From assembly GCA_027307335.1 (NCBI GenBank), contig DAHUXD010000054.1:4611-68610 (forward strand): a DNA stretch of 64,000 nt. Reading direction: 5' to 3'. Made by a program: the position numbers and the translations under genes. The DNA is from Acidobacteriota bacterium (lineage in GTDB: Bacteria > Acidobacteriota > Thermoanaerobaculia > UBA5066 > Gp7-AA6). The notes under the pieces were generated by a model. That model made no database searches, was not told the DNA's origin, and saw only the letters and a program-made list of their open reading frames with translations. This document shows positions 1 to 64,000 of this stretch, in pieces. Every line of letters begins with the position of its first letter. Within the stretch, counting starts at the first letter, position 1.

Positions 1-5
1 TCGGA

Positions 6-1463
6 ATGGTCGTCGCGAGCTCCGTCAACATCACCCCGCGTTCGGAGGCGCAGCACGAGGCGTCGGCCCCCCGGGCCCACGCCACGACCCCCGGCGCCCC
101 GTCCTTCGCCGACATCGCCCAGGAGGCGATGCCGTCCGTCGTGTCCATCACCTCGACGGACATCGTGAAGGGCAGCCAGGGCCGGCGTTACTCGAATCCG
201 TTCGGCGGCGACGGCGGCGGCGATCCGTTCGAGTTCTTCTTCGGGCCGGGCAATCCGCACGGCCGGCAGCAGAACGACGACGAGGAGCACAAGCAGGTGC
301 AGGGCGGCACCGGTTTCATCATCTCGGACGACGGCTACATCGTCACCAACAACCACGTGATCGAGGGGGCGGACAAGATCGAGGTGAGGATCAACAACAA
401 GGAGAAGTACACGGCCAAGCTCATCGGCCACGACACCGCGACCGATCTCGCGCTGATCAAGGTCGAGACCAAGCAGCGCCTGACGCCGCTCCCGCTCGGC
501 GACTCCGAGCGGCTGCGCGTCGGCGAGTGGGTGATGGCCATCGGCGATCCGCTCGCGTTCGACAAGACCGTCACCGTCGGCGTCGTGTCGGCCAAGCAGC
601 GGTCCGGCCTGACCGCCGACCCGGCCACGCGATCCTTCGAGAACTACATCCAGACCGATGCGGCCATCAACTTCGGCAACTCCGGCGGCCCGCTGATCAA
701 CGTCAACGGCGAGGTCATCGGCATCAACACCGCGATCTTCCGCCCCGCGCAGAACATCGGGTTCGCGGTTCCGGTGAACACGCTCAAGCAGGTCCTTCCC
801 CAGCTCCGCGAGAAGGGAAAGGTCACGCGCGGGTTCCTCGGCATCAACATCGTCAACGTGGACTCCGATCGCGCCGCGGCCTTCAACCTGAAGACCGAGG
901 ACGGTGCCTTCGTCGAGTCGGTCGAGTCCGGCAAGCCCGCCGACAAGGCGGGCGTGAAGCCGGGCGACACGATCGTCAAGGTGGACAGCGTGCCGGTCAA
1001 GGAGACCCGCGACCTCATCGGCTACGTCTCCGGCAAGGCCCCGGGCAGCAAGGTGCAGCTCGAGGTGATCCGCGACGGCAAGCCCGTGGAGTTGACGGCG
1101 AACCTCGCCGAGCGCAAGGACGAAACCTCCGGGAAGGAGCCCGAGAAGACGGCCTCCGACGACTCGCACGAGCGGATCGGCATCCAGGTCACCGAGCTGA
1201 CGCCGCAGGTGCGGCAGATGGAGCGCCTCAAGGCGGACGTCAACGGTCTGCTCGTCGTGCACGTCAAGGAGGTCTCCGCCGCGGCCGACGCCGGCATCCA
1301 GGAGGGCGACATCATCACGCAGGTCAACGGGCAGAAGGTCGGTTCGACCGAGGACTTCGGCAAAGTGGTGTCTCGCGCCAAGAAGGGCGATTACCTGAAG
1401 CTGTACGTCTACCACCCGAGGGCGAACGTCTCGACCTTCGCCCTGGTCAAGATCGGCGACTGA
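6..1463 (+). CDS. HtrA/DegP-family periplasmic serine endoprotease (trypsin-like domain plus two PDZ domains), probably 5'-partial because the frame is open to the window edge
   Basis: Protease-domain motifs TNNHV, D-LALIK and GNSGGPL; two C-terminal PDZ-like segments; no signal peptide before the mature-domain start, which suggests the N-terminus lies upstream. Confidence 0.8.
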   Translation: MVVASSVNITPRSEAQHEASAPRAHATTPGAPSFADIAQEAMPSVVSITSTDIVKGSQGRRYSNPFGGDGGGDPFEFFFGPGNPHGRQQNDDEEHKQVQGGTGFIISDDGYIVTNNHVIEGADKIEVRINNKEKYTAKLIGHDTATDLALIKVETKQRLTPLPLGDSERLRVGEWVMAIGDPLAFDKTVTVGVVSAKQRSGLTADPATRSFENYIQTDAAINFGNSGGPLINVNGEVIGINTAIFRPAQNIGFAVPVNTLKQVLPQLREKGKVTRGFLGINIVNVDSDRAAAFNLKTEDGAFVESVESGKPADKAGVKPGDTIVKVDSVPVKETRDLIGYVSGKAPGSKVQLEVIRDGKPVELTANLAERKDETSGKEPEKTASDDSHERIGIQVTELTPQVRQMERLKADVNGLLVVHVKEVSAAADAGIQEGDIITQVNGQKVGSTEDFGKVVSRAKKGDYLKLYVYHPRANVSTFALVKIGD

Positions 1464-1589
1464 CGCCGACCCGCTTCGAAGATTTCCCGAGCCGCGCCCG
1501 CCGCAAGGCGGGCGCGGCCGTCTGGAGCGGATCGGCAAGGGAATGACCGGCAGGGAATAACCGCGACCCGGCGAATGTAGGGGAGGGCG

Positions 1590-2954
<1,365 letters not shown>

Positions 2955-2965
2955 TAAAGGGTCGC

Positions 2966-2990
2966 CCCCCTCTCCCCTTGGGAGAGGGGG
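2966..2990 (+). terminator. Perfect 10-bp GC hairpin (CCCCCTCTCC-ccttg-GGAGAGGGGG) 12 nt after the regulator stop; intrinsic-terminator-like but without a U-tract
   Basis: Read directly from the sequence; followed by a G-rich tract rather than T-rich. Confidence 0.3.
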
Positions 2991-3061
2991 TAGGGGTGAG
3001 GGGGAGCGACCGCCACCGCCGGACCCCTCTTCCTCAGAGTCGCTCCGGTAAGATCCGCCCC

Positions 3062-3631
3062 GTGATCACCCTCCGGGACTTCGAGGAAACCGGCGCTCTC
3101 CTCACCGGGCACTTCCGCCTCTCGAGCGGCCTCCACTCGGACCGCTATCTCCAGTGCGCGCGGCTCCTCATGTTTCCCGACCGCGCCGAACGGGCCGGCC
3201 AGGAGCTCGCGCACAAGCTCCGCGCCTTCTCGCCGAGGGCGGTCGTCTCGCCGGCGCTCGGCGGCGTGATCATCGGCCACGAGACCGCGCGCGCCCTCCG
3301 GATTCCGGCGATGTTCGTCGAGAGGAAGGACGGCGCCTTCGCGCTCCGGCGGGGTTTCGCGCTCGACCGCGGCGAGCCGGTGGTCGTGGTCGAGGACGTG
3401 TTCACGACCGGCAAGTCGACGCGCGAGGCGTCGGCCGCCGTGGAGACGGCGGGAGGACGCGTCCTCGCCGTCGGCTCCATCGTGGACCGGGGTCTTCCCG
3501 CGGGCGCCTTCGCCGTGCCCTCCCGCTCGCTGCTCTCCCTGTCGGTGCCGTCCTGGCCGGAGGCGGAGTGCCCGCTCTGCCGTCAGGGCGTTGCGATCGA
3601 CGCGCCCGGCAGCCGGTTCCAGAAGGGCTGA
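3062..3631 (+). CDS. pyrE: Orotate phosphoribosyltransferase (GTG start)
   Basis: LTGHFRLSSGLHSDRYLQCARLL and VVVEDVFTTGKS PRTase motifs; about 189 aa; the 5' part of ORF 2645..3631 upstream of the GTG lies in the preceding hairpin/terminator region and is not part of the gene. Confidence 0.8.
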   Translation: MITLRDFEETGALLTGHFRLSSGLHSDRYLQCARLLMFPDRAERAGQELAHKLRAFSPRAVVSPALGGVIIGHETARALRIPAMFVERKDGAFALRRGFALDRGEPVVVVEDVFTTGKSTREASAAVETAGGRVLAVGSIVDRGLPAGAFAVPSRSLLSLSVPSWPEAECPLCRQGVAIDAPGSRFQKG

Positions 3632-3652
3632 CGCGCCGCGAAGGCGACGCGA

Positions 3653-4408
3653 TCAGGCCGCGCCGAGCTCCTTCGCGAGCGCGCGCAGGAGCGCGCCGCC
3701 GTCGCCCTTCCAGGCGCTCCCGTGCATGCACGCGAGCGTCGTGGGCTCGGTCGCGGCGATCTTCGCGAGAATCGGCCCGGCATTCTTCGAGTGCGAGTAG
3801 TAGTCCATCGGCTTCCGGAACGCTTCGCTCGGCGCGAGGATGTCGGACTCGGTGACCGCGGTCTCGCCGGTGCCGCCCTGCGTGAAGAGGTCGCCGCAGA
3901 GGAGCGTCCTCGTCGTCTCCTCGAACAGGAACCCGGTCTCCCACCCGTGCGGAACGTGGGGTGCATCGATCCACTGCATGACGCGCTTTCCGAGGCGGAG
4001 CCGCTCGCCGTCCGCGAGAGCGCGCGGCGCGCGGTCGGCGAAGTCTTCGACCGACACCATGGCGGCGACCTGGCCGCAGACGGGCGCCGCGGCCGGCGCG
4101 GCGGCGAGCAGCAGATTGAGCGAGCCGCACTCGTCGGACTCGAAGTGCGAGAACGCGACGTGGCGGAGGCGCTCGACCGGCACGACGCTCGCGATCGCCT
4201 CGCGCACGAGCGGGAACATGCGCTTCAGCCCCGTGTGGAAGAGCAGCGGCTCGTCGTCGACGACCAGGTACTGGTTGAACGAGAAGCCGCCCGGGACGAG
4301 GGACAGCGGGGTCGAGATCCGATAGATGCCGTCGGCCACCTCGTGGACGTTCGTGCCCGATTCGGAATTGGTGATCATCCGCGTCCCTCCGCTCCGGATT
4401 GTACGCAC
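3653..4408 (-). CDS. MBL-fold metallo-hydrolase family protein
   Basis: H-x-H-x-D-like HFESDECG segment and overall MBL-like pattern; internal Met (MITNSE) is an alternative start. Confidence 0.55.
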   Translation of the reverse strand: MRTIRSGGTRMITNSESGTNVHEVADGIYRISTPLSLVPGGFSFNQYLVVDDEPLLFHTGLKRMFPLVREAIASVVPVERLRHVAFSHFESDECGSLNLLLAAAPAAAPVCGQVAAMVSVEDFADRAPRALADGERLRLGKRVMQWIDAPHVPHGWETGFLFEETTRTLLCGDLFTQGGTGETAVTESDILAPSEAFRKPMDYYSHSKNAGPILAKIAATEPTTLACMHGSAWKGDGGALLRALAKELGAA

Positions 4409-4434
4409 GCGCCGGCGTCCCGTAAGATGGCGGC

Positions 4435-5013
4435 ATGGACTTGAAGAACGTCTGCGTCTACTGCGGATCGAGCCCGACGCTCGATCCCGCCGTCGAGAAG
4501 GAGATCCGGGCGTTCGGGAGCGCGCTCGCGACGCGGGGCGTCGGGCTCGTCTACGGGGGCGCCTCGCGCGGACTCATGGGCGCGATCGCCGACGAGGTGC
4601 TCGCGGCCGGCGGCAAGGTGACGGGGATCATCCCGAAGGCCCTCGAGGGCCGCGAGGCGGCGCACCGCGGACTGACGGAGCTGAAGGTCGTCGGCACGAT
4701 GCACGAGCGCGAGCAGCTGATGTTCGATCTCTCCGACGCCTTCGTCGCGTTCCCGGGCGGCTACGGAACGATGGAGGAGATCATCGAGATGATCACGTGG
4801 AAGCAGATGGGCATCCACGGCAAGCCCATCGTGATCGCCAACATCGGCGGCTACTTCTCTCCGCTGCTCCAGCAGTTCGAGCTCGCGGTGCAGAAGAAGT
4901 ACGCCCGCACCGAGGACCGGATCCTTTTCGGCGTCGCCGACTCGACGAAGGCGGTCCTGACCTTTCTCGAGGGCGCGCCGGTGCTGTCGAGGAAGGCGGG
5001 AGACTGGGCCTGA
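4435..5013 (+). CDS. LOG-family protein (cytokinin riboside 5'-monophosphate phosphoribohydrolase-like, TIGR00730)
   Basis: GGASRGLMG and PGGYGTMEE motifs. Confidence 0.85.
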   Translation: MDLKNVCVYCGSSPTLDPAVEKEIRAFGSALATRGVGLVYGGASRGLMGAIADEVLAAGGKVTGIIPKALEGREAAHRGLTELKVVGTMHEREQLMFDLSDAFVAFPGGYGTMEEIIEMITWKQMGIHGKPIVIANIGGYFSPLLQQFELAVQKKYARTEDRILFGVADSTKAVLTFLEGAPVLSRKAGDWA

Positions 5014-5216
5014 CCGTCGCCTCCGCTCCGGGACGGAATCTGCGCCTTCGGCGCACCGGCCGGCGGCTCGCGGGCCACGCTCGACCGCCGGCCTGATTCC
5101 GCCGCGTCGCTCCGGCTCCCGCGGCGTGAGCCTCCTCCCTCGCTTCGCTCGGGAGACTTCTCACGCCGCGAGCTGATGTTTCAGCTCGGCCGATGAAATC
5201 CGGAACGTCGGATCGT

Positions 5217-5245
5217 TTGCCACCAGATCGCCCCTCTGGTAAATT
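5217..5245 (+). promoter_or_regulatory. Sigma-70-like promoter: TTGCCA - 17 nt - TAAATT
   Basis: -35 and -10 hexamers with 17-nt spacing, about 120 nt upstream of the tRNA-Val pair. Confidence 0.4.
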
Positions 5246-5366
5246 CCGCCGTCCCGGTGCTTCATGGCCCGGGAAGGATCTTTCACAACCAGGGACGAGG
5301 GCCGGGATCTAAATGCCCCTGCGGGCTTCCGGCCGGCAGCCCCCCGGGAAACCGGGATCGAAGAAC

Positions 5367-5441
<75 letters not shown>

Positions 5442-5457
5442 AGATTCTTCGACGCAC

Positions 5458-5533
5458 AGGCGCTTAGCTCAGCCGGGAGAGCGCTTCCTTCACACGGAAG
5501 AGGTCAGCGGTTCGATCCCGCTAGCGCCTACCA
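5458..5533 (+). tRNA. tRNA-Val (anticodon CAC), CCA encoded
   Basis: Acceptor AGGCGCT/AGCGCCT, anticodon stem CTTCC/GGAAG with loop TTCACAC, T-arm GGTTCGATCCC. Confidence 0.9.
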
Positions 5534-5546
5534 GTAGACGGTTCGA

Positions 5547-5577
5547 AACGCGGGGAGTGCCCGCGTTTTTGTTTTTT
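5547..5577 (+). terminator. Rho-independent terminator: ACGCGGG-gagtg-CCCGCGT followed by TTTTTGTTTTTT
   Basis: 7-bp GC stem plus a 12-nt T-tract immediately after the tRNA pair. Confidence 0.8.
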
Positions 5578-5597
5578 GGGAAGAGAGTAAGGAGAGA

Positions 5598-7550
5598 ATG
5601 GAAGCCCTGGCGCACACGGTCACGCTCACATTGCCCGACGGCTCGACGCGCGCGGTCCCGTCCGGGACCACCGTGCGCGAGATCGCCGAGGGCATCGGAC
5701 CGCGCCTCGCGAAGGATGCGCTCGCCGGCAAGCTCGACGGGCGCCTCGTCGACCTCTCGGCGCGCGTCGAGAGCGACGCGAGAGTCGAGATCGTCACGCC
5801 GAAGTCGCCGGACGCGCTGCCTCTCTACCGCCACTCGACCGCGCACCTGACGGCGAACGCGGTGAAGCGTCTCTTCCCCACGGTCCAGATCGGAATCGGC
5901 CCCGCGATCGAGGACGGCTACTACTACGACTTCAACCCCGAGCGGCCCTTCACGCCCGAGGACCTGTCGGCGATCGACGCCGAGATGCGGAAGATCATCG
6001 CCGAGGACAATCCGGTCGAACGCCTCGAAATGTCGAAGGAGGAGGCGATCCGGATCTTCGAGGGCCAGAAGGATTCTCTGAAGGTCGAGATCATCCGGGG
6101 CATCCCCGACGACCGGGTCTCCTGCTATCGCCAGAAGGACTTCATCGATCTCTGCCGCGGACCGCACGTCCCCTCGACGGGCAAGCTCGGCGTCTTCAAG
6201 CTCACGCACACGGCGGGCGCCTACTGGAAGGGCGACGAGAAGAACCCGATGCTCCAGCGGATCTACGCCGCCTGCTTCCTCACGCAGAAGGAGCTCGACG
6301 ATCACCTCCGGCGGATCGAGGAGGCGAAGGCCCGCGACCACCGGAAGCTCGGCAAGGAGCTCGACCTCTTCTCCTTCCACCCCTGGGCGCCCGCGTCGCC
6401 CTTCTTCCACCCGAAGGGCGCGGTCCTGTACAACGAGCTCCTCGAGTACCTGCGGGCCGAGTATCGGAAGCGCGGCTACCAGGAGGTTCTGACGCCCCAG
6501 ATCTTCGACGCCGAGCTCTTCAAGCTCTCCGGCCACTACCAGAACTACCACGAGAACATGTACTGGACGGAGATCGACGAGCGCGAGTTCGGCGTCAAGC
6601 CGATGAACTGTCCCGGCCACTTCCTGCTCTTCCAGACGCGGCTGTGGTCCTACCGGGATCTGCCCGTTCGGTTCGCGGACTTCGGCCGCCTCCACCGCTA
6701 CGAGCTCTCGGGCGTGACCGCGGGACTGACGCGCGTGCGCTCGTTCTCGCAGGACGATGCGCACATCTTCACGCCCTTCGAGCACGTCGAGAGCGAGATC
6801 TTCCGCTTCCTCGAGTTCACGGACGCGGTCTACGGCGCGTTCGGCTTCACGGACGTGGAGATCTCGCTCGGCCTCCGGCCGGAGAAGCGCATCGGTACCG
6901 ACGACCAGTGGGACCGCGGCGAGACGGCGCTCGCGGCGGCGCTCGAGAAGTCGGGGCGCAACCACGTCGTCACGCCCGGCGACGGCGCGTTCTACGGCCC
7001 GAAGATCGATTTCCGCGTGAAGGACGCCCTCGGTCGGCCGTGGCAGCTCGGGACGATCCAGTGCGACTTCGAGCACGCCGAGAGCTTCGACTTGACCTAC
7101 ATCGGCGAGGACGGAAAGGCGCACCGGCCCGTCATCATGCACCGCGCCATCCTGGGATCGTTCGAGCGGTTCATCGGGATCCTGATCGAGCACACGGCGG
7201 GCAACTTCCCCTTCTGGATCTCGCCCGTGCAGGCCGTGGTGATCCCGGTGTCCGACCGCTTCGCGGAGGCGGCGCGGGGCGTCGCCGCGAGGCTGTCGGC
7301 GGCGGGCCTGCGGGTCGAGTGCGACGACCGCAACGAGAAGCTCGGCGCCCGCATCCGGCGGGCCGAGCTGCTGAAGTCCCCTTGCATGCTCGTCGTGGGC
7401 GAGAAGGAGGCGGCCGCCGGCACGGTGGCCGTTCGTCTTCGCCACGGTGGCGATGCGGGAACCATGTCGATCGAGGCGTTCCTCTCGGCCGCCGCCGCGG
7501 CGGCCGCGGGACGAAAGCAGGAACTGACGACGGAGGTGAAAGATCGATAA
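5598..7550 (+). CDS. thrS: Threonine--tRNA ligase
   Basis: N-terminal TGS domain, class II aaRS core, 650 aa; RBS AAGGAGAG upstream. Confidence 0.95.
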   Translation: MEALAHTVTLTLPDGSTRAVPSGTTVREIAEGIGPRLAKDALAGKLDGRLVDLSARVESDARVEIVTPKSPDALPLYRHSTAHLTANAVKRLFPTVQIGIGPAIEDGYYYDFNPERPFTPEDLSAIDAEMRKIIAEDNPVERLEMSKEEAIRIFEGQKDSLKVEIIRGIPDDRVSCYRQKDFIDLCRGPHVPSTGKLGVFKLTHTAGAYWKGDEKNPMLQRIYAACFLTQKELDDHLRRIEEAKARDHRKLGKELDLFSFHPWAPASPFFHPKGAVLYNELLEYLRAEYRKRGYQEVLTPQIFDAELFKLSGHYQNYHENMYWTEIDEREFGVKPMNCPGHFLLFQTRLWSYRDLPVRFADFGRLHRYELSGVTAGLTRVRSFSQDDAHIFTPFEHVESEIFRFLEFTDAVYGAFGFTDVEISLGLRPEKRIGTDDQWDRGETALAAALEKSGRNHVVTPGDGAFYGPKIDFRVKDALGRPWQLGTIQCDFEHAESFDLTYIGEDGKAHRPVIMHRAILGSFERFIGILIEHTAGNFPFWISPVQAVVIPVSDRFAEAARGVAARLSAAGLRVECDDRNEKLGARIRRAELLKSPCMLVVGEKEAAAGTVAVRLRHGGDAGTMSIEAFLSAAAAAAAGRKQELTTEVKDR

Positions 7551-8082
7551 GAAGAGCATTCGCATCAACGAACAGATCCGGTGGAAGGAAGTCCGACTGA
7601 TCGGCGCCGAGGGAGAAGCGCTCGGCGTGGTAACGATGTCGGACGCGCTCCAGAAGGCGCGCGAGGCGGCGCTCGATCTGGTCGAGATCGCCCCGACGGC
7701 GCAGCCGCCGGTCTGCCGGATCATGAACTTCGGGAAGTTCATCTACCAGCAGAAGAAGAAGCAGCAGGATTCGAAGAAGAAGCAGAAGACGACGCAGGTC
7801 AAGGAAGTCAAGTTCCGCCCGAACATCGACGACCACGACTACGAGTTCAAGATGAAGAACATCGAGAAATTTCTGGCGCACGGCGACAAGGTGAAGGCCA
7901 CCGTGCAGTTCCGCGGCCGCGAGATGGCGCGCCGGGAGAACGGCCAGAAGGTGCTCGATCGTCTCCTGACGGACCTGTCGGGAAAGGCGGTGGCCGAGTC
8001 CCGTTCCGAGATGCTCGGGAACCGGCTCTACCAGATCCTCTCGCCGGTCCGGCACGAAAAGGGAACCAAGGCCGCGGGTTGA
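7543..8082 (+). CDS. infC: Translation initiation factor IF-3 with a non-AUG start (AUC at 7543, alternatively AUU at 7558)
   Basis: IF-3 N-terminal signature (K)[17 protein letters not shown] lies upstream of the first ATG (7627) in the same open frame; GGAGG SD 6 nt before ATC 7543; in-frame TGA at 7537. Confidence 0.75.
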
Positions 8083-8107
8083 TCGCGGCCGCCTGAGGGA
8101 GAGACAC

Positions 8108-8305
8108 ATGCCGAAGCTGAAGACGCATCGCGGAGCCGCGAAGCGGTTCCGAAAGACCGCGTCCGGAAAGTTCAAGAGGGCGAAGGCCTTCAAGAGCCAC
8201 ATCCTCACGAAGAAGGCGCCCGGGAGAAAGCGCGGACTCGCGCAGGGGACGAGCGTTTCGAAGGCGGACACCAAGGGCGTCCGCGAGATGCTGCCCTACG
8301 CGTAG
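8108..8305 (+). CDS. rpmI: 50S ribosomal protein L35
   Basis: [24 protein letters not shown]. Confidence 0.9.
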
Positions 8306-8383
8306 GCCGGTTCGCGCGGCGGCGGAACGCCGCGAAGCGCGCGGGAGCGCCGCGTCGAAGAAACGAAAACCAAGGAGAAAACG

Positions 8384-8746
8384 ATGCCTCGCGTAAAGAG
8401 GGGACCCAAGAGAAAGAATCGCCGGTCGAAAACGCTGGCGCTCGCCAAGGGGTACTACGGCACCAAGTCGAAGTCGTACCGGATGGCGAAGCTCCAGGTG
8501 GAGAAGTCGCTCGTCTACGCGTACCGGGACCGGAAGGCGAAGAAGCGCGACTTCCGCGGCCTCTGGATCGTGCGGATCAACGCCGCGGCCCGCGAGCACG
8601 AGATCTCGTACTCGAAGCTCGTCGACGGCCTGAAGAAGGCCGGCAACGAGATCAATCGGAAGATGCTGGCGGACCTCGCCGTCTCGGACCCGGCCGCATT
8701 CGGCCACCTCGTCGGCGTCGCCAAGCAGGCGCTGAAGATCGCCTGA
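8384..8746 (+). CDS. rplT: 50S ribosomal protein L20
   Basis: [26 protein letters not shown]. Confidence 0.95.
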
Positions 8747-8788
8747 CGTTGGAACGCGGACGGCTGACCGCAGACGGCTGACGGCAAC

Positions 8789-9841
8789 GTGGCGTCCGAT
8801 CCCATCCAGGCGCTGCTCGGCTCCTTCCGGGAGGAGATCGGGAGAGGTGTATCGACCCGCGGCGAGTTCGAGCGGCTGAAGGGCCGGTTCCTCGGCCGGG
8901 AAAAAGGGCTCGTGCCCGAGCTCTTCGCGCGGCTGAAGACGCTCCCGCCGGGAGAGCGCGGCGCGTTCGGGGCGCGCGCGAACGCGGCGAAGACGGAGAT
9001 CGAGGAGGCCGTCCGGCGCCTCGGCGCGGAGCTCGAGAGGCGGGAGGCGGCTTCGCGCGACCGCGCCGCCGCGGTGGACGTCACGCTCCCGGGCCGGCGC
9101 CCGCGGCGCGGAGGTTTGCACCCGATCACGGTCGTCCGCCGCCGGATCGAGGACATCTTCCTGCGCATGGGCTACTCGATCGCCGACGGTCCGGAGCTCG
9201 AGAACGATTTCCACAACTTCGAGGCGTTGAACTTCCCGCCGGAGCACCCCGCGCGGGACGCGCAGGACACGCTGCTCGTCGATCGGCCCGCGGCCTCGCC
9301 GCTGCTCCTGCGCACGCACACCTCGCCGGTCCAGATCCGCGAGATGCGGAAGCACGGAGCGCCGCTGCGCCTCATCGTGCCGGGGCGCGTCTACCGCAAG
9401 GACGAGGTCGACGCGACGCACTCGCCGGTCTTCCACCAGGTGGAGGGTCTCGTCGTCGACCACGGCATCTCCATGGCGGACCTGAAGGGAACGATCGCGG
9501 CGTTCCTCGAGGCGCTCTTCGGGAAGGGAACGAAGACCCGATTCATCCCGACGTTTTTCCCCTTCGTCGAGCCGGGCGTCGACGTCTCGATGACGTGCAT
9601 CTTCTGCAGGGGCGACGGGTGTCCGAAGTGCAAGGGCTCGGGCTGGATCGAGATCATGGGCGCCGGCATGGTGCACCCGCGCGTGCTGCAGGGCGTCGCG
9701 ATCGATCCCGAGGAGTACACGGGGTTCGCGTTCGGGCTCGGCATCGACCGCGTCGCGCTCCTGAAGTACGGCTTCCCGGACCTCCGCCTCCTCTTCGAGG
9801 GCGACGAGCGCTTCCTCGCCCAGTTCGCGGGGGAGGCATGA
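8789..9841 (+). CDS. pheS: Phenylalanine--tRNA ligase alpha subunit (GTG start)
   Basis: FNFPPEHPARD motif, class II core. Confidence 0.9.
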   Translation: MASDPIQALLGSFREEIGRGVSTRGEFERLKGRFLGREKGLVPELFARLKTLPPGERGAFGARANAAKTEIEEAVRRLGAELERREAASRDRAAAVDVTLPGRRPRRGGLHPITVVRRRIEDIFLRMGYSIADGPELENDFHNFEALNFPPEHPARDAQDTLLVDRPAASPLLLRTHTSPVQIREMRKHGAPLRLIVPGRVYRKDEVDATHSPVFHQVEGLVVDHGISMADLKGTIAAFLEALFGKGTKTRFIPTFFPFVEPGVDVSMTCIFCRGDGCPKCKGSGWIEIMGAGMVHPRVLQGVAIDPEEYTGFAFGLGIDRVALLKYGFPDLRLLFEGDERFLAQFAGEA

Positions 9842-11940
9842 AGTTCTCCCTCGACTGGCTCGACGACTTCGTCGACGTCGAGGCGGCGGGCGGCGTCGAC
9901 GGCGTGCGCCGGCTGCTCGATCGGGCCGGCATCCCCATCGAGTCGGTCGAGCGCCGCGCCGAGGACGCGATCCTCGAGGCGGAGATCACGCCGAATCGCC
10001 CCGACGCGATGGGCCACCGGGGCCTCGCCCGCGAGATCGCGGCGATGGCCGGGCGTCCGATGCGGGAGTTCGCCGCGCGGTACGCCGAGCCCGAAGGGAG
10101 CGGCGATACGACCGAGCAACTGACCTCGATCGTGATCCAAGTCCCGCACCTGTGCCGCCGGTTCGGCGCCCGCCTCGTGCTCGGCACCGAGGGCCGGCCC
10201 GCCACCGAGATCGTGCGGCGCCGCCTGGCGGCGGTCGGTGCCAAGCCGATCTCGGCCGCCGTCGACGCGACCAACTATGCGCTCTGGGACACCGGTCAGC
10301 CGCTCCACGCGTTCGACTTCGACCGGCTCGCCGGAGGACTCCTCATCGTGCGCCGGGCGCGGCGCGGCGAGAGGCTCGTGACGCTCGATGGCGTCGAGCG
10401 CGCGCTCGAGTCCTCGGACATCGTCGTCGCGGACGCGGAGCGGCCCGTCTCGCTCGCGGGCATCATGGGCGGCCTCGACACGGCGGTGACCGACGCCACC
10501 CGCAACGTGCTCCTCGAAGCCGCGTGGTGGGACCCCGCGACGGTGCGGCGCACGGCCCGACGCCTCGGCCTGCACACGGATGCTTCGCATCGTTTCGAGC
10601 GTGGCGCGGACATCGACGCGATCCCCGGGGCGCTCAACCTCGCAGCGCGCCTGCTCCTCGAGGCGGCGGGCGGCGCGGTCGCGCCGGGACTCCTCGACGC
10701 GCAGGGCAAGCTCTTCCGCATCCGCCGGACCGCGCTGCGCCTCTCGCGGCTGCGCCTCCTCTCGGGCGACGAGCGGATCGGGCTCGACTTCGCCGAGGAG
10801 GCGCTCGTGCGCCTCGGGTTCTCCACGGAGCGCAAGGGGCGCCGGATCTCGGTCTCGATCCCGCTCTTCCGCGCCGACGTGCGCCGCGAGGACGACCTCG
10901 TCGAGGAGGTCCTGCGCGTGTGGGGATACGACCGGCTGCCGTCGCGCCTGCCAGCCTCCGCCAGCGCGGGGAGCGTTCAGGAGCCGCTGCGCGAGGTCGA
11001 GGACCGCCTGAGCGACGCGGCCGCCGCGGCGGGGCTCTTCGAGACCGTGAACTATCCATTCGTCGACCGGACCGCCGACGAGGAACTCTGGGCCGACTGG
11101 CTCCGGCTGACCGAGTCGGCGCCGGAGCCGCTGCCGCTCGCCAACCCTCTCGACGCGTCGCGGCGCCACCTGCGCGCGACCCTCCTGCCGGGCCTCCTCG
11201 ACGCGGCGGCCCGCAATCTGCGGCGCGGCGCGAGCGGGGTCGGCCTGTTCGAGGTCGGCCGCTCCTTCGGCGCCGCGGGTCAATCGGACCATCCCGAGTC
11301 TTACGAGTCGCGGCGCTTCGCGTTCGCCCTCGCGGGCGAGCGGCGCTCGCACTGGAGCTTTCCCGAAAAGCTCCGCCCCGCGGACTTCTTCGACGCGCGC
11401 GGCGTCGTCGAGCGGCTGCTCGAGCCCTGGGTCGCTCCGAAGGACCTGCGGTGGAAGCCGGCGCGCGTCGCGGCCTTGACCGAGGGCGCCGGCGCGCTCG
11501 TGCGGACCGCCGCGGGCGAGCTCCTCGGCCTGGCCGGCCTCGTGTCGGGCGCGGAGCGCGAGCGTCGCGGTCTCGCCGTGCCGGTCTTCGCGGGCGAAAT
11601 CCTCGTCGGCGCGATCCCGTCGGGAGCGAAGCCGTTCCACTTCCGCGAGCTCTCCACGATGCCCGCGATCACGGCGGACCTGTCGCTCACGCATCCGATG
11701 GACCTGACCTGGGAGGAGCTCTCGGCGTTCGTCGTCGGCCGCAACCTCGCGCACCTCGAGTCCTTCCACTGCCTCGATCGCTACGAGGGGCCGGGGGTCG
11801 AGGGCGGGAAGATCAAGACGACGATCCGCCTGACATTCCGCGCGGTGGACCGGACGCTCGAGCAGGAGAAGGTCAACTCGGAGGTGCGGCGTCTCGCCGC
11901 GGAGCTTTCGGCCCTGCCGGGGGTCGCGTTCGGAGCATAG
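9838..11940 (+). CDS. pheT: Phenylalanine--tRNA ligase beta subunit (short form, 700 aa); ATGA overlap with pheS
   Basis: MKFSLDWL start, B3/4 and B5 regions, C-terminal FDX-ACB-like region; ORF 9595..11940 upstream of this ATG is out-of-context read-through. Confidence 0.9.
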   Translation: MKFSLDWLDDFVDVEAAGGVDGVRRLLDRAGIPIESVERRAEDAILEAEITPNRPDAMGHRGLAREIAAMAGRPMREFAARYAEPEGSGDTTEQLTSIVIQVPHLCRRFGARLVLGTEGRPATEIVRRRLAAVGAKPISAAVDATNYALWDTGQPLHAFDFDRLAGGLLIVRRARRGERLVTLDGVERALESSDIVVADAERPVSLAGIMGGLDTAVTDATRNVLLEAAWWDPATVRRTARRLGLHTDASHRFERGADIDAIPGALNLAARLLLEAAGGAVAPGLLDAQGKLFRIRRTALRLSRLRLLSGDERIGLDFAEEALVRLGFSTERKGRRISVSIPLFRADVRREDDLVEEVLRVWGYDRLPSRLPASASAGSVQEPLREVEDRLSDAAAAAGLFETVNYPFVDRTADEELWADWLRLTESAPEPLPLANPLDASRRHLRATLLPGLLDAAARNLRRGASGVGLFEVGRSFGAAGQSDHPESYESRRFAFALAGERRSHWSFPEKLRPADFFDARGVVERLLEPWVAPKDLRWKPARVAALTEGAGALVRTAAGELLGLAGLVSGAERERRGLAVPVFAGEILVGAIPSGAKPFHFRELSTMPAITADLSLTHPMDLTWEELSAFVVGRNLAHLESFHCLDRYEGPGVEGGKIKTTIRLTFRAVDRTLEQEKVNSEVRRLAAELSALPGVAFGA

Positions 11941-11977
11941 CCGGAGAAGGACGGGCCCCCGGGCCCGTGGAGGAAGG

Positions 11978-12223
11978 ATGGACACGACCAAGGTCTTCGA
12001 CACGCTGGATCGCAGGATCGAGAGGCTCCTCGGGCGCCTGAAGCAGCTCGAGTCCGAGAACGAGAAGCTGCGCGGCGACCTCGCCGCCGCGCGCAAGGCG
12101 GAGAAGGATGCGGGCGAGTCCCGCGGCACGGTCGAGCGGCTCGAGCGCGAGCAGGAAGTCGTGCGCGAGCGGCTCGAAAAGCTCATCCGCTCCCTCGAGG
12201 CGGCCGAGGAAAAGAAGTCTTAG
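11978..12223 (+). CDS. Small coiled-coil protein, ZapB-like cell-division protein
   Basis: 81 aa, heptad-rich (LESENEKLRGDLAAARKAEKD), located immediately upstream of zapA. Confidence 0.4.
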   Translation: MDTTKVFDTLDRRIERLLGRLKQLESENEKLRGDLAAARKAEKDAGESRGTVERLEREQEVVRERLEKLIRSLEAAEEKKS

Positions 12224-12307
12224 TGCCTCCGTTACTTAGAGTTAGACGTTGACTCGATCCGGCGGCGCACCTTAGACTCGCGCGGGAAAGGAGTCAGCAT
12301 CTCGTCT

Positions 12308-12601
12308 TTGGACAAGCGGGGCAGTGTGACCCAGGTCGAGATCTTCGGGCAGACGTACAGCGTCCGCGCCGAGGGGGACAGTGGCTACATCCACGACCTG
12401 GCCCGCTTCGTCGATTCCCGAATGAAAGAAGTGGCGGAACGGACGGCGACGGTCGACACCACGAAGATTGCGATTCTCGCCGCCCTCAACATTACGGACG
12501 ATCTTTACCAGGCGGAAAAACGTCGGCAGGGCGACCCTACGGATGCGAAGGCCCGTGCGGAGCGCCTGATTCGAAAACTGGACGACGCCCTGGGCGCCTG
12601 A
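12308..12601 (+). CDS. zapA: Cell division protein ZapA (TTG start)
   Basis: VTQVEIFGQTYSVRAEGD N-terminus typical of ZapA; about 97 aa; AAGGAG RBS. Confidence 0.7.
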   Translation: MDKRGSVTQVEIFGQTYSVRAEGDSGYIHDLARFVDSRMKEVAERTATVDTTKIAILAALNITDDLYQAEKRRQGDPTDAKARAERLIRKLDDALGA

Positions 12602-12756
12602 AGGCGAAGCGTCGGCACCCCGAGCAATCGGGGACACACGATCGGAAAAAGCATTGGTCCTGAGTCAGGTCCCGGTCCCGGAGGTCCCTAAACTTCGCCG
12701 GAACAGCCGGTTCCGGTCCATCGTGTAGCCGCATCTCCATCCGGCGCCCCCGGGCA

Positions 12757-14337
12757 TTGGGGGGGCGAATGAACACAACTCTCGCGACCGCGATCGCGGC
12801 CGGCCTCGTGCTGGCGGCGATCCTGCTCGCCGTCGGCTGGCTCCTCTTGAAGAAGAGGGTCGAGCGCGAGCGCCAGGGGATCCGCACCGAGGCCGACCGG
12901 GCCCTCGCCGAGGCGAAGAAGCAGGCCGAGTCGAAAGTCCGCGAGGCCGACATCGAGGCGAAGGAGAAGGTCCTCGCGGCCCGGGTCGAGTTCGACAAGA
13001 CCGTTCAGGCCCGGCGGCAGGAGATCGCCGGGCTCGAGAAGCGGGTCCAGCAGAAGGAGGAGAACCTCGACCGCAAGCTCGCCCAGCAGGAGCGGCGCGA
13101 GGAGGAGTACGGCCGCAAGGAGAAGGCCATCGCCGACCAGCAGAAGAAGCTGGAGGACAAGCAGGCGGAGATCGAGCTCGTCGTCGAGGAGCAGAAGAGG
13201 CGCCTCGAGCAGATCTCCGGGCTGACGGCGGTCGACGCGAAACGGGACCTCGTCAAGTCGGTCGAGAACGAGGCGCGGCTCGAGGCCGCCGGCCTGATCC
13301 GGCGCATCGAGGAGGAGGCGAACGAGCAGGCGACGCAGAAGGCCCGCCGGATCATCGGCATGGCCATCCAGCGCCTCGCCTCGGACACGGTGGTCGAGGC
13401 GACCGTGTCCGTCGTGGAGCTTCCCTCCGACGACCTGAAGGGACGGATCATCGGCCGCGAGGGCCGCAACATCCGCGCGCTCGAGGCGGCGACCGGCGTC
13501 GACCTGATCATCGACGACACGCCGGAGGCGATCGTCATCTCCGCGTTCGAGCCCCTGCGCCGCGAGGTCGCGCGCCACGCGCTCGAGAAGCTGATCGTGG
13601 ACGGCCGCATCCACCCGGCCCGCATCGAGGAAATCGTCGAGAAGGTCCGCTCCGAGCTCTGGGAAAGGATCCGCCAGGAGGGCGAGGCGACGGCCCTCGA
13701 GTTCGGGATCTCGGACCTTCACCCCGAGCTCATCAAGATGCTGGGCCGCCTGAAGTACCGCACGTCGTACGGCCAGAACGTGCTCCAGCACTCGAAGGAG
13801 GTCGGCTGGCTCGCCATGAACATGGCGGCGGAGCTCGGCGCCGACGTCGAGGTCGTGCGGCGCGCGGGGCTCCTCCACGACATCGGCAAGGCGATCGACC
13901 GCGAGATGGAGGGCACCCACCTCGAGCTCGGCCGCGAGGTGCTGAAGAAGTTCGGCGAGTCGAACGAAGTGATCCACGCGATGGAGTGCCACCACGGCGA
14001 CTACGAGCCGCGCTCGCTCGAGGCGGTGCTCGTCAACGGCGCCGACGCGCTGTCGGCGGCGCGGCCCGGTGCGCGGCGCGAGATCCTGGAGACCTACGTC
14101 AAGCGGCTCGAGAAGCTCGAGCACATCGCCGACGGCTTCAAGGGCGTGCAGAAATCGTTCGCGATCCAGGCGGGGCGCGAGCTCCGCATCGTCGTCGAGG
14201 CGAACCGCGTCTCGGACGACGAGGCGCTGTGGCTCTCCCGCGACGTCGCGAAGAAGATCGAGGCGGAGCTGCAGTACCCGGGTCAGATCAAGGTGACGGT
14301 GATCCGCGAGACGCGGGCGGTCGAGTACGCGCGCTAG
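12757..14337 (+). CDS. rny: Ribonuclease Y
   Basis: N-terminal TM helix, coiled-coil, KH domain ([13 protein letters not shown]), HD domain (HDIGK); alternative ATG at 12769. Confidence 0.9.
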
Positions 14338-15120
14338 ATGAACATCCTGTTCGTCGGCGACGTCGTGGGCGCCCCCGGAAGGCGCGCCCTCGTGGAGGGC
14401 CTCGAGGGGGTCATCGACCGGCACCGGATCGACTTCACGATCGTCAACATCGAGAACGCCGCGGGCGGCTTCGGCCTGACGAACGAGCTGTTCGACGAGA
14501 TGTCGAAGATGCCGATCGACGTGTTCTCGTCCGGCAACCACATCTGGGACAAGAAGGAGATCTACGACGCGCTGAACGCGTCGGACCGCCTCCTCCGGCC
14601 GGCGAACTACCCGCCCGGGAATCCCGGCCGCGGGTGGACGGTCCAGAAGACGGCCGCGGGGATCCCGGTGGGCGTGCTGAACCTGCAGGGCCAGGTCTTC
14701 ATGCCGGCCCACGCGGACTCGCCCTTCCGGATCGCCGACGAGGAGCTCGCCCGCGCCGGCGACGTGAAGGTCGTCGTGGTCGACATGCACGCCGAGGCGA
14801 CGTCGGAGAAGGCCGCCATCAGCTGGTACCTCGACGGCCGCGTGTCGGCGGTCCTCGGCACGCACACGCACGTGCCCACGGCGGACGAGACGATCCGCCC
14901 CGGTGGAAGCGCGTACCTGTCGGACGTCGGCATGACCGGCGCGTACGAGGGGATCATCGGTTTCTCGAAGGACCGCATCATCGAGAAGTTCCTGTCCCAG
15001 ACGCCGCGCGCGTTCGAGACGGCGAAGAAGGACATCCGGCTGTCGGGCGCCGTTCTCGACGTCGACGAGGCGACCGGCCGCGCGCGGAAGATCGAGCGCG
15101 TGCAGGTGAGGGTGGACTAG
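14338..15120 (+). CDS. ymdB: TIGR00282-family metallophosphoesterase (YmdB-like), start abuts rny stop
   Basis: MNILFVGDVVG...GNHIWDKKE; conserved rny-ymdB pairing. Confidence 0.85.
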   Translation: MNILFVGDVVGAPGRRALVEGLEGVIDRHRIDFTIVNIENAAGGFGLTNELFDEMSKMPIDVFSSGNHIWDKKEIYDALNASDRLLRPANYPPGNPGRGWTVQKTAAGIPVGVLNLQGQVFMPAHADSPFRIADEELARAGDVKVVVVDMHAEATSEKAAISWYLDGRVSAVLGTHTHVPTADETIRPGGSAYLSDVGMTGAYEGIIGFSKDRIIEKFLSQTPRAFETAKKDIRLSGAVLDVDEATGRARKIERVQVRVD

Positions 15121-15129
15121 GAACCGTCC

Positions 15130-16020
15130 GTGACCGCCGATTCCGGCGCTCCCGCCGTTTCCGCCGCGGGATCCGTGCCCGCCCGCTCCTCCCCGGCGAC
15201 CCGCCCCGCCTTGACCGCGATCATCACCACGTTCAACGAAGAGGACAACATCCTCAAGTGCCTCGAGAGCGTGGCGTTCGCGGACGAGGTCCTGCTCATC
15301 GACTCGTTCTCGACCGACCGCACCATCGAGATCGCTCGCGCGGTGCCGGGAGTCCGGATCGTCCAGCGCGAGTACTTCGGCTCCGCCGCCCAGAAGAACT
15401 GGGCGATGGACCAGATCACGACGCCGTGGCTCCTCATCGTGGACGCGGACGAGCGGATCCCGGAGCGCCTCTCGCGAGAGATCCTCTCGCTGCTCGAGCG
15501 CGGGCCGGAGGAGGACCATTACTACATCCGCCGGGAGAACGTCTTCGTCGACCGGGTCATCCGGCATTCGGGGTGGTCGACCGACAAGGTCGTGCGGCTC
15601 ATGCGCCGCGGCACGGCGCGCTACCCGAACCGGCGCGTGCACGCCGACCTCGACGCGCAGGGGCCGACGCCGACGTTGCTCGCGCCGATGGTCCACTACA
15701 CGTGCCGCTCGCTCGACCAGTACCTCGAGAAGCTCCATCGCTACGCGACGTGGGGCGCCGCGGACGCCTTCCGGCATGGCCGCCGGGCAGGGGTCACCGA
15801 GCTCCTGTTCCGCCCGTTCTGGCGCTTCGTGCGCATGTACGTGATCCAGGGCGGCTTCCTCGACGGCCGGCACGGCCTCGTCCTCTGCGGCCTGCAGGCG
15901 TGGAGCGTCTTCCTGAAGTGGTCGAAGGTGTGGGAGTGGCACCGATTCCGCAAGAACGGCTGGCCGGTCGACCTTCCCGCGTATGATGAGGCCCCCGAGA
16001 CCTGGGAAGGACGCGGATGA
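15130..16020 (+). CDS. Glycosyltransferase family 2 protein
   Basis: AIITTFNEEDNI...DSFSTDRT GT-A N-terminal signature. Confidence 0.8.
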   Translation: MTADSGAPAVSAAGSVPARSSPATRPALTAIITTFNEEDNILKCLESVAFADEVLLIDSFSTDRTIEIARAVPGVRIVQREYFGSAAQKNWAMDQITTPWLLIVDADERIPERLSREILSLLERGPEEDHYYIRRENVFVDRVIRHSGWSTDKVVRLMRRGTARYPNRRVHADLDAQGPTPTLLAPMVHYTCRSLDQYLEKLHRYATWGAADAFRHGRRAGVTELLFRPFWRFVRMYVIQGGFLDGRHGLVLCGLQAWSVFLKWSKVWEWHRFRKNGWPVDLPAYDEAPETWEGRG

Positions 16021-16055
16021 TCGGGGTCCTGAAGCTGCTGCTGCGGAGGCCCAAG

Positions 16056-16493
16056 ATGCTCGCCGTCGGAAATCCGGCCCCCTCGTTCGACGTCCTCGAT
16101 CACAACGGCGCGCGCCGCCGCCTCTCGGACTACCGGGGAAAGAACGTCGTCCTCTGGTTCTACCCGAAGGCCGACACTCCCGGTTGAACGGCCGAGGGTT
16201 GCGGGTTCCGCGACCTCTATTCGGAGTTCCAGAAGAAGAACACCGAGATCCTGGGCGTCTCCTTCGACACCGTCGAGGAGAACGCCGCCTTCGCGAAGAA
16301 GTTCGACTATCCCTTCCCGCTCCTCTGCGACGTGCAGCGGGAGATCGGGATGGCCTACGGCGCGTGCGACGACCCGAAGGCGCAGTACGCGAGCCGGATC
16401 ACGTACGTCATCGGCCCGGACGGAAAGATCGCGCAGGCGCACCCGAAACTCACGCCGAAGACGCATCCGAAGGAGATCCTGGCGAGCTTGTAG
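16056..16493 (+). CDS. Bcp-type peroxiredoxin with in-frame UGA (16185-16187) at the peroxidatic-Cys position; putative selenoprotein. Alternative start ATG 16017
   Basis: Manual translation: ...VVLWFYPKADTPG-[TGA]-TAEGCGFRD...; canonical Bcp motif is FYPKDxTPGCTxExCxFRD, and the resolving Cys at +5 is retained; the frame stays open to TAG 16491-16493; the stop-delimited ORF track dropped both halves. Confidence 0.7.
16194..16217 (+). other. GC-rich hairpin 7 nt downstream of the in-frame UGA (candidate bacterial SECIS)
   Basis: GAGG-gtt-GCGG-gtt-CCGC-ga-CCTC read from the sequence. Confidence 0.25.
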
Positions 16494-16530
16494 ACCACGC
16501 GCCGGTATACTCCGACGCCGGAGGTCAACG

Positions 16531-16785
16531 ATGGCGGTCGATCCGGAGCTTCTGGCGATTCTCGTGTGCCCCAAGACCAAGGGGCCGCTCGAGCTCGTCG
16601 ATCTTCCCGAGGCGACCCGCAAGACCCTCGTCGAGAAGTACCGGGAGAAGTTCCGGGACGAGGAGCCGGTCGTGACGCAGGGGCTCTACTCGAAGCAGGC
16701 CGATCTCGTCTATCCGATCGTGTCGGACATTCCCGTGATGCTGATCGACGAGGCGCTGCCGGGGGCGGAGGCCGGGAAGCGGTAG
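16531..16785 (+). CDS. Trm112-family protein (UPF0434/YcaR-like)
   Basis: LLAILVCPKTKGPLEL ... VYPIVSDIPVML. Confidence 0.8.
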   Translation: MAVDPELLAILVCPKTKGPLELVDLPEATRKTLVEKYREKFRDEEPVVTQGLYSKQADLVYPIVSDIPVMLIDEALPGAEAGKR

Positions 16786-16828
16786 GAACGCCGGGACGGA
16801 GGAAGGCAGACCGCAGACGGCAGACGCG

Positions 16829-17992
16829 ATGAGGGGCCGATCGCTCGCATTCGGCTTGCTCTGTCTCTTCGCGTGCCTGACTCCATTCATCGCACCGGCG
16901 TACATCGTCACCGGGCCGCTCCTCCTCGCCTGGATCCTCGAGCTCCGCCGCGAGCCGGGCCGCCGCGACTGCTTCCGCGGGCTGTTCGTCTTTCTCTTCC
17001 TCGTGCTCGCGCTCCTCACGATCGGCTCGGCCGTGTTCTCCCGGGACCCCGCCGCGAGCGCGCGGCATCTCGGCGGACTCGGCCTCTTCCTGCTCGTGCC
17101 CGCCACGATCGACCTCGTCGATTCGCCCGAGCGCGGCCGCGCCGTCGTGCTGTCGTTCGCGGCGAGCGCGGTCCTCCTCTCGGTATACGGCGTCTGGCAG
17201 TTCTTTCACGGCGGCGACGACCTCCACGCGCGGATCCGCAGCACGCTTTCCCACTACATGACGTTCTCGGGCCTCGCCGTGCTCGCGGGCTGCCTGCTGC
17301 TCGGCTTCGGCTTCGAGGCTCGCGGGCGGGCGCGGCTTCTCGGCGCGCTCGCTCTGGTGCCGCTCGGCGCGGTGCTCCTGACCTTCACCCGCAACGCGTA
17401 CGTCGGGCTCGTCGCGGCGCTCGTGCTCTTCGCGGCGGTCCGGCGGCCGGCGCTGCTCCTGCCGATCGCCGCGGTCCTCGTCGCCGTCTATCTCCTCGCG
17501 CCGCCCGGCATCCGCGACCGCATCCGGTCGACCGCGGACCTCTCGGACCCGACGAACCGGGACCGGATCGCGATGGCGAAGGCCGGGTGGCGCATGGTGC
17601 GGGAGAACCCGGTCTTCGGCCTCGGCAACGACATGGTCCAGCCCTACTACCCGCTCTACCGCGAGCCCGGGGCGCCGCGCTGGAACGTCCCTCACCTCCA
17701 CGACAACGTCATCCAGCTCGCGGCGGCGAACGGGCCCTTCGCCGCCGCGGCCTACGTCGCGATCGTGCTGTTCTTCCTCGCCCGCGCGATCGCCCTCGTG
17801 CGCCGGCGCGATGCGCCGGACCGCGCGAGTCTCTGGGCGGGAGCGCTGCTCGCCGGGGCGGCCATCTCGGTGGCCGGCCTCTTCGAATACAACTTCGGCG
17901 ACACCGAGGTCGAGATGGCGACGCTCATCGTGCTCGCGCTCCCGTTCTCGCGGGCGACGGGCGCGCTCGGCCCAGCCGGGCCTCCGGGCTAG
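16829..17992 (+). CDS. O-antigen ligase / Wzy_C-family polytopic membrane protein
   Basis: About 10 TM segments; LTFTRNAYVGLV segment resembles the Wzy_C core. Confidence 0.5.
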   Translation: MRGRSLAFGLLCLFACLTPFIAPAYIVTGPLLLAWILELRREPGRRDCFRGLFVFLFLVLALLTIGSAVFSRDPAASARHLGGLGLFLLVPATIDLVDSPERGRAVVLSFAASAVLLSVYGVWQFFHGGDDLHARIRSTLSHYMTFSGLAVLAGCLLLGFGFEARGRARLLGALALVPLGAVLLTFTRNAYVGLVAALVLFAAVRRPALLLPIAAVLVAVYLLAPPGIRDRIRSTADLSDPTNRDRIAMAKAGWRMVRENPVFGLGNDMVQPYYPLYREPGAPRWNVPHLHDNVIQLAAANGPFAAAAYVAIVLFFLARAIALVRRRDAPDRASLWAGALLAGAAISVAGLFEYNFGDTEVEMATLIVLALPFSRATGALGPAGPPG

Positions 17993-18002
17993 AATCGCAC
18001 GG

Positions 18003-19406
18003 ATGTACCCGCGCCCCGTTCCCGCCGCCGCGCCGCCGCGGCCGTACACGGTCACCGAGCTGCTCGCTGAGGTCGGATCGGTGATGCGCACCACGTGGCG
18101 GGACGTGGCGGTCGTCGGCGAGGTGGCCCGATTCGACGAGCGCGGCGGCCACGGCTACTTCGTGCTGAAGGATAAGACGGCCTCGCTCTCCGGCATCATC
18201 TTCGCCACGGAGCTGCGCCGCGTGCCGTTCCGCATCGAGCCGGGCCTCGAGGTCGTCGTGCGGGGCAGCCTCGACCTCTACGCGCCGCAGGGCCGGTTCC
18301 AGATCAAGGCGTTCGCGGTCGAGCCGGTCGGCCGCGGCGCGCTGCAGCTCGCGTTCGAGCAGCTCAAGGCGCGCCTGGAGGCGGAGGGCCTCTTCGCCCC
18401 CGAGCGCAAGCGGCCGATCCCGAAGCTGCCGCGGCGGATCGCGGTCGTGACGTCGCCGACGGGCGCCGTCCTGCGCGACATCCTGCACGTGCTCTCGCGG
18501 CGCTTCGACGGCCTCGCGGTCACCGTCTATCCCGTGCGGGTCCAGGGAGAGCTCGCGGCCGCGGAGATCGTGAGCGCGCTCGCGCACCTCGGCCGCCGCG
18601 GCGGATTCGACGTCCTCATCCTGGCTCGCGGCGGCGGATCGCCGGAGGACCTCGCGCCTTTCAACGACGAGAGGGTGGCGAGGGCGCTCGCGCGCTCGCC
18701 GATCCCGACGATCTCGGGCGTGGGCCACGAGACCGACGTGAAGATCGCCGACCTCGTCGCGGACCTGCGCGCTCCGACGCCGTCGGCCGCGGCCGAGCTG
18801 GTCGTCGCCTGCAAGGAGGACGTCCTGCGGCGGCTCTCGGCCGGCCGGGGGCGCGTGCTCCGGGCGATGCGGGCGCGTCTGGGCCTCGAGCGGGCGCACC
18901 TGACGGCCCGCGTCCGGGCGGAGGCGCTCGTCGGCTTCCGCCGGCGGCTCGCGCGGCGCCGCGAGGCGGTCGCCCAGAGCCGCGACGCGCTGGTGACCTT
19001 CCTCCGGCGCCGCCCCGCGGAATACGCCGCGCGCATCGGGGCCGCGCGGGAGAGCCTCGAGGACTTCGTGCACACCGCCGAGCTGCCGCGCCGCCGCGAC
19101 CGGGTGGCGGGCCTGCGAGCGCTCCTCGAACAGAAGACGTGTCGGCAGCTCGACCGGCGCCGCGCCTCGCTCGAGGGCTGCGCGAGCCGCCTGCAGGCGC
19201 TCTCGCCGCTCGCCGTGCTCGCCCGCGGGTACGCCGTCGCGTTCCGCGAGAAGCGGCGCGCGCCGCTGACGTCGGCGGCCGAGGTCGCGGTCGGCGATCG
19301 CATCCGCATCCGGCTGCACCAGGGAGAGATCGGCGCCATCGTGCGCGAGGGCGGCAGGAAGCTCGACCCGGGGCCGCTCTTCGCCGATCGCGAGGAGGGG
19401 GAGTGA
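18003..19406 (+). CDS. xseA: Exodeoxyribonuclease VII large subunit
   Basis: N-terminal OB fold; RIAVVTSPTGAVLRDIL; GGGSPEDL. Confidence 0.9.
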   Translation: MYPRPVPAAAPPRPYTVTELLAEVGSVMRTTWRDVAVVGEVARFDERGGHGYFVLKDKTASLSGIIFATELRRVPFRIEPGLEVVVRGSLDLYAPQGRFQIKAFAVEPVGRGALQLAFEQLKARLEAEGLFAPERKRPIPKLPRRIAVVTSPTGAVLRDILHVLSRRFDGLAVTVYPVRVQGELAAAEIVSALAHLGRRGGFDVLILARGGGSPEDLAPFNDERVARALARSPIPTISGVGHETDVKIADLVADLRAPTPSAAAELVVACKEDVLRRLSAGRGRVLRAMRARLGLERAHLTARVRAEALVGFRRRLARRREAVAQSRDALVTFLRRRPAEYAARIGAARESLEDFVHTAELPRRRDRVAGLRALLEQKTCRQLDRRRASLEGCASRLQALSPLAVLARGYAVAFREKRRAPLTSAAEVAVGDRIRIRLHQGEIGAIVREGGRKLDPGPLFADREEGE

Positions 19407-19414
19407 CGGTCCGC

Positions 19415-19675
19415 ATGAAGAAGGAGAAGAGCTTCGAGGAGGCGATGGAGCGGCTGGAGGCCATCGTGGCCGAGCTGGAGGGCGAGGACCGGGGCCTCGA
19501 GGAGCAGTTCGCGCTCTTCCAGGAGGGCATGGAGCTCGCGCGGCTGTGCGACAAGAAACTCGGCGAGGTCGAGAAGTCCGTCGAGATCGTGCTGAAGGAC
19601 GCCGCCGGGGAGTGGAAGACGGCGCCGTTCGACCCGGGCCGCGCCGCCGAGGACGAGGATGCCGACCGGGGCTGA
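19415..19675 (+). CDS. xseB: Exodeoxyribonuclease VII small subunit
   Basis: SFEEAMERLEAIVAELEGED. Confidence 0.85.
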   Translation: MKKEKSFEEAMERLEAIVAELEGEDRGLEEQFALFQEGMELARLCDKKLGEVEKSVEIVLKDAAGEWKTAPFDPGRAAEDEDADRG

Positions 19676-20576
19676 GGCGCCGGCCGGGGGCGTCGCGGAA
19701 TATCTCGCGACGCGCCGGGGCGAGGTCGACCGCGCCCTCGAGCGGCTGCTGCCGCCGGGGGACGCGTGGCCGTCGATTCTCCATCGCGCGATCCGTCACT
19801 CCGTGTTCGCGGGCGGCAAGCGCCTGCGCCCGATCCTCTGCCTCGCGGCCGCGGAGGTGCTCGGCGCCTCGTCCGAGGACGTGCTCGAGCCGGCGTGCGG
19901 TCTCGAGATGATCCACACCTACTCGCTCATCCACGACGACCTTCCGGCTCTCGACAACGACGACCTGCGCCGCGGCGTGCCCACGTGCCACGTCGTGTTC
20001 GGCGAGGCGACCGCGATTCTCGCCGGCGACGCGCTCCTGACCCACGGCCTCGGCGTGTTCGCGGCCTACCCGAAGGGGGAGAAGCACGCGGCCGCCAAGA
20101 TCCGCGTGCTCGAGACCGTGGTCGAGGCGATCGGGACGCGCGGCATGATCGGCGGCCAGATGGCCGACATCGAGGCCGAGCAGGAGACGCGGCCGACCGC
20201 CGAGCTCCTGACCCGCATCCACGAGAACAAGACGGGCCGGCTGATGCGCGCGTCGCTGCTGTGCGGCGCGATCCTCGCCGGGGGCGACGACGAAAAACTC
20301 GCCGCGATCGACCGTTACGGCACCCGGATCGGCCTCGCGTTCCAGATCAAGGACGACCTGCTCGACGTCGAGTCCGACGCCGCGACGCTCGGCAAGGCGT
20401 CGAACAAGGACGCCGCCGCCGGGAAGGCGACGTTCCCGGTCGTCTGGGGCGTCGAGCGTTCGCGCGCGCTGCTGTCCGAGAACATCGCGGCGGCGGTCGC
20501 GGAGGCCCAGGCGCTCCCGCGGGGCGGCGGCGTGCTGCCGGACCTCGCGCGGTTCATCGGCGCCCGCCGGTCGTGA
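19659..20576 (+). CDS. ispA: Polyprenyl synthetase (FPP/GGPP synthase)
   Basis: LIHDDLPALDNDDLRRG (first DDxxD) and FQIKDDLLD (second DDxxD). Confidence 0.85.
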   Translation: MPTGAEAPAGGVAEYLATRRGEVDRALERLLPPGDAWPSILHRAIRHSVFAGGKRLRPILCLAAAEVLGASSEDVLEPACGLEMIHTYSLIHDDLPALDNDDLRRGVPTCHVVFGEATAILAGDALLTHGLGVFAAYPKGEKHAAAKIRVLETVVEAIGTRGMIGGQMADIEAEQETRPTAELLTRIHENKTGRLMRASLLCGAILAGGDDEKLAAIDRYGTRIGLAFQIKDDLLDVESDAATLGKASNKDAAAGKATFPVVWGVERSRALLSENIAAAVAEAQALPRGGGVLPDLARFIGARRS

Positions 20577-21568
20577 AGGCGTTCGTCCAGACCGCGATCG
20601 GAAAATTCGAAGAGCGCGACCTCGAGCGGCCGGAGCCGGGCCCGGGCGAGCTCGTCCTGCGGATGCGCGCCGCCCTGACGTGCGGCACCGACGTCAAGCT
20701 CCTCGCGCGCGGGCACGCCCGCATCGCGCTGCCGGTGACGATGGGTCACGAGCTGTGCGGCGAGGTGGCGGCCGCGGGCCCGGGGGCCGGCGGATTCCGG
20801 CCGGGCGAGCGCGTCGTCCCCGGGATCTCGGGACCGTGCGGCCGGTGCGCGGACTGCAGCACGGGGCGGCCGAACCTCTGCGAGCGAGGCCACGCCGATC
20901 GCACGTGGGGAGCCTTCGCCGAGTACGTGCGCGTGCCGGCGGGGGTCGTCGCCGCGAACCTCCACCGCGTGCCCGGCGCCCTCGAGGACGAGGTCGCCGC
21001 GTTCATGGACCCGCTCGCCTCCGTCCTCCACGGCTGGAGCCGGCTGGGGAGCGCTCCCTCGACGCTCCTCGTCTACGGCGCGGGCGCGCTCGGACTCCTC
21101 TGGGCGGCGGTCGCCGCGCGGCACGGCGCGGCGGTCGTGGTCGCGGGACGCCGCCCGGAACGCGCCCGGCTCGCCGAGCGGTTCGGCGCGCGGTTCGCCG
21201 ACGTCGAACGAAACGGCCCGGCTCCCGAGACCGATGCCGCCGTGGATTGCACCGGCGATCCCGCCGTGTGGCGGCTCCTTTCGGAGAGCGTGCGCCCGGG
21301 CGGCACCGTGGTTCTCTTCGGCGGCTGCGCGCCGGGAGCGACGGCCGCGTTCGACGCCGCTCGCCTCCATTACGGGGAGCTCGCTCTCGTCGGCTCGTTC
21401 CACTACGGTCCGGCCGAGGCGCGGGCCGCGCTCGACCTGCTCGCCTCGGGCGCGATCGACCCGCGGCCCCTGCTCGCCGAGCGCGGCGCGCTCGCCGACC
21501 TGCCGCGCTTCCTCGCCGCGCAGGCGCGGGGCGAGGGCGTCCGCTACGCCGTCCGGAGCGGCGCGTGA
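20573..21568 (+). CDS. Zinc-binding medium-chain alcohol dehydrogenase (GTG start overlapping the ispA stop)
   Basis: GHELCGEV zinc motif, GAGALG Rossmann motif; only the last 331 codons of ORF 19766..21568 are the gene. Confidence 0.75.
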   Translation: MKAFVQTAIGKFEERDLERPEPGPGELVLRMRAALTCGTDVKLLARGHARIALPVTMGHELCGEVAAAGPGAGGFRPGERVVPGISGPCGRCADCSTGRPNLCERGHADRTWGAFAEYVRVPAGVVAANLHRVPGALEDEVAAFMDPLASVLHGWSRLGSAPSTLLVYGAGALGLLWAAVAARHGAAVVVAGRRPERARLAERFGARFADVERNGPAPETDAAVDCTGDPAVWRLLSESVRPGGTVVLFGGCAPGATAAFDAARLHYGELALVGSFHYGPAEARAALDLLASGAIDPRPLLAERGALADLPRFLAAQARGEGVRYAVRSGA

Positions 21569-21700
21569 CGCTCGCCGCGCTTCCCGCTACCGCTCGTCCT
21601 CGCGGCGGGGAGCCTGAAGGTCGTCTGAAAGAGCGGGGCGTCGGGCCTTCCGGGGGTATGCTTCGGCCTCCGGCGGCAAGCGCCGCGGGCAGGAGGCGAC

Positions 21701-22237
21701 ATGGCGAGGATCGGGGTGTTCCGCGCGGGTCTCGCGGCCGGCGTCTTCGTGGCCTCGACGGCCCTCGCGATGGCCGATGCGCCCGCGGTCGGCTCGCCCG
21801 CCCCGGCGTTCACCCTCACGTCGGACCAGGGGAAGTCCACGAGCCTCACGGACTACAAGGGCAAGTGGGTCGTCCTCTACTTCTATCCGAAGGACTTCAC
21901 CGGCGGTTGAACGCTCGAAGCCCACAACTTCCAGCGTGACCTGGAGCAGTACCAGAAGGCCAACGCCGTCATCCTCGGGGTGAGCCTCGACACCGTCCAA
22001 TCGCACAAGGACTTCTGCGCGAAGGAGGGGCTGCACTTCACCCTCCTGTCGGACCCCGATGGCAAGGTCTCGTCGGCGTACGACTCGGTCATGACCTACG
22101 AGGGGCAGAAGTACTCCGCGCGCCACACGTATCTCATTGCGCCCGACGGGAAGATCGCGAAGGTGTTCCTGAACGTGAAGCCCGGCAACCACAGCGAGGA
22201 GGTGCTCGCCGCACTGGCGAGCCTCCAGAAGAAGTAG
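21701..22237 (+). CDS. Secreted Bcp/Prx-type peroxiredoxin with in-frame UGA (21908-21910) at the peroxidatic-Cys position; putative selenoprotein
   Basis: ORFs 21701..21910 and 21980..22237 are in the same frame, separated only by the TGA; translation ...[13 protein letters not shown]-[TGA][10 protein letters not shown]...; N-terminal signal peptide; paralogous to the 16056 gene. Confidence 0.7.
21912..21936 (+). other. Hairpin immediately 3' of the in-frame UGA (candidate SECIS): CGCTCGAAG-cccacaa-CTTCCAGCG
   Basis: 9-bp stem with one mismatch, starting 2 nt after the UGA. Confidence 0.3.
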
Positions 22238-22253
22238 GCGCGTCGACTCGCCA

Positions 22254-23066
22254 TTGCGCGCGGTCATTCTCGCCGGGGGTCTGGGGACGCGGCTGCGGCG
22301 GCCGGGCGCCGCGGCGAGACTCGACGCCGCGCAGGCGGCGGCGGCCGATCGCGGCCTGAAGGCGCTGGTTCCCATCGGCGGCCGGCCCTTCCTCGACTAC
22401 GGGCTGTCGGGCCTCGCCGACGCCGGCGTGTCCGAGGCCGTCCTCGTGATCGGGCCGGCGAGCGCGGCGATCCGGGAACACTACGCGAAGAATCCGCCGT
22501 CCCGGATCCGGCTCTCGTTCGCCGAGCAGCGCGAGCCGCGCGGCTCGGCCGACGCGCTGCTCGCGGCCGAGCCCCTCGTGGACGCCGGCGGCACGGACTT
22601 CCTCGCGATGAACTCGGACGACCTGTACCCGCCGTCGGCGCTCCGCGGTCTGATCGAGCTCGGGCGGCCGGGACTGCCCGTCTTCTCCGGGGCGGCGCTT
22701 CTCGCGCACGGCAACTTCCCGCCCGAGCGGCTCGCGCGGTTCGCCACGCTCGAGATCGGCGCGAACGGAGAGCTCCGTCGGATCGTCGAGAAGCCCGGCG
22801 GCGCCGCGGCGGGCGCCCCGTCCGGCGATTCCTGGTACAGCATGAACCTTTGGCGCTTCTCGCCGGCGATCTTCGAACCCTGCCGCCGCGTGCCGCTCTC
22901 GACCCGGGGCGAGAAGGAGCTGCCGCAGGCCGTCGGCTTCGGGATCGCCGCGCTCGGCCTGTCGTTCCGCACGTTTCCGTGCGCCGAGGGGGTGATCGAC
23001 CTCTCGACCCGCGATGACGTCGAGGGCGTCGCCGCCCGGCTCGCCGGAGAGGCGCCCCGGCCCTGA
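22254..23066 (+). CDS. Sugar-phosphate nucleotidyltransferase family protein
   Basis: [14 protein letters not shown] signature. Confidence 0.75.
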
Positions 23067-23078
23067 GCGTCCGCCGGG

Positions 23079-26000
23079 TCAGCGAAGCCGGACGAAGTCC
23101 TCGGACAGAACGCGATCGTACGCGTCGAGCGCGCGGTCGGCGTCGGCCTCGGAGAAGACGAGCGGCGGCTTCATCTTGATGACGTCGTGGTCGGGGCCGT
23201 CGGTCGAGAGAAGGATGCCGTGGTCCTTCATCCGCTCGACGACGTACGCGGCCTGGCGCGGGGCGGGCGACCGCGCGTGCCGGTCGAGGACGAGCTCGAT
23301 GCCGAGGAAGAGTCCGAGCCCGCGCACGTCGCCGACGATCTCGTGCCGCTCCGCGAGGAGCCGGAGTCCCGCCTCGAGGCGCGCCCCGACGACGAGCGCC
23401 CGCTCCGGCAGCCGCTCGTCGCGGATCACGTCGAGCACGGCGAGGCCGATCTCGCACGAGACGGGGTTGCCGCCGAAGGTGTTGAAGTACTCCATGCCGT
23501 TCGCGAACGCCGCCGCGATCGCCGGCGTCGTCACGACGGCGCCGAGCGGGTGCCCGTTGCCGATCGGCTTGCCCAGCGTCACGATGTCGGGGACGACGCC
23601 CTGCGTTTCGAATCCCCAGAAGGCCGAGCCGACGCGGCCGAAGCCGACCTGGACCTCGTCGGCGATGCACACGGCGCCGGCCGCGCGGGCGTGGGCGTAG
23701 GCCGCGGCGAGGTAGCCCGGCGGCAGGACGATCTGGCCGCCGCAGGAGAGCAGGCTCTCGCAGAGGAACGCCGCGGGCGCGCGGCCGGCGGCGCGGACGC
23801 GCCCGAACGCCTCGCCGACGTGCGCGGCATACCTCGTTGCGCGCGCCGGGTCGTCGCGCCGGTAGAGCCCGCGGTAGTCGTCCGGCATCGGCGCGACGTG
23901 CACCCATGGAGGCGCGCCCTCGCCGCCCGGTCTCGCGTGCTTGTAGGGGCTGACGTCGACGAGGCCCTGCGTGTTCCCGTGGTACGCGCCGTCCACGACG
24001 ACGACGTCCCGCCCGCCGGTCGCGGCGCGCGCCAGCCGGAGCGCCAGCTCGTTCGCCTCCGATCCCGAGCAGACGAAGAAGCAGACCGATAGGGGGTCCG
24101 GCAGGGTCGCGGCGAGGCGCTCGGCATAGCGGACGATCGACGGGTGGAGGTAGCGCGTGTTCGTGTTGAGCACGGCCATCTGCCGCGCTCCGGCGCGAGC
24201 GACGCGCGGGTGGCCATGGCCGACGTGCGCGACGTTGTTGACCATGTCGAGGTAGACGCGACCGGTCTCGTCGTAGAGCGCGGCTTCGGAGCCGCGCACG
24301 ATCTCGAGCGGGTCGCGGTAGGAGAGCGAAAGGTTCCTCCCGAGGTGCCGCCGGCGCTCGGCGCGCAATCGCTCGTACGCGTCGGCGGGCGCGCGGAATC
24401 GGGGCGGCCCGCCGAGGACGAGGTTCGGATCGGGGCAGAGGGAGAGCCACGTCGCGCGCTGGCTCGCCGCGGCCACTCCCGGGAAGTCGCCGCGGAGACC
24501 GAGGAGGTCCGCGATCACCTGGAAGTGCGTGTGCGGCGCCCAGTCGCCGTTCTCGGGCGGCGGTCCGATCTCTCCGATCTTCTGCCCTCGCACGACGGCA
24601 TCGCCCTCGCGGAGGTCCGCGATCGAGGCACGCGAGAGATGGCCGTACAGCGTGTAGAAGGTCGGACCGCCGTCCGGCGCGTGCTCGAGGATGACCGTCG
24701 GGCCGTAGTCGAAGCGGGCGGCGTTGTCGCGCACGCCGTGCACGCGGCCCGCGATCGGGGCGAAGACGGGGGAGCCCGCCGGCTGGAAGAGGTCGTGGGC
24801 GAGGTGGACCGTGCGGCGCTCCGGGTGCTCCTCCGAGGAGCTGCCGTAGGCGTCGCCGAAGTAGAGCAGCCGCGCCTCGTCGTAGCGGCCGATGCCGAGG
24901 GTGGCGCCCCGGGAAGAGAGCGCGCCGAAGAGCCTCGCCGTCATGCGCTCGCGGTCGGTCGCCTCCTCGGGCGAGGCGAAGACGGGGCTGCCGACCGAGA
25001 GATCGAACACCACGGCCTCCGAGAGGTCCGCCGCCACGACCGGTCCGATCTCCGCGCGGTGTTCCCGAAGCCACGCCGCGATCGCGGGGGTTGTCGGGCA
25101 CGGCTCGAGTCCGCACGCCGCCCGCAGCCGGTAGTGCGCCAGCGAGGAAGGAATCGTCCGCATCGCGGCGAGGGCGTCCCACGCCGGCGCCTCGCTCACG
25201 AGGAGGTACGCGTTGTCGGGCTCGGTCGTGCGGCGGAGCGCCGACAAGCACACGCTCGTGCACAGCCGGATCGCGGTCAGGATCCAGAGCGCCTCGATCT
25301 CGGGCTCCGAGAGCGGCCGCACGGCGTGGTAGCCCGCGGCGACCTCTCCGGCCGCGGCGGCCGGATCCGCCTTGCCGAAGATCGCGTAGGCGGCCGCGAC
25401 CGCCACCTCGGACACCGTCCACGACTCGACCATGTCGCCGAAGTCGAGGAGTCCCGCGATCGTTCGCTCGCGGTCGGCCGGCGGACCGACGAGCACGTTG
25501 TGATCGTTGCCGTCGTTGTGGATGACCGAGCGGGGGAGCGACTGGAGGAGCGGCGCGACGACCCGGGCGTGCTCGGCCACGAAGTGCTCGACGACGGAGC
25601 GCCTTTCGCCGTCCTCGATCCTCCCCACGTGCCGCGCGACGACGTCGAGAGCGCGGTCGGGGTTCCAGAGGAGATCGCGTTGGCGGGCGGCCGGATGCGC
25701 GAAGCCCTCGAGCGCGCGGTCGAGGCGGCCGAGGAGCCGGCCGACTCCGCGCAGGAGGGCCGGCGAACGGGGGCGCGCCTCGGCGAGGACGGTCCCCGGA
25801 AGGTGCGAGAGCACCCGCACGAGCCGGCCTCCGGACTCGACGAGGACGCGGCCGTCCGCCGCGGGCACGAGACGAGGGACCGGGAGCTCGCCGTCTCGGG
25901 TCGCGATCCACTCGAGCGCGCGGTTCTGGAGATCGACGTTCTCTCGACGCTCGGCCGGTCCGCCGATCTTGAAAACGAAGCGCCCGCGCGGCGTGGCGAG

Positions 26001-26138
26001 CTCGAAGTTCTGGTCGCGCTCGCTCGGGAGCTCGCGAATGCCGTCGGCGGGGAGCTGCCAGGCGCTTCGGGCGAGATCCGCAGCGTCCTTCGCCGTCCAG
26101 CGGCTGCCGGGGCCGCCCTGTTCCGCGTCGGAAATCAC
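23079..26138 (-). CDS. Tri-domain protein: APH-like phosphotransferase / M23-family peptidase-like / class-III aminotransferase (PLP)
   Basis: N-terminal kinase motifs ([15 protein letters not shown]); central HxxxD...HxH M23 motifs (YGHLS, PHTHFQ); C-terminal class-III aminotransferase with the [14 protein letters not shown]-lysine region. Confidence 0.8.
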
Positions 26139-26159
26139 GGCGCGATATTCTCACGCGCC

Positions 26160-27410
26160 ATGCAGACCGCCGCGCTCGACGCCCGGCTCGACGTTGCCGC
26201 GATCCGCGGCCGGTTTCCCGCGCTCGCTCGCGTCCACGAGGGCCGTCCCGTGGCCTACTTCGACGGCCCGGGCGGCACGCAGGTGCCCCGCGCCGTCGCC
26301 GACGCGATGACCGACTACCTTCTGCACCACAACGCCAACACGCACTGGAAGTACCCGTCGTCGGAGGAGACCGACGCGATGATCGAGGCGGCGCGCGACG
26401 CCCTGGCCGACTTCGTCAGTGGCGACGCGTCCGAGATCGCGTTCGGCCAGAACATGACGACACTGACGTACCACCTCTCGCGCGCGCTCGGCCGGAAATG
26501 GGGCCCGGGCGACGAGATCGTCGTGACGGAGCTCGACCACCACGCGAACGTCGATCCATGGAAGTGGCTCGCGAAGGAGCGCGGCGTCACGATCCGCAAG
26601 GTCCGCATGCGGACCGAGACCGGGGACCTCGATCCGGCCTACCTCGAGCGCGCCATCGGGAAGCGCACGCGGCTCGTCGCGATCGGGGGCGCCTCGAACG
26701 CGCTCGGCACGATCAACGACGTGCGCCGGATCTGCTCGATGGCGCGCGACGCCGGCGCGCTCGCGTTCGTCGACGCGGTGCACTACGCGCCGCACGTCCT
26801 GCCCGACGTCGCGGAGATCGGGTGCGACTTCCTCGCGTGCTCGCCGTACAAGTTCTACGGGCCGCACCTCGGCGTGCTGTGGGGGAAGCGCGCGCTCATC
26901 GACGCGCTCGACGTGCCGAGGCTCGAGCCGGCGCCGGACTGGTCGCCGGAGCGCCTGGAGACCGGCACGCTCTCGCACGAGGCGATCGCCGGCGCCGCGG
27001 CCGCCGTCGACTTCCTCGCCGGGCTCGCCGGAGGGGCCGCCTCCGGCCGCCGTTCCGCGCTCGAGGCGGCCTATGCGGGCCTCCACGCGCGGGGCGCGCG
27101 CCTGTTCGCGCGCCTCTGGGAGGGACTCGGCCGCATTCCGGGCGTGACGCGCTACGGCCCTCCGGCGGACGCGCGGCGGACGCCGACCGTCTCCTTCGTC
27201 GTCGCCGGGCGCGGCGCGCACGAGGTGGCCGCGGACCTCGCCCGCCGCGCCGTGTTCGCGTCGAGCGGCGACTTCTACGCCTGGACCATCGTTCAGCGCC
27301 TCGGCCACGCGGAGGACGGGCTCGTCCGCGCGGGCTGCGCCATCTATACGACGGACGAGGAGGTCGAGCGGCTGCTCGAGGGGGTCTCGGAGGCGGCGTC
27401 GCGCCGCTAA
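26160..27410 (+). CDS. Class-V aminotransferase, cysteine-desulfurase-like (NifS/SufS family)
   Basis: TELDHHANV, SPYKFYGP (PLP-lysine region); only the C-terminal 416 codons of ORF 24144..27410 are the gene. Confidence 0.8.
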   Translation: MQTAALDARLDVAAIRGRFPALARVHEGRPVAYFDGPGGTQVPRAVADAMTDYLLHHNANTHWKYPSSEETDAMIEAARDALADFVSGDASEIAFGQNMTTLTYHLSRALGRKWGPGDEIVVTELDHHANVDPWKWLAKERGVTIRKVRMRTETGDLDPAYLERAIGKRTRLVAIGGASNALGTINDVRRICSMARDAGALAFVDAVHYAPHVLPDVAEIGCDFLACSPYKFYGPHLGVLWGKRALIDALDVPRLEPAPDWSPERLETGTLSHEAIAGAAAAVDFLAGLAGGAASGRRSALEAAYAGLHARGARLFARLWEGLGRIPGVTRYGPPADARRTPTVSFVVAGRGAHEVAADLARRAVFASSGDFYAWTIVQRLGHAEDGLVRAGCAIYTTDEEVERLLEGVSEAASRR

Positions 27411-28264
27411 CCCAATCGCTCGAGCAGGGCGAAGCCGCCGAGGCGCTTCAGCTCCGCCCGCTTCTCGGGCGAGGCGAACCGGCCGAGCAGCCGCCAGATC
27501 CAGGCGTTCCAGGGTCCGCGGCCGAGGCGGATCGCCTCCTCGAGCGTCGACCGGTACTCGACCTCGCGCCAGCCGAACCTTTCGAAGAAGCGCGTGCTCT
27601 CCGCCGGCGCGAAGCGCAACGGCGCCCGGGCGGCGCCGAGCGAGGAGCCCCACCTCTTGTCGAGCATCTTCTTCAGGCGCGGCGCGATCAGGTCGAGGAG
27701 CCACCATCGGAAGGCCGGCACCGCGCGCAGGTCCTCGGCCAGGTCGCCGACCTCCTCGTCCGACAGATACACGAGCAGGCCCTCGGCCACGACCAGCGCC
27801 CGGCCGGCGACCGCTCCGATCCGGGAGAACACGTCGCGCCGCTCGGCCGGCGTCGTGAGGTCCGCCGAGACCGCCTCGTAGGCGCAGGCGGGGCGCTCCT
27901 CCCGGAGCCCGCCGACCTTGTAGCCCAGGATCCCGGGCAGGTCGACGTCGAACCACCGGAGCGTGGGCGGCAGCGCCATGCGCCACGGCCGCGTGTCGAG
28001 ACCCGCCGCGAGGTTCACCACCGTGTCGGCGCCGTCGCGCGCGATCGTCCGGAGGAGGATCTCGTCGAAGGCGCACGTCCGCGCCACCATCGGCCAGAGA
28101 CCGGACCGGAAGCCGGGGAGCGTGCGCGCGATCTCCTCGCCGCGCGTGCCGGCCAGCCGCCGCGCGAACGGGTCGCGGAATCGGGCGTCGGGGCGCTCCG
28201 ACTCGATCGCGCGGTACATCGCGACCCAGCGCGCGGTATCGCTGACGCTTTCGAGCGGCGACAT
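27407..28264 (-). CDS. Class I SAM-dependent methyltransferase (TIGR00027 / leucine-carboxyl-MTase-like); convergent 4-nt overlap with the upstream gene
   Basis: ARWVAMYRAIES...VVNLAAGLDTRPWR. Confidence 0.7.
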   Translation of the reverse strand: MSPLESVSDTARWVAMYRAIESERPDARFRDPFARRLAGTRGEEIARTLPGFRSGLWPMVARTCAFDEILLRTIARDGADTVVNLAAGLDTRPWRMALPPTLRWFDVDLPGILGYKVGGLREERPACAYEAVSADLTTPAERRDVFSRIGAVAGRALVVAEGLLVYLSDEEVGDLAEDLRAVPAFRWWLLDLIAPRLKKMLDKRWGSSLGAARAPLRFAPAESTRFFERFGWREVEYRSTLEEAIRLGRGPWNAWIWRLLGRFASPEKRAELKRLGGFALLERLG

Positions 28265-28305
28265 GGCGGACGCGAATCCTATCCCCGTGTTCGATAATCG
28301 GCCTG

Positions 28306-29325
28306 GTGAAAGCCGTGCGGGTCGGCGCGTCGGGCGCCGTCGAGGTCGTCGAGATGGACGAGCCCCGGATCGGGCCGGGCGAGGCCCTGCTCCGGACGCG
28401 CGTCTCGGGGATCTGCGGCTCGGACCTGCTCGACTGGTACGTGCGGGGCAAGGCGGGCAGCGTCCTCGGTCACGAGCTCTCGGGGGAGATCGTCGCGGTC
28501 GGCGACGGCGTGACCGACTTCGCCACCGGGGACCGGGTCGTGCCGCACCACCACGCCCCGTGCTTCTCCTGCGTGCACTGCGAGGCGGGCCGCTACGTGC
28601 ACTGCGCCGAGTGGCGCGCCTCCCGCCTCGACCCGGGCGGGATGGCCGAGCGCGTGCGGATTCCCGCGGGAAACCTCGCGCGCGACACGCAGAAGGTTCC
28701 CGACGGCGTGTCGGACGAGGCCGCGAGCTTCACCGAGCCGCTCGCGACGGTCGTGAAGGCGTTCCGCCGCGGGCACTTTGCGGCCGGGCTGTCGTTTTTC
28801 GGCGTGGGGCTCGGCACGACCGGCCAGCTCGCGCTGCGCCTCGCGCGCGCGTCGGGCGCCTCCCGCCTCGCCGGCGCCGATCGGGTCGCGTCGCGCCTCG
28901 CCCTCGCGCGCACGGCGGGTGCCGAGGTGGTGAACGTGGACCAGGAGCCGCTCGCCGAGGCGGCGCGGCGCCTGTCCGGCGGCCGCGGATTCGACTTCGT
29001 GCTCGTCTGCCCCGGCAAGGCGGACGTCGTCCGCGACGCGGTCGGGGCCGTGGCGCCCGGCGGAACGCTCCTCGTGTTCACGATGGCGGCGCCGGGCGAC
29101 ACGTGGGCCGCGGACCTGAACGGCCTGTACTTCCGGGAGATCGCGGTCGTCCCGTCCTACTCCTGCGGCCCCGACGACACGCGCGACGCGCTCGCCGCGA
29201 TCGCGAGCGGCCGTGTGGCCGTGGATGACCTCGTCTCGCACCGCTTCGGCATCGCCGAGGCGGCCGAGGCCTTCGCGCGCGCGCGCCGTCCCGAGGGCTC
29301 GATGAAGGTCGTGCTGGCGTCTTGA
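28306..29325 (+). CDS. Zinc-dependent alcohol dehydrogenase family protein
   Basis: GHELSGEIV, C-x2-C-x2-C-x7-C structural zinc site, GVGLGTTG. Confidence 0.8.
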   Translation: MKAVRVGASGAVEVVEMDEPRIGPGEALLRTRVSGICGSDLLDWYVRGKAGSVLGHELSGEIVAVGDGVTDFATGDRVVPHHHAPCFSCVHCEAGRYVHCAEWRASRLDPGGMAERVRIPAGNLARDTQKVPDGVSDEAASFTEPLATVVKAFRRGHFAAGLSFFGVGLGTTGQLALRLARASGASRLAGADRVASRLALARTAGAEVVNVDQEPLAEAARRLSGGRGFDFVLVCPGKADVVRDAVGAVAPGGTLLVFTMAAPGDTWAADLNGLYFREIAVVPSYSCGPDDTRDALAAIASGRVAVDDLVSHRFGIAEAAEAFARARRPEGSMKVVLAS

Positions 29326-30053
29326 GATCCCGGCTCGACGTCGCCCTCGTCGCGCGCGGCCTGGTCCCGACCCGGGAGAAGGCGCAGGCGCTGATCCTGG
29401 CGGGCCGCGTCGCCGTGGACGGGCGGCCCGCGACGAAGGCGGGGCAGCCGGTCGGCGACGACGCGGCGCTCGCGGTCGCCGAGCCGCCCCACCCCTACGT
29501 CTCGCGCGGCGGCGTCAAGCTCGCCGCGGCCCTCGACGGCTTCGGCATCGATCCGGCGGGGAAGACCTGCCTCGACGTCGGCGCCTCGACCGGCGGGTTC
29601 ACCGACTGCCTCCTCCAGCGCGGCGCCGCCCGCGTGTTCGCGGTCGACGTCGGGCACGGCCAGCTCGACGCGAGGCTGCGCGCGGACCCTCGGGTCGTCG
29701 TGCGCGAGAAGGTCAATGCGCGCTCGCTTTCCGAAACGGACGTGCCCGAACCGGTGGACCTCGCGGTCGTCGACGTCTCGTTCATCTCGCTCCGGCTCGT
29801 TCTTCCGCCGGTCGCGGCGCGGGTCCGGCCGGGGGGCGCCGTGGTCGCGCTGGTCAAGCCCCAGTTCGAGGCGGGGCGCGCGGAGGTGCCGAAGGGGGGC
29901 GTCGTGCGCTCGGAGGCGACGCGGCGGCGGGTCGTCTCGGACATCGAGGCGGCCGGGCGCGCGCTCGGCCTCGAGGTCCTCGGGGTGGTCCCGTCGCCGA
30001 TCGCCGGCGCCCGCGGCAACGCCGAGTTTCTGCTGGGTTTTCGTGTAAATTGA
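29322..30053 (+). CDS. tlyA: TlyA-family rRNA 2'-O-methyltransferase
   Basis: S4 domain (RLDVALVARGL), FtsJ-like MTase (LDVGASTGGFTD). Confidence 0.85.
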   Translation: MRSRLDVALVARGLVPTREKAQALILAGRVAVDGRPATKAGQPVGDDAALAVAEPPHPYVSRGGVKLAAALDGFGIDPAGKTCLDVGASTGGFTDCLLQRGAARVFAVDVGHGQLDARLRADPRVVVREKVNARSLSETDVPEPVDLAVVDVSFISLRLVLPPVAARVRPGGAVVALVKPQFEAGRAEVPKGGVVRSEATRRRVVSDIEAAGRALGLEVLGVVPSPIAGARGNAEFLLGFRVN

Positions 30054-30943
30054 ACCGGATGAAGGGTTCGCGCGCGGCGGCGCCGAAATTCCGGCGCATC
30101 GGGATCGTCGCCAAGATGGGGTCCTCGTCGGCCACGACCCTCGCCGCCGCCCTCGAGAAGGCGCTCGCGCGGCGGGGGAGGCGAGTCAGCCTCGACGCGG
30201 AGACGGCCGCGGACCTCGGCCGGGCCGACGGGGTGGCCCGGACCCGCATCGCCCTCGAGACCGATCTCGTGGTCGTCCTCGGCGGGGACGGGACCCTCCT
30301 GTCGGTCGCCCGGAGCGCGCCGCCGGACACCCCGCTCCTCGGCGTGAACCTCGGCACGCTCGGGTTCCTGTCGGGCCTCGCGCGCCGCGAGGTCCTCGCG
30401 CGGCTCGACGACGTGCTCGGCGGCCGTTTCCGGGAGGACCGGCGGCGCCGCATGGACGTGACGATCACGCGGGGGCCGCACCACGGGACATACCGTGTGC
30501 TCAATGACGCGGTGCTCAACCGCGAGGCGCTCGCGCGCATCTCGACCTTCACGGTGGCGCTCGACGGCCGGCCGGTCGCCGAGTTCCGCGCGGACGGGGT
30601 GATCGTCTCGACCCCGACGGGCTCGACCGCCTACAACCTGTCGGCCGGGGGTCCGATCCTGCACCCGGCCCTGCCCGCGATCGTCATCACCCCGATCTGC
30701 CCGCACTCGCTCGGCCAGCGGCCGCTCGTCGTCTCCGACACCACGCAGATCCGGCTGACGGTGCTCGGCCCCGAGCGGCGGGACGGCGGCGTGTACCTGA
30801 CCCTCGACGGCCAGGAGGGTTTCCCCGTGCTCGCGGGGAGCCCGACGGACATCAAGTCGAGTGCCGCCTCCGTCACGCTGCTGCGGCCCGCGGAGCTCGA
30901 CCACTTCGATCAGCTCGCGGGCAAGCTTTCCTGGGGCGTCTGA
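30050..30943 (+). CDS. nadK: NAD kinase
   Basis: GGDGTLL motif; VSTPTGSTAYNLSAGGP. Confidence 0.9.
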   Translation: MNRMKGSRAAAPKFRRIGIVAKMGSSSATTLAAALEKALARRGRRVSLDAETAADLGRADGVARTRIALETDLVVVLGGDGTLLSVARSAPPDTPLLGVNLGTLGFLSGLARREVLARLDDVLGGRFREDRRRRMDVTITRGPHHGTYRVLNDAVLNREALARISTFTVALDGRPVAEFRADGVIVSTPTGSTAYNLSAGGPILHPALPAIVITPICPHSLGQRPLVVSDTTQIRLTVLGPERRDGGVYLTLDGQEGFPVLAGSPTDIKSSAASVTLLRPAELDHFDQLAGKLSWGV

Positions 30944-30955
30944 CCGCGCGGGGCC

Positions 30956-33900
30956 ATGGCGGGTGACGAGACGCGCGACGACCGCCCCGCTGAGGCGCCC
31001 CACGAGGCGCAGAGGCTCTCGACCGCCCGGCTCTTCTTAATCGTCCTCGTCTTCCTCGCCCTCTCCGCCTACGCGATCTGGAACTCCGACCGTTTCCAGG
31101 CGCTCTTCCAGGGCGTCTCGGAGGAGAAGCTGTCGGCGCTCCTGCAGCGGCCGGTCGCCTTCCGCCGCGTCGATTTCCAGATCTTCCCGCCGTCGATTCA
31201 CCTCGCCGATGTCCGCGTCGGCAACGACCCGCGGATTCCGGACCGCGCGATGCTCGAGGCGGAGGAGCTCACGATCGGCGGCGGCGTATCGGTCACCGGC
31301 GGGGAGCTCCGCTTCGGCCGCGTGCGGGCGATCAAGCCCCGCATCGAGCTCGTGCAGTTTCCCGATGGGACGTGGAACCTCCCGCCGGGGCTCTCCCGCC
31401 CGGCGGGAAAGGGCGGGGGCGGCCTCTCGGTGCGCATCGGCGAGCTCGTGGTCCAGAGCGGCGTCTTCGAGTTCGAAGGGCGCAAGACCGGCCTCGACGG
31501 CCGTTTCGAGGGCTTCGCCGCGGAGCTCGAGGCCCTGCCCGCGAACCGGTACCGCGGCACGTTCATCTGCAGACGGACGACGCTCCACTTCTCCGGCGCC
31601 GAGCCGCTCGTGTTCGGCGTGGACCTCGCGTTCCGCCTGGGCCCGCGCACGGGACTCCAGGTCGAGTCGGCGCGCGTCGACGGCGACTTCGGCGAGCTGC
31701 GCGCCTCGGGAGCGGTCGAGGACCTCAAGAATCCGGAGCTGCTGCTGCGCGTGGCGGCGGACCTGCACGTCGCGGAGGTCGAGCGCGTCTTCCACTCCGC
31801 CCTCGGGTTCGGCGGCGACGCGGCGGTCGAGGCCGAGCTGTCGCTCCCGCCGGGCGGCGAGTTCCGGATCGGCGGAAAGCTCTCGGTGCCGAAGCTCGAC
31901 GCCAAGGGCTTCCTGATCGAGAACTTCGCGGCGAGCGTCATCGCGCGTCCCGACGCGCTGATCGGCCGGATCGAGCGGGGCCGCTACGCCGGCGGCGACC
32001 TCTCCGGCGTGTACCGGATCGAGGGCCTCGCGGGCGGCGGCGGGAAGGCCTCGCCCATGACCCTCTCTCTCGACGGCAGGGGGATCTCGGTCGAGCGCTT
32101 CTTCGCCGACATCCACCTCCCCGGCACCGGGCTCTCGGGGTCCGCCGCGCTGTCGGCGACGCTGCGCTGGGCGGAAGGCGGCATCGAGCGCGCCAACGGC
32201 GCCGCGCGGCTGGCGATCGAGGCGGGTCCGCCCGCTTCGATCGTGCGCGGGCGCTTCGGCATCCCGGTCGCCGGCGGCGGCGCGATGCCCGTGGTGGACG
32301 GCCGGATCCTCTTCGAGGGCGCCGCCTTCCGGCTCGCGACGTCCACGCTCGAGCTGACCGGAGGACTCCGGATCGGCGAGTGGATGCCGGACTTCGACTT
32401 CAAGCTCCGCTCGCGGGAGCTCGTCGAGGTCGACCGGATCTTCCAGAATTTCGAGGCGGCGTCCGGATCCTCGCCCTCGCCGCTCGGCCTCGCGGGCAGC
32501 GGCGACGTCGACGGGCACGTCGCGAGGTCGTGGAGCGATCCCGACGCGTCCGCCCGCTTCACGGCGGAGAACGCGCGCTACGGGGGCGTCCTCTTCGGAA
32601 GCGTGCGCGGGGCCGCCGACATGCACGACGGCGCCTTCGTCTTCCGTCCGCTCCGCGTCTACGAGGGGAGCACGACGCTCTCGCTCGAGGGCGCGATCCG
32701 GTACCGGAAGGACCCGAACCGGCCGACGTTCGACTTCGTGATGACCGCCAAGGACTGGCCCGTGAAGCGCCTGCTCGAGTACCTCGAGCTCGACTATCCG
32801 ATCGAGGGGCGGGTGACGGGGAGCTTCCCGATCCAGGGATCGCCGCCGACCGCGGTCACGGGCGGCGGCGTCGCGGCGCTCGACGACGCGGTGTTCTGGG
32901 GCCAGAAGATCCCGCGCATGACGGGAAAGATGCTGCTGTCGCCCGGAACGTTCACGATCGACGACCTGCGCGCCGAGATCGGCGGCGGCATGGTGGGCGG
33001 CCGCATCTCGATCGCCTATCGCGACAAGGCGTTCGAGGCGCGCGCGGCGGGCGACGGCGTTCCGCTCGAGTCGATCGCGATGCTCGAGCGGTTCTCGAAG
33101 GACGTGTCGGGCAGCGTCTCGTTCGACCTCGCCGCCTCCGGCTCGTTCCGCCGGCCCGATCTGACCGCGACCGCGCGGCTCTCGCAGGCCTCCTTCTACG
33201 GGCACCCGATCCCGGAGGCCCTGTCGCCACGCCTCTCCGCGCGCGTGACGCACGGCGTCGTGGACGCGAGCGCCACCGTGCCGGGCCAGTGGACGCTCAC
33301 CGCGAAGGGCGACGCGGGCGCCACGCCGGTGGAGTTCGACGTCGGCGTCGACGCGCCCGACGTCGCGAGCCTCCTCCTCTTCACGCCGGCGGCGCTCCCG
33401 CAGGGCGACGGCGGCGCGCTCGCCGCGCACGGCCGGATCCGCCTCCCGTCGCGCGAGGGAGAGTGGCCGTCGGGGCGATTCACCGTCACCGAGGCGCGGC
33501 TCGACGCGCGGGATCACCCCAACCTGGTGCGCGTGGACGGCGACGTGCCCGTGTCGATCGCGTCGGGACGCATCGCCATCGAGCGCCTGCACGCCGTCGG
33601 CGACGGGATCGACTTTCGCGTCTCGGCGGCCGCGGACCTCTCCGGCGACAAGCCGGTGATCGAGGGACGCCTCAACGGGTCGACGGACGCGGCAATTCTG
33701 GCGCTCGTCGCGCCCGACGTCGGCCTCTCGGGCCGGATCGTGCTCGACGTCGGCGTCGCCGGGACGGCCGACGCGCCGTCATGGAGCGGCGGCGTGCGCA
33801 TCGAGAACGGGCGCTACCGCACCGCGGGGTACTCGTTCGACGACATCGAGGGCGGCGTGCGTCTCGTCGGTCAGTCGGCGGAGATCGAGGGCCTCCGCGC

Positions 33901-34927
33901 CAAGGTCGCCGACGGCGAGGCCTTCCTCTCGGGCAACCTGCGGTTCGACGGCACGCGGCTGAAGGACTTCCGTCTCGCGGCGCAGGGACGCCGCCTCGGC
34001 GTCCGCGCGGTCCCGGCGCTCCGCCTGACGCTCGACGCCGACCTCGTGGCGACCGGCAACGAGTCGGACAATCAGATCCGCGGCGAGATCACGCTTCTGC
34101 GCGGCACCTACTCGAAGGACGTCGAGATCACTCTGAACGACATCCTGGAGCGCTCGCGGCCGACCGGGGCGATTCCGGCGCGGGAAGCGTGGAAGGAACG
34201 GACGACGCTCGACGTGCGGATCGTTTCGGCGGCGGCCCTCGAGGTGCGCAACAACCTCGCTCGCCTCTCCGGGACGGTGGACCTGCGCGTGCGGGGGACG
34301 CTGGCGGATCCCGCGCTCCTCGGCCAGGTGATCCTCGACGAGGGCGGGAGCGTCGTCTTCAGCGACATCCGCTACGAGGTCGAGGCCGGCACGCTCACGT
34401 TCTCCAACGCGTCCCGCATCGCGCCCTTCGTGGACATCCGCGCGCGTGCCGAGGTCAAGGGCTACAACCTGGTCGTGATGCTCGCCGGCACGTGGCCGCG
34501 GATCGCGGCGAACTTCACGTCGGACCCGCCGCTCCCGAACGATGCCATCCTGGGACTCCTGCTCTCGGGCTCGCCGCCGGACACCCGGTTCCCGACCGAC
34601 ACCGCGAACCAGCTCGTCTCGGCGGCGGGCGGCGCGGTGGCGGGCGCGGCCACGGCGCCGCTGCGCGAGCAGACCCGGCGGCTGTTCAAGCTCGACCGCT
34701 TCCAGATCGAGCCGGTCTTCACCGGCAGCCAGATCACGACGGTGCGATCGACGATCGGCAAGCAGATCACCCCCGATCTGGCGGTCACTTCCTCGATCGC
34801 GCTCGACTCGAGCAAGGAGCCGATCATCCGCGTCGAGTGGCAGGCGACCAACGACATCTTCGTCGAGCTCCTGCGGGACGACACCGGGATCCTTTCGGTG
34901 AGCGTGCGGAGACGGCAGCGCCTGTGA
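30956..34927 (+). CDS. tamB: Translocation and assembly module protein TamB (AsmA-like, C-terminal DUF490)
   Basis: 1323 aa, N-terminal signal anchor, repetitive beta-rich body, conserved C-terminal DUF490-like segment. Confidence 0.75.
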   Translation: MAGDETRDDRPAEAPHEAQRLSTARLFLIVLVFLALSAYAIWNSDRFQALFQGVSEEKLSALLQRPVAFRRVDFQIFPPSIHLADVRVGNDPRIPDRAMLEAEELTIGGGVSVTGGELRFGRVRAIKPRIELVQFPDGTWNLPPGLSRPAGKGGGGLSVRIGELVVQSGVFEFEGRKTGLDGRFEGFAAELEALPANRYRGTFICRRTTLHFSGAEPLVFGVDLAFRLGPRTGLQVESARVDGDFGELRASGAVEDLKNPELLLRVAADLHVAEVERVFHSALGFGGDAAVEAELSLPPGGEFRIGGKLSVPKLDAKGFLIENFAASVIARPDALIGRIERGRYAGGDLSGVYRIEGLAGGGGKASPMTLSLDGRGISVERFFADIHLPGTGLSGSAALSATLRWAEGGIERANGAARLAIEAGPPASIVRGRFGIPVAGGGAMPVVDGRILFEGAAFRLATSTLELTGGLRIGEWMPDFDFKLRSRELVEVDRIFQNFEAASGSSPSPLGLAGSGDVDGHVARSWSDPDASARFTAENARYGGVLFGSVRGAADMHDGAFVFRPLRVYEGSTTLSLEGAIRYRKDPNRPTFDFVMTAKDWPVKRLLEYLELDYPIEGRVTGSFPIQGSPPTAVTGGGVAALDDAVFWGQKIPRMTGKMLLSPGTFTIDDLRAEIGGGMVGGRISIAYRDKAFEARAAGDGVPLESIAMLERFSKDVSGSVSFDLAASGSFRRPDLTATARLSQASFYGHPIPEALSPRLSARVTHGVVDASATVPGQWTLTAKGDAGATPVEFDVGVDAPDVASLLLFTPAALPQGDGGALAAHGRIRLPSREGEWPSGRFTVTEARLDARDHPNLVRVDGDVPVSIASGRIAIERLHAVGDGIDFRVSAAADLSGDKPVIEGRLNGSTDAAILALVAPDVGLSGRIVLDVGVAGTADAPSWSGGVRIENGRYRTAGYSFDDIEGGVRLVGQSAEIEGLRAKVADGEAFLSGNLRFDGTRLKDFRLAAQGRRLGVRAVPALRLTLDADLVATGNESDNQIRGEITLLRGTYSKDVEITLNDILERSRPTGAIPAREAWKERTTLDVRIVSAAALEVRNNLARLSGTVDLRVRGTLADPALLGQVILDEGGSVVFSDIRYEVEAGTLTFSNASRIAPFVDIRARAEVKGYNLVVMLAGTWPRIAANFTSDPPLPNDAILGLLLSGSPPDTRFPTDTANQLVSAAGGAVAGAATAPLREQTRRLFKLDRFQIEPVFTGSQITTVRSTIGKQITPDLAVTSSIALDSSKEPIIRVEWQATNDIFVELLRDDTGILSVSVRRRQRL

Positions 34928-37900
34928 CGCAGCGGCGCCTCGCGGGAGTCGTCCTCGGCTTCGCCCTCGCCGGCATTGTCTCCGCGGCGGAGGACGGCTC
35001 GTCCGAGCTCTTCGGGAAGCCGGTCTCCTCGATCTCGTACACGTGCGACGGACCGGCCGACACGAAGGAGATCGCCGGCCTGGTCGCGTTCCGGATCGGC
35101 CGCCCCCTCACCGAGGACGACACCGGGACGACCGTCCAGAACCTCTTTGCCACCCTCGACTACTCGAACGTGGTGGTCGAAGCGGATCCGGCCCCGAACG
35201 GCGGCGTCGACGTCGTCGTGCATCTCTGGCGCGCCTATCGAGTCGCCCTCACCTTCGAGGGGCGCGCGCACCTCTCCCATCTCGAGCTCCTCAGGGCGGT
35301 CCCCCTGCAGGAGCGCGGGCCCTTCCACGCGGGCGCCCTGGCCGAGGGCGCGAGCGCGATCGCGCGCCGGCTCGCGGCCGAGGGCTACATCCACGCGGTC
35401 GTCGAGCCGGACGTCGAGTTCGAGCCGGCGACCTTCACGGCGCACGTCGCCTACCGGATCGAGGCGGGACCGAGGGCGGTCTTCGCGGAGCCTTTCTTCG
35501 ATGGCAGCGTGGCCCCGTACGCCACGGCCACTCTCGCCGAGAAGCTGAAGGTGAGGGTGGGAAAGCCTTACCGGGAGGCGAGAGCGCGGTCGGGGGCCGA
35601 GCGGCTGCACAAGTTCCTGCTCAGGGACGGGCGGTTTCGCGCCAGCGTCGACCTGATCGCCGCCGAGCCCGTCGAGGGGGGCGCGTCGATCCGCCCCGTC
35701 TACCGGATCGACGTCGGCCCGGAGTTCCGGATCGACGCGACCGGCATCAAGGAGAAGACCGTCCGCAACGAGATCCTCGGCCTGCTGGAAGGGCAGAGTT
35801 TCGACGAGGACCTTCTCGCGCAGTGGCAGGACACGACGCGGGAGGACCTGCAGCGCAAGGGCCGCTACCGCGCCGTGGTCGAGACGAAGACCGAGGGCAC
35901 GGACCCGGTGACGCTCCACGTTTCCGTCAACGAGGGCGGGAAGTTTGCCGTCGAGCGCATCACGTTCGCGGGCAACTCGTCCGTCTCGGACAAGACGCTG
36001 CAGGAGCTCATGGTCACCCGGCCGAAGGGACTGCCGTTCGTCCAGAACGGGTACATCATCGACGACGAGCTCCAGAAGGACGTCGACGCGATTCTCGGTT
36101 ACTACCAGACCCGCGGCTGGATTGGCGCCCGCGTCGAGAAGCCCGCCGTCACCGACGCCGCGAAGCCGGGGCGGCTCGACATCGCGATCCGGATCGAGGA
36201 AGGCACGCGCACGTACCTGGCCAGCCGGAAGGTCGAGGGTGCCGAGCACCTCTCCGAGGCGGACATCGACGAGATCGTCGTTCAGAAGGTCGGCGAGCCG
36301 TTCAACCCCAGCCTCGTCCGCCAGGACGGCGCCGCTCTCACGAACCGTTACTGGAACACCGGCTGGCGGGAGGCGGTCGTGCGCGACCACTGGACCCTGT
36401 CCGCCGATCGCACGAAGGCGGACGTCGTCTTCGCGGTGGACGAGGGCATGCGGACCTTCTTCGGGAAGACGATCATCCGGGGAAACGCGTACACCGAGAT
36501 GAAGCGGATCACGCGGCAGGTCGCGTGGAAGGAGGGCGACCCCTTCTCGGAGGAGAAGATCGCGGACACGCAGAGGAACCTCGCGCGCGCCGGCGTCTTC
36601 CGGTCGATCGACGTCCGGCCGCAGCCCGCCGATCCCGAGAACCAGGAACACACGGTGGACATCAACCTCTCGGAGGCGCGGCGGATCTCGCTGCTCTACG
36701 GCGTCGGTTACCAGTACGCTCCGGGCGCCAACAACCCGAACGACCCGTTCGCGACGGCCGGAATCACCTACCGCAATCTCTTCGGCCGGATGCAGTCGCT
36801 CAACCTCGAGGCGCAATACGCCCCGTTCTCGCACCGCGGCTACGGCGTGCTGAACTTCCAGGAGCCGTACCTCTTCGACACCAACTATCCGCTGACGGTG
36901 GCGGGCTTCATCAGCCGCGAGCCGATTCAGCAGGTGGACATCGACCGCCTGGGGGCGTTCGTCGAGTCGACGCGCCAGTTCGGCTTTCTCCGGGTCGGCC
37001 TCCGCTACTCGTACCAGTACATCAGTCCCACCAACCCGAACGACATCGGGACGATTGCCCTCGAGAAGTACCCGCTGTCCGCGTTTCCGGTGCAGCAGTC
37101 CGCCATCACGCCGAGCCTCCTCTACGATCGCCGTGACGACGTGCTCGACCCGCACAAGGGCTGGTACGCGTCGATGGCGGGCGGCTACGCGTTTCCGTTC
37201 CTGTCGGCGACCGCGCAGTACGGCAAGGTATCCGGGCAGGTCGCGTCCTTCTGGAGCGTTCCCGGCGGCGTGCTCGCGGCCTCCTTCCGCGCGGGCGGCA
37301 TCTACGGCAATCTCGAATCGGTGCCGATCGCGGAAAAGTTCTTCGCCGGGGGGTCGTCGTCGGCGCGCGGCTACGACACGAATCTGGAAGGCATTCCCGC
37401 GTTGCTGGATGAGAACGGAAATATCAAGGACCGGACCGCGATCACCGTCGACTACAACACCCAGGCCACGCCGCACTCGGACCAGACGCCCGGGGCGGTG
37501 CCCTGCAAGGAGCTGTATCCCGTTCAGACGCAGCAGAACCCGGTCCTCGCGCAGTACGACTGCAGTCCCGGGCCGCGCATCGTCGGCGGGAATAGCTTTC
37601 TCGCCATGGGTCTCGAGTATCGCGTCCCGATTGCCGGCAACCTCGGACTGTCGCTCTTCTACGATCTCGCCCAGGTCTGGGCGAATCCCGGAGACATCAA
37701 CTTTCACATCGGCGGCGGCGGCACGGGATTGACGCAGTCCGTCGGCATCGGAATCCACTACATGACGCCGATCGGACCGCTGCGGTTCGAGTATGGGCGG
37801 CCGGTCGTGCTCGAGACGATCCCCTTTCAGATCACGAGAACTGACCACTGCAAGGAAACCGCACCGCCGGGCTCCGCCGACGCATGCGTGATGGCTCCGG

Positions 37901-37971
37901 GGAAGGGCATCGACACGCCGACCATCAAGCAGACCGGACGCATCTTTCTGTCGATCGGGTATCCGTTCTAG
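34924..37971 (+). CDS. bamA: Omp85-family outer-membrane protein assembly factor (BamA/TamA-like; GTG start overlapping the tamB stop)
   Basis: Signal peptide, multiple POTRA-like repeats, C-terminal 16-strand barrel ending ...SIGYPF; ORF 31372..37971 upstream of 34924 is an out-of-frame shadow over tamB. Confidence 0.8.
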   Translation: MTQRRLAGVVLGFALAGIVSAAEDGSSELFGKPVSSISYTCDGPADTKEIAGLVAFRIGRPLTEDDTGTTVQNLFATLDYSNVVVEADPAPNGGVDVVVHLWRAYRVALTFEGRAHLSHLELLRAVPLQERGPFHAGALAEGASAIARRLAAEGYIHAVVEPDVEFEPATFTAHVAYRIEAGPRAVFAEPFFDGSVAPYATATLAEKLKVRVGKPYREARARSGAERLHKFLLRDGRFRASVDLIAAEPVEGGASIRPVYRIDVGPEFRIDATGIKEKTVRNEILGLLEGQSFDEDLLAQWQDTTREDLQRKGRYRAVVETKTEGTDPVTLHVSVNEGGKFAVERITFAGNSSVSDKTLQELMVTRPKGLPFVQNGYIIDDELQKDVDAILGYYQTRGWIGARVEKPAVTDAAKPGRLDIAIRIEEGTRTYLASRKVEGAEHLSEADIDEIVVQKVGEPFNPSLVRQDGAALTNRYWNTGWREAVVRDHWTLSADRTKADVVFAVDEGMRTFFGKTIIRGNAYTEMKRITRQVAWKEGDPFSEEKIADTQRNLARAGVFRSIDVRPQPADPENQEHTVDINLSEARRISLLYGVGYQYAPGANNPNDPFATAGITYRNLFGRMQSLNLEAQYAPFSHRGYGVLNFQEPYLFDTNYPLTVAGFISREPIQQVDIDRLGAFVESTRQFGFLRVGLRYSYQYISPTNPNDIGTIALEKYPLSAFPVQQSAITPSLLYDRRDDVLDPHKGWYASMAGGYAFPFLSATAQYGKVSGQVASFWSVPGGVLAASFRAGGIYGNLESVPIAEKFFAGGSSSARGYDTNLEGIPALLDENGNIKDRTAITVDYNTQATPHSDQTPGAVPCKELYPVQTQQNPVLAQYDCSPGPRIVGGNSFLAMGLEYRVPIAGNLGLSLFYDLAQVWANPGDINFHIGGGGTGLTQSVGIGIHYMTPIGPLRFEYGRPVVLETIPFQITRTDHCKETAPPGSADACVMAPGKGIDTPTIKQTGRIFLSIGYPF

Positions 37972-38015
37972 AAGATGAGGGATGCGAGATGCGGGATCGC
38001 GCTAGAATCGAGCCG

Positions 38016-38246
38016 ATGCCTCTCTTCGAGTACCGCTGTCGCGACTGCGGGAAGCGCTTCGAGGAGTTCGTCCTCGGCGACGCGAAGCCGGAGTGTCCGT
38101 CCTGCCACGGGAAGAAGCTCGAGAAGCTCCTCTCGGTCTTCGCGGTGTCCTCGTCCGGAAGCTCGTCGTCCGTCTCGTCGGAGCCGATGGGCGGGTGCGG
38201 ATCGTGCGGCGATCCGCGCGGCCCCGGCTCCTGCGGAATGAACTAA
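38016..38246 (+). CDS. FmdB-family zinc-ribbon protein
   Basis: MPLFEYRCRDCGKRFE...CPSCHG plus C-terminal GGCGSCG; alternative start 37989. Confidence 0.75.
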   Translation: MPLFEYRCRDCGKRFEEFVLGDAKPECPSCHGKKLEKLLSVFAVSSSGSSSSVSSEPMGGCGSCGDPRGPGSCGMN

Positions 38247-38334
38247 GTCGCGGCCGCCCCGCTCTCTGTTTGAGCGGCGCTCGACGCGCCGACATGAGAG
38301 GGAGCGTCGCCCGACGCGGCATTCCCGTTCCTGG

Positions 38335-39696
38335 TCAGGGTTCGGCGACCGCCCGAACGCCGGCATCCCGGGGCAGGCGGCGCTCCTCCGCCGCGAGCAG
38401 CGCGCGGAGCGTCTCCGGGTCGTCCTGCGTCGAGGCGGAGAGCCCGGTGAACGGCGCCTCGGCGAGGGCCTCCCGCCACGGCAGGGCGGCAAGGCCGCCG
38501 CTCTGCAGCGCGCGGATCAGCTTCAGGGTCCGGAACGCGTCGAACCACGTGTGGAAGTGGCGGAGCATCGTGGCGGGTCCGTTCGACTTCCCGATCGCCT
38601 CGCGCAGCGCCGCGAATGCGCCCATCTTCTCGAGGCTCCCGACGAGGAGCTCCGCCCGGAAGAAGGGGTTCTCGGGCGGCAGCTCCTCGAGCGCCGCCTC
38701 GAGCCGCCCTCCCGAGCGGGCCACGGATTCGAGCGCGCGCAGCCACGCCGCGAGGTGCGCGAACGCCAGCGGGTGATACAGGCGGAAGCCCGCGAGCGCG
38801 CCCTTCTTTCCGAGGAGCTGCGACAGCGCCTTGCCCGTGCCGAACGGCACGCGATCGGAGATGCGGCCCTCGAGGAGAAACGGCGTTCCCGACAGCCGCG
38901 CGATGGGCCCGACCTTCGCGAGCTTGTCGAGGACGTAGAAGTCCTCCGCGGCGTTCTTGCGCGGGAAGCCGCGCACGGCGGCGTAGGCGAGCGGCCGCAC
39001 GGCGATGCAGCTGCCCATCGCCTGGTAGGCATACGGGGAACCGGCCCACGCGAGCCCGAGCACGTAGTAACGCAGCGAGATCTCGTAGAGACGCGCGGCA
39101 AGCGCGAGCTCCGGGTCGCGATCGAGACGGTGCTCGTAGAAGTAGATCGCCGCCGCGAGCCGCTCGTCGCGGAGGGCCCGCGTCTGATCGAAGAGGTCGT
39201 TCGCGAGCACGGTGTCCGCGTCGGTGTTGTGGATCCAGCCCGCCGAGAGGCGCCCGGCCGCGTGGAGGCGCAGGACGAAGTCGTTGCCGATCTTGCGCGC
39301 GAGACCCACCCCCTGGCCCTCCGGCAGGAAGCGTCCGGGCGCGGCGCGGTCGATCGCGACCACGGTGCCGTTCGGGTACCCGAGCGCGAGGACCGGCGGA
39401 TCGGCGGAGAGCTCGCGGGCCGTACGGGCGGACTCGACGAGGCGCGCGCTCGCCGCGCGGTTCGCGTCGTGGACCCTGGCCGGCGAGTCGGCCCGCGCGT
39501 TGACGACCACCACGACGAGAGTGTCTCCGGCCGCGCCGCGCGGCACCGAGCCGAGGGTGTCGAAGAGGCTCTGTCCCTCGCCGTAGGCCGGGACCACGAC
39601 GGCGTTGCCGAAGACTCCCTCGAGACGATCGGCCGCGGCGGCCTCGGGTTCGGCGTGCCGCGACAGGTATGCCGCGATCGGGTCCTTCGGGCTCAC
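38335..39696 (-). CDS. Hypothetical protein with GT-A-like (family-2-like glycosyltransferase) features
   Basis: VVVPAYGEGQS, DADTV (DxD-like); otherwise unrecognised. Confidence 0.35.
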   Translation of the reverse strand: MSPKDPIAAYLSRHAEPEAAAADRLEGVFGNAVVVPAYGEGQSLFDTLGSVPRGAAGDTLVVVVVNARADSPARVHDANRAASARLVESARTARELSADPPVLALGYPNGTVVAIDRAAPGRFLPEGQGVGLARKIGNDFVLRLHAAGRLSAGWIHNTDADTVLANDLFDQTRALRDERLAAAIYFYEHRLDRDPELALAARLYEISLRYYVLGLAWAGSPYAYQAMGSCIAVRPLAYAAVRGFPRKNAAEDFYVLDKLAKVGPIARLSGTPFLLEGRISDRVPFGTGKALSQLLGKKGALAGFRLYHPLAFAHLAAWLRALESVARSGGRLEAALEELPPENPFFRAELLVGSLEKMGAFAALREAIGKSNGPATMLRHFHTWFDAFRTLKLIRALQSGGLAALPWREALAEAPFTGLSASTQDDPETLRALLAAEERRLPRDAGVRAVAEP

Positions 39697-39721
39697 GGGG
39701 CGAGTCTATTCGCGGCGGGCG

Positions 39722-40291
39722 TCAATAGAGGGCGGACCGGAGGGGCAGCGCCTCGATCAGCCGCGCCTCCGCATCGAGCAGCTCGCCGAGGCGCCGCTGT
39801 GCCTCGGCCGCGTCGAAGTAGGCGTGCGCCAGCGACAGGTACGTCTCGTGATGGCGGACCTCCGAGCGCGCGAGCTCCCGGTAGAACTCGCGCAGTTCGC
39901 CGTCCGGCAGCGCGCCGGCGAGGAGCCCGAAGCGCTCGCAGCCGCGAGCCTCGACGATCGCCGCCGTCAGAAGCCGGTCCAGGAAGTACGGCTCGCTCCC
40001 GTCGCGGAAGCCGGCGGAGAGGCGCCGCAGGTACTCGCTCTTCGTGTCGGCGCCGAGCGTGAGGCGCCGCGCGGCGATCCAGCGGTGCACGGCGCGGAAG
40101 TGCTCGAGCTCCTCGACCGCGAGGTCGATGCAGCGGCGCACGAGATCGACCCGGTCGGGGTAATGGGCCACGAGCGCGAGCGCCGACGCGGAGGCCTTCC
40201 GCTCGTTCGCCGCGTGGTCGAGGAGGAAGGCGTCCAGGTCGGCGAGCACGGCCGCCGTCCACTCGGGCCGCGTCGAGGCGCGGAGGAGCAC
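39722..40291 (-). CDS. miaE: tRNA-(ms2io6A)-hydroxylase MiaE-like ferritin-fold di-iron protein (GTG start proposed)
   Basis: Two E...ExxH di-iron motifs (ERKAS...EELEHF; EARGCERF...EVRHHE); IVEARGCERFGLLA resembles the MiaE signature; the open frame extends upstream into the moaD-like gene, so the start is uncertain. Confidence 0.6.
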   Translation of the reverse strand: MLLRASTRPEWTAAVLADLDAFLLDHAANERKASASALALVAHYPDRVDLVRRCIDLAVEELEHFRAVHRWIAARRLTLGADTKSEYLRRLSAGFRDGSEPYFLDRLLTAAIVEARGCERFGLLAGALPDGELREFYRELARSEVRHHETYLSLAHAYFDAAEAQRRLGELLDAEARLIEALPLRSALY

Positions 40292-40299
40292 GGCGAGGC

Positions 40300-40581
40300 C
40301 TAGCCGCCGCTGACGGCGGGAAGGATCGCGATCTCGACGCCGTCGGGGACGCGCGTCTCGAGCCCCGCGGCGTCGCGGATGTTCGTGTCCGCGACGAAGA
40401 GGTTGACGTGAGGCCGCACGTCCCCCATCTCGGTCAGGACGCGCTCCGTCAGCCCGGGGTGGAGCGCCCGCAGCGCGGCGAGCGCGTCGCCCACGGTCGC
40501 GGGCGAGGCGGACAGCGCCACCGACGACACGCCTCCCGAGAACGGGCGCAGCGGTCCGGGAATCAGGAACCGGACCGCCAT
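40300..40581 (-). CDS. MoaD/ThiS-family ubiquitin-like sulfur-carrier protein (C-terminal Gly-Gly)
   Basis: 93 aa ending ...AILPAVSGG; beta-grasp size. Confidence 0.65.
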   Translation of the reverse strand: MAVRFLIPGPLRPFSGGVSSVALSASPATVGDALAALRALHPGLTERVLTEMGDVRPHVNLFVADTNIRDAAGLETRVPDGVEIAILPAVSGG

Positions 40582-41864
40582 CAGGCCGCCCGCTTCCGCC
40601 GGGCTTTCCGGGGCGCGGTCCCGCGGGCCCGGCCGCGGACGTTCCCAACTCTCTTCTTTGCGTGGCTTGTCGCCACGACCTTCTTCGCGTGGCTTGTCGC
40701 CACGCCCTTCTTCGCGCGGCTGTTCGCCACGACCGCCGCCTTGACGCAGACGATCGGGGGCAGGCCTTCCTGCAGGAGCGTCCAGCTCCGCCCCTCGTCC
40801 CGGGATCCGTAGAGCTTGCCGCTCCGCGTGCCGAAGTAGATGCCCGCGGGGTCGAAGGAATCCACCGCCATGGCATCGCGGATCACCGTCTCGAGAGCGT
40901 TCTTCTGCGGCAACCCGCGCGTGAGCGGCTGCCACGACTTGCCGGCGTCGCGCGTGCGGTAGACGCGCAGCTTCCCGTCCGGCGTGCAGCGGAACATGTC
41001 CGAGTGGAGCGGCACGATGTACGCGATGTCCGGATCCTGCGGGTGGATGCCCATGCAGAAACCGAAGTCGGACGGCACGCCGTTCGCGATGTCGGTCCAC
41101 GTATCCCCGCCGTCGTCCGAGCGGTAGAGGCCCCAGTGGTTCTGGAGAAACAGACGGCCCGGCTTCGCGCGATGCTGGACGACCTTGTGGACGCACTGCC
41201 CGAATTCGGGATTCGGATCGGGGAAGTACTCCGCCCGAACGCCCCGGTTGCGGGCCTCCCAGGTCCTGCCTCCGTCGTCGGTGCGGTAGACGCCGCCCGT
41301 CGAGATCGCGATGGTGATCCGGCCCTCGTCGGTGGGGTCGACGAGGATCGTGTGGAGCGCCAGCCCTCCGCCTCCCGGCTGCCACTTCTCGCGATGGGGG
41401 TGCCCCCAGAGGCCGGCGTTCAGCTGCCACGTCTCGCCCGCGTCTCGCGACTCGAACAGCGCCGCCGGCTCGACACCGCAGCAGAGCGTGTCGGGCTCCG
41501 AGGCGCGCCCGGGGGCGATCTGCCAGATGTTCTTCAGGGCTGCGCCGGAGGATTCGGGAAAACGCACGAGGGGCACCTCGGGCCTCTTCCAGCTCTTCCC
41601 GAAGTCGTCGCTCCACGCGAGCTCCGCTCCCCAGTGCATGCTCGAAGGGGCGGCCCAGATGCGTTTCCGTCCCGCCCGCGCGTCGAACGCCGCGCCGTAC
41701 ACCGACGAGCCGGGAAAGAACGGGCCCGCCATGGCCCATCGGCCGCGGCCGGGGCGGGAGGCGAAGAGGAAGAGGCCCTTCATCGTCCCCACGAGCAGGA
41801 GCGCGTCGCCGTCGCGGACGGAAAGACCGGACGAAGTGGGCGTCTGGAGCTTCTTGGCCGGCAT
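40581..41864 (-). CDS. BNR/Asp-box repeat beta-propeller protein with a Lys/Arg-rich repetitive C-terminal tail
   Basis: Several S-x-D-x-G-x-T-W Asp-box motifs (SDDFGKSW, SRDAGETW, TDDGGRTW, SDDGGDTW, TRDAGKSW, SRDEGRSW); stop overlaps the MoaD start by 1 nt. Confidence 0.7.
   Translation of the reverse strand: MPAKKLQTPTSSGLSVRDGDALLLVGTMKGLFLFASRPGRGRWAMAGPFFPGSSVYGAAFDARAGRKRIWAAPSSMHWGAELAWSDDFGKSWKRPEVPLVRFPESSGAALKNIWQIAPGRASEPDTLCCGVEPAALFESRDAGETWQLNAGLWGHPHREKWQPGGGGLALHTILVDPTDEGRITIAISTGGVYRTDDGGRTWEARNRGVRAEYFPDPNPEFGQCVHKVVQHRAKPGRLFLQNHWGLYRSDDGGDTWTDIANGVPSDFGFCMGIHPQDPDIAYIVPLHSDMFRCTPDGKLRVYRTRDAGKSWQPLTRGLPQKNALETVIRDAMAVDSFDPAGIYFGTRSGKLYGSRDEGRSWTLLQEGLPPIVCVKAAVVANSRAKKGVATSHAKKVVATSHAKKRVGNVRGRARGTAPRKARRKRAA
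40653..40733. repeat. Three tandem 27-bp imperfect repeats encoding (AKK-V/G-VATSH)x3 in the tail of the BNR protein
   Basis: TTCTTCGCGTGGCTTGTCGCCACGMCC x3, read from the sequence. Confidence 0.6.
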
Positions 41865-41891
41865 ACCCGGAGTCTACGGGAAAAACGGGAC

Positions 41892-42494
41892 TCAGTTTTC
41901 CGGGAGAGCGAGCCAGCGCGCCCACACCGATTCGACCTGGCGCCGCAGGTCCTCGGGCGAGCCGGCATTGACGATGACATCGTCCGCTCGCCGGGCCGCC
42001 TCCTCGGCCGGGATCTGCGCGGCGATGCGGCGGCGGGCGTCCTCCTCGTTCCCGCCCCTCTCGACCCATCGCCGGACGCGTTCCTCCTCGGGCGCCGTCA
42101 CGAGCAGCACGCGGTCGTATTCGCGCTCGGTGCGCGCCTCGAAGAGGAGGCTCGCCTCGCAGACGGCGACCCGGGCGCCGGCCCACGCCGCCTGGCCGAA
42201 GCGGCGCTCGCGCTCCTCGCTGACGATGGGGTGGATGCGGGCCTCGAGCGCGTGTCGCCTGGCGGGATCGCGGAACACGACCTCCGCGACCTTCGCCCGG
42301 TCGACCGCGCCGGAGGCGTCGAGCACCTCCGCGCCGAAGAGGTCCCGCGCCGCGTGATCGGCCGCGCCGCCGGGCTGGTACAGGTCCCGCACGAGCGCGT
42401 CGGCGTCGAAGACGGCGGCGCCGCGGTCGGCCAGCATCCGCGCGACCGTGGACTTGCCCGAGGCGAGACCGCCCGTCAGGCCGATCCGAAGCAT
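41892..42494 (-). CDS. coaE: Dephospho-CoA kinase
   Basis: IGLTGGLASGKST P-loop. Confidence 0.9.
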   Translation of the reverse strand: MLRIGLTGGLASGKSTVARMLADRGAAVFDADALVRDLYQPGGAADHAARDLFGAEVLDASGAVDRAKVAEVVFRDPARRHALEARIHPIVSEERERRFGQAAWAGARVAVCEASLLFEARTEREYDRVLLVTAPEEERVRRWVERGGNEEDARRRIAAQIPAEEAARRADDVIVNAGSPEDLRRQVESVWARWLALPEN

Positions 42495-42498
42495 GGCC

Positions 42499-43800
42499 TC
42501 ACCGCGACGCTCCCGCGAAGACCTTCCCGCCCTTCATCACCCAGTCGACCTTGGAAAGCACCCCGACGTCCGCGAGCGGATCGCCCGGCGCGGCGACGAG
42601 GTCGGCGTACGCGCCCTTCTCGATCGTGCCGATCTGCCCGGTCATGCCGAGGAGCTCCGCGGCGTTGGACGTGGCGGTGCGGATCGCCTCGATCGGCGTC
42701 ATGCCGAGCCGCACCTCGTGGCCGAACTCCGCCGCCTGGTTGATCTCGGTCCAGGGGAAGCCACCCGCGTCGGTGCCGAAGGCGATCTTGACGCCGGCCT
42801 TCCGCGCGTTGGCGAAGGACTTCGCGAGGATCTTCGGCATCTCGGCCCAGATCCCCCGTCCCTCCTTCGCGCGCGGCTCCGCGACGTACCAGGACACGGT
42901 GAGCGTGGGGCAGAGGAAGATGCCCTTCCGGGCCATCTCGGCGGCGGTCTCGGGGCGGATGGAGTCGCCGTGCTCGATCGAGTCGACGCCCGCGGCGACG
43001 GCCATGCGGACGCCCGTGTCCGAGGTCGCGTGCGCGGCAACCTTCGCGCCGCGCGTGTGCGCCTCCGAGACGACGGCCTCGATCTCCTCCTTCGTCCAGT
43101 TCGGCGGCGAGTCGATGTAGCCGTCGTTCGTCAAGCGGAGCCCGCCGGTGTTGGCGTAGATCTTGACCCAGTCGGTGCCGTAGGAGAGCTGCTCGCGCAC
43201 GGCGCGACGGCAGCCGTCGGCGCCGTCGCACGTCATCACGCCCGTCGGGAACTTCCAGTCCGGCCGGAAGTGGAGGATCGGGTACGTGCCGGTCGTCGAG
43301 AGCGCCGGGCCGACGACCTTGAGGCGCGGACCGGGCACGACGCCCTCGTTGACGGCGTCCCGGATCGCGACGTCGTCGTACCCCGCCCCCTCGGTCTCGA
43401 GGTCGCGCATCGTCGTGAAGCCGTGGGCGAGGCCGATCTGCATCGCCCGGACGGCGCGGACGACCCGGTGCGCGGGGTACTCCTTGAGGATCTGGTCTTC
43501 GTACTCGGCCTCGGTGGCGTCGCCCTGCAGCAGGATGTGCGTGTGGACGTCCGCGAATCCGGGCAGGAGGACCCGGTCGCCGAGGTCCGCCGTCGCGGCG
43601 CCGGGGGGCGCCGCCGTGCCGACCGAGTCGATCCGGTCGCCGACGACGACCACGACCGGATGGTCGACGTAGCGCCCGGACTTCACGTCGAGGAGCCGGG
43701 CCGCCCGGATCGCGATCGGTGGCGGGGCGGGGGGCTCGGCGCCGAGGGCCACGAAGGCGAGGAGCAGGGCCGCACCGGCCGGGACGAGGGCTTTCCGCAT
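42499..43800 (-). CDS. Secreted amidohydrolase-family metal-dependent hydrolase
   Basis: Signal peptide; HxH (DVHTHILLQ) and downstream His/Asp metal ligands. Confidence 0.8.
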
Positions 43801-43884
43801 GGGTGTCCTCCGCGTGTTTCGCCCGAAGCCTATCGCGGCGGGAAAACGGGAATCCGCCGAAAACCTTCCTCCGGAACCGTCGTA

Positions 43885-43903
43885 GACTCTCCTGTAGAGA
43901 GTC
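43885..43903 (+). promoter_or_regulatory. Perfect inverted repeat GACTCTC-N5-GAGAGTC, 13 nt upstream of padR; candidate PadR operator
   Basis: Read from the sequence; PadR regulators bind palindromes overlapping their own promoters. Confidence 0.4.
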
Positions 43904-43916
43904 GAGAGGAGCGAGC

Positions 43917-44246
43917 ATGGCCCCCACCCGGAGCGACCTGCTGCAGGGAACCCTGGACGTCCTGGTCTTAAAGACGCTGTCGAGCGGCCCGATGCACGGG
44001 TGGGGCATCTCGCAGCGCATCCAGCAGGTCTCCGAGGACGTCCTCGCCGTCAACCAGGGCTCGCTGTATCCGGCGCTCCACCGGCTCGAGGAGAAGGGCT
44101 GGATTCACGCCGAGTGGGGCAACTCCGAGAACAACCGCCGCGCGCGGTTCTACAGCCTGACGCGCGCGGGCCGCCGTCAGCTCGCGGAAGAGACGGAGAG
44201 CTGGGAACGCTTCGCGGCCGCGGTGGCCCGCGTGCTCGCGACGTAG
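43917..44246 (+). CDS. PadR-family transcriptional regulator
   Basis: [24 protein letters not shown]...[18 protein letters not shown] winged HTH. Confidence 0.85.
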
Positions 44247-44256
44247 GAGGAGACCC

Positions 44257-46911
44257 ATGCTGCGCAAGCTCGCCGGCAGTCTCGGCGCCCTCTTCGGGGG
44301 ATCGCGGAAGGAAGAGGAGGTCGACGACGAGATCGCCTTCCACCTCGCCCGGGAGACGGAGAAGAACGTGCAGCGCGGGATGACGCCCGAAGCGGCGCGG
44401 CGGGAGGCGCTCGTCGCCTTCGGCGGCGTGGCGCAGACGAGGGAGGCCTCCCGCGAGGCGCGGCGGGCCGTGCTGCTCGAGACGATCCTCCAGGACCTCC
44501 GGTACGGCTGGCGCACGCTCCGCAAGAGCCCCGGATACGCGACGGCGGCCGTGCTGACGCTCGCGCTCGGCATCGGCGCGAACACCGCGATCTTCTCGGT
44601 GGTGCACGGGGTGCTCCTGCAGTCGCTGCCGTACGGCGGCGGCGACCGCCTCGTCCGGCTGCGCGTGGACGCGCCCGGCGCCGGCATCCAGGACGGCCGC
44701 TTCGCGGCCCCGGAGCTCCAGGACATCCGCACGCTCTCCCGCACGATCGACGGCGTCGTCGAGTACCACTCGATGTTCTTCGTCCTCCTCGGCGGTCCCG
44801 AGCCGCAGCGCGTCGCCACCGCCGTCGTGTCGGCCAACTACTTCGACACACTCGGCGTCACCCCGATCGTCGGGCGCACGTTCCTCCCGGGCGAGGACAA
44901 GCACGGCGCGGAGCCGGTGCTCGTCCTCTCGTACGCCTACTGGATGCGGACGTTCGGCGGCGACCCCTCCGTGGTCGGCCGCGTCTTCCGCATGAACGAC
45001 CGCGCGCACACCGTCATCGGCGTGCTGCCGCCGATCCCGGGCTATCCCGAAGACAACGACGTCTACATGCCGATCTCGGCGTGTCCCTTCCGCTCGGACC
45101 CGAAGATGGAGACCGACCGTTCGATGGGAATGATGCAGGCGTTCGGGCGCCTGAAGCCGGGGGCGCGCTTCGAGGCGGCCCGCTCCGACCTCGCTTCGAT
45201 CGCGGCGCGGATGGCGCACGACCACCCGTCGGACTATCCGGAGTCCGCCCACATGTCGCTGTCGCCCGTGTCGCTGCGCGAGGAGCTGACGCGCCAGGCC
45301 CGGCCCACGTTCCTCCTCCTCTTCGGCACGGTCGGCCTCGTGCTCCTGCTCGCCTGCGCGAACGTGGCGAACCTGTCGCTCGCCCGGCTCGTGCGCCGGG
45401 AGAAGGAGATGGCGCTCCGGTCCGCGCTCGGCGCGGGGCGCGGGCGTCTGCGGCGGCAGCTGCTGACCGAGAGCCTGCTCGTCTCGCTGACCGGCGGCGT
45501 TCTCGGCGTCGCGCTGGCGGCGTCCGGCCGTGGGCTGCTCGTCCACTTCGCGAGGCGGTTCACCCCGCGCGCCAACGAGATCGCGGTCGACGTGCCGGTC
45601 CTGCTCTTCTCGCTCGGGGTGGCGCTCGTCGTCGGCATCGTGCTGGGGGTCCTCCCGGCGTTGTCGCCGCGGCGCAGCCTCTCGGCGTCGCTGCAGGAGG
45701 GCCGGGATGCCTCGGCCGCGACGCCCTCGCGGCTGCGGATGCGGAACCTCCTGATCGCCGGCCAGGTCGCGATCTCGTTCGTCCTCCTCGTCGGCGCGGG
45801 CCTGATGCTGCGCACGCTGTGGAAGCTCTCGCACGTCGACACGGGCTTCCACGCGGAGCGCGTCCTCACGGCGCGGCTCAGCATGAACTTCACGCGGTAT
45901 TCGAAGAACGAGGAGCGGCTCGACTTCCAGGACCGCCTGGTGGAGCGCCTGTCGCACGAGCCGGGCGTCCTCTCGGTCGCGCTCGCCAACAGCTTTCCGC
46001 TGAACGAGGGCGGGCCGAACAACGGCACGTACGACGTCGAGGGCCGGCGCGCGGCGACGCCGGACAAGAAGCCCCGCGCCAACTTCCAGCGCGTCAGCGC
46101 CGACTACTTCAAGACGATCGGCGTGCCCGTGCTCCGCGGACGCGCGATCGCCCTGGCCGACCGGCTCGAGGCGCCGCTGGTCGTGGTCATCAACGACCAC
46201 ATGGCGCGGCACGTCTGGCCGGGCGAAGACCCGGTCGGGAAGCGCATCGAGATCGAAACCGATCCCGGCAAGATGTCTTTCGCCGAAATCGTCGGGGTCG
46301 TCGGCGACGTGCGCCAGTACTCGCTCGCCGAGGCGGCGGGGGACGAGGTCTACTTCTCGATTCGCCAGTTCCCCGGCCTCGGCTCCCTGGTGATCCGCTC
46401 GGACGGGGACCCGCGGCGGCTCGAGCGGATGGTGCGCGCCGCCGTCCATGCGATCGGCCCCGAGCAGCCGGTCGACCGCATCCGCACGCTCGAGGAGGTT
46501 CGCGCCGGGGCGCTCGACACGCAGCGGCTGACCGCGACGCTCCTCCTGATCTTCGCGACGCTCGCCCTCACGATCACCGCCACCGGCATCGCGGGCGTCA
46601 TCGGGTTCTCGGTCGGGCAGCGGCGCCAGGAGTTCGGGATCCGCATGGCGCTCGGGGCGCTTCCGGGCGCCGTGCGCGGGATGGTGCTGCGGCAGGGGAT
46701 GCGGCACGTGACGGCTGGCCTCGCGCTCGGGATCGCGGCGGCGCTGGTGCTCACGCGGCTCTGGTCGAACCTCCTCTACGAGGTCTCGCCGACCGACCCG
46801 CCGACCTTCCTGGCGGTCGCGGTGATGCTCATGGCCGTCGCGGCTCTCGCCTGCTTTATCCCGGCGCGTCGCGCGACGGCGGTCGACCCGATGGTGGCGC
46901 TCCGGGGCTGA
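44257..46911 (+). CDS. ADOP-family ABC permease (duplicated FtsX/MacB-like, about 880 aa)
   Basis: N-terminal [33 protein letters not shown] signature, two FtsX four-helix bundles, C-terminal VDPMVALR. Confidence 0.85.
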   Translation: MLRKLAGSLGALFGGSRKEEEVDDEIAFHLARETEKNVQRGMTPEAARREALVAFGGVAQTREASREARRAVLLETILQDLRYGWRTLRKSPGYATAAVLTLALGIGANTAIFSVVHGVLLQSLPYGGGDRLVRLRVDAPGAGIQDGRFAAPELQDIRTLSRTIDGVVEYHSMFFVLLGGPEPQRVATAVVSANYFDTLGVTPIVGRTFLPGEDKHGAEPVLVLSYAYWMRTFGGDPSVVGRVFRMNDRAHTVIGVLPPIPGYPEDNDVYMPISACPFRSDPKMETDRSMGMMQAFGRLKPGARFEAARSDLASIAARMAHDHPSDYPESAHMSLSPVSLREELTRQARPTFLLLFGTVGLVLLLACANVANLSLARLVRREKEMALRSALGAGRGRLRRQLLTESLLVSLTGGVLGVALAASGRGLLVHFARRFTPRANEIAVDVPVLLFSLGVALVVGIVLGVLPALSPRRSLSASLQEGRDASAATPSRLRMRNLLIAGQVAISFVLLVGAGLMLRTLWKLSHVDTGFHAERVLTARLSMNFTRYSKNEERLDFQDRLVERLSHEPGVLSVALANSFPLNEGGPNNGTYDVEGRRAATPDKKPRANFQRVSADYFKTIGVPVLRGRAIALADRLEAPLVVVINDHMARHVWPGEDPVGKRIEIETDPGKMSFAEIVGVVGDVRQYSLAEAAGDEVYFSIRQFPGLGSLVIRSDGDPRRLERMVRAAVHAIGPEQPVDRIRTLEEVRAGALDTQRLTATLLLIFATLALTITATGIAGVIGFSVGQRRQEFGIRMALGALPGAVRGMVLRQGMRHVTAGLALGIAAALVLTRLWSNLLYEVSPTDPPTFLAVAVMLMAVAALACFIPARRATAVDPMVALRG

Positions 46912-46952
46912 CGAAGGCGCGGCGCGGCGGGCGCCGATGACAGAATGACGCC

Positions 46953-47525
46953 GTGGACGTCGTGAGCGTCGGTCCCTTCCTCGACTACTGGGAGAAGGTG
47001 CGCGGGCGCACCCGGCGCGTCGTCGACGTCATTCCCGCCGAGCGCCTCGAGTGGACGTGGCAGGCGGGCAAGTTCACGCTGGGAGACCTCGTCCGCCACC
47101 TCGCCGGCATCGAGCGGTACATGTACGCCGAGAACGCGCGCCGCCGCCCGTCCCGCTACCCGGGCCACGGCCGCGAGCTCGCGGACGGCCTCGAGGCGGT
47201 CCGCGTCTACTTCGAGCGCTGCCACGCGGAGACCGTCGAGATCCTCCGGGGGCTCTCCGACGCGGATCTGCGCGAGAAGTGCGTGACGCCCGGGGGCGCC
47301 GCGCTCGGCGTCGGCAAGTGGCTGCGCCTGATGGTCGAGCACGAGGTCCATCATCGCGGCCAGCTCTACATGGCGCTCGGGATTCTCGGCGTGCCGACGC
47401 CGCCCATCTACGGCCTGACCTCGGAGGAGGTCCGCGAGCGCTCGCGCCCCGAGGCCGACGCGGGGGAGAACGGGGTCAGGTCTCTCGAAGAGCGGTTTCG
47501 ACCGGCGTCGCGTCAACCGCGGTGA
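46953..47525 (+). CDS. DinB/YfiT-like four-helix-bundle metal-dependent protein
   Basis: HLAGIERYM ... HEVHHRGQL. Confidence 0.75.
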   Translation: MDVVSVGPFLDYWEKVRGRTRRVVDVIPAERLEWTWQAGKFTLGDLVRHLAGIERYMYAENARRRPSRYPGHGRELADGLEAVRVYFERCHAETVEILRGLSDADLREKCVTPGGAALGVGKWLRLMVEHEVHHRGQLYMALGILGVPTPPIYGLTSEEVRERSRPEADAGENGVRSLEERFRPASRQPR

Positions 47526-47591
47526 GGAGCCGGGCGTCTCCGTCCGCGAGGCTAGTTCCTTTCGGCGTGCGGCCCTCGCTCCGCTCGGCCC

Positions 47592-47610
47592 GAACGCCGA
47601 CGCGGCGTTC
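47592..47610. terminator. GAACGCCG-acg-CGGCGTTC hairpin between the convergent dinB-like and histidine-kinase genes (candidate bidirectional terminator)
   Basis: 8-bp perfect stem; no clear U-tract. Confidence 0.3.
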
Positions 47611-47621
47611 CCTCGCCGCGT

Positions 47622-48935
47622 TCACGCCGGGATCCGGAGCCGCGCGATCGATCCGCGGTGACCCTTCCGGTTCTCGAGGGAGAGCGAGCCGCCGTGCGCC
47701 TCGGCGATCTGGCGCGAGAGCACGAGCCCGATCCCGGAGCCGCCCGGCTTGGTCGTGAAGAACGGCACGAAGAGGTTGCTCGTGTTCGGGAGTCCTGGCC
47801 CGTCGTCCGCGACCCAGATCTCGACGCCCTCGACCGCCCGGCGCCAGCCGACCGCGACGCCCCCGCGCGTCTCGAGCGCCGCGTCGGCGGCGTTCTTCAC
47901 CAGGTTGATCAGGAGCTGCTCGAGCTGGTCCGCGTCGGCCGGGATCGTCACGGGCGGGCCGGGGATCACGCCGACGGAAAGGCGCGTCTCGAGCCCCGCG
48001 ACGCGCCTGGCGAGCGGCTCGATCGCCACGGGCGCGAGGCGCGGCGGCGGCAGCTTCGCGAGGCGCGCGTACGCGGTCGTGAACCGCGAGAGCGCCTCGG
48101 CGCGCGACGCGATGATGGCGAGCCCCTGTCGGAGGTCCGTGCGCCAGTCGGGGGGCGGGTCCGGGTTGGCGGCGATCTGCTGCAGGCTTCCCGCGATCGA
48201 CTGGATCGGCGCGAGCGAGTTGTTGAGCTCGTGCCCGAGGACGCGGATCAGCCGCTGCCACGCCTGCCGCTCCTCCTCGCGGAGCGGACGGCTCACGTCG
48301 GCGAGCACGAGGAGGCGGTGCGGCTGGCCACCGAGTCGGAACGCGCTGCGCCGGATCTCCCAGCGGCCCGACCCGCCCGGGAACTGCGCCTCGAGGATGC
48401 GCGGCGAGTGGTCGTCGAGGAACGCGGCGAGCCCGAGCTCCTCCGCGCGGAGTCCCCGCAGCCGCGGCTCCGGCTGGCCGAGCAGGCGCTCGCCGAACCG
48501 GTTCACGAGCTGCAGCAGCCCCGCCTCGTCGAACGCGAAGACGGCGACCTCGATCTCGGCCATGACGCGCGAGAGGAGCGCCGTCGCCTCGAGCGCCCCG
48601 AGACGCTGCTCGCGGAGCGTCTCGGCGAGCGCGTTGACCTCGACGAGCACCTCGCCGAGCGGGTCGTCGGGACGGGCGCCGCGCGCCCGGATCGAGAAGT
48701 CCTCCTCGCGCATGGCCGCGAGCAGGTTCGAGACGGTCTGGAGCGGCCGCACGACCCGCTCGCGGAGCGCCTGCAGGAAGGCGAGCGCCGCGAGGACGAT
48801 GAGGACCGAGAGCGTCCAGCGCACCTTCGGCGTGTAGTCGCCGGTCCACAGGATCGCGAGCGCCGTCGCCGCGGCGGGCAGCGCGGCGGCGCCGGCGAGC
48901 AGGAGGACCCGCCGGTCGTGCGTCAGGGGCTTCAA
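47622..48935 (-). CDS. Sensor histidine kinase (TM, HAMP, HisKA, HATPase)
   Basis: H-box HELNNSLAPI; G-boxes DDGPGLP and GGSGIGLVL. Confidence 0.8.
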   Translation of the reverse strand: MKPLTHDRRVLLLAGAAALPAAATALAILWTGDYTPKVRWTLSVLIVLAALAFLQALRERVVRPLQTVSNLLAAMREEDFSIRARGARPDDPLGEVLVEVNALAETLREQRLGALEATALLSRVMAEIEVAVFAFDEAGLLQLVNRFGERLLGQPEPRLRGLRAEELGLAAFLDDHSPRILEAQFPGGSGRWEIRRSAFRLGGQPHRLLVLADVSRPLREEERQAWQRLIRVLGHELNNSLAPIQSIAGSLQQIAANPDPPPDWRTDLRQGLAIIASRAEALSRFTTAYARLAKLPPPRLAPVAIEPLARRVAGLETRLSVGVIPGPPVTIPADADQLEQLLINLVKNAADAALETRGGVAVGWRRAVEGVEIWVADDGPGLPNTSNLFVPFFTTKPGGSGIGLVLSRQIAEAHGGSLSLENRKGHRGSIARLRIPA

Positions 48936-48944
48936 CGCGAGAAC

Positions 48945-50300
48945 CTACTGACCGTGCTTCTCGAGCCGGCGGTAGAGCGCGCTGCGCGAGATGCCGAGTG
49001 CGCGAGATGCGTGGCTGACGTTGCCACCGTACCGCTCCATGGCCTTGCGGACGAGGAGCGCCTCGACCTCCTCGAGCGAGAGGTCCTCGAGGCGCGTGCC
49101 GTCGGTGCCGCGCTTGAGCGCGAGGTCCGCGGCCCGGATGCGGTCGCCGGTCGCCATGAGCACGGCGCGCTCGACCGCGTGGTCGAGTTCGCGGACGTTG
49201 CCCGGCCAGGAGTGCGCGAGGAGGGCGTCGAGGGCGCCGGGCTCGAAGCCCGGGATCGCCTTGCGGTAGCGGCGGGCGTGGGTGCCGAGGAAGTGCTGCG
49301 CGAGCGCCGGGATGTCCTCGCGCCGCTCCCGGAGCGGCGGAACGGCGATCTCGATCGTGTTCAGCCGGAAGAGCAGGTCCTGGCGGAATCGTCCCGCGGC
49401 CACCTCGGCGCGGAGGTCGGCATTCGTCGCCGAGAGAATCCGCGCGTCGGCGCGGATGGTGCGCGACGAGCCGACGCGCTCGAACTCGCCGGTCTCGAGG
49501 ACGCGCAGGAGCTTGCCCTGCTGCGACGCGGGCACGTTGCCGATTTCGTCCAGGAACAACGTGCCCCCGTGCGCGAGTTCGAAGCGGCCCACGCGGTCGG
49601 CGCGCGCATCGGTGAAGGCCCCCCTGACGTGGCCGAACATCTCGCTCTCGAAGACGCCCTCCGAGATGCCGCCGGCGTTGAGCGTGACGAACGGACGCGC
49701 CGCCCGCCCGGACGCCGCGTGCAGCGCGCGCGCGACCACGGCCTTGCCCGAGCCGTTCTCGCCGGTGATGAGCACGTTCGCGTCCGACGGCCCCACGCGC
49801 GCGATCACGTCGAGGACGGGGCGCATCGCGGGCGACGCCGCGACCATCGCCGGCTCGCTCTCGTGGCGCAGCAGCCGGTTCTCGGCCTCGAGCCGCTCGC
49901 CCCGGCGGAGCGCGCGGCCGAGGGCGATCTGCGTGCGGAGCGTCGCGAGGAGGCGCGCGTTGTCCCACGGCTTCTGCACGAAGTCGCGGGCGCCGCGGCG
50001 CATCGCCTCGACGGCGAGGTCCACCGTGCCCCACGCGGTCATCACGAGCACCGGCAGGTGCGCGTCGAGGTCGCGGATCCGCGCGAGGAGGTCGAGCCCC
50101 TCGGCGCCGGAGGTCGTGTCGCGCGCGTAGTTCAGGTCGATCAGCACGGCGTCGAAGTCGCGCTTCTCGAGCGCGGCGAGCGCCATGGCGGGGGAGGAGG
50201 CGGTCTCCGTCTCGAGGCCCTCGGGCTTCAAGAGCAGCCGCAGCGCCTCGAGCACGTCCCTCTGGTCGTCCGCGATCAGGACCCGGCCCGCGGACCTCAC
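48945..50300 (-). CDS. Sigma-54-dependent response regulator (NtrC/NtrX-like)
   Basis: Receiver VLIADDQRDVLEAL; GENGSGKAVVARALH; GAFTDA; C-terminal HTH. Confidence 0.9.
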   Translation of the reverse strand: MRSAGRVLIADDQRDVLEALRLLLKPEGLETETASSPAMALAALEKRDFDAVLIDLNYARDTTSGAEGLDLLARIRDLDAHLPVLVMTAWGTVDLAVEAMRRGARDFVQKPWDNARLLATLRTQIALGRALRRGERLEAENRLLRHESEPAMVAASPAMRPVLDVIARVGPSDANVLITGENGSGKAVVARALHAASGRAARPFVTLNAGGISEGVFESEMFGHVRGAFTDARADRVGRFELAHGGTLFLDEIGNVPASQQGKLLRVLETGEFERVGSSRTIRADARILSATNADLRAEVAAGRFRQDLLFRLNTIEIAVPPLRERREDIPALAQHFLGTHARRYRKAIPGFEPGALDALLAHSWPGNVRELDHAVERAVLMATGDRIRAADLALKRGTDGTRLEDLSLEEVEALLVRKAMERYGGNVSHASRALGISRSALYRRLEKHGQ

Positions 50301-50334
50301 GCAGCCGCTCCGGGGAGGCGTTCGGCCGCGGGTG

Positions 50335-50742
50335 TCACCGCTGCCGGAAGTCGAGCGCCGCGGAGTTCATGCAGTACCGCAGGCCCGTCGGCTCCGGACC
50401 GTCCTCGAACACGTGGCCGAGGTGCGAGCCGCAGCGCCGGCAGAGGACCTCGGTGCGCGCCATGAAGAGGCTCGTGTCCTCCCGCGCCTTGACGCTCTCG
50501 GGCGAACACGGCGTGGTGAAGCTCGGCCACCCGGTGCCCGACTCGAACTTGGTCTGCGAGTCGAAGAGCGGATTCCCGCAGCCGGCGCACGTGTACGTTC
50601 CCGTGCCGTGGTGGTTCCAGTACTTGCCGGTGAACGCGCGCTCCGTCCCCTTCTGGCGCAGGACCCGGTACTGCTCGGGAGTCAGTCCGGCGCGCCACTC
50701 TTCGTCGGTCTTCTCGACGCGGTCGGCCCGGTCTTCGGCCAC
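50335..50742 (-). CDS. msrB: Peptide-methionine (R)-S-oxide reductase MsrB (Cys-type, zinc-binding CxxC x2)
   Basis: [13 protein letters not shown] ... [14 protein letters not shown]. Confidence 0.9.
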
Positions 50743-50786
50743 GGCGGGAATCTACCATCAACCCGGGGAGCGGAAAGTCCGCGGAC

Positions 50787-53303
50787 TCACTCGCTCCGGA
50801 GCGCGTCGAGGGCGTCGGTGCGTGCCGCGCGGCGCGCGGGCGGCCAGGCGGCGGCGAGGCCCACGGCGACCATCAGGGCCAGTCCGCAGCCCAGGATTCC
50901 GAGGTCCGCCGCCTTCACCCCGAAGAGGATCGACTCGACGCCGCGCCCGAGCGCGAAGGCGCACGGCAGGCCGATCGCCGCGCCCACGAGCAGGAACCGC
51001 GCGACCTCGTTCCAGATCAGGCGGCGGACGCTCTTCGGGTCGGCGCCGAGCGCCATGCGGACGCCGATCTCCGGGCGGCGGGCGGCGACCGCGTAGGAGA
51101 GCACGCCGTAGATGCCGAGGGCCGCGAGGATCGCCGCGAGCACGCCGAACGCCCCCGAGAGCAGCACGATGACGCGCTGCGTGACGAGCGAGTCCTCCAC
51201 CCGCGTCTCGAGCGGGATCAGGTCGTAGATCGGGAGCTGCGGGTCGATCGCACGGACCTCGTCGCGGATGGGCGCGGCGAGCGCCTTCGGATCCGCCTCG
51301 GTCCGCAGATAGAAGGTGACCTCGCCGACGTCGGCCCGCTGGAGGAGCGGCGTGTAGACGAACGGCGAGTCGTCCTCGTCCACCGACGCCGACTTGCTGT
51401 TGCGGACGACGCCGACGATCTCGACGTCGGGCGCGTGGTTCTTCGGTCCGAACGAGAGGCGAACGCCGAGGGGGCTCTTTCCCGGGAAGTAGCGGCGGAC
51501 CAGCGTCTCGTTGACGACGGCGACCTTCGGCGCGTTGGCGTCGTCCGACCACGCGAAGTCCCGCCCCGCGACGAGCGGAATGCCGAGCGTCGCGAAGTAC
51601 GCGGGGGTGACGAGGTTGTAGTGGGCGTGCCGATCCTCGTCCCGATCCGAGTCCCGTCCCTCGATGACGAAGTCTCCGCCGTTCGTCGAGCCGGACATCG
51701 TCGCGAGGTGGGCGGCGGCGACCGAGCGCGCGGCCGGAAGCCCCTTCAGGCGGTCGAGGAGCTGGCGGCTGAACGCGGAGGTCCGCTCCCCGGTGTAGCC
51801 GTTCAGCGGCGGCGCGACGGAGAACCCGATGAGGTGGTCCGGGCGGAAGCCGAGCGGGACGCGGCCGAGGTTGCCGAGGCTGCGCACGAAGAGGCCGGCG
51901 GCGACGAGGAGGACGAGCGTCAGCGCGACCTGCGCGGTGACGAGGCCCTGGCGCAGGCGGATCACCTCGCGGCCGGCGGAGTTCGTGCCGCGGCCCTGGC
52001 CACGCAGCGTGAGAGCCGGGTCGAGCCGCGCCGCGCGCCACGACGGTGCGACGCCGAAGAGGAGGGCCGCGAGGACGGAGACGACGCCGGCGAACACGAG
52101 CACGCGCGGGTCCACGGCCGCGCCGATCTGGCGCAGGCTGTCGTCGGCGGGGAAGGCGCCGAGCAGGACGTGGAGGGTCCAGGCCGCGACGAGCAGGCCG
52201 AGCGCGCCGCCCGCGAACGCGAAGAGCAGGCACTCGACGATCGACTGTTTCAGGAGCTGGAACCGGCTCGCCCCGATCGCCAGACGGATGCCGTACTCGC
52301 GCTGCCGCGCGGCGCCGCGGGCGGCGAGCAGTCCCGCGAGGTTGGAGCACGCGATCAGGAGCACCAGGGCGACCATTCCCATCAGCGAGAGCAGGGGCTT
52401 GCCGACGTTGCCCGAGAGGACGGCGCGGCCGTGGCCGCCGGGCACGAGCAGGATGCGGCGGTCGAGGAAGCGCTGCTGCGCCTTCGCGTCCATCTCGTTG
52501 AGCTTCGGGAGAAGCTCCTGGAGCATGCCGCGGTAGAGCGGCAGCAGCCTCGCCTCGGCCTCCGCTCTCGAGACGCCGGGCTTCAGCCGCCCGACGAGCT
52601 GCAGCCACCGGTCCTTGGGATCCTCGAGCCCGTTCCAGAAGGGCGTCATCTGGGCCTTCATCGCGATCGGCACGAAGAGATCGGCCGGCCGTCCCGCCTG
52701 GATGCCCTCGAAGCCCCGCGCCGCCACGCCGACGACCGTGAGGGGATGGCCGTTGGCGACGATGGTCTGGTTCAGCACCGATGGGTCCGCGCCGAAGCGG
52801 CGGGTCCAGTAGCCGTGCGAGAGGACGACGAGCGGGTGTCCGCCCGGCAGGCGATCGTCGTCCGAGACGAAAACGCGCCCGAGGGCGGGCGAGACGCCGA
52901 GCACCTGGAAGTAGTTGCCCGACACGAGCTCGCCGTCGGCGCGCTCGGTCTCGCCCCGCGCGGCGAGGCTGACGGCGAGGGGATACTCGGCGATCAGGCC
53001 GTCGAAGGCGGTGTTGCGGGCGGCGAGCTCGCGGTAGAAGGGCGCGGAGAACGGCATCGCGCCGTCGCCGTCGTCCCACGCGTGGCCCTGGCTCGTTCCA
53101 GGGGAGCGCAGGAGCATGAGCGCTCCCGGGTCGCGCACGGGGAGAAGGCGCAGAAGCACGCGGTCCACGAGCGCGAAGATGGCGGCGTTCGCGCCGATGC
53201 CCAGGGCGAGCGTCAGCACCGCGACGGCCGAGAAGCCGGGGCTCTTCCCGAACGTGCGGAGCGCGTAGCGGAGGTCCTGTCCGAGCGAGCTCATCGTCGT
53301 CAC
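50787..53303 (-). CDS. ADOP-family ABC permease
   Basis: [33 protein letters not shown]; duplicated FtsX. Confidence 0.85.
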   Translation of the reverse strand: MTTMSSLGQDLRYALRTFGKSPGFSAVAVLTLALGIGANAAIFALVDRVLLRLLPVRDPGALMLLRSPGTSQGHAWDDGDGAMPFSAPFYRELAARNTAFDGLIAEYPLAVSLAARGETERADGELVSGNYFQVLGVSPALGRVFVSDDDRLPGGHPLVVLSHGYWTRRFGADPSVLNQTIVANGHPLTVVGVAARGFEGIQAGRPADLFVPIAMKAQMTPFWNGLEDPKDRWLQLVGRLKPGVSRAEAEARLLPLYRGMLQELLPKLNEMDAKAQQRFLDRRILLVPGGHGRAVLSGNVGKPLLSLMGMVALVLLIACSNLAGLLAARGAARQREYGIRLAIGASRFQLLKQSIVECLLFAFAGGALGLLVAAWTLHVLLGAFPADDSLRQIGAAVDPRVLVFAGVVSVLAALLFGVAPSWRAARLDPALTLRGQGRGTNSAGREVIRLRQGLVTAQVALTLVLLVAAGLFVRSLGNLGRVPLGFRPDHLIGFSVAPPLNGYTGERTSAFSRQLLDRLKGLPAARSVAAAHLATMSGSTNGGDFVIEGRDSDRDEDRHAHYNLVTPAYFATLGIPLVAGRDFAWSDDANAPKVAVVNETLVRRYFPGKSPLGVRLSFGPKNHAPDVEIVGVVRNSKSASVDEDDSPFVYTPLLQRADVGEVTFYLRTEADPKALAAPIRDEVRAIDPQLPIYDLIPLETRVEDSLVTQRVIVLLSGAFGVLAAILAALGIYGVLSYAVAARRPEIGVRMALGADPKSVRRLIWNEVARFLLVGAAIGLPCAFALGRGVESILFGVKAADLGILGCGLALMVAVGLAAAWPPARRAARTDALDALRSE

Positions 53304-53312
53304 CGTCCTCGT

Positions 53313-53978
53313 TCAGTCGTTGACGACCCAGCCGTCGCGCAGCCGGACGATGCGGTGTCCGTAGGACGCGTTCTCCTCGGAGTGCGTCACCTGCACGATC
53401 GTCGTGCCCTCTTCGTTGAGCTTCTTGAAGAGGCGCATGATCTCGCGACCCTGATCCGAGTGCAGGTTCCCGGTCGGCTCGTCGGCGAGGAGCAGGCGCG
53501 GCTTCGCGATCAGCGCGCGCGCGACGCCGACGAGCTGCTGCTGGCCGCCCGACAGCTGGTTCGGGAAGAGGTCCTTCTTGCCGACGATCTGGAAGCGGTC
53601 GAGCGTGTCGGCGACGATCGCCGCGCGCTCCGAGCCCTTCACGTTGCGGTAGGAGAGCGGGATGTCCAGGTTCTCGGCGACCGTCAGGTTGTCGAGCAGG
53701 TGGTACTGCTGGAAGACGAAGCCGACGTACTTCTTGTTGAGCTCGATGCGCTCCTTGGGCTTCATTCGGTGCACGTCGTGCTCGAGAAGGCGGTACTCGC
53801 CGCGCCAGTCGTGGTCGAGCATGCCGAGGATGCCGAGGAGCGTCGACTTCCCGGCGCCCGACGGGCCCATGATCGTCACGAATTCGCCCGGCGCGACCGC
53901 GAACTGGATGCGGCGCAGCAGGAAGGTCTCGCCGGCCTTGCTCGCGATCGACTTCTCGACGTGGGTCAGCTGGATCAT
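53313..53978 (-). CDS. ABC transporter ATP-binding protein (MacB/LolD-type)
   Basis: Walker [10 protein letters not shown], signature LSGGQQQ, Walker B LLLADEPT. Confidence 0.9.
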
Positions 53979-53983
53979 CGCGT

Positions 53984-54268
53984 TCACTCCGATCGCAGGA
54001 CGGTGGCGGGATCGACGGCCATGGCGCGGCGCGCCGGGCGGGCGCACGCGAGGGCGACGACGCCGGCGACGACCAGGACGACGGCCCCGAAAGTCATCGG
54101 GTCCTTGGGGGCGACTCCGAAGAGGAGGAGCAGCACCGCGTGCACGACCGAGAAGATCGCCGTGTTCGCGCCGATGCCGAGCGCGAGCGTCGCGACGGCG
54201 ACGGCGGTGAAGCCGGGGCTCTTCGCGAGGCCCCGGAGCGCGTAACGAACGTCCTGCGCGAGCGTCAT
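53984..54268 (-). pseudogene. Deletion remnant of an ADOP permease: first about 45 codons fused in frame to the last about 45 codons
   Basis: [42 protein letters not shown]... joined to ...[16 protein letters not shown]; ATGA-coupled to the upstream permease. Confidence 0.6.
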
Positions 54269-56682
54269 TCCTGCCTCAGCGCGTCGATCGGGTCGATGCG
54301 CGCGGCGCGCCGGGCGGGCAGCCAGGCCGCGGCGATCGCTCCCGCGAGGAGGAGCGCCGCCGCGCCGGCGATCGCCGCCGGATCGGAGGGGGACGTCTCG
54401 TACAGGAACCCTCGCAGCACCGTGCCCGCGGCCGCGACGAGCGCGAGGCCGGCGACGAGCCCCGCGATCACGGGCCGCGCCGTCTGCGCGACGAAGAGGG
54501 CGCGCACGTCGGCGGGCCGCGCTCCGAGGGCCATGCGGACGCCGATCTCGCGCGTCCGGCGCGCGACCGAATAGGAGATCACCGAGTAGATGCCGACCGC
54601 GGCCAGCGCGAGCGACAGAAGTCCGAAGGCCCCGAGCAAGGCGGCGCCGAGCCGCTGCGGCACGAGTTGCTCGCCGAGCTCCGAGGCATAGCTCCGCGGC
54701 GTCGAGACGGGGAGGGACTTGTCGAGCCGGCCGATCTCGGCGAGCACGACGCGGCCCGGATCGGCGCGCGGATCGCGGGCGCGCACCAGAAGCGTGAGCC
54801 GCATCAGGCCGGCCCCCTCACCCGACCGGATCGCAAAGTACGCCTGGGGCCCGGGCGCGTCGCGGAGCGAGGTCATCCGGAAGTCCCGCGCGACGCCGAT
54901 CACGGTGCGCTCGGCGCCGTGGATCTGGATCCGCGCGCCGATCGGGCTCGTGCCGGGCCAGTACCGCCTCGCCATCGACTCGTTGACGATGACGGGGGCG
55001 GGGGAGCGCGGTCCGTCGAGGCGGTCGTCGAACTCGCGCCCGGCCGCGATCGGGATCCGGAGGGTGCGGAAGAAGTCGGCGCTGACGGCGTTGGTCCCGG
55101 CCTCCTGCGAACGGTCGGGCGGGCGTCCCACGATCTGAAACCCGTCGCTCCACTCGCCGCCCGACAAGGGGACGAGGGCCGTCCACGCCACGGCCTCGAT
55201 GCCGGGGGCCGAACGCATTCGCTCCGCGAGCGTGTTCGTGAAGACGTCGGCACGCCCGGCGTCGTAGCCCTGCAGCCCGAGGTCGACGTCCGCGAGCACG
55301 ACCCCTCGCGGCTGGAAGCCGAAATCGGTCGCGAGCGCGCGCTGGAGGCTGCGCGCGAGCAGGCCCGCGCCGACGAGCAGCGCGAGAGAGAGCGCCACCT
55401 GGGCGGCGACGAGGGCGCTCCGGAGGAACGAGCGCGAGGAGGCGCCGCTCGACTTCAGGGCGGGCGACGGGGGGCGGCGCGACGTCTGGATCGCCGGCAG
55501 GACCCCGAAGAAGAGTCCGGTGGCCACGGCGAGCAGCGTCGAGAAGGCGAGCGCCCGTGCGTCGAGGGACGGCTCGAACGGAGCGAGCGAGCCGTTCCCC
55601 GGCATCGGCATGCCGACGAGGAGGGCGAGGGACCAGCTCGCGACGGCGATTCCGGCGGCGCCCCCGAGAACGGCGAGCGTCACGGACTCGGTCAGGAGCT
55701 GCCGAACGAGCCGGGAGCGCGTCGCGCCGAGCGCCAGCCGCACCGCCATCTCCTTCTGGCGCGCCGCGCCGCGGGCGAGGAGGAGGTTGGCGAGGTTGGC
55801 GCAGGCGATGACGAGGGCCGCCGCCACGGCGGCGGCGAGCGTCGCGAGGAAGGCGACGGGATCGCCCGACTGGCCGAAGCCCGCGGCCGTCCGGATCGTG
55901 GGACGCAGCGCGAACGGTCGGCCCGGAGCGTGGTCCGGAAACGCGGCCGCCTCCCGGTGAGCGGCGACGTCGAGAGCCGCCTGCGCCTGCGGCATCGAGA
56001 TGCCCGGCGCGAGGCGCCCGACGACGGACAGCCAGCTCCAGCTCCGGCCGTTCAGATCGAGATTCCGGAAGGCGCCCGTCGCGAGTCGGGGCCACGCGCC
56101 GATGGGAACCCAGGCGTCGGGCGCGAGCCCGAAGGCGGTGCCGCGAAAGCCCTCCCCGGCGACGCCGACCACTGTGAACGGCGCGCCGTTCAGCACGACG
56201 GTCCGGCCGACGACCGAGGGGTCGCCGCCGAAGCGGGTCTTCCAGAGGCGCGATCCGAGCACCGCGATGGCCTCGCCGGACGCCTCGTCCGCCGCGACGA
56301 AGAAGCGTCCGAGGGCGGGCCGCGCGCCGAGCACGTCGAAGTAGTTGGCGGAGACGACCTCCGCATCGATGCGCGCGGGAGCGCCGCCCGAGGAGAGGTG
56401 AAGCGGCCGCTGCCGCCACGCGGCCAGTCCCGAGAAGGTGCCGCCGGTCTGCTCGCGCACCGACCGGTACCAGGGGTACGAGACGGTCTCGCCCGTCACG
56501 TCGACGAGACGCGCCGGCCGCGCGACGCCCGGCAGGGGATGCAGCACGACGGCGTCCACGACGCTGAAGATCGCGGTGTTCGCCCCGATGCCGAGGGCGA
56601 GGATCAGCACGGCGGCGGCCGTGAAGGCGGGACTCCTGGCGAGACCGCGCAGCGCGTAGCGGAGGTCCTGGAGCGCGGTCAT
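54265..56682 (-). CDS. ADOP-family ABC permease
   Basis: [33 protein letters not shown]; duplicated FtsX. Confidence 0.85.
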
Positions 56683-59092
56683 CCCTCGGTCCTCAGCGCT
56701 TCCTGGGGATCGAGCGCGGCGGCCCGGCGCGCCGGCACCGCGCAGGCGGCGACGGCGGCGCCGAGGAGCGTGACGGCCACGACGATGAGGGTCGCCGGAT
56801 CCTGGGGCGGCGTCTCGAACAGGACCGTGCGGAGGCTGCGCGAGAGCGCGAGCGCGAGAGCGCCGCCGATCGCGAGTCCGGCGAGCGCGAGCGCCAGGCC
56901 CTCCCGCAGCACCAGGCGCCAGACCTCGGCGCGGTCAGCCCCGAGGGCGATGCGCACGCCGATCTCCCGCGTGCGGCGGGCCACCGAGAAGGAGATCACG
57001 CCGTAGACGCCGATCGCCGACAGGAGCAGGGCGGCGGCGCCGAACGCGCTCACGAGGAGCGCCAGGAAGCGGGGCCGCGCGACGGTGTCGGCGACGAGGG
57101 TCGAGAGCGGGGCCACTCCGGAAACGGGGAGGTCCGGATCCGTGCGATGGATCGCGGCACGAGCCTCCGCGGCGAGCGCGGTCGGATCGACGGGTCCGCG
57201 GACGAAGAACTTCATGGTCCCGCGCGGGAAGCGCGACATCGGCACGTACGCCGCGGGCGGGGGATTGCGGTCGAGGCCGGCCTCCCGCACGTCGCCGGCG
57301 ACGCCGATGACCTCGAGGCGGTACTTCCCGAACATCAGTCCCCGCCCGACGGGATCCGCGGCGCCCCAGAGACGCCGCGCGAGGCTTTGATTCACGAGCA
57401 GCACCGGCCGGCTCTCCTCCATGTCCGCCGTCGTGAAGTCGCGGCCGCGGAGAATCGGGATGCCGAGCGCGGAGAAGTAGCCCGTCGTCACGATGACGGC
57501 CCCTCCTTCGGGCTTGACGGTGCCGAGCTCGGGCCGGCCCTCGACCTCGAAGCCGTACGCCTCGCCGCCGGCGCGCAGCGGCAGGGTCTTGCTGGCTCCG
57601 ACGGCGGAGACCCCCGGCAGCGCGCGGAGATTCGCGAGAAGCGCGGCGCGGTAGGCCGCGTCCTTGTCGTTCGCAAAGACGGATTCGGGGAGCGTCACCG
57701 ACAGCGCCAGGACCGACTGCGGGCGGATTCCGGAGTCGGCGTGCGTGAGCCGCCAGAAGCTTCGGAGAAGCAATCCCGTCCCGACCAGCAGCGCGGCCGC
57801 GAGGGCGATCTCGGCGACCACCAGGCCGCGCCGCAGGGCGACGCCCGAACGGGGGTCCGTACCGCCCCGAACGCCGGCGCCCTCGAGCGCGGCGGCGGCG
57901 CTCCGCCCGGACGCATGGAGCGCCGGCAGGAGGCCGAAGGCGACCGCGGTGCCGATGGAGAGAACGAGCGCGAACGCGACGACCCTCGCGTCCATGCCGA
58001 GGTTGGCGATGCGCGGCATGAAGCGGCCCGCTTCCGTCGCCAGGGCATCGATGGCCCAGCGCGCCGCGAGAAGGCCGAAGGCGCCGCCCGCCAGGGCGAG
58101 GAGCAGGCTCTCGGCGAGGGCCTGCCGGACGAGGCGACCTCGCGACGCGCCGAGCGCGGCGCGGATTCCGATCTCCCGCCGGCGGGTGGTCGCCTGCGCG
58201 AGCAGCAGGTTCGCGACGTTGACGCATCCGATCAGGAGCACGACGGCGACGGCGGCGGAGAGGACGCCGATGGGCGTCCGCACGCTCCGGGTCACCGCCG
58301 CCTGGAGCGGCACGACGAGCGCGCGTTCGAAGCCCTCGTTGCTCGCGGGGTACTCCCGGGCGAGCCGCGCGAAGAGGGCGTCGAGACCGGCGCGGGCGGA
58401 GTCGAGCGAGGCGCCGGGCTCGAGGCGCCCCAGCACGTTCAGCCAGCGGACCTCGCGGCGGTGCGGCACGGCGTCCTCGCCGATCGTCGAGAGGGGGACC
58501 CAGACCTCCACGTCGGACGACGGAACCTCGAACGCACCGGGCATGACCCCGACGACGCGATATGCGTGGCCGTCGAGGACGAGCGGCCGCCCGACGACCT
58601 CGGGATCGCCGCCGAACCGCCTCTTCCAGAGCCCCCAGGACAGCACCGCGACGCCGTTCTTGCCCGCCCGGTCGTCCTCGGTCCCGAAGGTCCGTCCCAC
58701 GTGCGCCGGCACCGCGAGGGTCCCGAAGAACGAGCCGGAAACGCCGGACGCGGTCAGGCGTTCCGGCTCGCCGCTTCCCGTGAGCGTGACGCCCGAGAGG
58801 TCGGGAAAGTACTCCCAGGAGGCGACGCGCTCGAGACCCGGGTGGGCCGCGGCGAGATCGTCCACGTCCTGCGGCGAGAACGAGCCGCCCGGCGCGCTCG
58901 AGTCGTGACGCACGTGCCCGATGCGGACGAGCCGCGACGGGTCGCGGTAGGGCAGCGGGCGGATCAGCACCGCGTCCGCCACGGTGAAGATCGCCACCGT
59001 GGCTCCGATCCCGACCGCGAGCGTCGCGACGATCACCAGTGCGAGAGCGGGGCGGCGCCGAAAGCCGCGGAGGGCCAAGCGCAGGTCTCCCA

Positions 59093-59096
<4 letters not shown>
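56679..59096 (-). CDS. ADOP-family ABC permease
   Basis: [37 protein letters not shown]; ORF 56679..61481 is a chimera whose N-terminal half is an out-of-frame shadow of the upstream paralog. Confidence 0.85.
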
Positions 59097-61519
<2,423 letters not shown>

Positions 61520-61566
61520 CTCTGTCCTCCGCCTCGAAGTCCGAAAGAGAGAAGCGACGTCGTCGT

Positions 61567-62328
61567 CTAGCTGACCCGGTACCCGCTCTCCTTCAACTCC
61601 TCCTCCGAGTGGAGGCGCTCCTCGCCCTTCTCCTCCTCGACGACGCGGCCGTCGAAGAGGTGGATCGTGCGTCCCGCGTGCTTGGCGAAGCGGGGGTCGT
61701 GCGTGACCATGCAGATCGTCGCGCCGGCGCGGTGGAGGTCCTGGAGCAGGTTCATCACCGCCTCGCCGTTGACCGAGTCGAGGTTGCCGGTGGGCTCGTC
61801 CGCGAGCAGGATCAGCGGCGAGCCGGCGATCGCGCGCGCGACCGCGACCCGCTGCTGCTGGCCGCCCGAGAGCTGCGAGGGGAAGTGCTTCATCCGGTGC
61901 GCCATGCCGACCTTCTCGAGCGACTCCTGGACGCGCTTCTTGCGCTCGTGCGCGGGCATTCCGCGGTAGGTCAGGGGGAGCTCGACGTTCTCGTACACCG
62001 AGAGATCGCCGATTAAGTTGAAGCTCTGGAAGATGAAGCCGATCTCGCGGTTCCGGATGCGCGCCCGCTCGGACAGCGTCAGCGACTCGGCCGGCTTTCC
62101 GTTCAGCCAGTAACGGCCGGACGTCGGCGAGTCGAGCAGGCCGAGGAGCGACAGCAGCGTCGACTTGCCGCAGCCCGAGGGTCCCGCGATCGAGACGTAC
62201 TCGCCGTGCCCGATCTCGAGGTGCACGCCCGAGAGCGCGTGCGTCTCGACCTCGTCGGTGAAGAAGACCTTCTCGACGCCGTCGAGCTTGATGACGGGAT
62301 GTCCGTTGCCGTTCGCGTTCGTGCTCAT
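61567..62328 (-). CDS. ABC transporter ATP-binding protein (MacB-type)
   Basis: [34 protein letters not shown]; real start MSTNANG inside ORF 61567..63882. Confidence 0.9.
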   Translation of the reverse strand: MSTNANGNGHPVIKLDGVEKVFFTDEVETHALSGVHLEIGHGEYVSIAGPSGCGKSTLLSLLGLLDSPTSGRYWLNGKPAESLTLSERARIRNREIGFIFQSFNLIGDLSVYENVELPLTYRGMPAHERKKRVQESLEKVGMAHRMKHFPSQLSGGQQQRVAVARAIAGSPLILLADEPTGNLDSVNGEAVMNLLQDLHRAGATICMVTHDPRFAKHAGRTIHLFDGRVVEEEKGEERLHSEEELKESGYRVS

Positions 62329-62342
62329 GCTCTCCTCTGCTC

Positions 62343-63611
62343 CTACTTCAGGCGCACCCGGTCGTACGCATCCCACGCGCTCATGTCCGAGAGGATCACC
62401 GTGTCGCCGACCTTCAGCCCGTCGAGGATCTCGACGGTGTTCACCGAGCTCTTGCCGAGCCTGACCTTCACGCGCACGGCCTCGTCCCCGTCGGCGTTGA
62501 CGCGGAAGAGTCCGACCTGCGTCTTCTCCTGGCCGAACGCGGGCCGCCCGACGTAGAGGACGTCCTTCAGGCGGTCGAGCTCGATCGTGCCGTCGACCGA
62601 GAGGTCCGGCCGGGCGCCGGGCGGCAGCTCGCCCGTCAGCGCGACGTCGACGGTGACCGTGCCGTTCTGCACGCCCGGATCGATGCGCGAGACCTTGCCG
62701 TCGACCAGGCCGTTGCGCGTGTCGATCGACGCCGGCTGCCCGATCACGATGTCCTTCGCCTGCGTCTCCGCGATCTTCAGCTGCGCCTTGAGCTTCCTCG
62801 GTTCCGCGACCTTGGCGAGGACGGTGCCCGGCGCGACCTGCTGGCCCACCTGAACGGGCAGCTCCTGCAGCACGCCCGCGATGCCGGCGCGAACGTGCAG
62901 GGCCTCCTTCTGGCCGCGCTTCAGGTTCGCCAGCGCGCGGAGCGCCTGCACGTGGGCCTCCTGCACCGCGACCTGCGCGTCGGCCGCCTGCTGGACGCTC
63001 CCGACGCGCTTCTCCTCGATGGCGTTGCGCGTCGCGAGCTCCTCGGCCTTCACGCGCGAGAGCTTGACCGTCAGCTCGGCGATGAGCCCCTCCTTGTAGA
63101 GGCCCTCGTTCGTCGCCGCCTGGAGCTGTGCCTGGTGGAAGTCGGAGCGCACCATCGCCGCGGTCGCCTGCTGGTCCATGACCTCCTTGTCGGCCTGCGC
63201 GCGGACGTTCGAGAGCTCGGCCTCGGCGGCGCGCAGCTGCGACTCCGCGTCGAGCGCGTCGCGCTCGAGCACCGGGTTCGACATCTCGAGGAGGATCGTG
63301 TCGGGCTGGACCGGGACGCTTCCCGGAAGGCGGACGAGGCGCTCGATGCGCCCGTCCGTCGCCGCGGAGATGTAGCGGACCTCCTCGGGGACGAGCGTGC
63401 CGGGTCCGCGCACCTGCCGGAGCATTTCGCCGCGCTTGACGGTGTCCTTCCAGATCGCTCCCTTGTCGACCGTCGGCGCGGCCGGCTTCAGGCGGGACAG
63501 GCCCAGCGTGATGAGGAGAATCCCGGCCGCCGAAGCGGTGGCGATGACGATCCGCCGCTTCTTCTTCTTGTCGGCGAGGTCCTCGCGGATGATGTCCACG
63601 GTGAGTCGCAA
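62343..63611 (-). CDS. Efflux periplasmic adaptor (membrane-fusion protein, MacA/HlyD-like); TTG start at 63611 or GTG at 63599
   Basis: N-terminal TM anchor, long coiled-coil hairpin, beta-barrel and MP domains. Confidence 0.8.
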   Translation of the reverse strand: MRLTVDIIREDLADKKKKRRIVIATASAAGILLITLGLSRLKPAAPTVDKGAIWKDTVKRGEMLRQVRGPGTLVPEEVRYISAATDGRIERLVRLPGSVPVQPDTILLEMSNPVLERDALDAESQLRAAEAELSNVRAQADKEVMDQQATAAMVRSDFHQAQLQAATNEGLYKEGLIAELTVKLSRVKAEELATRNAIEEKRVGSVQQAADAQVAVQEAHVQALRALANLKRGQKEALHVRAGIAGVLQELPVQVGQQVAPGTVLAKVAEPRKLKAQLKIAETQAKDIVIGQPASIDTRNGLVDGKVSRIDPGVQNGTVTVDVALTGELPPGARPDLSVDGTIELDRLKDVLYVGRPAFGQEKTQVGLFRVNADGDEAVRVKVRLGKSSVNTVEILDGLKVGDTVILSDMSAWDAYDRVRLK

Positions 63612-63614
63612 GGG

Positions 63615-63630
63615 CGAGAAACGTGCCAGG
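63615..63630 (-). promoter_or_regulatory. Sigma-54-type -24/-12 element (TGGCACG-N4-TCGC) on the minus strand, immediately upstream of the macA-like start
   Basis: GG and GC separated by exactly 10 nt; -12 is TCGC rather than consensus TTGC; sits very close to the annotated start. Confidence 0.25.
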
Positions 63631-63739
63631 CCTGGGGATCCATAAGTGCTTGCCCCCGTTGGGGCAGGGCGCCCCGCACGGCGGCTGCGCTGATCGGACC
63701 CGAGACGAATGTGTCCGTTTTCGAACGGTGGGCGGGACC

Positions 63740-64000
63740 CTAAGGGTGGGACGGGACGGCGACGCCGCGAGACGGTGTGTCGTACCGGGCGACGAGATCG
63801 TCGGGCAGGTGCGCCAGATCGGTGCCGCGGAGGTAGTCGCGTAGCGTCGTTCCCGTACAGGCCGAGTCGACGTTGGCGGCACCGCGCCCGGCCCGAACGT
63901 CGTCGATGTTGACCAGTCGAAAGTCGATCGAGAAGCGCGTCTTCCCCGAGGTGTTGGGCACGGTTGAGTGCATTTGCGCGCCGGAAAACATGATCAGGCC
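63740..64000 (-). CDS. 3'-partial of a phytanoyl-CoA dioxygenase (PhyH)-like protein continuing beyond the window end
   Basis: Weak: C-terminal ...HSTVPNTSGKTRFSIDFR pattern. Confidence 0.25.
   Translation of the reverse strand, partial: GLIMFSGAQMHSTVPNTSGKTRFSIDFRLVNIDDVRAGRGAANVDSACTGTTLRDYLRGTDLAHLPDDLVARYDTPSRGVAVPSHP

Follow-up and report, generated by a model that had tools for sequence, protein, structure and literature searches.

The peroxiredoxin gene and its paralogue

The stretch of DNA analysed here (the window, 64 kb at 71% GC, lying within a 138.6-kb contig) carries on its + strand a reading frame that runs from ATG 21701 to TAG 22235-22237, with TGA 21908-21910 as its sole internal stop. 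Gene callers cut this gene in two, giving products of 69 and 85 amino acids. An earlier sequence-only reading of the window had proposed that ORFs 21701..21910 and 21980..22237 belong together, and they do share one frame and are parted only by the TGA. Read through, 21701..22237 is a complete coding sequence of 178 codons in which the UGA is codon 70, with a Shine-Dalgarno-like AGGAGG, recognised by eye (21691..21696, + strand), 4 nt 5' of the ATG; GC3 in this frame is 0.89 before the TGA and 0.94 after it.

The joined product matches the Pfam family AhpC-TSA (PF00578, 7.9e-40) over profile positions 1-123 of 124, and Redoxin at 6.5e-25. Among NCBIfam models those for PrxQ/BCP score best, every one under its equivalog cutoff, while the PrxU equivalog gives 69 bits against a cutoff of 270 bits. 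The best PDB matches are BCP/PrxQ throughout, headed by Xanthomonas campestris BCP (3gkk, E=2.4e-31), and identity to full-length Cys homologues is 64-74%. In an alignment with 15 close homologues (A1), the UGA (21908..21910, + strand) falls on the invariant peroxidatic Cys, as the sequence-only reading had supposed, and P63, T67 and R141 are likewise invariant. The first two belong to the active-site motif P63-x3-T67-x2-U70 (PKDFTGGU, 21887..21910, + strand); R141 (CGC, 22121..22123, + strand) is the conserved catalytic peroxiredoxin Arg and aligns with that of the Xanthomonas protein (...eRsTfl...). The integrity of the gene and the match of its TGA to the catalytic column are thus direct observations.

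A second PrxQ gene, apparently encoding a cytoplasmic selenocysteine (Sec) protein, lies at 16056..16493 (+ strand, alternative start 16017). The two products are 44% identical, and the TGA of this paralogue (16185-16187) occupies the same column (...FYPKADTPG-U-TAEGC), bearing out the earlier claim of two paralogues with UGA at the identical catalytic position. The paralogue has a Cys at U+5 and, at 16197-16215 (+ strand), a canonical SECIS resembling the E. coli type, GGUUGCGG[GUU]CCGCGACC, with the loop GUU. Only 1% of synonymous recodings reach equal stability to this hairpin, and hairpins of its type, showing G19-C23 / A19-U23 covariation, occur in many Sec-PrxQ genes of different phyla. 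Elsewhere in the window there are adjacent same-frame ORF pairs (12664/14338/15121, 47622/48945, 50787/53313); considered as further genes hidden by an in-frame TGA, they were set aside, being distinct proteins by Pfam.

Recurrence of the TGA and alternation of Sec with Cys

Three other assemblies have the identical TGA, namely GCA_027313945.1 and those made by Logan for two runs, which differ from the window by 0-4 SNPs each. A TGA pattern specific to the orthologues matched at least 120 metagenome contigs. In at least 120 orthologues, whose protein identity is 53-86%, the TGA is retained and followed by an intact ORF with the Arg and the second Cys. The complete metagenome orthologues all run on for 105-121 codons past the TGA (mode 113, and 108 in the window clade), and a check of the homologues for frameshifts and additional stops found none. 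About 28 protein clusters of 66-71 amino acids terminate precisely at ...FYPKDFTGG, and a more general PrxQ-TGA pattern matched at least 119 genomes of many phyla. The comparative alignment that the sequence-only reading had called for shows a clear alternation in syntenic orthologues: two loci with the same gene order (L245 and L246) have TGT/TGC in this gene, and both have TGA in the paralogue, where the SECIS hairpin is unchanged. In an NJ tree the Sec and Cys forms are interleaved. Both the repeated occurrence of the TGA and the switching between Sec and Cys at syntenic loci are plainly there.

These observations bear directly on the simplest alternative, that the TGA arose by nonsense mutation, or through an error of sequencing or assembly, leaving a pseudogene or a split gene that yields a 69-aa fragment. 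One base change does turn TGC or TGT into TGA, and gene callers do divide the gene into 69 and 85 amino acids. Against it stand the same TGA in three other assemblies, the at least 120 orthologues in which everything downstream of the TGA, including the invariant Arg and the second Cys, is intact, the GC3 of 0.94 past the stop, the freezing of synonymous sites directly after the TGA (see below), and the TGA in the same column of the second paralogue. The comparative data effectively refute a pseudogene or assembly error, and we give such an explanation next to no credence.

Another alternative would have the UGA read as something other than Sec, either as Cys, through a tRNA(Cys) resembling tRNA-Sec that works with a paralogue of SelB, or through a genome-wide reassignment of UGA to sense. 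The first version has a precedent in certain uncultured bacteria, for which SelB-dependent insertion of Cys at UGA through Sec-like tRNAs has been described. Reassignment of the genetic code was rejected because TGA, the main stop codon here, terminates 23 of the 30 GC3-supported genes of the window; the GC content of 71% is, moreover, unlike that of known UGA-reassigned lineages. Insertion of Cys fits poorly with a classical Sec/Cys family and with a paralogue whose SECIS is of the E. coli type, and there is no evident rationale for maintaining a UGA and a SECIS to insert Cys when relatives simply use TGC or TGT. We consider non-Sec decoding very improbable.

The UGA is best read as a Sec codon at the peroxidatic position of the second PrxQ paralogue, and we are highly confident that it is genuine and lies within a functional gene; actual insertion of Sec is what we infer from the comparisons above. 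Taking the features of the gene together, 21701..22237 very likely encodes a functional peroxiredoxin of the PrxQ/BCP type that is exported (periplasmic) and has, as its peroxidatic residue, Sec specified by UGA 21908-21910.

As for the decoding machinery, scans of the window with ARAGORN, Rfam and Pfam, the last applied to essentially all GC3-supported ORFs, turned up no selA, selB, selC or selD; ARAGORN reported two tRNA-Val only, and matches at the Rfam gathering threshold were tRNAs only. A SelR match in the window is an ordinary MsrB. Among 242 further loci (L001-L242), which say nothing of the genome of the window itself, tblastn with E. coli SelD and SelB queries found SelB in a single locus, L064 from a Binatia MAG, and ARAGORN found no tRNA-Sec. 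Support for a Sec-decoding trait is indirect: one genome holds two UGA-PrxQ genes, and in relatives the 16-kb paralogue retains both its TGA and its SECIS. Our literature search found no paper linking Thermoanaerobaculia with selenocysteine.

Two overlapping hairpins after the UGA

The sequence-only reading had pointed to a hairpin with a 9-bp stem starting 2 nt after the UGA, and had taken its presence as an argument for recoding. The 9-bp stem exists, as 5+4 pairs around a C.C mismatch, but it starts directly after the UGA (H1, ACGCU-C-GAAG[CCCACAA]CUUC-C-AGCGU, 21911..21937, + strand, or +3..+29 from the U of the UGA). H1 is the minimum-energy fold of the free RNA, at -10 kcal/mol. Its folding energy had to be abandoned as evidence: relative to dinucleotide-shuffled sequences it has a z-score of -1.27, and when synonymous codons are drawn according to the codon usage of the window, 87% of the recodings are at least as stable. 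Cys orthologues keep 6-8 of the nine pairs, and that of L245 forms 9 perfect bp in a shifted register; a divergent Sec form, L253, has lost the lower stem. The loop of H1 has no G and begins 10 nt past the UGA, at odds with two rules of the bacterial SECIS consensus. Taken alone, then, this hairpin says little for Sec decoding, its energy not being special, its counterparts in Cys forms being alike or better, and its loop and spacing being out of line. The proposed check of hairpin conservation gave a divided answer: the stem wobble sites of H1 are frozen in the window clade, whereas the lower stem is lost in L253 and the structure is shared with Cys forms.

A second hairpin, H2 (UUCCAG[CGUGAC]CUGGAG, 21929..21946, + strand, +21..+38, 6 bp, loop 21935-21940), overlaps H1 so that the two are mutually exclusive, and is the best SECIS candidate on account of its association with the Sec state. 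The bacterial consensus, in the form of the bSECISearch model, calls for an apical loop of 3-9 nt with a G as its first or second nucleotide, an upper stem of 4-16 bp, 16-37 nt separating the loop from the UGA, and an energy of -7.5 kcal/mol or lower. With a 6-nt loop whose second and third nucleotides are GU, a stem of 6 bp and a spacing of 24 nt, H2 agrees with all the structural rules. Its energy by itself is -6.0 kcal/mol against the threshold of -7.5, and the stronger competing H1 overlaps it; when +0..+11 are masked, H2 becomes the minimum-energy structure, in an extended bulged form of -8.3 to -8.6 kcal/mol.

H2 is present in 13 of 13 Sec forms and in none of five Cys forms. Sec forms invariably have three rare codons (5-8% usage), GGT, GAA and CGT, where Cys forms have GGC for the first and CGC/CGG for the last, GAA occurring in one Cys lineage too; the rare CGT (5% usage) provides the GU of the H2 loop. 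In the divergent L250 a compensatory change replaces C24-G35 by G24-C34 with the loop CGUGA kept. Because the stems never vary within the window clade, where all H2 stem positions are fixed, covariation of H2 rests on this one sequence; about three independent Sec lineages are sampled, and the six pairs are in part imposed by the coding sequence, since 30% of synonymous recodings have them.

Constraint on the RNA is also visible in synonymous sites. In the window clade three of 13 codons at +1..+13 are variable compared with 58 of 89 elsewhere (Fisher p=0.006), and the three that vary all lie in loops. In a sister clade of orthologues, clade b, the synonymous entropy of codons +3..+9 is 0.25 bit compared with ~1.2 bits elsewhere (94 unique sequences). 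Conservation of the element beyond coding constraint is thus seen in the synonymous freeze, in the distribution of H2 (13/13 vs 0/5) and in the one compensatory pair of L250; H2 is tied to the Sec state, and the constraint acts at the RNA level.

The paralogue (loop GUU) and clade b (loop AGUUYCA) fit the E. coli fdhF type of consensus well, their loops lying ~16-17 nt after the UGA. The H2 loop starts at +27 compared with +19 in clade b; relative to clade b and the paralogue it is ~7-8 nt more distant from the UGA. We looked in the window for the register used by clade b (CCACC/GGUGG) and rejected it, as 3 bp only are left, the stem having been destroyed by Q to N and V to R substitutions.

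Sec insertion might still be real but directed by H1 (21911-21937), or by H1 and H2 jointly, instead of by H2 alone. H1 has to be reckoned with because its stem wobble sites are frozen, being invariant in 11 Sec genes of the window clade, with variation confined to the loop, and frozen in L250 as well. In L250 a Q-to-E change raises H1 to 10 perfect bp, the rare codons GAA and CGT each give H1 one more Watson-Crick pair, H1 is the minimum-energy structure at -10 kcal/mol, and some bSECIS classes do break the consensus, according to a review. The position of H1 speaks against such a role. Going by the general footprint of the ribosome, the 5' arm of H1 (+3..+12) would sit inside it when the UGA is in the A site; the loop without G stands 10 nt from the UGA compared with 16-37 nt in the consensus. 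Neither does H1 follow the Sec state, since Cys orthologues hold 6-8 of its nine pairs, or 9 perfect bp when shifted (L245), and the Sec form L253 is without its lower stem yet has H2. We regard direction by H1, or by both hairpins, as unlikely, and favour H2 over H1 as the SECIS with modest confidence, presuming that SelB would bind it.

Let us consider, in terms of established bacterial Sec biology, how decoding might proceed with H2 as the SECIS. SelB.GTP.Sec-tRNA(Sec) would be drawn to the UGA by an mRNA hairpin just 3' of it and would thereby beat RF2. The element used would most likely be H2 (+21..+38 from the U of the UGA) with its loop CGUGAC. The more stable H1 (+3..+29), which shares UUCCAG with H2, would melt once the UGA is in the A site, and its melting by the ribosome would leave H2 free to form. 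One may go a step further and imagine a ribosome-gated, two-state SECIS in the window clade, in which H1 sequesters the 5' arm of the SelB-binding H2 until the ribosome melts H1. This last idea is offered tentatively, and we doubt it more than we believe it; if true, it would mean a gated SECIS displaced ~8 nt downstream, compared with the sister clade and the paralogue, in the service of an exported selenoenzyme.

Probable resolving residue, probable export and place in the family

The sequence-only reading had classed the protein as a 1-Sec type, noting that it is without the resolving Cys at +5. The latter part is correct: U+5 is His in the window PrxQ. The classification itself is unlikely because an invariant Cys, C106 (TGC, 22016..22018, + strand; U+36, of the helix alpha3 type), aligns with the second Cys of Xanthomonas BCP. 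C106 lies in FCAKEG, is invariant in A1 and nearly invariant in 125 Sec orthologues, and thus is kept in Cys and Sec homologues; its counterpart in the Xanthomonas protein lies in FCAKQG, 36 residues past the peroxidatic residue. We take Cys84 of the latter to be its resolving Cys. From the conservation of C106 and this alignment, a Sec-Cys (atypical 2-Cys) mechanism appears more likely, and C106 is the probable resolving residue by analogy. In such a mechanism U70 would reduce peroxide and become a selenenic acid, which C106 would resolve to an intramolecular selenenylsulfide in the manner of X. campestris BCP. Some thioredoxin-fold reductant would then reduce the selenenylsulfide, by analogy with the TlpA/ScsB-dependent PprX.

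The two comparisons need qualification. X. campestris BCP/PrxQ (PDB 3gkk, 3gkm, 3gkn, 5iiz), an atypical 2-Cys PrxQ, is alike over residues 24-174 in the active-site motif, the Arg and the second Cys, but has Cys at the peroxidatic position, is cytoplasmic and has no signal peptide. PprX of Caulobacter crescentus, a periplasmic BCP/PrxQ peroxiredoxin reduced by TlpA/ScsB (PMC3322552), is likened here by its description: it belongs to the same subfamily, has a signal sequence of ~20 aa and places its resolving Cys at a position other than that of E. coli. It serves as a functional model of a cell-envelope peroxide scavenger, although it is a Cys enzyme. No TlpA, ScsB, DsbD or CcdA gene was found near the PrxQ gene within the 64-kb window.

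The earlier description of the peroxiredoxin as signal-peptide-bearing agrees with what we find by heuristics. The N-terminus has two Arg in its first 10 residues, a 17-residue uncharged run with a mean Kyte-Doolittle value of 2.0, and an AXA-like motif, so that a Sec-type (SPI) signal peptide with an A-x-A site is predicted at residues 1-~25 (21701..21775, + strand), N-terminal to the part aligning with Xanthomonas BCP. By the same heuristics, signal-peptide-like features are conserved throughout the family, in 28 of 28 N-terminal fragments of Sec forms and in at least 113 of 120 Cys homologues, and the paralogue at 16 kb is without them. We consider it quite likely that the product is exported. 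Export would proceed through the Sec pathway, the signal peptide being cut near A23/A25.

Sec-peroxiredoxins are long known. Those with a TxxU motif are an established selenoprotein family in which conversion of Cys to Sec has occurred repeatedly (PMC1794560, PMC13188914), and the motif PxxxTxxU has been described for them (PMC13188914). The window gene resembles members of this family (PF00578, T-x-x-U), such as PrxU of E. acidaminophilum and the Prx genes of Anaeromyxobacter, Geobacter and Syntrophus, in its UGA at the peroxidatic position and its AhpC/TSA fold, and shares with the family the PxxxTxxU motif, plentiful Cys homologues, repeated Sec/Cys interconversion and a hairpin right after the UGA. 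It differs in belonging to the PrxQ/BCP subfamily, in its alpha3-type second Cys, in its predicted signal peptide and in its Thermoanaerobaculia-like acidobacterial lineage. The probably exported Sec-PrxQ thus adds a member to a long-known bacterial selenoprotein family; it is not a new type of system, and the present understanding of Sec decoding is left unchanged.

Reading the locus as one selenoprotein corrects the split annotation of 69-aa and 85-aa products here, and likewise in hundreds of soil-metagenome orthologues. The shift of the loop start from +19 in clade b to +27 in the window offers a small and tidy case of SECIS turnover inside a coding sequence, and the syntenic Sec/Cys alternation provides a clean comparison, made by nature, for studying the conditions under which Sec is of more benefit than Cys. 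Signal-peptide-bearing Sec-PrxQ proteins appear to be common in Thermoanaerobaculia-like and Terriglobia-like Acidobacteriota, suggesting that these abundant soil bacteria have a selenium-dependent means of scavenging peroxide in their cell envelope.

Reading frame across the UGA codon

PrxQ-2, the second peroxiredoxin gene (21701..22237, +), is one frame of 179 codons whose translation meets a sole internal stop, the TGA at 21908-21910 (codon 70, U70), confirming that its two ORFs are parted by this codon alone. An AGGAGG lies 4 nt 5' of the ATG at 21701. In-frame GC3 is 0.89 before the TGA and 0.94 after it, in a window of 71% GC, and such high values on both sides mark the frame as coding throughout. 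Pfam AhpC-TSA (7.9e-40) and Redoxin (6.5e-25) both match the joined product, whose top NCBIfam matches are PrxQ/BCP models, every one under its equivalog cutoff. Full-length homologues found by protein search number in the thousands; the nearest are 64-74% identical and, where named, come from Thermoanaerobaculia or Pyrinomonadaceae. All those aligned carry Cys in place of the TGA, and the surrounding FYPKDFTxGC block, P63, T67 and R141 are invariant among them.

An assembly or sequencing artefact is excluded, because three other, independent assemblies (one MAG and two Logan run assemblies) encode the identical 69-aa N-fragment, with 0-4 SNPs relative to the window over stretches of up to 19.8 kb. 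Reassignment of the genetic code is ruled out, since TGA ordinarily serves as a stop here, ending 23 of the 30 GC3-supported window genes. At least 119 species-representative genomes match the DNA pattern FYPK[D/A]xTxG followed by TGA; the matches listed come from Acidobacteriota, Deltaproteobacteria, Chloroflexota, Poribacteria, Planctomycetota and others, and nearly all of these read on past the TGA as PrxQ for ~100-112 codons. The orthologue-specific pattern FYPKDxTxG-TGA-TxEAHxF is found in at least 120 metagenome contigs, and the matches listed split into a clade a that resembles the window gene and a more numerous clade b, which bears the signature DQTPG-U-TREAHQFQVDQPKY and takes in a Ca. 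Sulfotelmatobacter MAG. A search with the N-fragment gave ~28 protein clusters of 66-71 aa, all ending exactly at ...FT(G/A/S)G, so that gene callers must have cut them all at the same TGA.

Two variants occur. In a Planctomycetota MAG (L010), a PrxQ-like motif with Sec-UGA is followed by 362 in-frame codons rather than the usual ~105, which suggests a fusion protein. Candidatus Poribacteria MAGs (L017 357-839, L041 6867-7349, L098) hold one ORF with two in-frame TGAs 453 nt apart, each in a repeated motif, and this looks like a tandem double-PrxQ with two selenocysteines.

Paralogue 1 and Sec/Cys alternation

The gene near 16 kb (paralogue 1, PrxQ-1; 16056..16493, +, alternative start 16017) encodes a cytoplasmic Sec-PrxQ with Cys at U+5 and is indeed a paralogue, with 44% protein identity to PrxQ-2. 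Its UGA (16185-16187, ...FYPKADTPG-U-TAEGC) occupies the same catalytic column, as had been claimed. The SECIS of paralogue 1 at 16197-16215 is near-E. coli-like, GGUUGCGG[GUU]CCGCGACC; this hairpin type is found across phyla with G19-C23 / A19-U23 covariation.

Two relatives, on contigs of 1.27 Mb (L245) and 524 kb (L246), share the window's gene order (pheT, RNase Y, YmdB, GT2 glycosyltransferase, PrxQ-1, Trm112, ..., ADH, PrxQ-2, onward) at 72-84% DNA identity. Both retain the TGA and the identical hairpin in paralogue 1, and both have TGT or TGC at the TGA codon of PrxQ-2; the Sec/Cys alternation proposed as a comparative check is thus present. This pattern shows Sec decoding in the lineage, at paralogue 1 at least, and for a Sec trait in the window's own genome the support is indirect. 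In a neighbor-joining tree, eight clade-a Sec sequences are intermixed with seven Cys sequences. PrxQ-2 of the window shares 74-86% identity with the remaining clade-a Sec forms, 73-74% with its closest Cys forms and ~53% with clade b.

The 64-kb window, part of a 138.6-kb contig, holds no selA, selB, selC or selD. In a Candidatus Binatia MAG, a SelB homologue (L064 1138-3027), 32% identical over 641 aa to an E. coli SelB sequence, sits a few kb or less from the Sec-PrxQ of the same genome. Elsewhere in the window, 44161-63611 groups four MacB_PCD/FtsX permease genes with an ABC ATPase and an HlyD-type adaptor; beside this cluster lie a paired sigma-54 response regulator and histidine kinase, as well as an uninterrupted gene for MsrB (SelR domain) at 50335-50751 (-). 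Several long GC3-plausible ORFs (35043-37732; 38335-39696, -; 56935-58227, -) had no Pfam match at E<=1e-4.

Two overlapping hairpins downstream of the UGA

The 9-bp hairpin of the sequence-only reading, H1, exists at 21911-21937 (+3..+29 from the U of UGA; 5+4 bp around a C.C mismatch, 7-nt loop), beginning directly after the UGA rather than 2 nt beyond it. Folding energy is not informative for it: the z-score is -1.27, 87% of synonymous recodings of PrxQ-2 are at least as stable as the native sequence, compared with just 1% for paralogue 1, and similar hairpins stand at the same place in Cys orthologues, with 9 perfect bp in L245.

Synonymous-site behaviour is informative. Across the 94 unique clade-b sequences, codons +3..+9 show a synonymous entropy of 0.25 bit versus ~1.2 bits elsewhere, except at a Phe wobble in the loop, and this freeze defines a stem CCACC/GGUGG with the loop AGUUYCA starting at +19. 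In clade a, 3/13 codons vary in +1..+13 versus 58/89 elsewhere (Fisher p=0.006), all three in predicted loops. The rare codons GGT (-1), GAA (+3) and CGT (+9), each of 5-8% usage in the window, are fixed in Sec forms, while Cys forms have GGC at -1, CGC/CGG at +9 and mostly GAG at +3 (GAA in L246/L247). At 21905-21911 and equivalents, the GGT directly before the Sec-UGA occurs in all genes of the window's clade, 84% of clade b and 56/124 Sec-PrxQ genes overall, against just 5% of window Gly codons, and in 120/124 the UGA is followed by A; sequence context may thus affect how the UGA is recoded.

The clade-a freeze fits both H1 and an overlapping hairpin, H2 (UUCCAG[CGUGAY]CUGGAG; +21..+38, 21929-21946). 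Among simple hairpins, H2 ranks best in every Sec form (13/13), its loop always starting at +27, whereas all Cys forms (5/5) either lack it or have a degraded version. Two divergent Sec forms separate the hairpins. In L250 both are kept: C24 to G24, a Q-to-E change, is offset by L-E to S-K changes, which bring H2 back to 7 bp with its CGUGA loop unaltered. L253 has lost the lower stem of H1 and retains H2. Masking +0..+11 makes H2 the minimum-energy fold, and a UGA in the A site would cover just these positions. The bSECIS consensus has rules on loop size, stem length, loop G, 16-37-nt spacing and energy (PMC13188914); H2 agrees with all except energy (-6.0 kcal/mol alone), whereas H1 fails those on G and spacing. 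Sec-state tracking, the divergent forms, the masked fold and the consensus rules together, from ~3 independent Sec lineages sampled, lead us to prefer H2 over H1, with modest confidence, as the candidate SECIS of PrxQ-2. H1, neither unusually stable nor peculiar to Sec forms, is not borne out as the signal; it may be a competing structure, possibly a gating one.

Second Cys, predicted export and place in the family

The top solved-structure match of PrxQ-2 is Xanthomonas campestris BCP (XcBCP; 3gkk, E=2.4e-31), with which it aligns at the active-site motif, the Arg and the second Cys (FCAKEG versus FCAKQG). This Cys, C106, lies 36 residues after U70; all 15 Cys homologues share it, and among 125 Sec orthologues it hardly varies. 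Because C106 is conserved and aligns with Cys84 of XcBCP, which we take to be the resolving residue, the suggested 1-Sec type seems unlikely, and a U70-C106 selenenylsulfide cycle would be the better model.

Residues 1-~25, outside the region aligned to the solved fold, show the expected signal-peptide features (two Arg, a 17-residue uncharged run, an A-x-A site). Of the Sec fragments 28/28 keep them, as do at least 113/120 Cys homologues, and paralogue 1 lacks them; PrxQ-2 is thus predicted to be exported, as first proposed. A periplasmic BCP/PrxQ has a precedent in PprX, a Cys enzyme dependent on TlpA and ScsB (PMC3322552); no TlpA/ScsB-type reductant gene lies within the window. The original observation holds, and its interpretation is partly supported: Sec and predicted export stand, the 1-Sec type and the 9-bp signal do not.

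Peroxiredoxins with Sec (PF00578, T-x-x-U motif) have counted among the established selenoprotein families of bacteria since 2001; comparative studies report several per genome, e.g. three in Anaeromyxobacter, as well as repeated conversion of Cys to Sec (PMC1794560, PMC13188914). PrxQ-2 is a new member of this known family, differing in being a PrxQ with an alpha3-type second Cys, a predicted signal peptide and a Thermoanaerobaculia-like acidobacterial host. Its points of note are modest: the syntenic Sec/Cys alternation, and a relocated, possibly two-state candidate SECIS.

What the first reader, a model, noticed from the sequence alone, without database searches (positions are those of the whole stretch)
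23079..27410. 1019-aa fusion of APH-like kinase, M23 peptidase-like domain and class-III aminotransferase, divergent from a NifS-like PLP enzyme
One reading frame carries three normally separate enzymatic modules. The kinase plus class-III aminotransferase combination recalls the animal hydroxylysine kinase / 5-phosphohydroxylysine phospho-lyase pair (APH-like kinase followed by an AGXT2L-type phospho-lyase), which suggests a phosphorylate-then-eliminate route for an amino alcohol or hydroxy amino acid. The intervening M23-like domain (HxxxD...HxH retained) is unexplained. A second PLP enzyme is transcribed divergently 21 bp away. The substrate is unknown.
Basis: partly seen in the sequence, partly recalled or inferred. 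Interest (0 to 1): 0.6.

Follow-up and report, generated by a model that had tools for sequence, protein, structure and literature searches.

The report
Fused amino-alcohol kinase, M23 domain, phospho-lyase
This is a real 1019-residue bacterial enzyme that joins a small-molecule kinase, a zinc-peptidase-like domain and a phosphate-eliminating vitamin-B6 enzyme; it belongs to a large, already catalogued family, so the gene is ordinary, although the role of the peptidase-like domain and the natural substrate remain untested.

Summary
ORF 23079..26138 (-) encodes 1019 aa with APH kinase (aa 34-272), Peptidase_M23 (aa 444-542) and class-III aminotransferase (aa 611-1010) domains. A class-V PLP enzyme starts 21 bp away on the other strand.

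The fusion is not new. It passes the full-length NCBIfam model NF004799/PRK06148. Its M23 module defines at least 822 protein clusters across many phyla.

The C-terminal domain is 52% identical to human ethanolamine-phosphate phospho-lyase (473 bits, against at most 200 bits for any transaminase, racemase or decarboxylase). Catalytic residues of all three domains are conserved across the family.

Elsewhere, kinase and lyase occur as a two-domain fusion without M23 or as adjacent, overlapping genes. They therefore work together, and M23 is dispensable for the chemistry.

Best reading: phosphorylate an amino alcohol, then eliminate phosphate and ammonia. In Bacteroidota, Marinimicrobia and Gemmatimonadota the genes sit beside beta-galactosidase, galactose-pathway, prolidase and hydroxyproline genes. 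This points to collagen-derived (galactosyl-)5-hydroxylysine, with ethanolamine as the rival substrate.

The class-V neighbour is conserved only within Thermoanaerobaculia, where all neighbouring housekeeping genes are syntenic, so no functional link is shown.

Verdict: a new member of a known kind, of modest interest.

The parts
23079..26138 (-). Whole gene: 1019-aa kinase / M23 / phospho-lyase fusion (stop codon 23079-23081, GTG start 26136-26138)
   Evidence: full-length NCBIfam NF004799 (PRK06148) 1268 bits against cutoff 1128; AF2 full-length model pLDDT 87.2, pTM 0.87
25104..26102 (-). APH-type small-molecule kinase domain (aa 13-345). K57 = 25968-25970; HNDGNDHN motif aa 207-214 = 25497-25520; Mg-binding D232 = 25443-25445
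   Evidence: Pfam APH 3.3e-24; only PDB sequence hit is homoserine kinase type II 2ppq; weak NCBIfam homoserine kinase hits; residues conserved in 44 three-domain and 5 two-domain homologues; coordinates checked
24339..25103 (-). M23 module (aa 346-600), absent from the two-domain and split forms. It includes a family-specific pre-M23 segment with the invariant motif G-R-Y-x-E-x-R-x-x-Y (aa 417-426)
   Evidence: Two-domain relatives lack aa ~350-586; module profile finds 822 clusters at E<=1e-30, nearly always at position ~345-600 of the protein; AF2 module model pLDDT 84, pTM 0.84; invariant columns
24504..24818 (-). M23 catalytic core (aa 441-545). HLAHD = 24792-24806; H500 = 24639-24641; HTH = 24525-24533
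   Evidence: Pfam PF01551 2.6e-14; residue-by-residue alignment to 2hsi, 9m7n, 2gu1; Foldseek hits to ShyA, EnpA, lysostaphin, LytM at E 5e-8 to 1e-6; H445, D449, H500, H538 in 44/44 and H536 in 43/44 homologues
23082..24338 (-). Class-III PLP fold domain of the AGXT2L phospho-lyase subfamily (aa 601-1019). PLP lysine K857 = 23568-23570
   Evidence: Pfam 6.2e-73; 6tor 473 bits, 5g4i 333 bits; 51.7% identity to human ETNPPL; K857, D827, Q830, Y719, H720 conserved
26139..26159 (.). 21-bp divergent spacer GGCGCGATATTCTCACGCGCC with a terminal 6-bp inverted repeat. Both promoters must lie inside the neighbouring coding sequences
   Evidence: read directly from the sequence
26160..27410 (+). Divergent neighbour: class-V PLP enzyme, VC1184-type 'cysteine desulfurase-like'. 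Listed because the finding includes it; no functional link is shown
   Evidence: Adjacency is kept only in the 10 Thermoanaerobaculia-type loci, where TlyA, NAD kinase and TamB are also syntenic

Best explanation
The gene encodes a cytoplasmic, self-contained catabolic enzyme for a vicinal amino alcohol. The N-terminal APH-type kinase phosphorylates the hydroxyl group of the substrate. The C-terminal PLP domain, an AGXT2L-type phospho-lyase and not a transaminase, forms an aldimine with the neighbouring primary amine and eliminates phosphate. Hydrolysis of the resulting enamine/imine then releases ammonia and a carbonyl product. The most likely physiological substrate is 5-hydroxy-L-lysine, giving 2-aminoadipate semialdehyde, probably derived from collagen-like proteins and their galactosyl-hydroxylysine units. 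Ethanolamine, giving acetaldehyde, is the main alternative. The central M23 module is a family-specific accessory with an intact zinc site. It is not needed for the two-step chemistry. It either frees the amino alcohol from a small peptide or amide conjugate, or serves as a zinc-containing scaffold between the two catalytic domains. Shown here: domain identities, subfamily placement, conservation of catalytic residues, fusion/split variants, and gene contexts. Inferred: the reaction, the substrate and any M23 activity.
For: - Subfamily placement: the AT domain scores 473 bits to human ethanolamine-phosphate phospho-lyase and 333 bits to the Arthrobacter phospholyase, against at most 200 bits for any transaminase, racemase or decarboxylase. 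Identity to ETNPPL is 51.7%, about the same as to bacterial split-type lyases.
- Catalytic residues of the kinase (K57, H207, D209, N214, D232) and lyase (K857, D827, Q830) are conserved across phyla.
- Rosetta-stone evidence among 80 loci: three-domain proteins of ~1000-1050 aa; two-domain kinase-lyase proteins of ~775-781 aa (L058, L060, L061, L065, L067); and adjacent, often overlapping, kinase (~335 aa) and lyase (~430 aa) genes (L063, L064, L066, L068-L080).
- Substrate context, L045 (Bacteroidota, three-domain form). The same-strand run is: Pro_racemase-family enzyme, regulator, aldose 1-epimerase, YgjK/GH63-like alpha-glucosidase, GH2 beta-galactosidase, alpha-galactosidase, the fusion, GH2 beta-galactosidase, galactokinase, Gal-1-P uridylyltransferase. 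Prolidase, Xaa-Pro aminopeptidase and a D-amino-acid dehydrogenase lie on the other strand.
- Substrate context, six Marinimicrobia loci: M24 or amine oxidase, kinase, lyase, GH2, Na+/solute symporter (five of the six), with a Pro_racemase-family gene in three; GH109 and galactokinase were annotated in L080.
- Further contexts: a Pro_racemase-family gene lies directly downstream in L047, and L064 has an OCD-type reductase as well. Aldehyde dehydrogenase lies directly upstream in L012, L013, L020 and L029.
- Collagen carries Glc-alpha1,2-Gal-beta-O-hydroxylysine (PMC8626586), which fits an alpha-glucosidase + beta-galactosidase + Leloir-pathway + kinase/lyase set.
- M23: zinc ligands and catalytic histidines are invariant, the fold is confirmed, and the full-length model pTM of 0.87 suggests a fixed domain arrangement.
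Against: - No enzyme of this fused family has been assayed, as far as I could find (10 literature searches).
- The window's own neighbourhood is housekeeping (XseA, polyprenyl synthase, TlyA, NAD kinase, TamB) and says nothing about the substrate.
- The collagen-type context appears in only 3-4 independent lineages among the sampled loci, and no neighbour is universal.
- The two solved relatives both act on phosphoethanolamine.
- The aldehyde dehydrogenase neighbours are generic (best match MdlD-like, below cutoff) and not recognisably aminoadipate-semialdehyde dehydrogenases.
- The kinase domain's nearest named relatives are homoserine kinases, at weak scores.
Confidence: 0.8

Rival explanations
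1. Same kinase-then-lyase mechanism, but the substrate is ethanolamine. This would be a B12-independent route from ethanolamine via phosphoethanolamine to acetaldehyde, ammonia and phosphate, for example for phospholipid head-group turnover.
For: Both solved relatives (human ETNPPL 6tor and Arthrobacter A1RDF1 5g4i) are phosphoethanolamine phospho-lyases. A generic aldehyde dehydrogenase lies directly upstream in four loci. The family is widespread in soil and marine bacteria that all make phosphatidylethanolamine.
Against: The comparison is biased because PHYKPL has no solved structure. Contexts with GH2 beta-galactosidase, the Leloir pathway, prolidase and hydroxyproline enzymes are not explained by ethanolamine. 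No eut-type, glycerophosphodiesterase or ethanolamine permease genes were seen among the neighbours scanned.
Confidence: 0.25
2. The M23 module is a purely structural or regulatory zinc-binding spacer with no hydrolytic activity, like the LytM-type domains of EnvC, NlpD or LECT2. It would hold kinase and lyase together or mediate oligomerisation.
For: Kinase and lyase function without it in the two-domain and split forms. The full-length pTM of 0.87, and the rise in pLDDT of the [12 protein letters not shown] segment from ~67 in the isolated module to 94/77 in the full-length model, suggest inter-domain packing. The sister family PRK06149 matches this module only weakly (37 bits). The protein is cytoplasmic, whereas M23 substrates are normally in the cell wall.
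Against: Known non-catalytic LytM domains have lost the zinc ligands. Here H445, D449, H500, H536 and H538 are invariant in 43-44 of 44 homologues at 41-89% identity, and the M23 core is more conserved than the kinase domain (mean 0.66 against 0.55).
Confidence: 0.45
3. The protein acts on 1-amino-2-propanol (the aminoacetone pathway), as does the kinase/phospho-lyase pair of the mycobacterial RMM microcompartment.
For: The chemistry is the same (an APH-like kinase followed by a class-III phospho-lyase); this pathway is known to me from Mallette and Kimber 2018, from memory.
Against: No microcompartment shell genes or amino-propanol dehydrogenase were seen in any neighbourhood scanned. The kinase domain's only PDB sequence match at E<0.01 is homoserine kinase 2ppq.
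Confidence: 0.05
4. The C-terminal domain is an ordinary omega-transaminase, and the fusion couples phosphorylation to transamination of an aminated substrate.
For: It matches Pfam Aminotran_3 and many NCBIfam transaminase models at 170-260 bits. Public annotations call it an aminotransferase.
Against: All of those NCBIfam transaminase scores are far below their cutoffs. The match to the two known lyases is 130-270 bits higher than to any transaminase.
Confidence: 0.03

Closest known systems
NCBIfam NF004799 (PRK06148) and its sister NF004800 (PRK06149): bacterial ~1000-aa kinase/M23/class-III PLP fusion proteins, annotated 'hypothetical protein' or 'aminotransferase'
   Same: Full-length, end-to-end match (aa 13-1013 to profile 10-1010 of 1015) at 1268 bits, above the 1128 cutoff. 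Same domain order and length as more than 100 listed homologues.
   Different: Nothing structural; this is a member. It comes from a Thermoanaerobaculia (Acidobacteriota) lineage. The score to PRK06149 is below that model's cutoff (793 against 973), and that model matches the M23 module only weakly.
Animal hydroxylysine kinase (HYKK/AGPHD1) plus 5-phosphohydroxy-L-lysine phospho-lyase (PHYKPL/AGXT2L2) and ethanolamine-phosphate phospho-lyase (ETNPPL/AGXT2L1)
   Same: An APH-type kinase paired with an AGXT2L-type PLP lyase. The lyase domain is 51.7% identical to human ETNPPL over more than 400 residues. The logic is the same: phosphorylate, then eliminate.
   Different: The animal proteins are separate polypeptides with no M23 domain. 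Orthology of the kinase domain to HYKK, and of the lyase domain to PHYKPL rather than ETNPPL, was not tested here.
Arthrobacter aurescens A1RDF1 phospholyase (PDB 5g4i/5g4j), a stand-alone bacterial class-III homologue acting on O-phosphoethanolamine
   Same: Same lyase subfamily; 333 bits, 43% identity.
   Different: It is a stand-alone protein, and it is more distant from the window's domain than human ETNPPL is.
M23/LytM zinc metallopeptidases (LytM, lysostaphin, ShyA, EnpA, Csd3)
   Same: Same fold and the full HxxxD / H / HxH catalytic set.
   Different: Here the domain is internal to a cytoplasmic enzyme with no signal peptide. It has a family-specific N-terminal extension carrying an invariant G-R-Y-x-E-x-R-x-x-Y motif. 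A peptidoglycan substrate is implausible.

Membership tests
NCBIfam NF004799 / PRK06148 (three-domain fusion family) | Whole-protein HMM score at or above the curated cutoff, with end-to-end coverage | tested here: met
   1268.1 bits against cutoff 1128; aa 13-1013 aligned to profile 10-1010 of 1015
AGXT2L-type phospho-lyases (class-III PLP fold) | Class-III fold with the PLP-binding lysine and the Asp that contacts the pyridine nitrogen | tested here: met
   Pfam PF00202 6.2e-73; K857 is K in 43/44 three-domain homologues and invariant in the 45-sequence alignment; D827 and Q830 invariant in both
AGXT2L-type phospho-lyases (class-III PLP fold) | Closer in sequence to characterised phospho-lyases than to any transaminase, racemase or decarboxylase | tested here: met
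   6tor 473 bits and 5g4i 333 bits, against 200 bits for the next hit (1dka) and ~170 for GabT. No explicit tree was built.
AGXT2L-type phospho-lyases (class-III PLP fold) | 1,2-elimination of phosphate and ammonia from a phospho-amino-alcohol, with no transamination | not testable with these tools
   Needs an enzyme assay
AGXT2L-type phospho-lyases (class-III PLP fold) | Assignment to the PHYKPL (phosphohydroxylysine) or the ETNPPL (phosphoethanolamine) specificity group | not tested
   No PHYKPL sequence or structure was available (only ETNPPL is in the PDB). Gene context in other lineages favours hydroxylysine.
APH / choline-kinase-like small-molecule kinases (Pfam PF01636) | HxDxxxxN catalytic loop, a Mg-binding Asp (DFG-like) and an ATP-binding Lys in strand beta-3 | tested here: met
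   HNDGNDHN aa 207-214, D232 in LLDFGD, K57 in FKIGG. D209, N214 and D232 are invariant in 44 three-domain and 5 two-domain homologues; K57 is invariant in the 45-sequence alignment; H207 is 42/44.
Hydroxylysine kinase (HYKK/AGPHD1) orthologues | Reciprocal best similarity to animal HYKK, and GTP/ATP-dependent phosphorylation of 5-hydroxy-L-lysine | not tested
   No HYKK sequence was available in the tools. The nearest named bacterial models are homoserine kinases, far below cutoff (61 bits against 271; 2ppq 35.6 bits).
Peptidase family M23 (catalytically competent members) | Zinc ligands H-x3-D and the second His of H-x-H, plus the two catalytic histidines | tested here: met
   H445, D449, H500, H536 and H538 align to the corresponding residues of 2hsi, 9m7n and 2gu1 and are kept in 43-44 of 44 homologues
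Peptidase family M23 (catalytically competent members) | M23 fold | tested here: met
   AF2 module model pLDDT 84; Foldseek probability 1.00 to ShyA, EnpA, lysostaphin and LytM
Peptidase family M23 (catalytically competent members) | Extracytoplasmic location and a peptidoglycan or glycyl-peptide substrate | tested here: not met
   The domain is internal (aa 346-600) to a protein with a hydrophilic N-terminus and no signal peptide, between two cytoplasmic enzyme domains. It works in a different setting from classical M23 peptidases; hydrolytic activity itself is untested.
Functional pair with the divergent class-V (VC1184-type) enzyme | Adjacency conserved across lineages beyond general synteny | tested here: not met
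   Found next to the fusion only in 10 closely related loci, where TlyA, NAD kinase, Zn-ADH and TamB are also syntenic. It is absent in the other 70 loci, apart from two distant 29-32% class-V hits.

The most novel reading that the evidence does not exclude
The M23 module is an active cytoplasmic zinc hydrolase that releases 5-hydroxylysine from short collagen-derived peptides or another amide conjugate. The single polypeptide would then run three consecutive steps: release, phosphorylate, eliminate. The family would mark a previously undescribed bacterial route for using collagen hydroxylysine and its Glc-Gal glycoside in soils, sponges and the ocean.
Probability: 0.2. Interest if true: 0.6.

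Novelty: new member of a known kind. Interest (0 to 1): 0.33.

Why it matters
For this window the result is mainly a correct annotation. Databases call the gene an 'aminotransferase' or 'hypothetical protein', but it is best read as a fused amino-alcohol kinase and phospho-lyase.

The wider family (at least 822 clusters at 50% identity) still lacks an assayed bacterial member. Two concrete questions are now testable:
- Is the substrate collagen-type 5-hydroxylysine, as the galactosidase / Leloir / prolidase / hydroxyproline gene neighbourhoods in three phyla suggest?
- What does a fully conserved M23 zinc site do inside a cytoplasmic metabolic enzyme?

A positive answer would add a missing step to bacterial degradation of animal extracellular matrix, and a non-cell-wall role for M23 domains.

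Tried and rejected
- Functional link to the divergent class-V enzyme: rejected. Adjacency is confined to one clade with general synteny.
- A universal operon partner: none found. Among 64 same-strand neighbours, no Pfam family occurs more than three times.
- Literature on the bacterial fused enzyme: ten full-text searches found nothing specific. The last search was badly designed and wasted. The key 2012 paper is not held, so its content is cited from memory apart from its title.
- Looking for stand-alone relatives of the M23 module: the profile search returned mostly fusions or contig-end fragments with the module at about aa 345. No clear stand-alone family emerged.
- Aldehyde dehydrogenase neighbours as aminoadipate-semialdehyde dehydrogenases: not supported; their best match is MdlD-like and below cutoff.
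- Cluster look-up of the identical public protein P0001: it carries no name or accession.
- PHYKPL-versus-ETNPPL and HYKK comparisons: not done.
- Reading the two AhpC fragments as pseudogenes: rejected in favour of selenocysteine (see the items noticed in passing).


Full report
**Observation**

The window is about 72% G+C. On the minus strand, 23079..26138 is an ORF of 1019 codons with a GTG start. Its GC by codon position is 0.76/0.51/0.93, the pattern of real genes here.

Pfam places three domains in it, all above their gathering scores:
- APH (PF01636), aa 34-272, E = 3.3e-24.
- Peptidase_M23 (PF01551), aa 444-542, E = 2.6e-14.
- Aminotran_3 (PF00202), aa 611-1010, E = 6.2e-73.

The divergent gene 26160..27410 (+) is a class-V PLP enzyme. 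It passes TIGR01976, the VC1184-type 'cysteine desulfurase-like protein' (455 bits, cutoff 352). The two start codons are separated by 21 bp.

**It is a catalogued family**

The whole protein matches NCBIfam NF004799 (PRK06148, 'hypothetical protein') end to end at 1268 bits, above the cutoff of 1128.

A homology search returned more than 3000 relatives. The best 120 were nearly all 1000-1050 aa (a few shorter or partial), and 115 of the 120 carried all three Pfam domains (the other five lacked an APH call). They came mostly from Thermoanaerobaculia and other Acidobacteriota metagenome bins and were annotated 'aminotransferase class III-fold' or '4-aminobutyrate aminotransferase-like / RdoA kinase'.

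A profile of the M23 module alone (aa 346-600) finds 822 clusters at E <= 1e-30 among 1.84 billion representatives. The module almost always sits at about residue 345-600 of the hit.

A scan of one genome per species gave 80 loci from many phyla: Acidobacteriota, Gemmatimonadota, Bacteroidota, Chloroflexota, Alpha- and Gammaproteobacteria, Methylomirabilota, Actinomycetes and Marinimicrobia. They include the cultured Sulfidibacter corallicola M133.

**The C-terminal domain is a phospho-lyase type, not a transaminase type**

| PDB comparison | Score |
|---|---|
| Human ethanolamine-phosphate phospho-lyase, 6tor | 473 bits, 51.7% identity over >400 residues |
| Arthrobacter phospholyase A1RDF1, 5g4i | 333 bits, 43% identity |
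| Next hit, dialkylglycine decarboxylase | 200 bits |
| GABA transaminases | about 170 bits |

All NCBIfam transaminase models score far below their cutoffs. The PLP lysine (K857) and D827/Q830 are conserved.

[quoted passage not shown] Placement next to them is therefore informative.

**The kinase looks competent**

K57, the HxDxxxxN loop (H207, D209, N214) and D232 are present. They are invariant or nearly so in 44 three-domain and 5 two-domain homologues. The nearest named relatives are type II homoserine kinases, at weak scores (2ppq, 35.6 bits; PRK05231, 61 bits against a cutoff of 271). It is thus a small-molecule hydroxyl kinase of its own subfamily.

**Kinase and lyase belong together; M23 is optional**

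Three arrangements occur among the 80 loci:
- The three-domain protein (most loci).
- A two-domain kinase-lyase protein of 775-781 aa that lacks exactly aa ~350-586 (L058, L060, L061, L065, L067).
- Adjacent, often overlapping, genes for a ~335-aa kinase and a ~430-aa lyase (L063, L064, L066, L068-L080).

This is classical fusion/split evidence that the two enzymes act in one pathway. It also shows that the chemistry does not require the M23 module.

**The M23 module**

It aligns residue by residue with solved M23 peptidases. The zinc ligands and catalytic histidines are in place: H445-x3-D449, H500, H536-x-H538.

- H445, D449, H500 and H538 are kept in 44 of 44, and H536 in 43 of 44, three-domain homologues at 41-89% identity.
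- The M23 core is more conserved than the kinase domain (mean column conservation 0.66 against 0.55).
- An AlphaFold model of the module (pLDDT 84, pTM 0.84) matches ShyA, EnpA, lysostaphin and LytM with Foldseek probability 1.00.
- Upstream of the core lies a family-specific segment with an invariant G-R-Y-x-E-x-R-x-x-Y motif at aa 417-426.
- The full-length model has pLDDT 87 and pTM 0.87, which suggests a defined domain arrangement. The motif's confidence rises from about 67 in the isolated module to 94/77 in the whole protein.

The protein has no signal peptide, so a cell-wall substrate is implausible. I cannot decide between a hydrolase acting on a small cytoplasmic peptide or amide and a zinc-containing scaffold. 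The intact, invariant active site argues against simple degeneration, unlike EnvC/NlpD-type LytM domains.

**Neighbourhood**

In the window the neighbours are housekeeping or unrelated genes:
- Exonuclease VII large subunit.
- Polyprenyl synthase.
- A nucleotidyl transferase.
- An LCM-type methyltransferase.
- A zinc alcohol dehydrogenase.
- A TlyA-like methyltransferase.
- NAD kinase.
- TamB.

The divergent class-V gene is kept beside the fusion only in the 10 loci of the same clade (fusion identity 63-89%). There TlyA, NAD kinase, the alcohol dehydrogenase and TamB are also syntenic. In the other 70 loci it is absent. This is lineage synteny and not evidence of a shared pathway.

Across 64 same-strand neighbours from all lineages, no family recurs more than three times. 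The enzyme is essentially self-contained.

**Substrate clues from other lineages**

- L045, a Bacteroidota bin with the three-domain form, places the gene inside one long same-strand run. The run contains a Pro_racemase-family enzyme (best match trans-3-hydroxy-L-proline dehydratase, below cutoff), a regulator, aldose 1-epimerase and a YgjK/GH63-like alpha-glucosidase. It continues with GH2 beta-galactosidase, alpha-galactosidase, the fusion, a second GH2 beta-galactosidase, galactokinase and galactose-1-phosphate uridylyltransferase. On the opposite strand lie prolidase, Xaa-Pro aminopeptidase and a D-amino-acid dehydrogenase.
- Six Marinimicrobia loci with split genes read: Xaa-Pro aminopeptidase or amine oxidase, kinase, lyase, GH2. 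A sodium/solute symporter follows in five of them and a Pro_racemase-family gene in three; GH109 and galactokinase were annotated in L080.
- L047 (Gemmatimonadaceae, three-domain) has a Pro_racemase-family gene directly downstream. L064 has Xaa-Pro aminopeptidase, kinase, lyase, an OCD-type pyrroline/piperideine-2-carboxylate reductase-like gene and a Pro_racemase-family gene.
- L044 has M28 and U32 peptidases downstream.
- A generic aldehyde dehydrogenase lies directly upstream in L012, L013, L020 and L029.

Collagen hydroxylysine carries Glc-alpha1,2-Gal-beta (PMC8626586). An alpha-glucosidase, a beta-galactosidase, the Leloir pathway, proline-specific peptidases and hydroxyproline enzymes next to a hydroxylysine-type kinase/lyase form a coherent set for collagen glycopeptide catabolism.

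This is context evidence from three or four independent lineages. It does not come from the window's own lineage, and it is not a test of activity.

**Mechanism proposed**

1. Inferred and optional: M23-mediated release of the amino alcohol from a peptide or amide.
2. Inferred from family membership and intact motifs: ATP- or GTP-dependent phosphorylation of the hydroxyl vicinal to a primary amine.
3. Inferred from 52% identity to a characterised lyase: aldimine formation with PLP on K857, alpha-deprotonation and beta-elimination of phosphate. Hydrolysis then gives ammonia plus 2-aminoadipate semialdehyde (from 5-phosphohydroxylysine) or acetaldehyde (from phosphoethanolamine).

I put about 0.8 on the kinase-then-lyase mechanism. 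Within it, I put roughly 0.5 on hydroxylysine, 0.25 on ethanolamine, and the rest on other amino alcohols.

**Comparison with what is known, and novelty**

The architecture is already in NCBIfam. To my recollection of the abstract of Veiga-da-Cunha et al. 2012, bacterial bi- or tri-functional proteins of exactly this kind were the clue used to identify human hydroxylysine kinase and the two ammoniophospholyases. The title of that paper is confirmed; the text is not held.

I found no report of an assayed bacterial fusion protein, nor of a role for its M23 domain. This rests on ten literature searches, and many journals are not covered.

The window's gene is therefore a new member of a known kind, and interest is modest (0.33). 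The residual value lies in the unexplained but strictly conserved M23 site and in the testable hydroxylysine/collagen hypothesis.

**Seen in passing**

Two peroxiredoxin-like (AhpC/TSA) genes in the window have an in-frame TGA exactly at the peroxidatic cysteine position. One TGA is conserved in an 89%-related genome. These are very probably selenoproteins and not pseudogenes.

Noticed in passing
window ~16053-16493 (+), TGA at 16185-16187: An AhpC/TSA (BCP-type peroxiredoxin) gene has an in-frame TGA exactly where the peroxidatic Cys sits (VVLWFYPKADTPG*TAEGCGFRD). A stable hairpin begins a few bases downstream (-22.7 kcal/mol for the 61 nt starting at the TGA). It is probably a selenocysteine peroxiredoxin. 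ORF lists split it in two, so it looks like a truncated gene.
   Followed up: partly
window ~21701-22237 (+), TGA at 21908-21910: A second AhpC/TSA gene, with a signal-peptide-like N-terminus, also has an in-frame TGA at the catalytic Cys position ([23 protein letters not shown]). The same TGA is conserved in the 89%-related genome L001. No tRNA-Sec or sel genes were found within the window, which holds only two tRNA-Val genes.
   Followed up: partly
window 26139-26159: The 21-bp spacer between the divergent start codons is GGCGCGATATTCTCACGCGCC, whose ends form a 6-bp inverted repeat (GGCGCG/CGCGCC). It could be a shared operator. Both promoters must lie inside the neighbouring coding regions.
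   Followed up: no
L045:218-22929 (uncultured Bacteroidetes bin): A long gene run combines a GH63-like alpha-glucosidase, two GH2 beta-galactosidases, alpha-galactosidase, aldose epimerase, galactokinase and GalT with the three-domain fusion. A Pro_racemase-family enzyme, prolidase, Xaa-Pro aminopeptidase and a D-amino-acid dehydrogenase are in the same locus. It looks like a candidate locus for using collagen Glc-Gal-hydroxylysine glycopeptides.
   Followed up: partly
L066, L075, L076, L077, L079, L080 (Marinimicrobia bins): A conserved run reads: Xaa-Pro aminopeptidase or amine oxidase, split kinase, lyase, ~1050-aa GH2 beta-galactosidase. A Na+/solute symporter follows in five of the six loci and a Pro_racemase-family gene in three; GH109, a second symporter and galactokinase were annotated in L080.
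   Followed up: partly
window 23066-23079 compared with L001-L003 and other close relatives: In this window a nucleotidyl transferase gene ends 13 bp from the fusion's stop codon. In close relatives the two are about 2 kb apart, and in L002 and L003 a ~446-aa minus-strand gene lies between them. The window's lineage has apparently lost, or never gained, that intervening DNA.
   Followed up: no
window 30956-34927 (+) and 12664-14337 (+): A 1323-aa TamB-like protein and an RNase Y gene lie in the same window. Together with the homologue taxonomy, they fit a diderm Acidobacteriota (Thermoanaerobaculia) origin for this 72% GC sequence.
   Followed up: no
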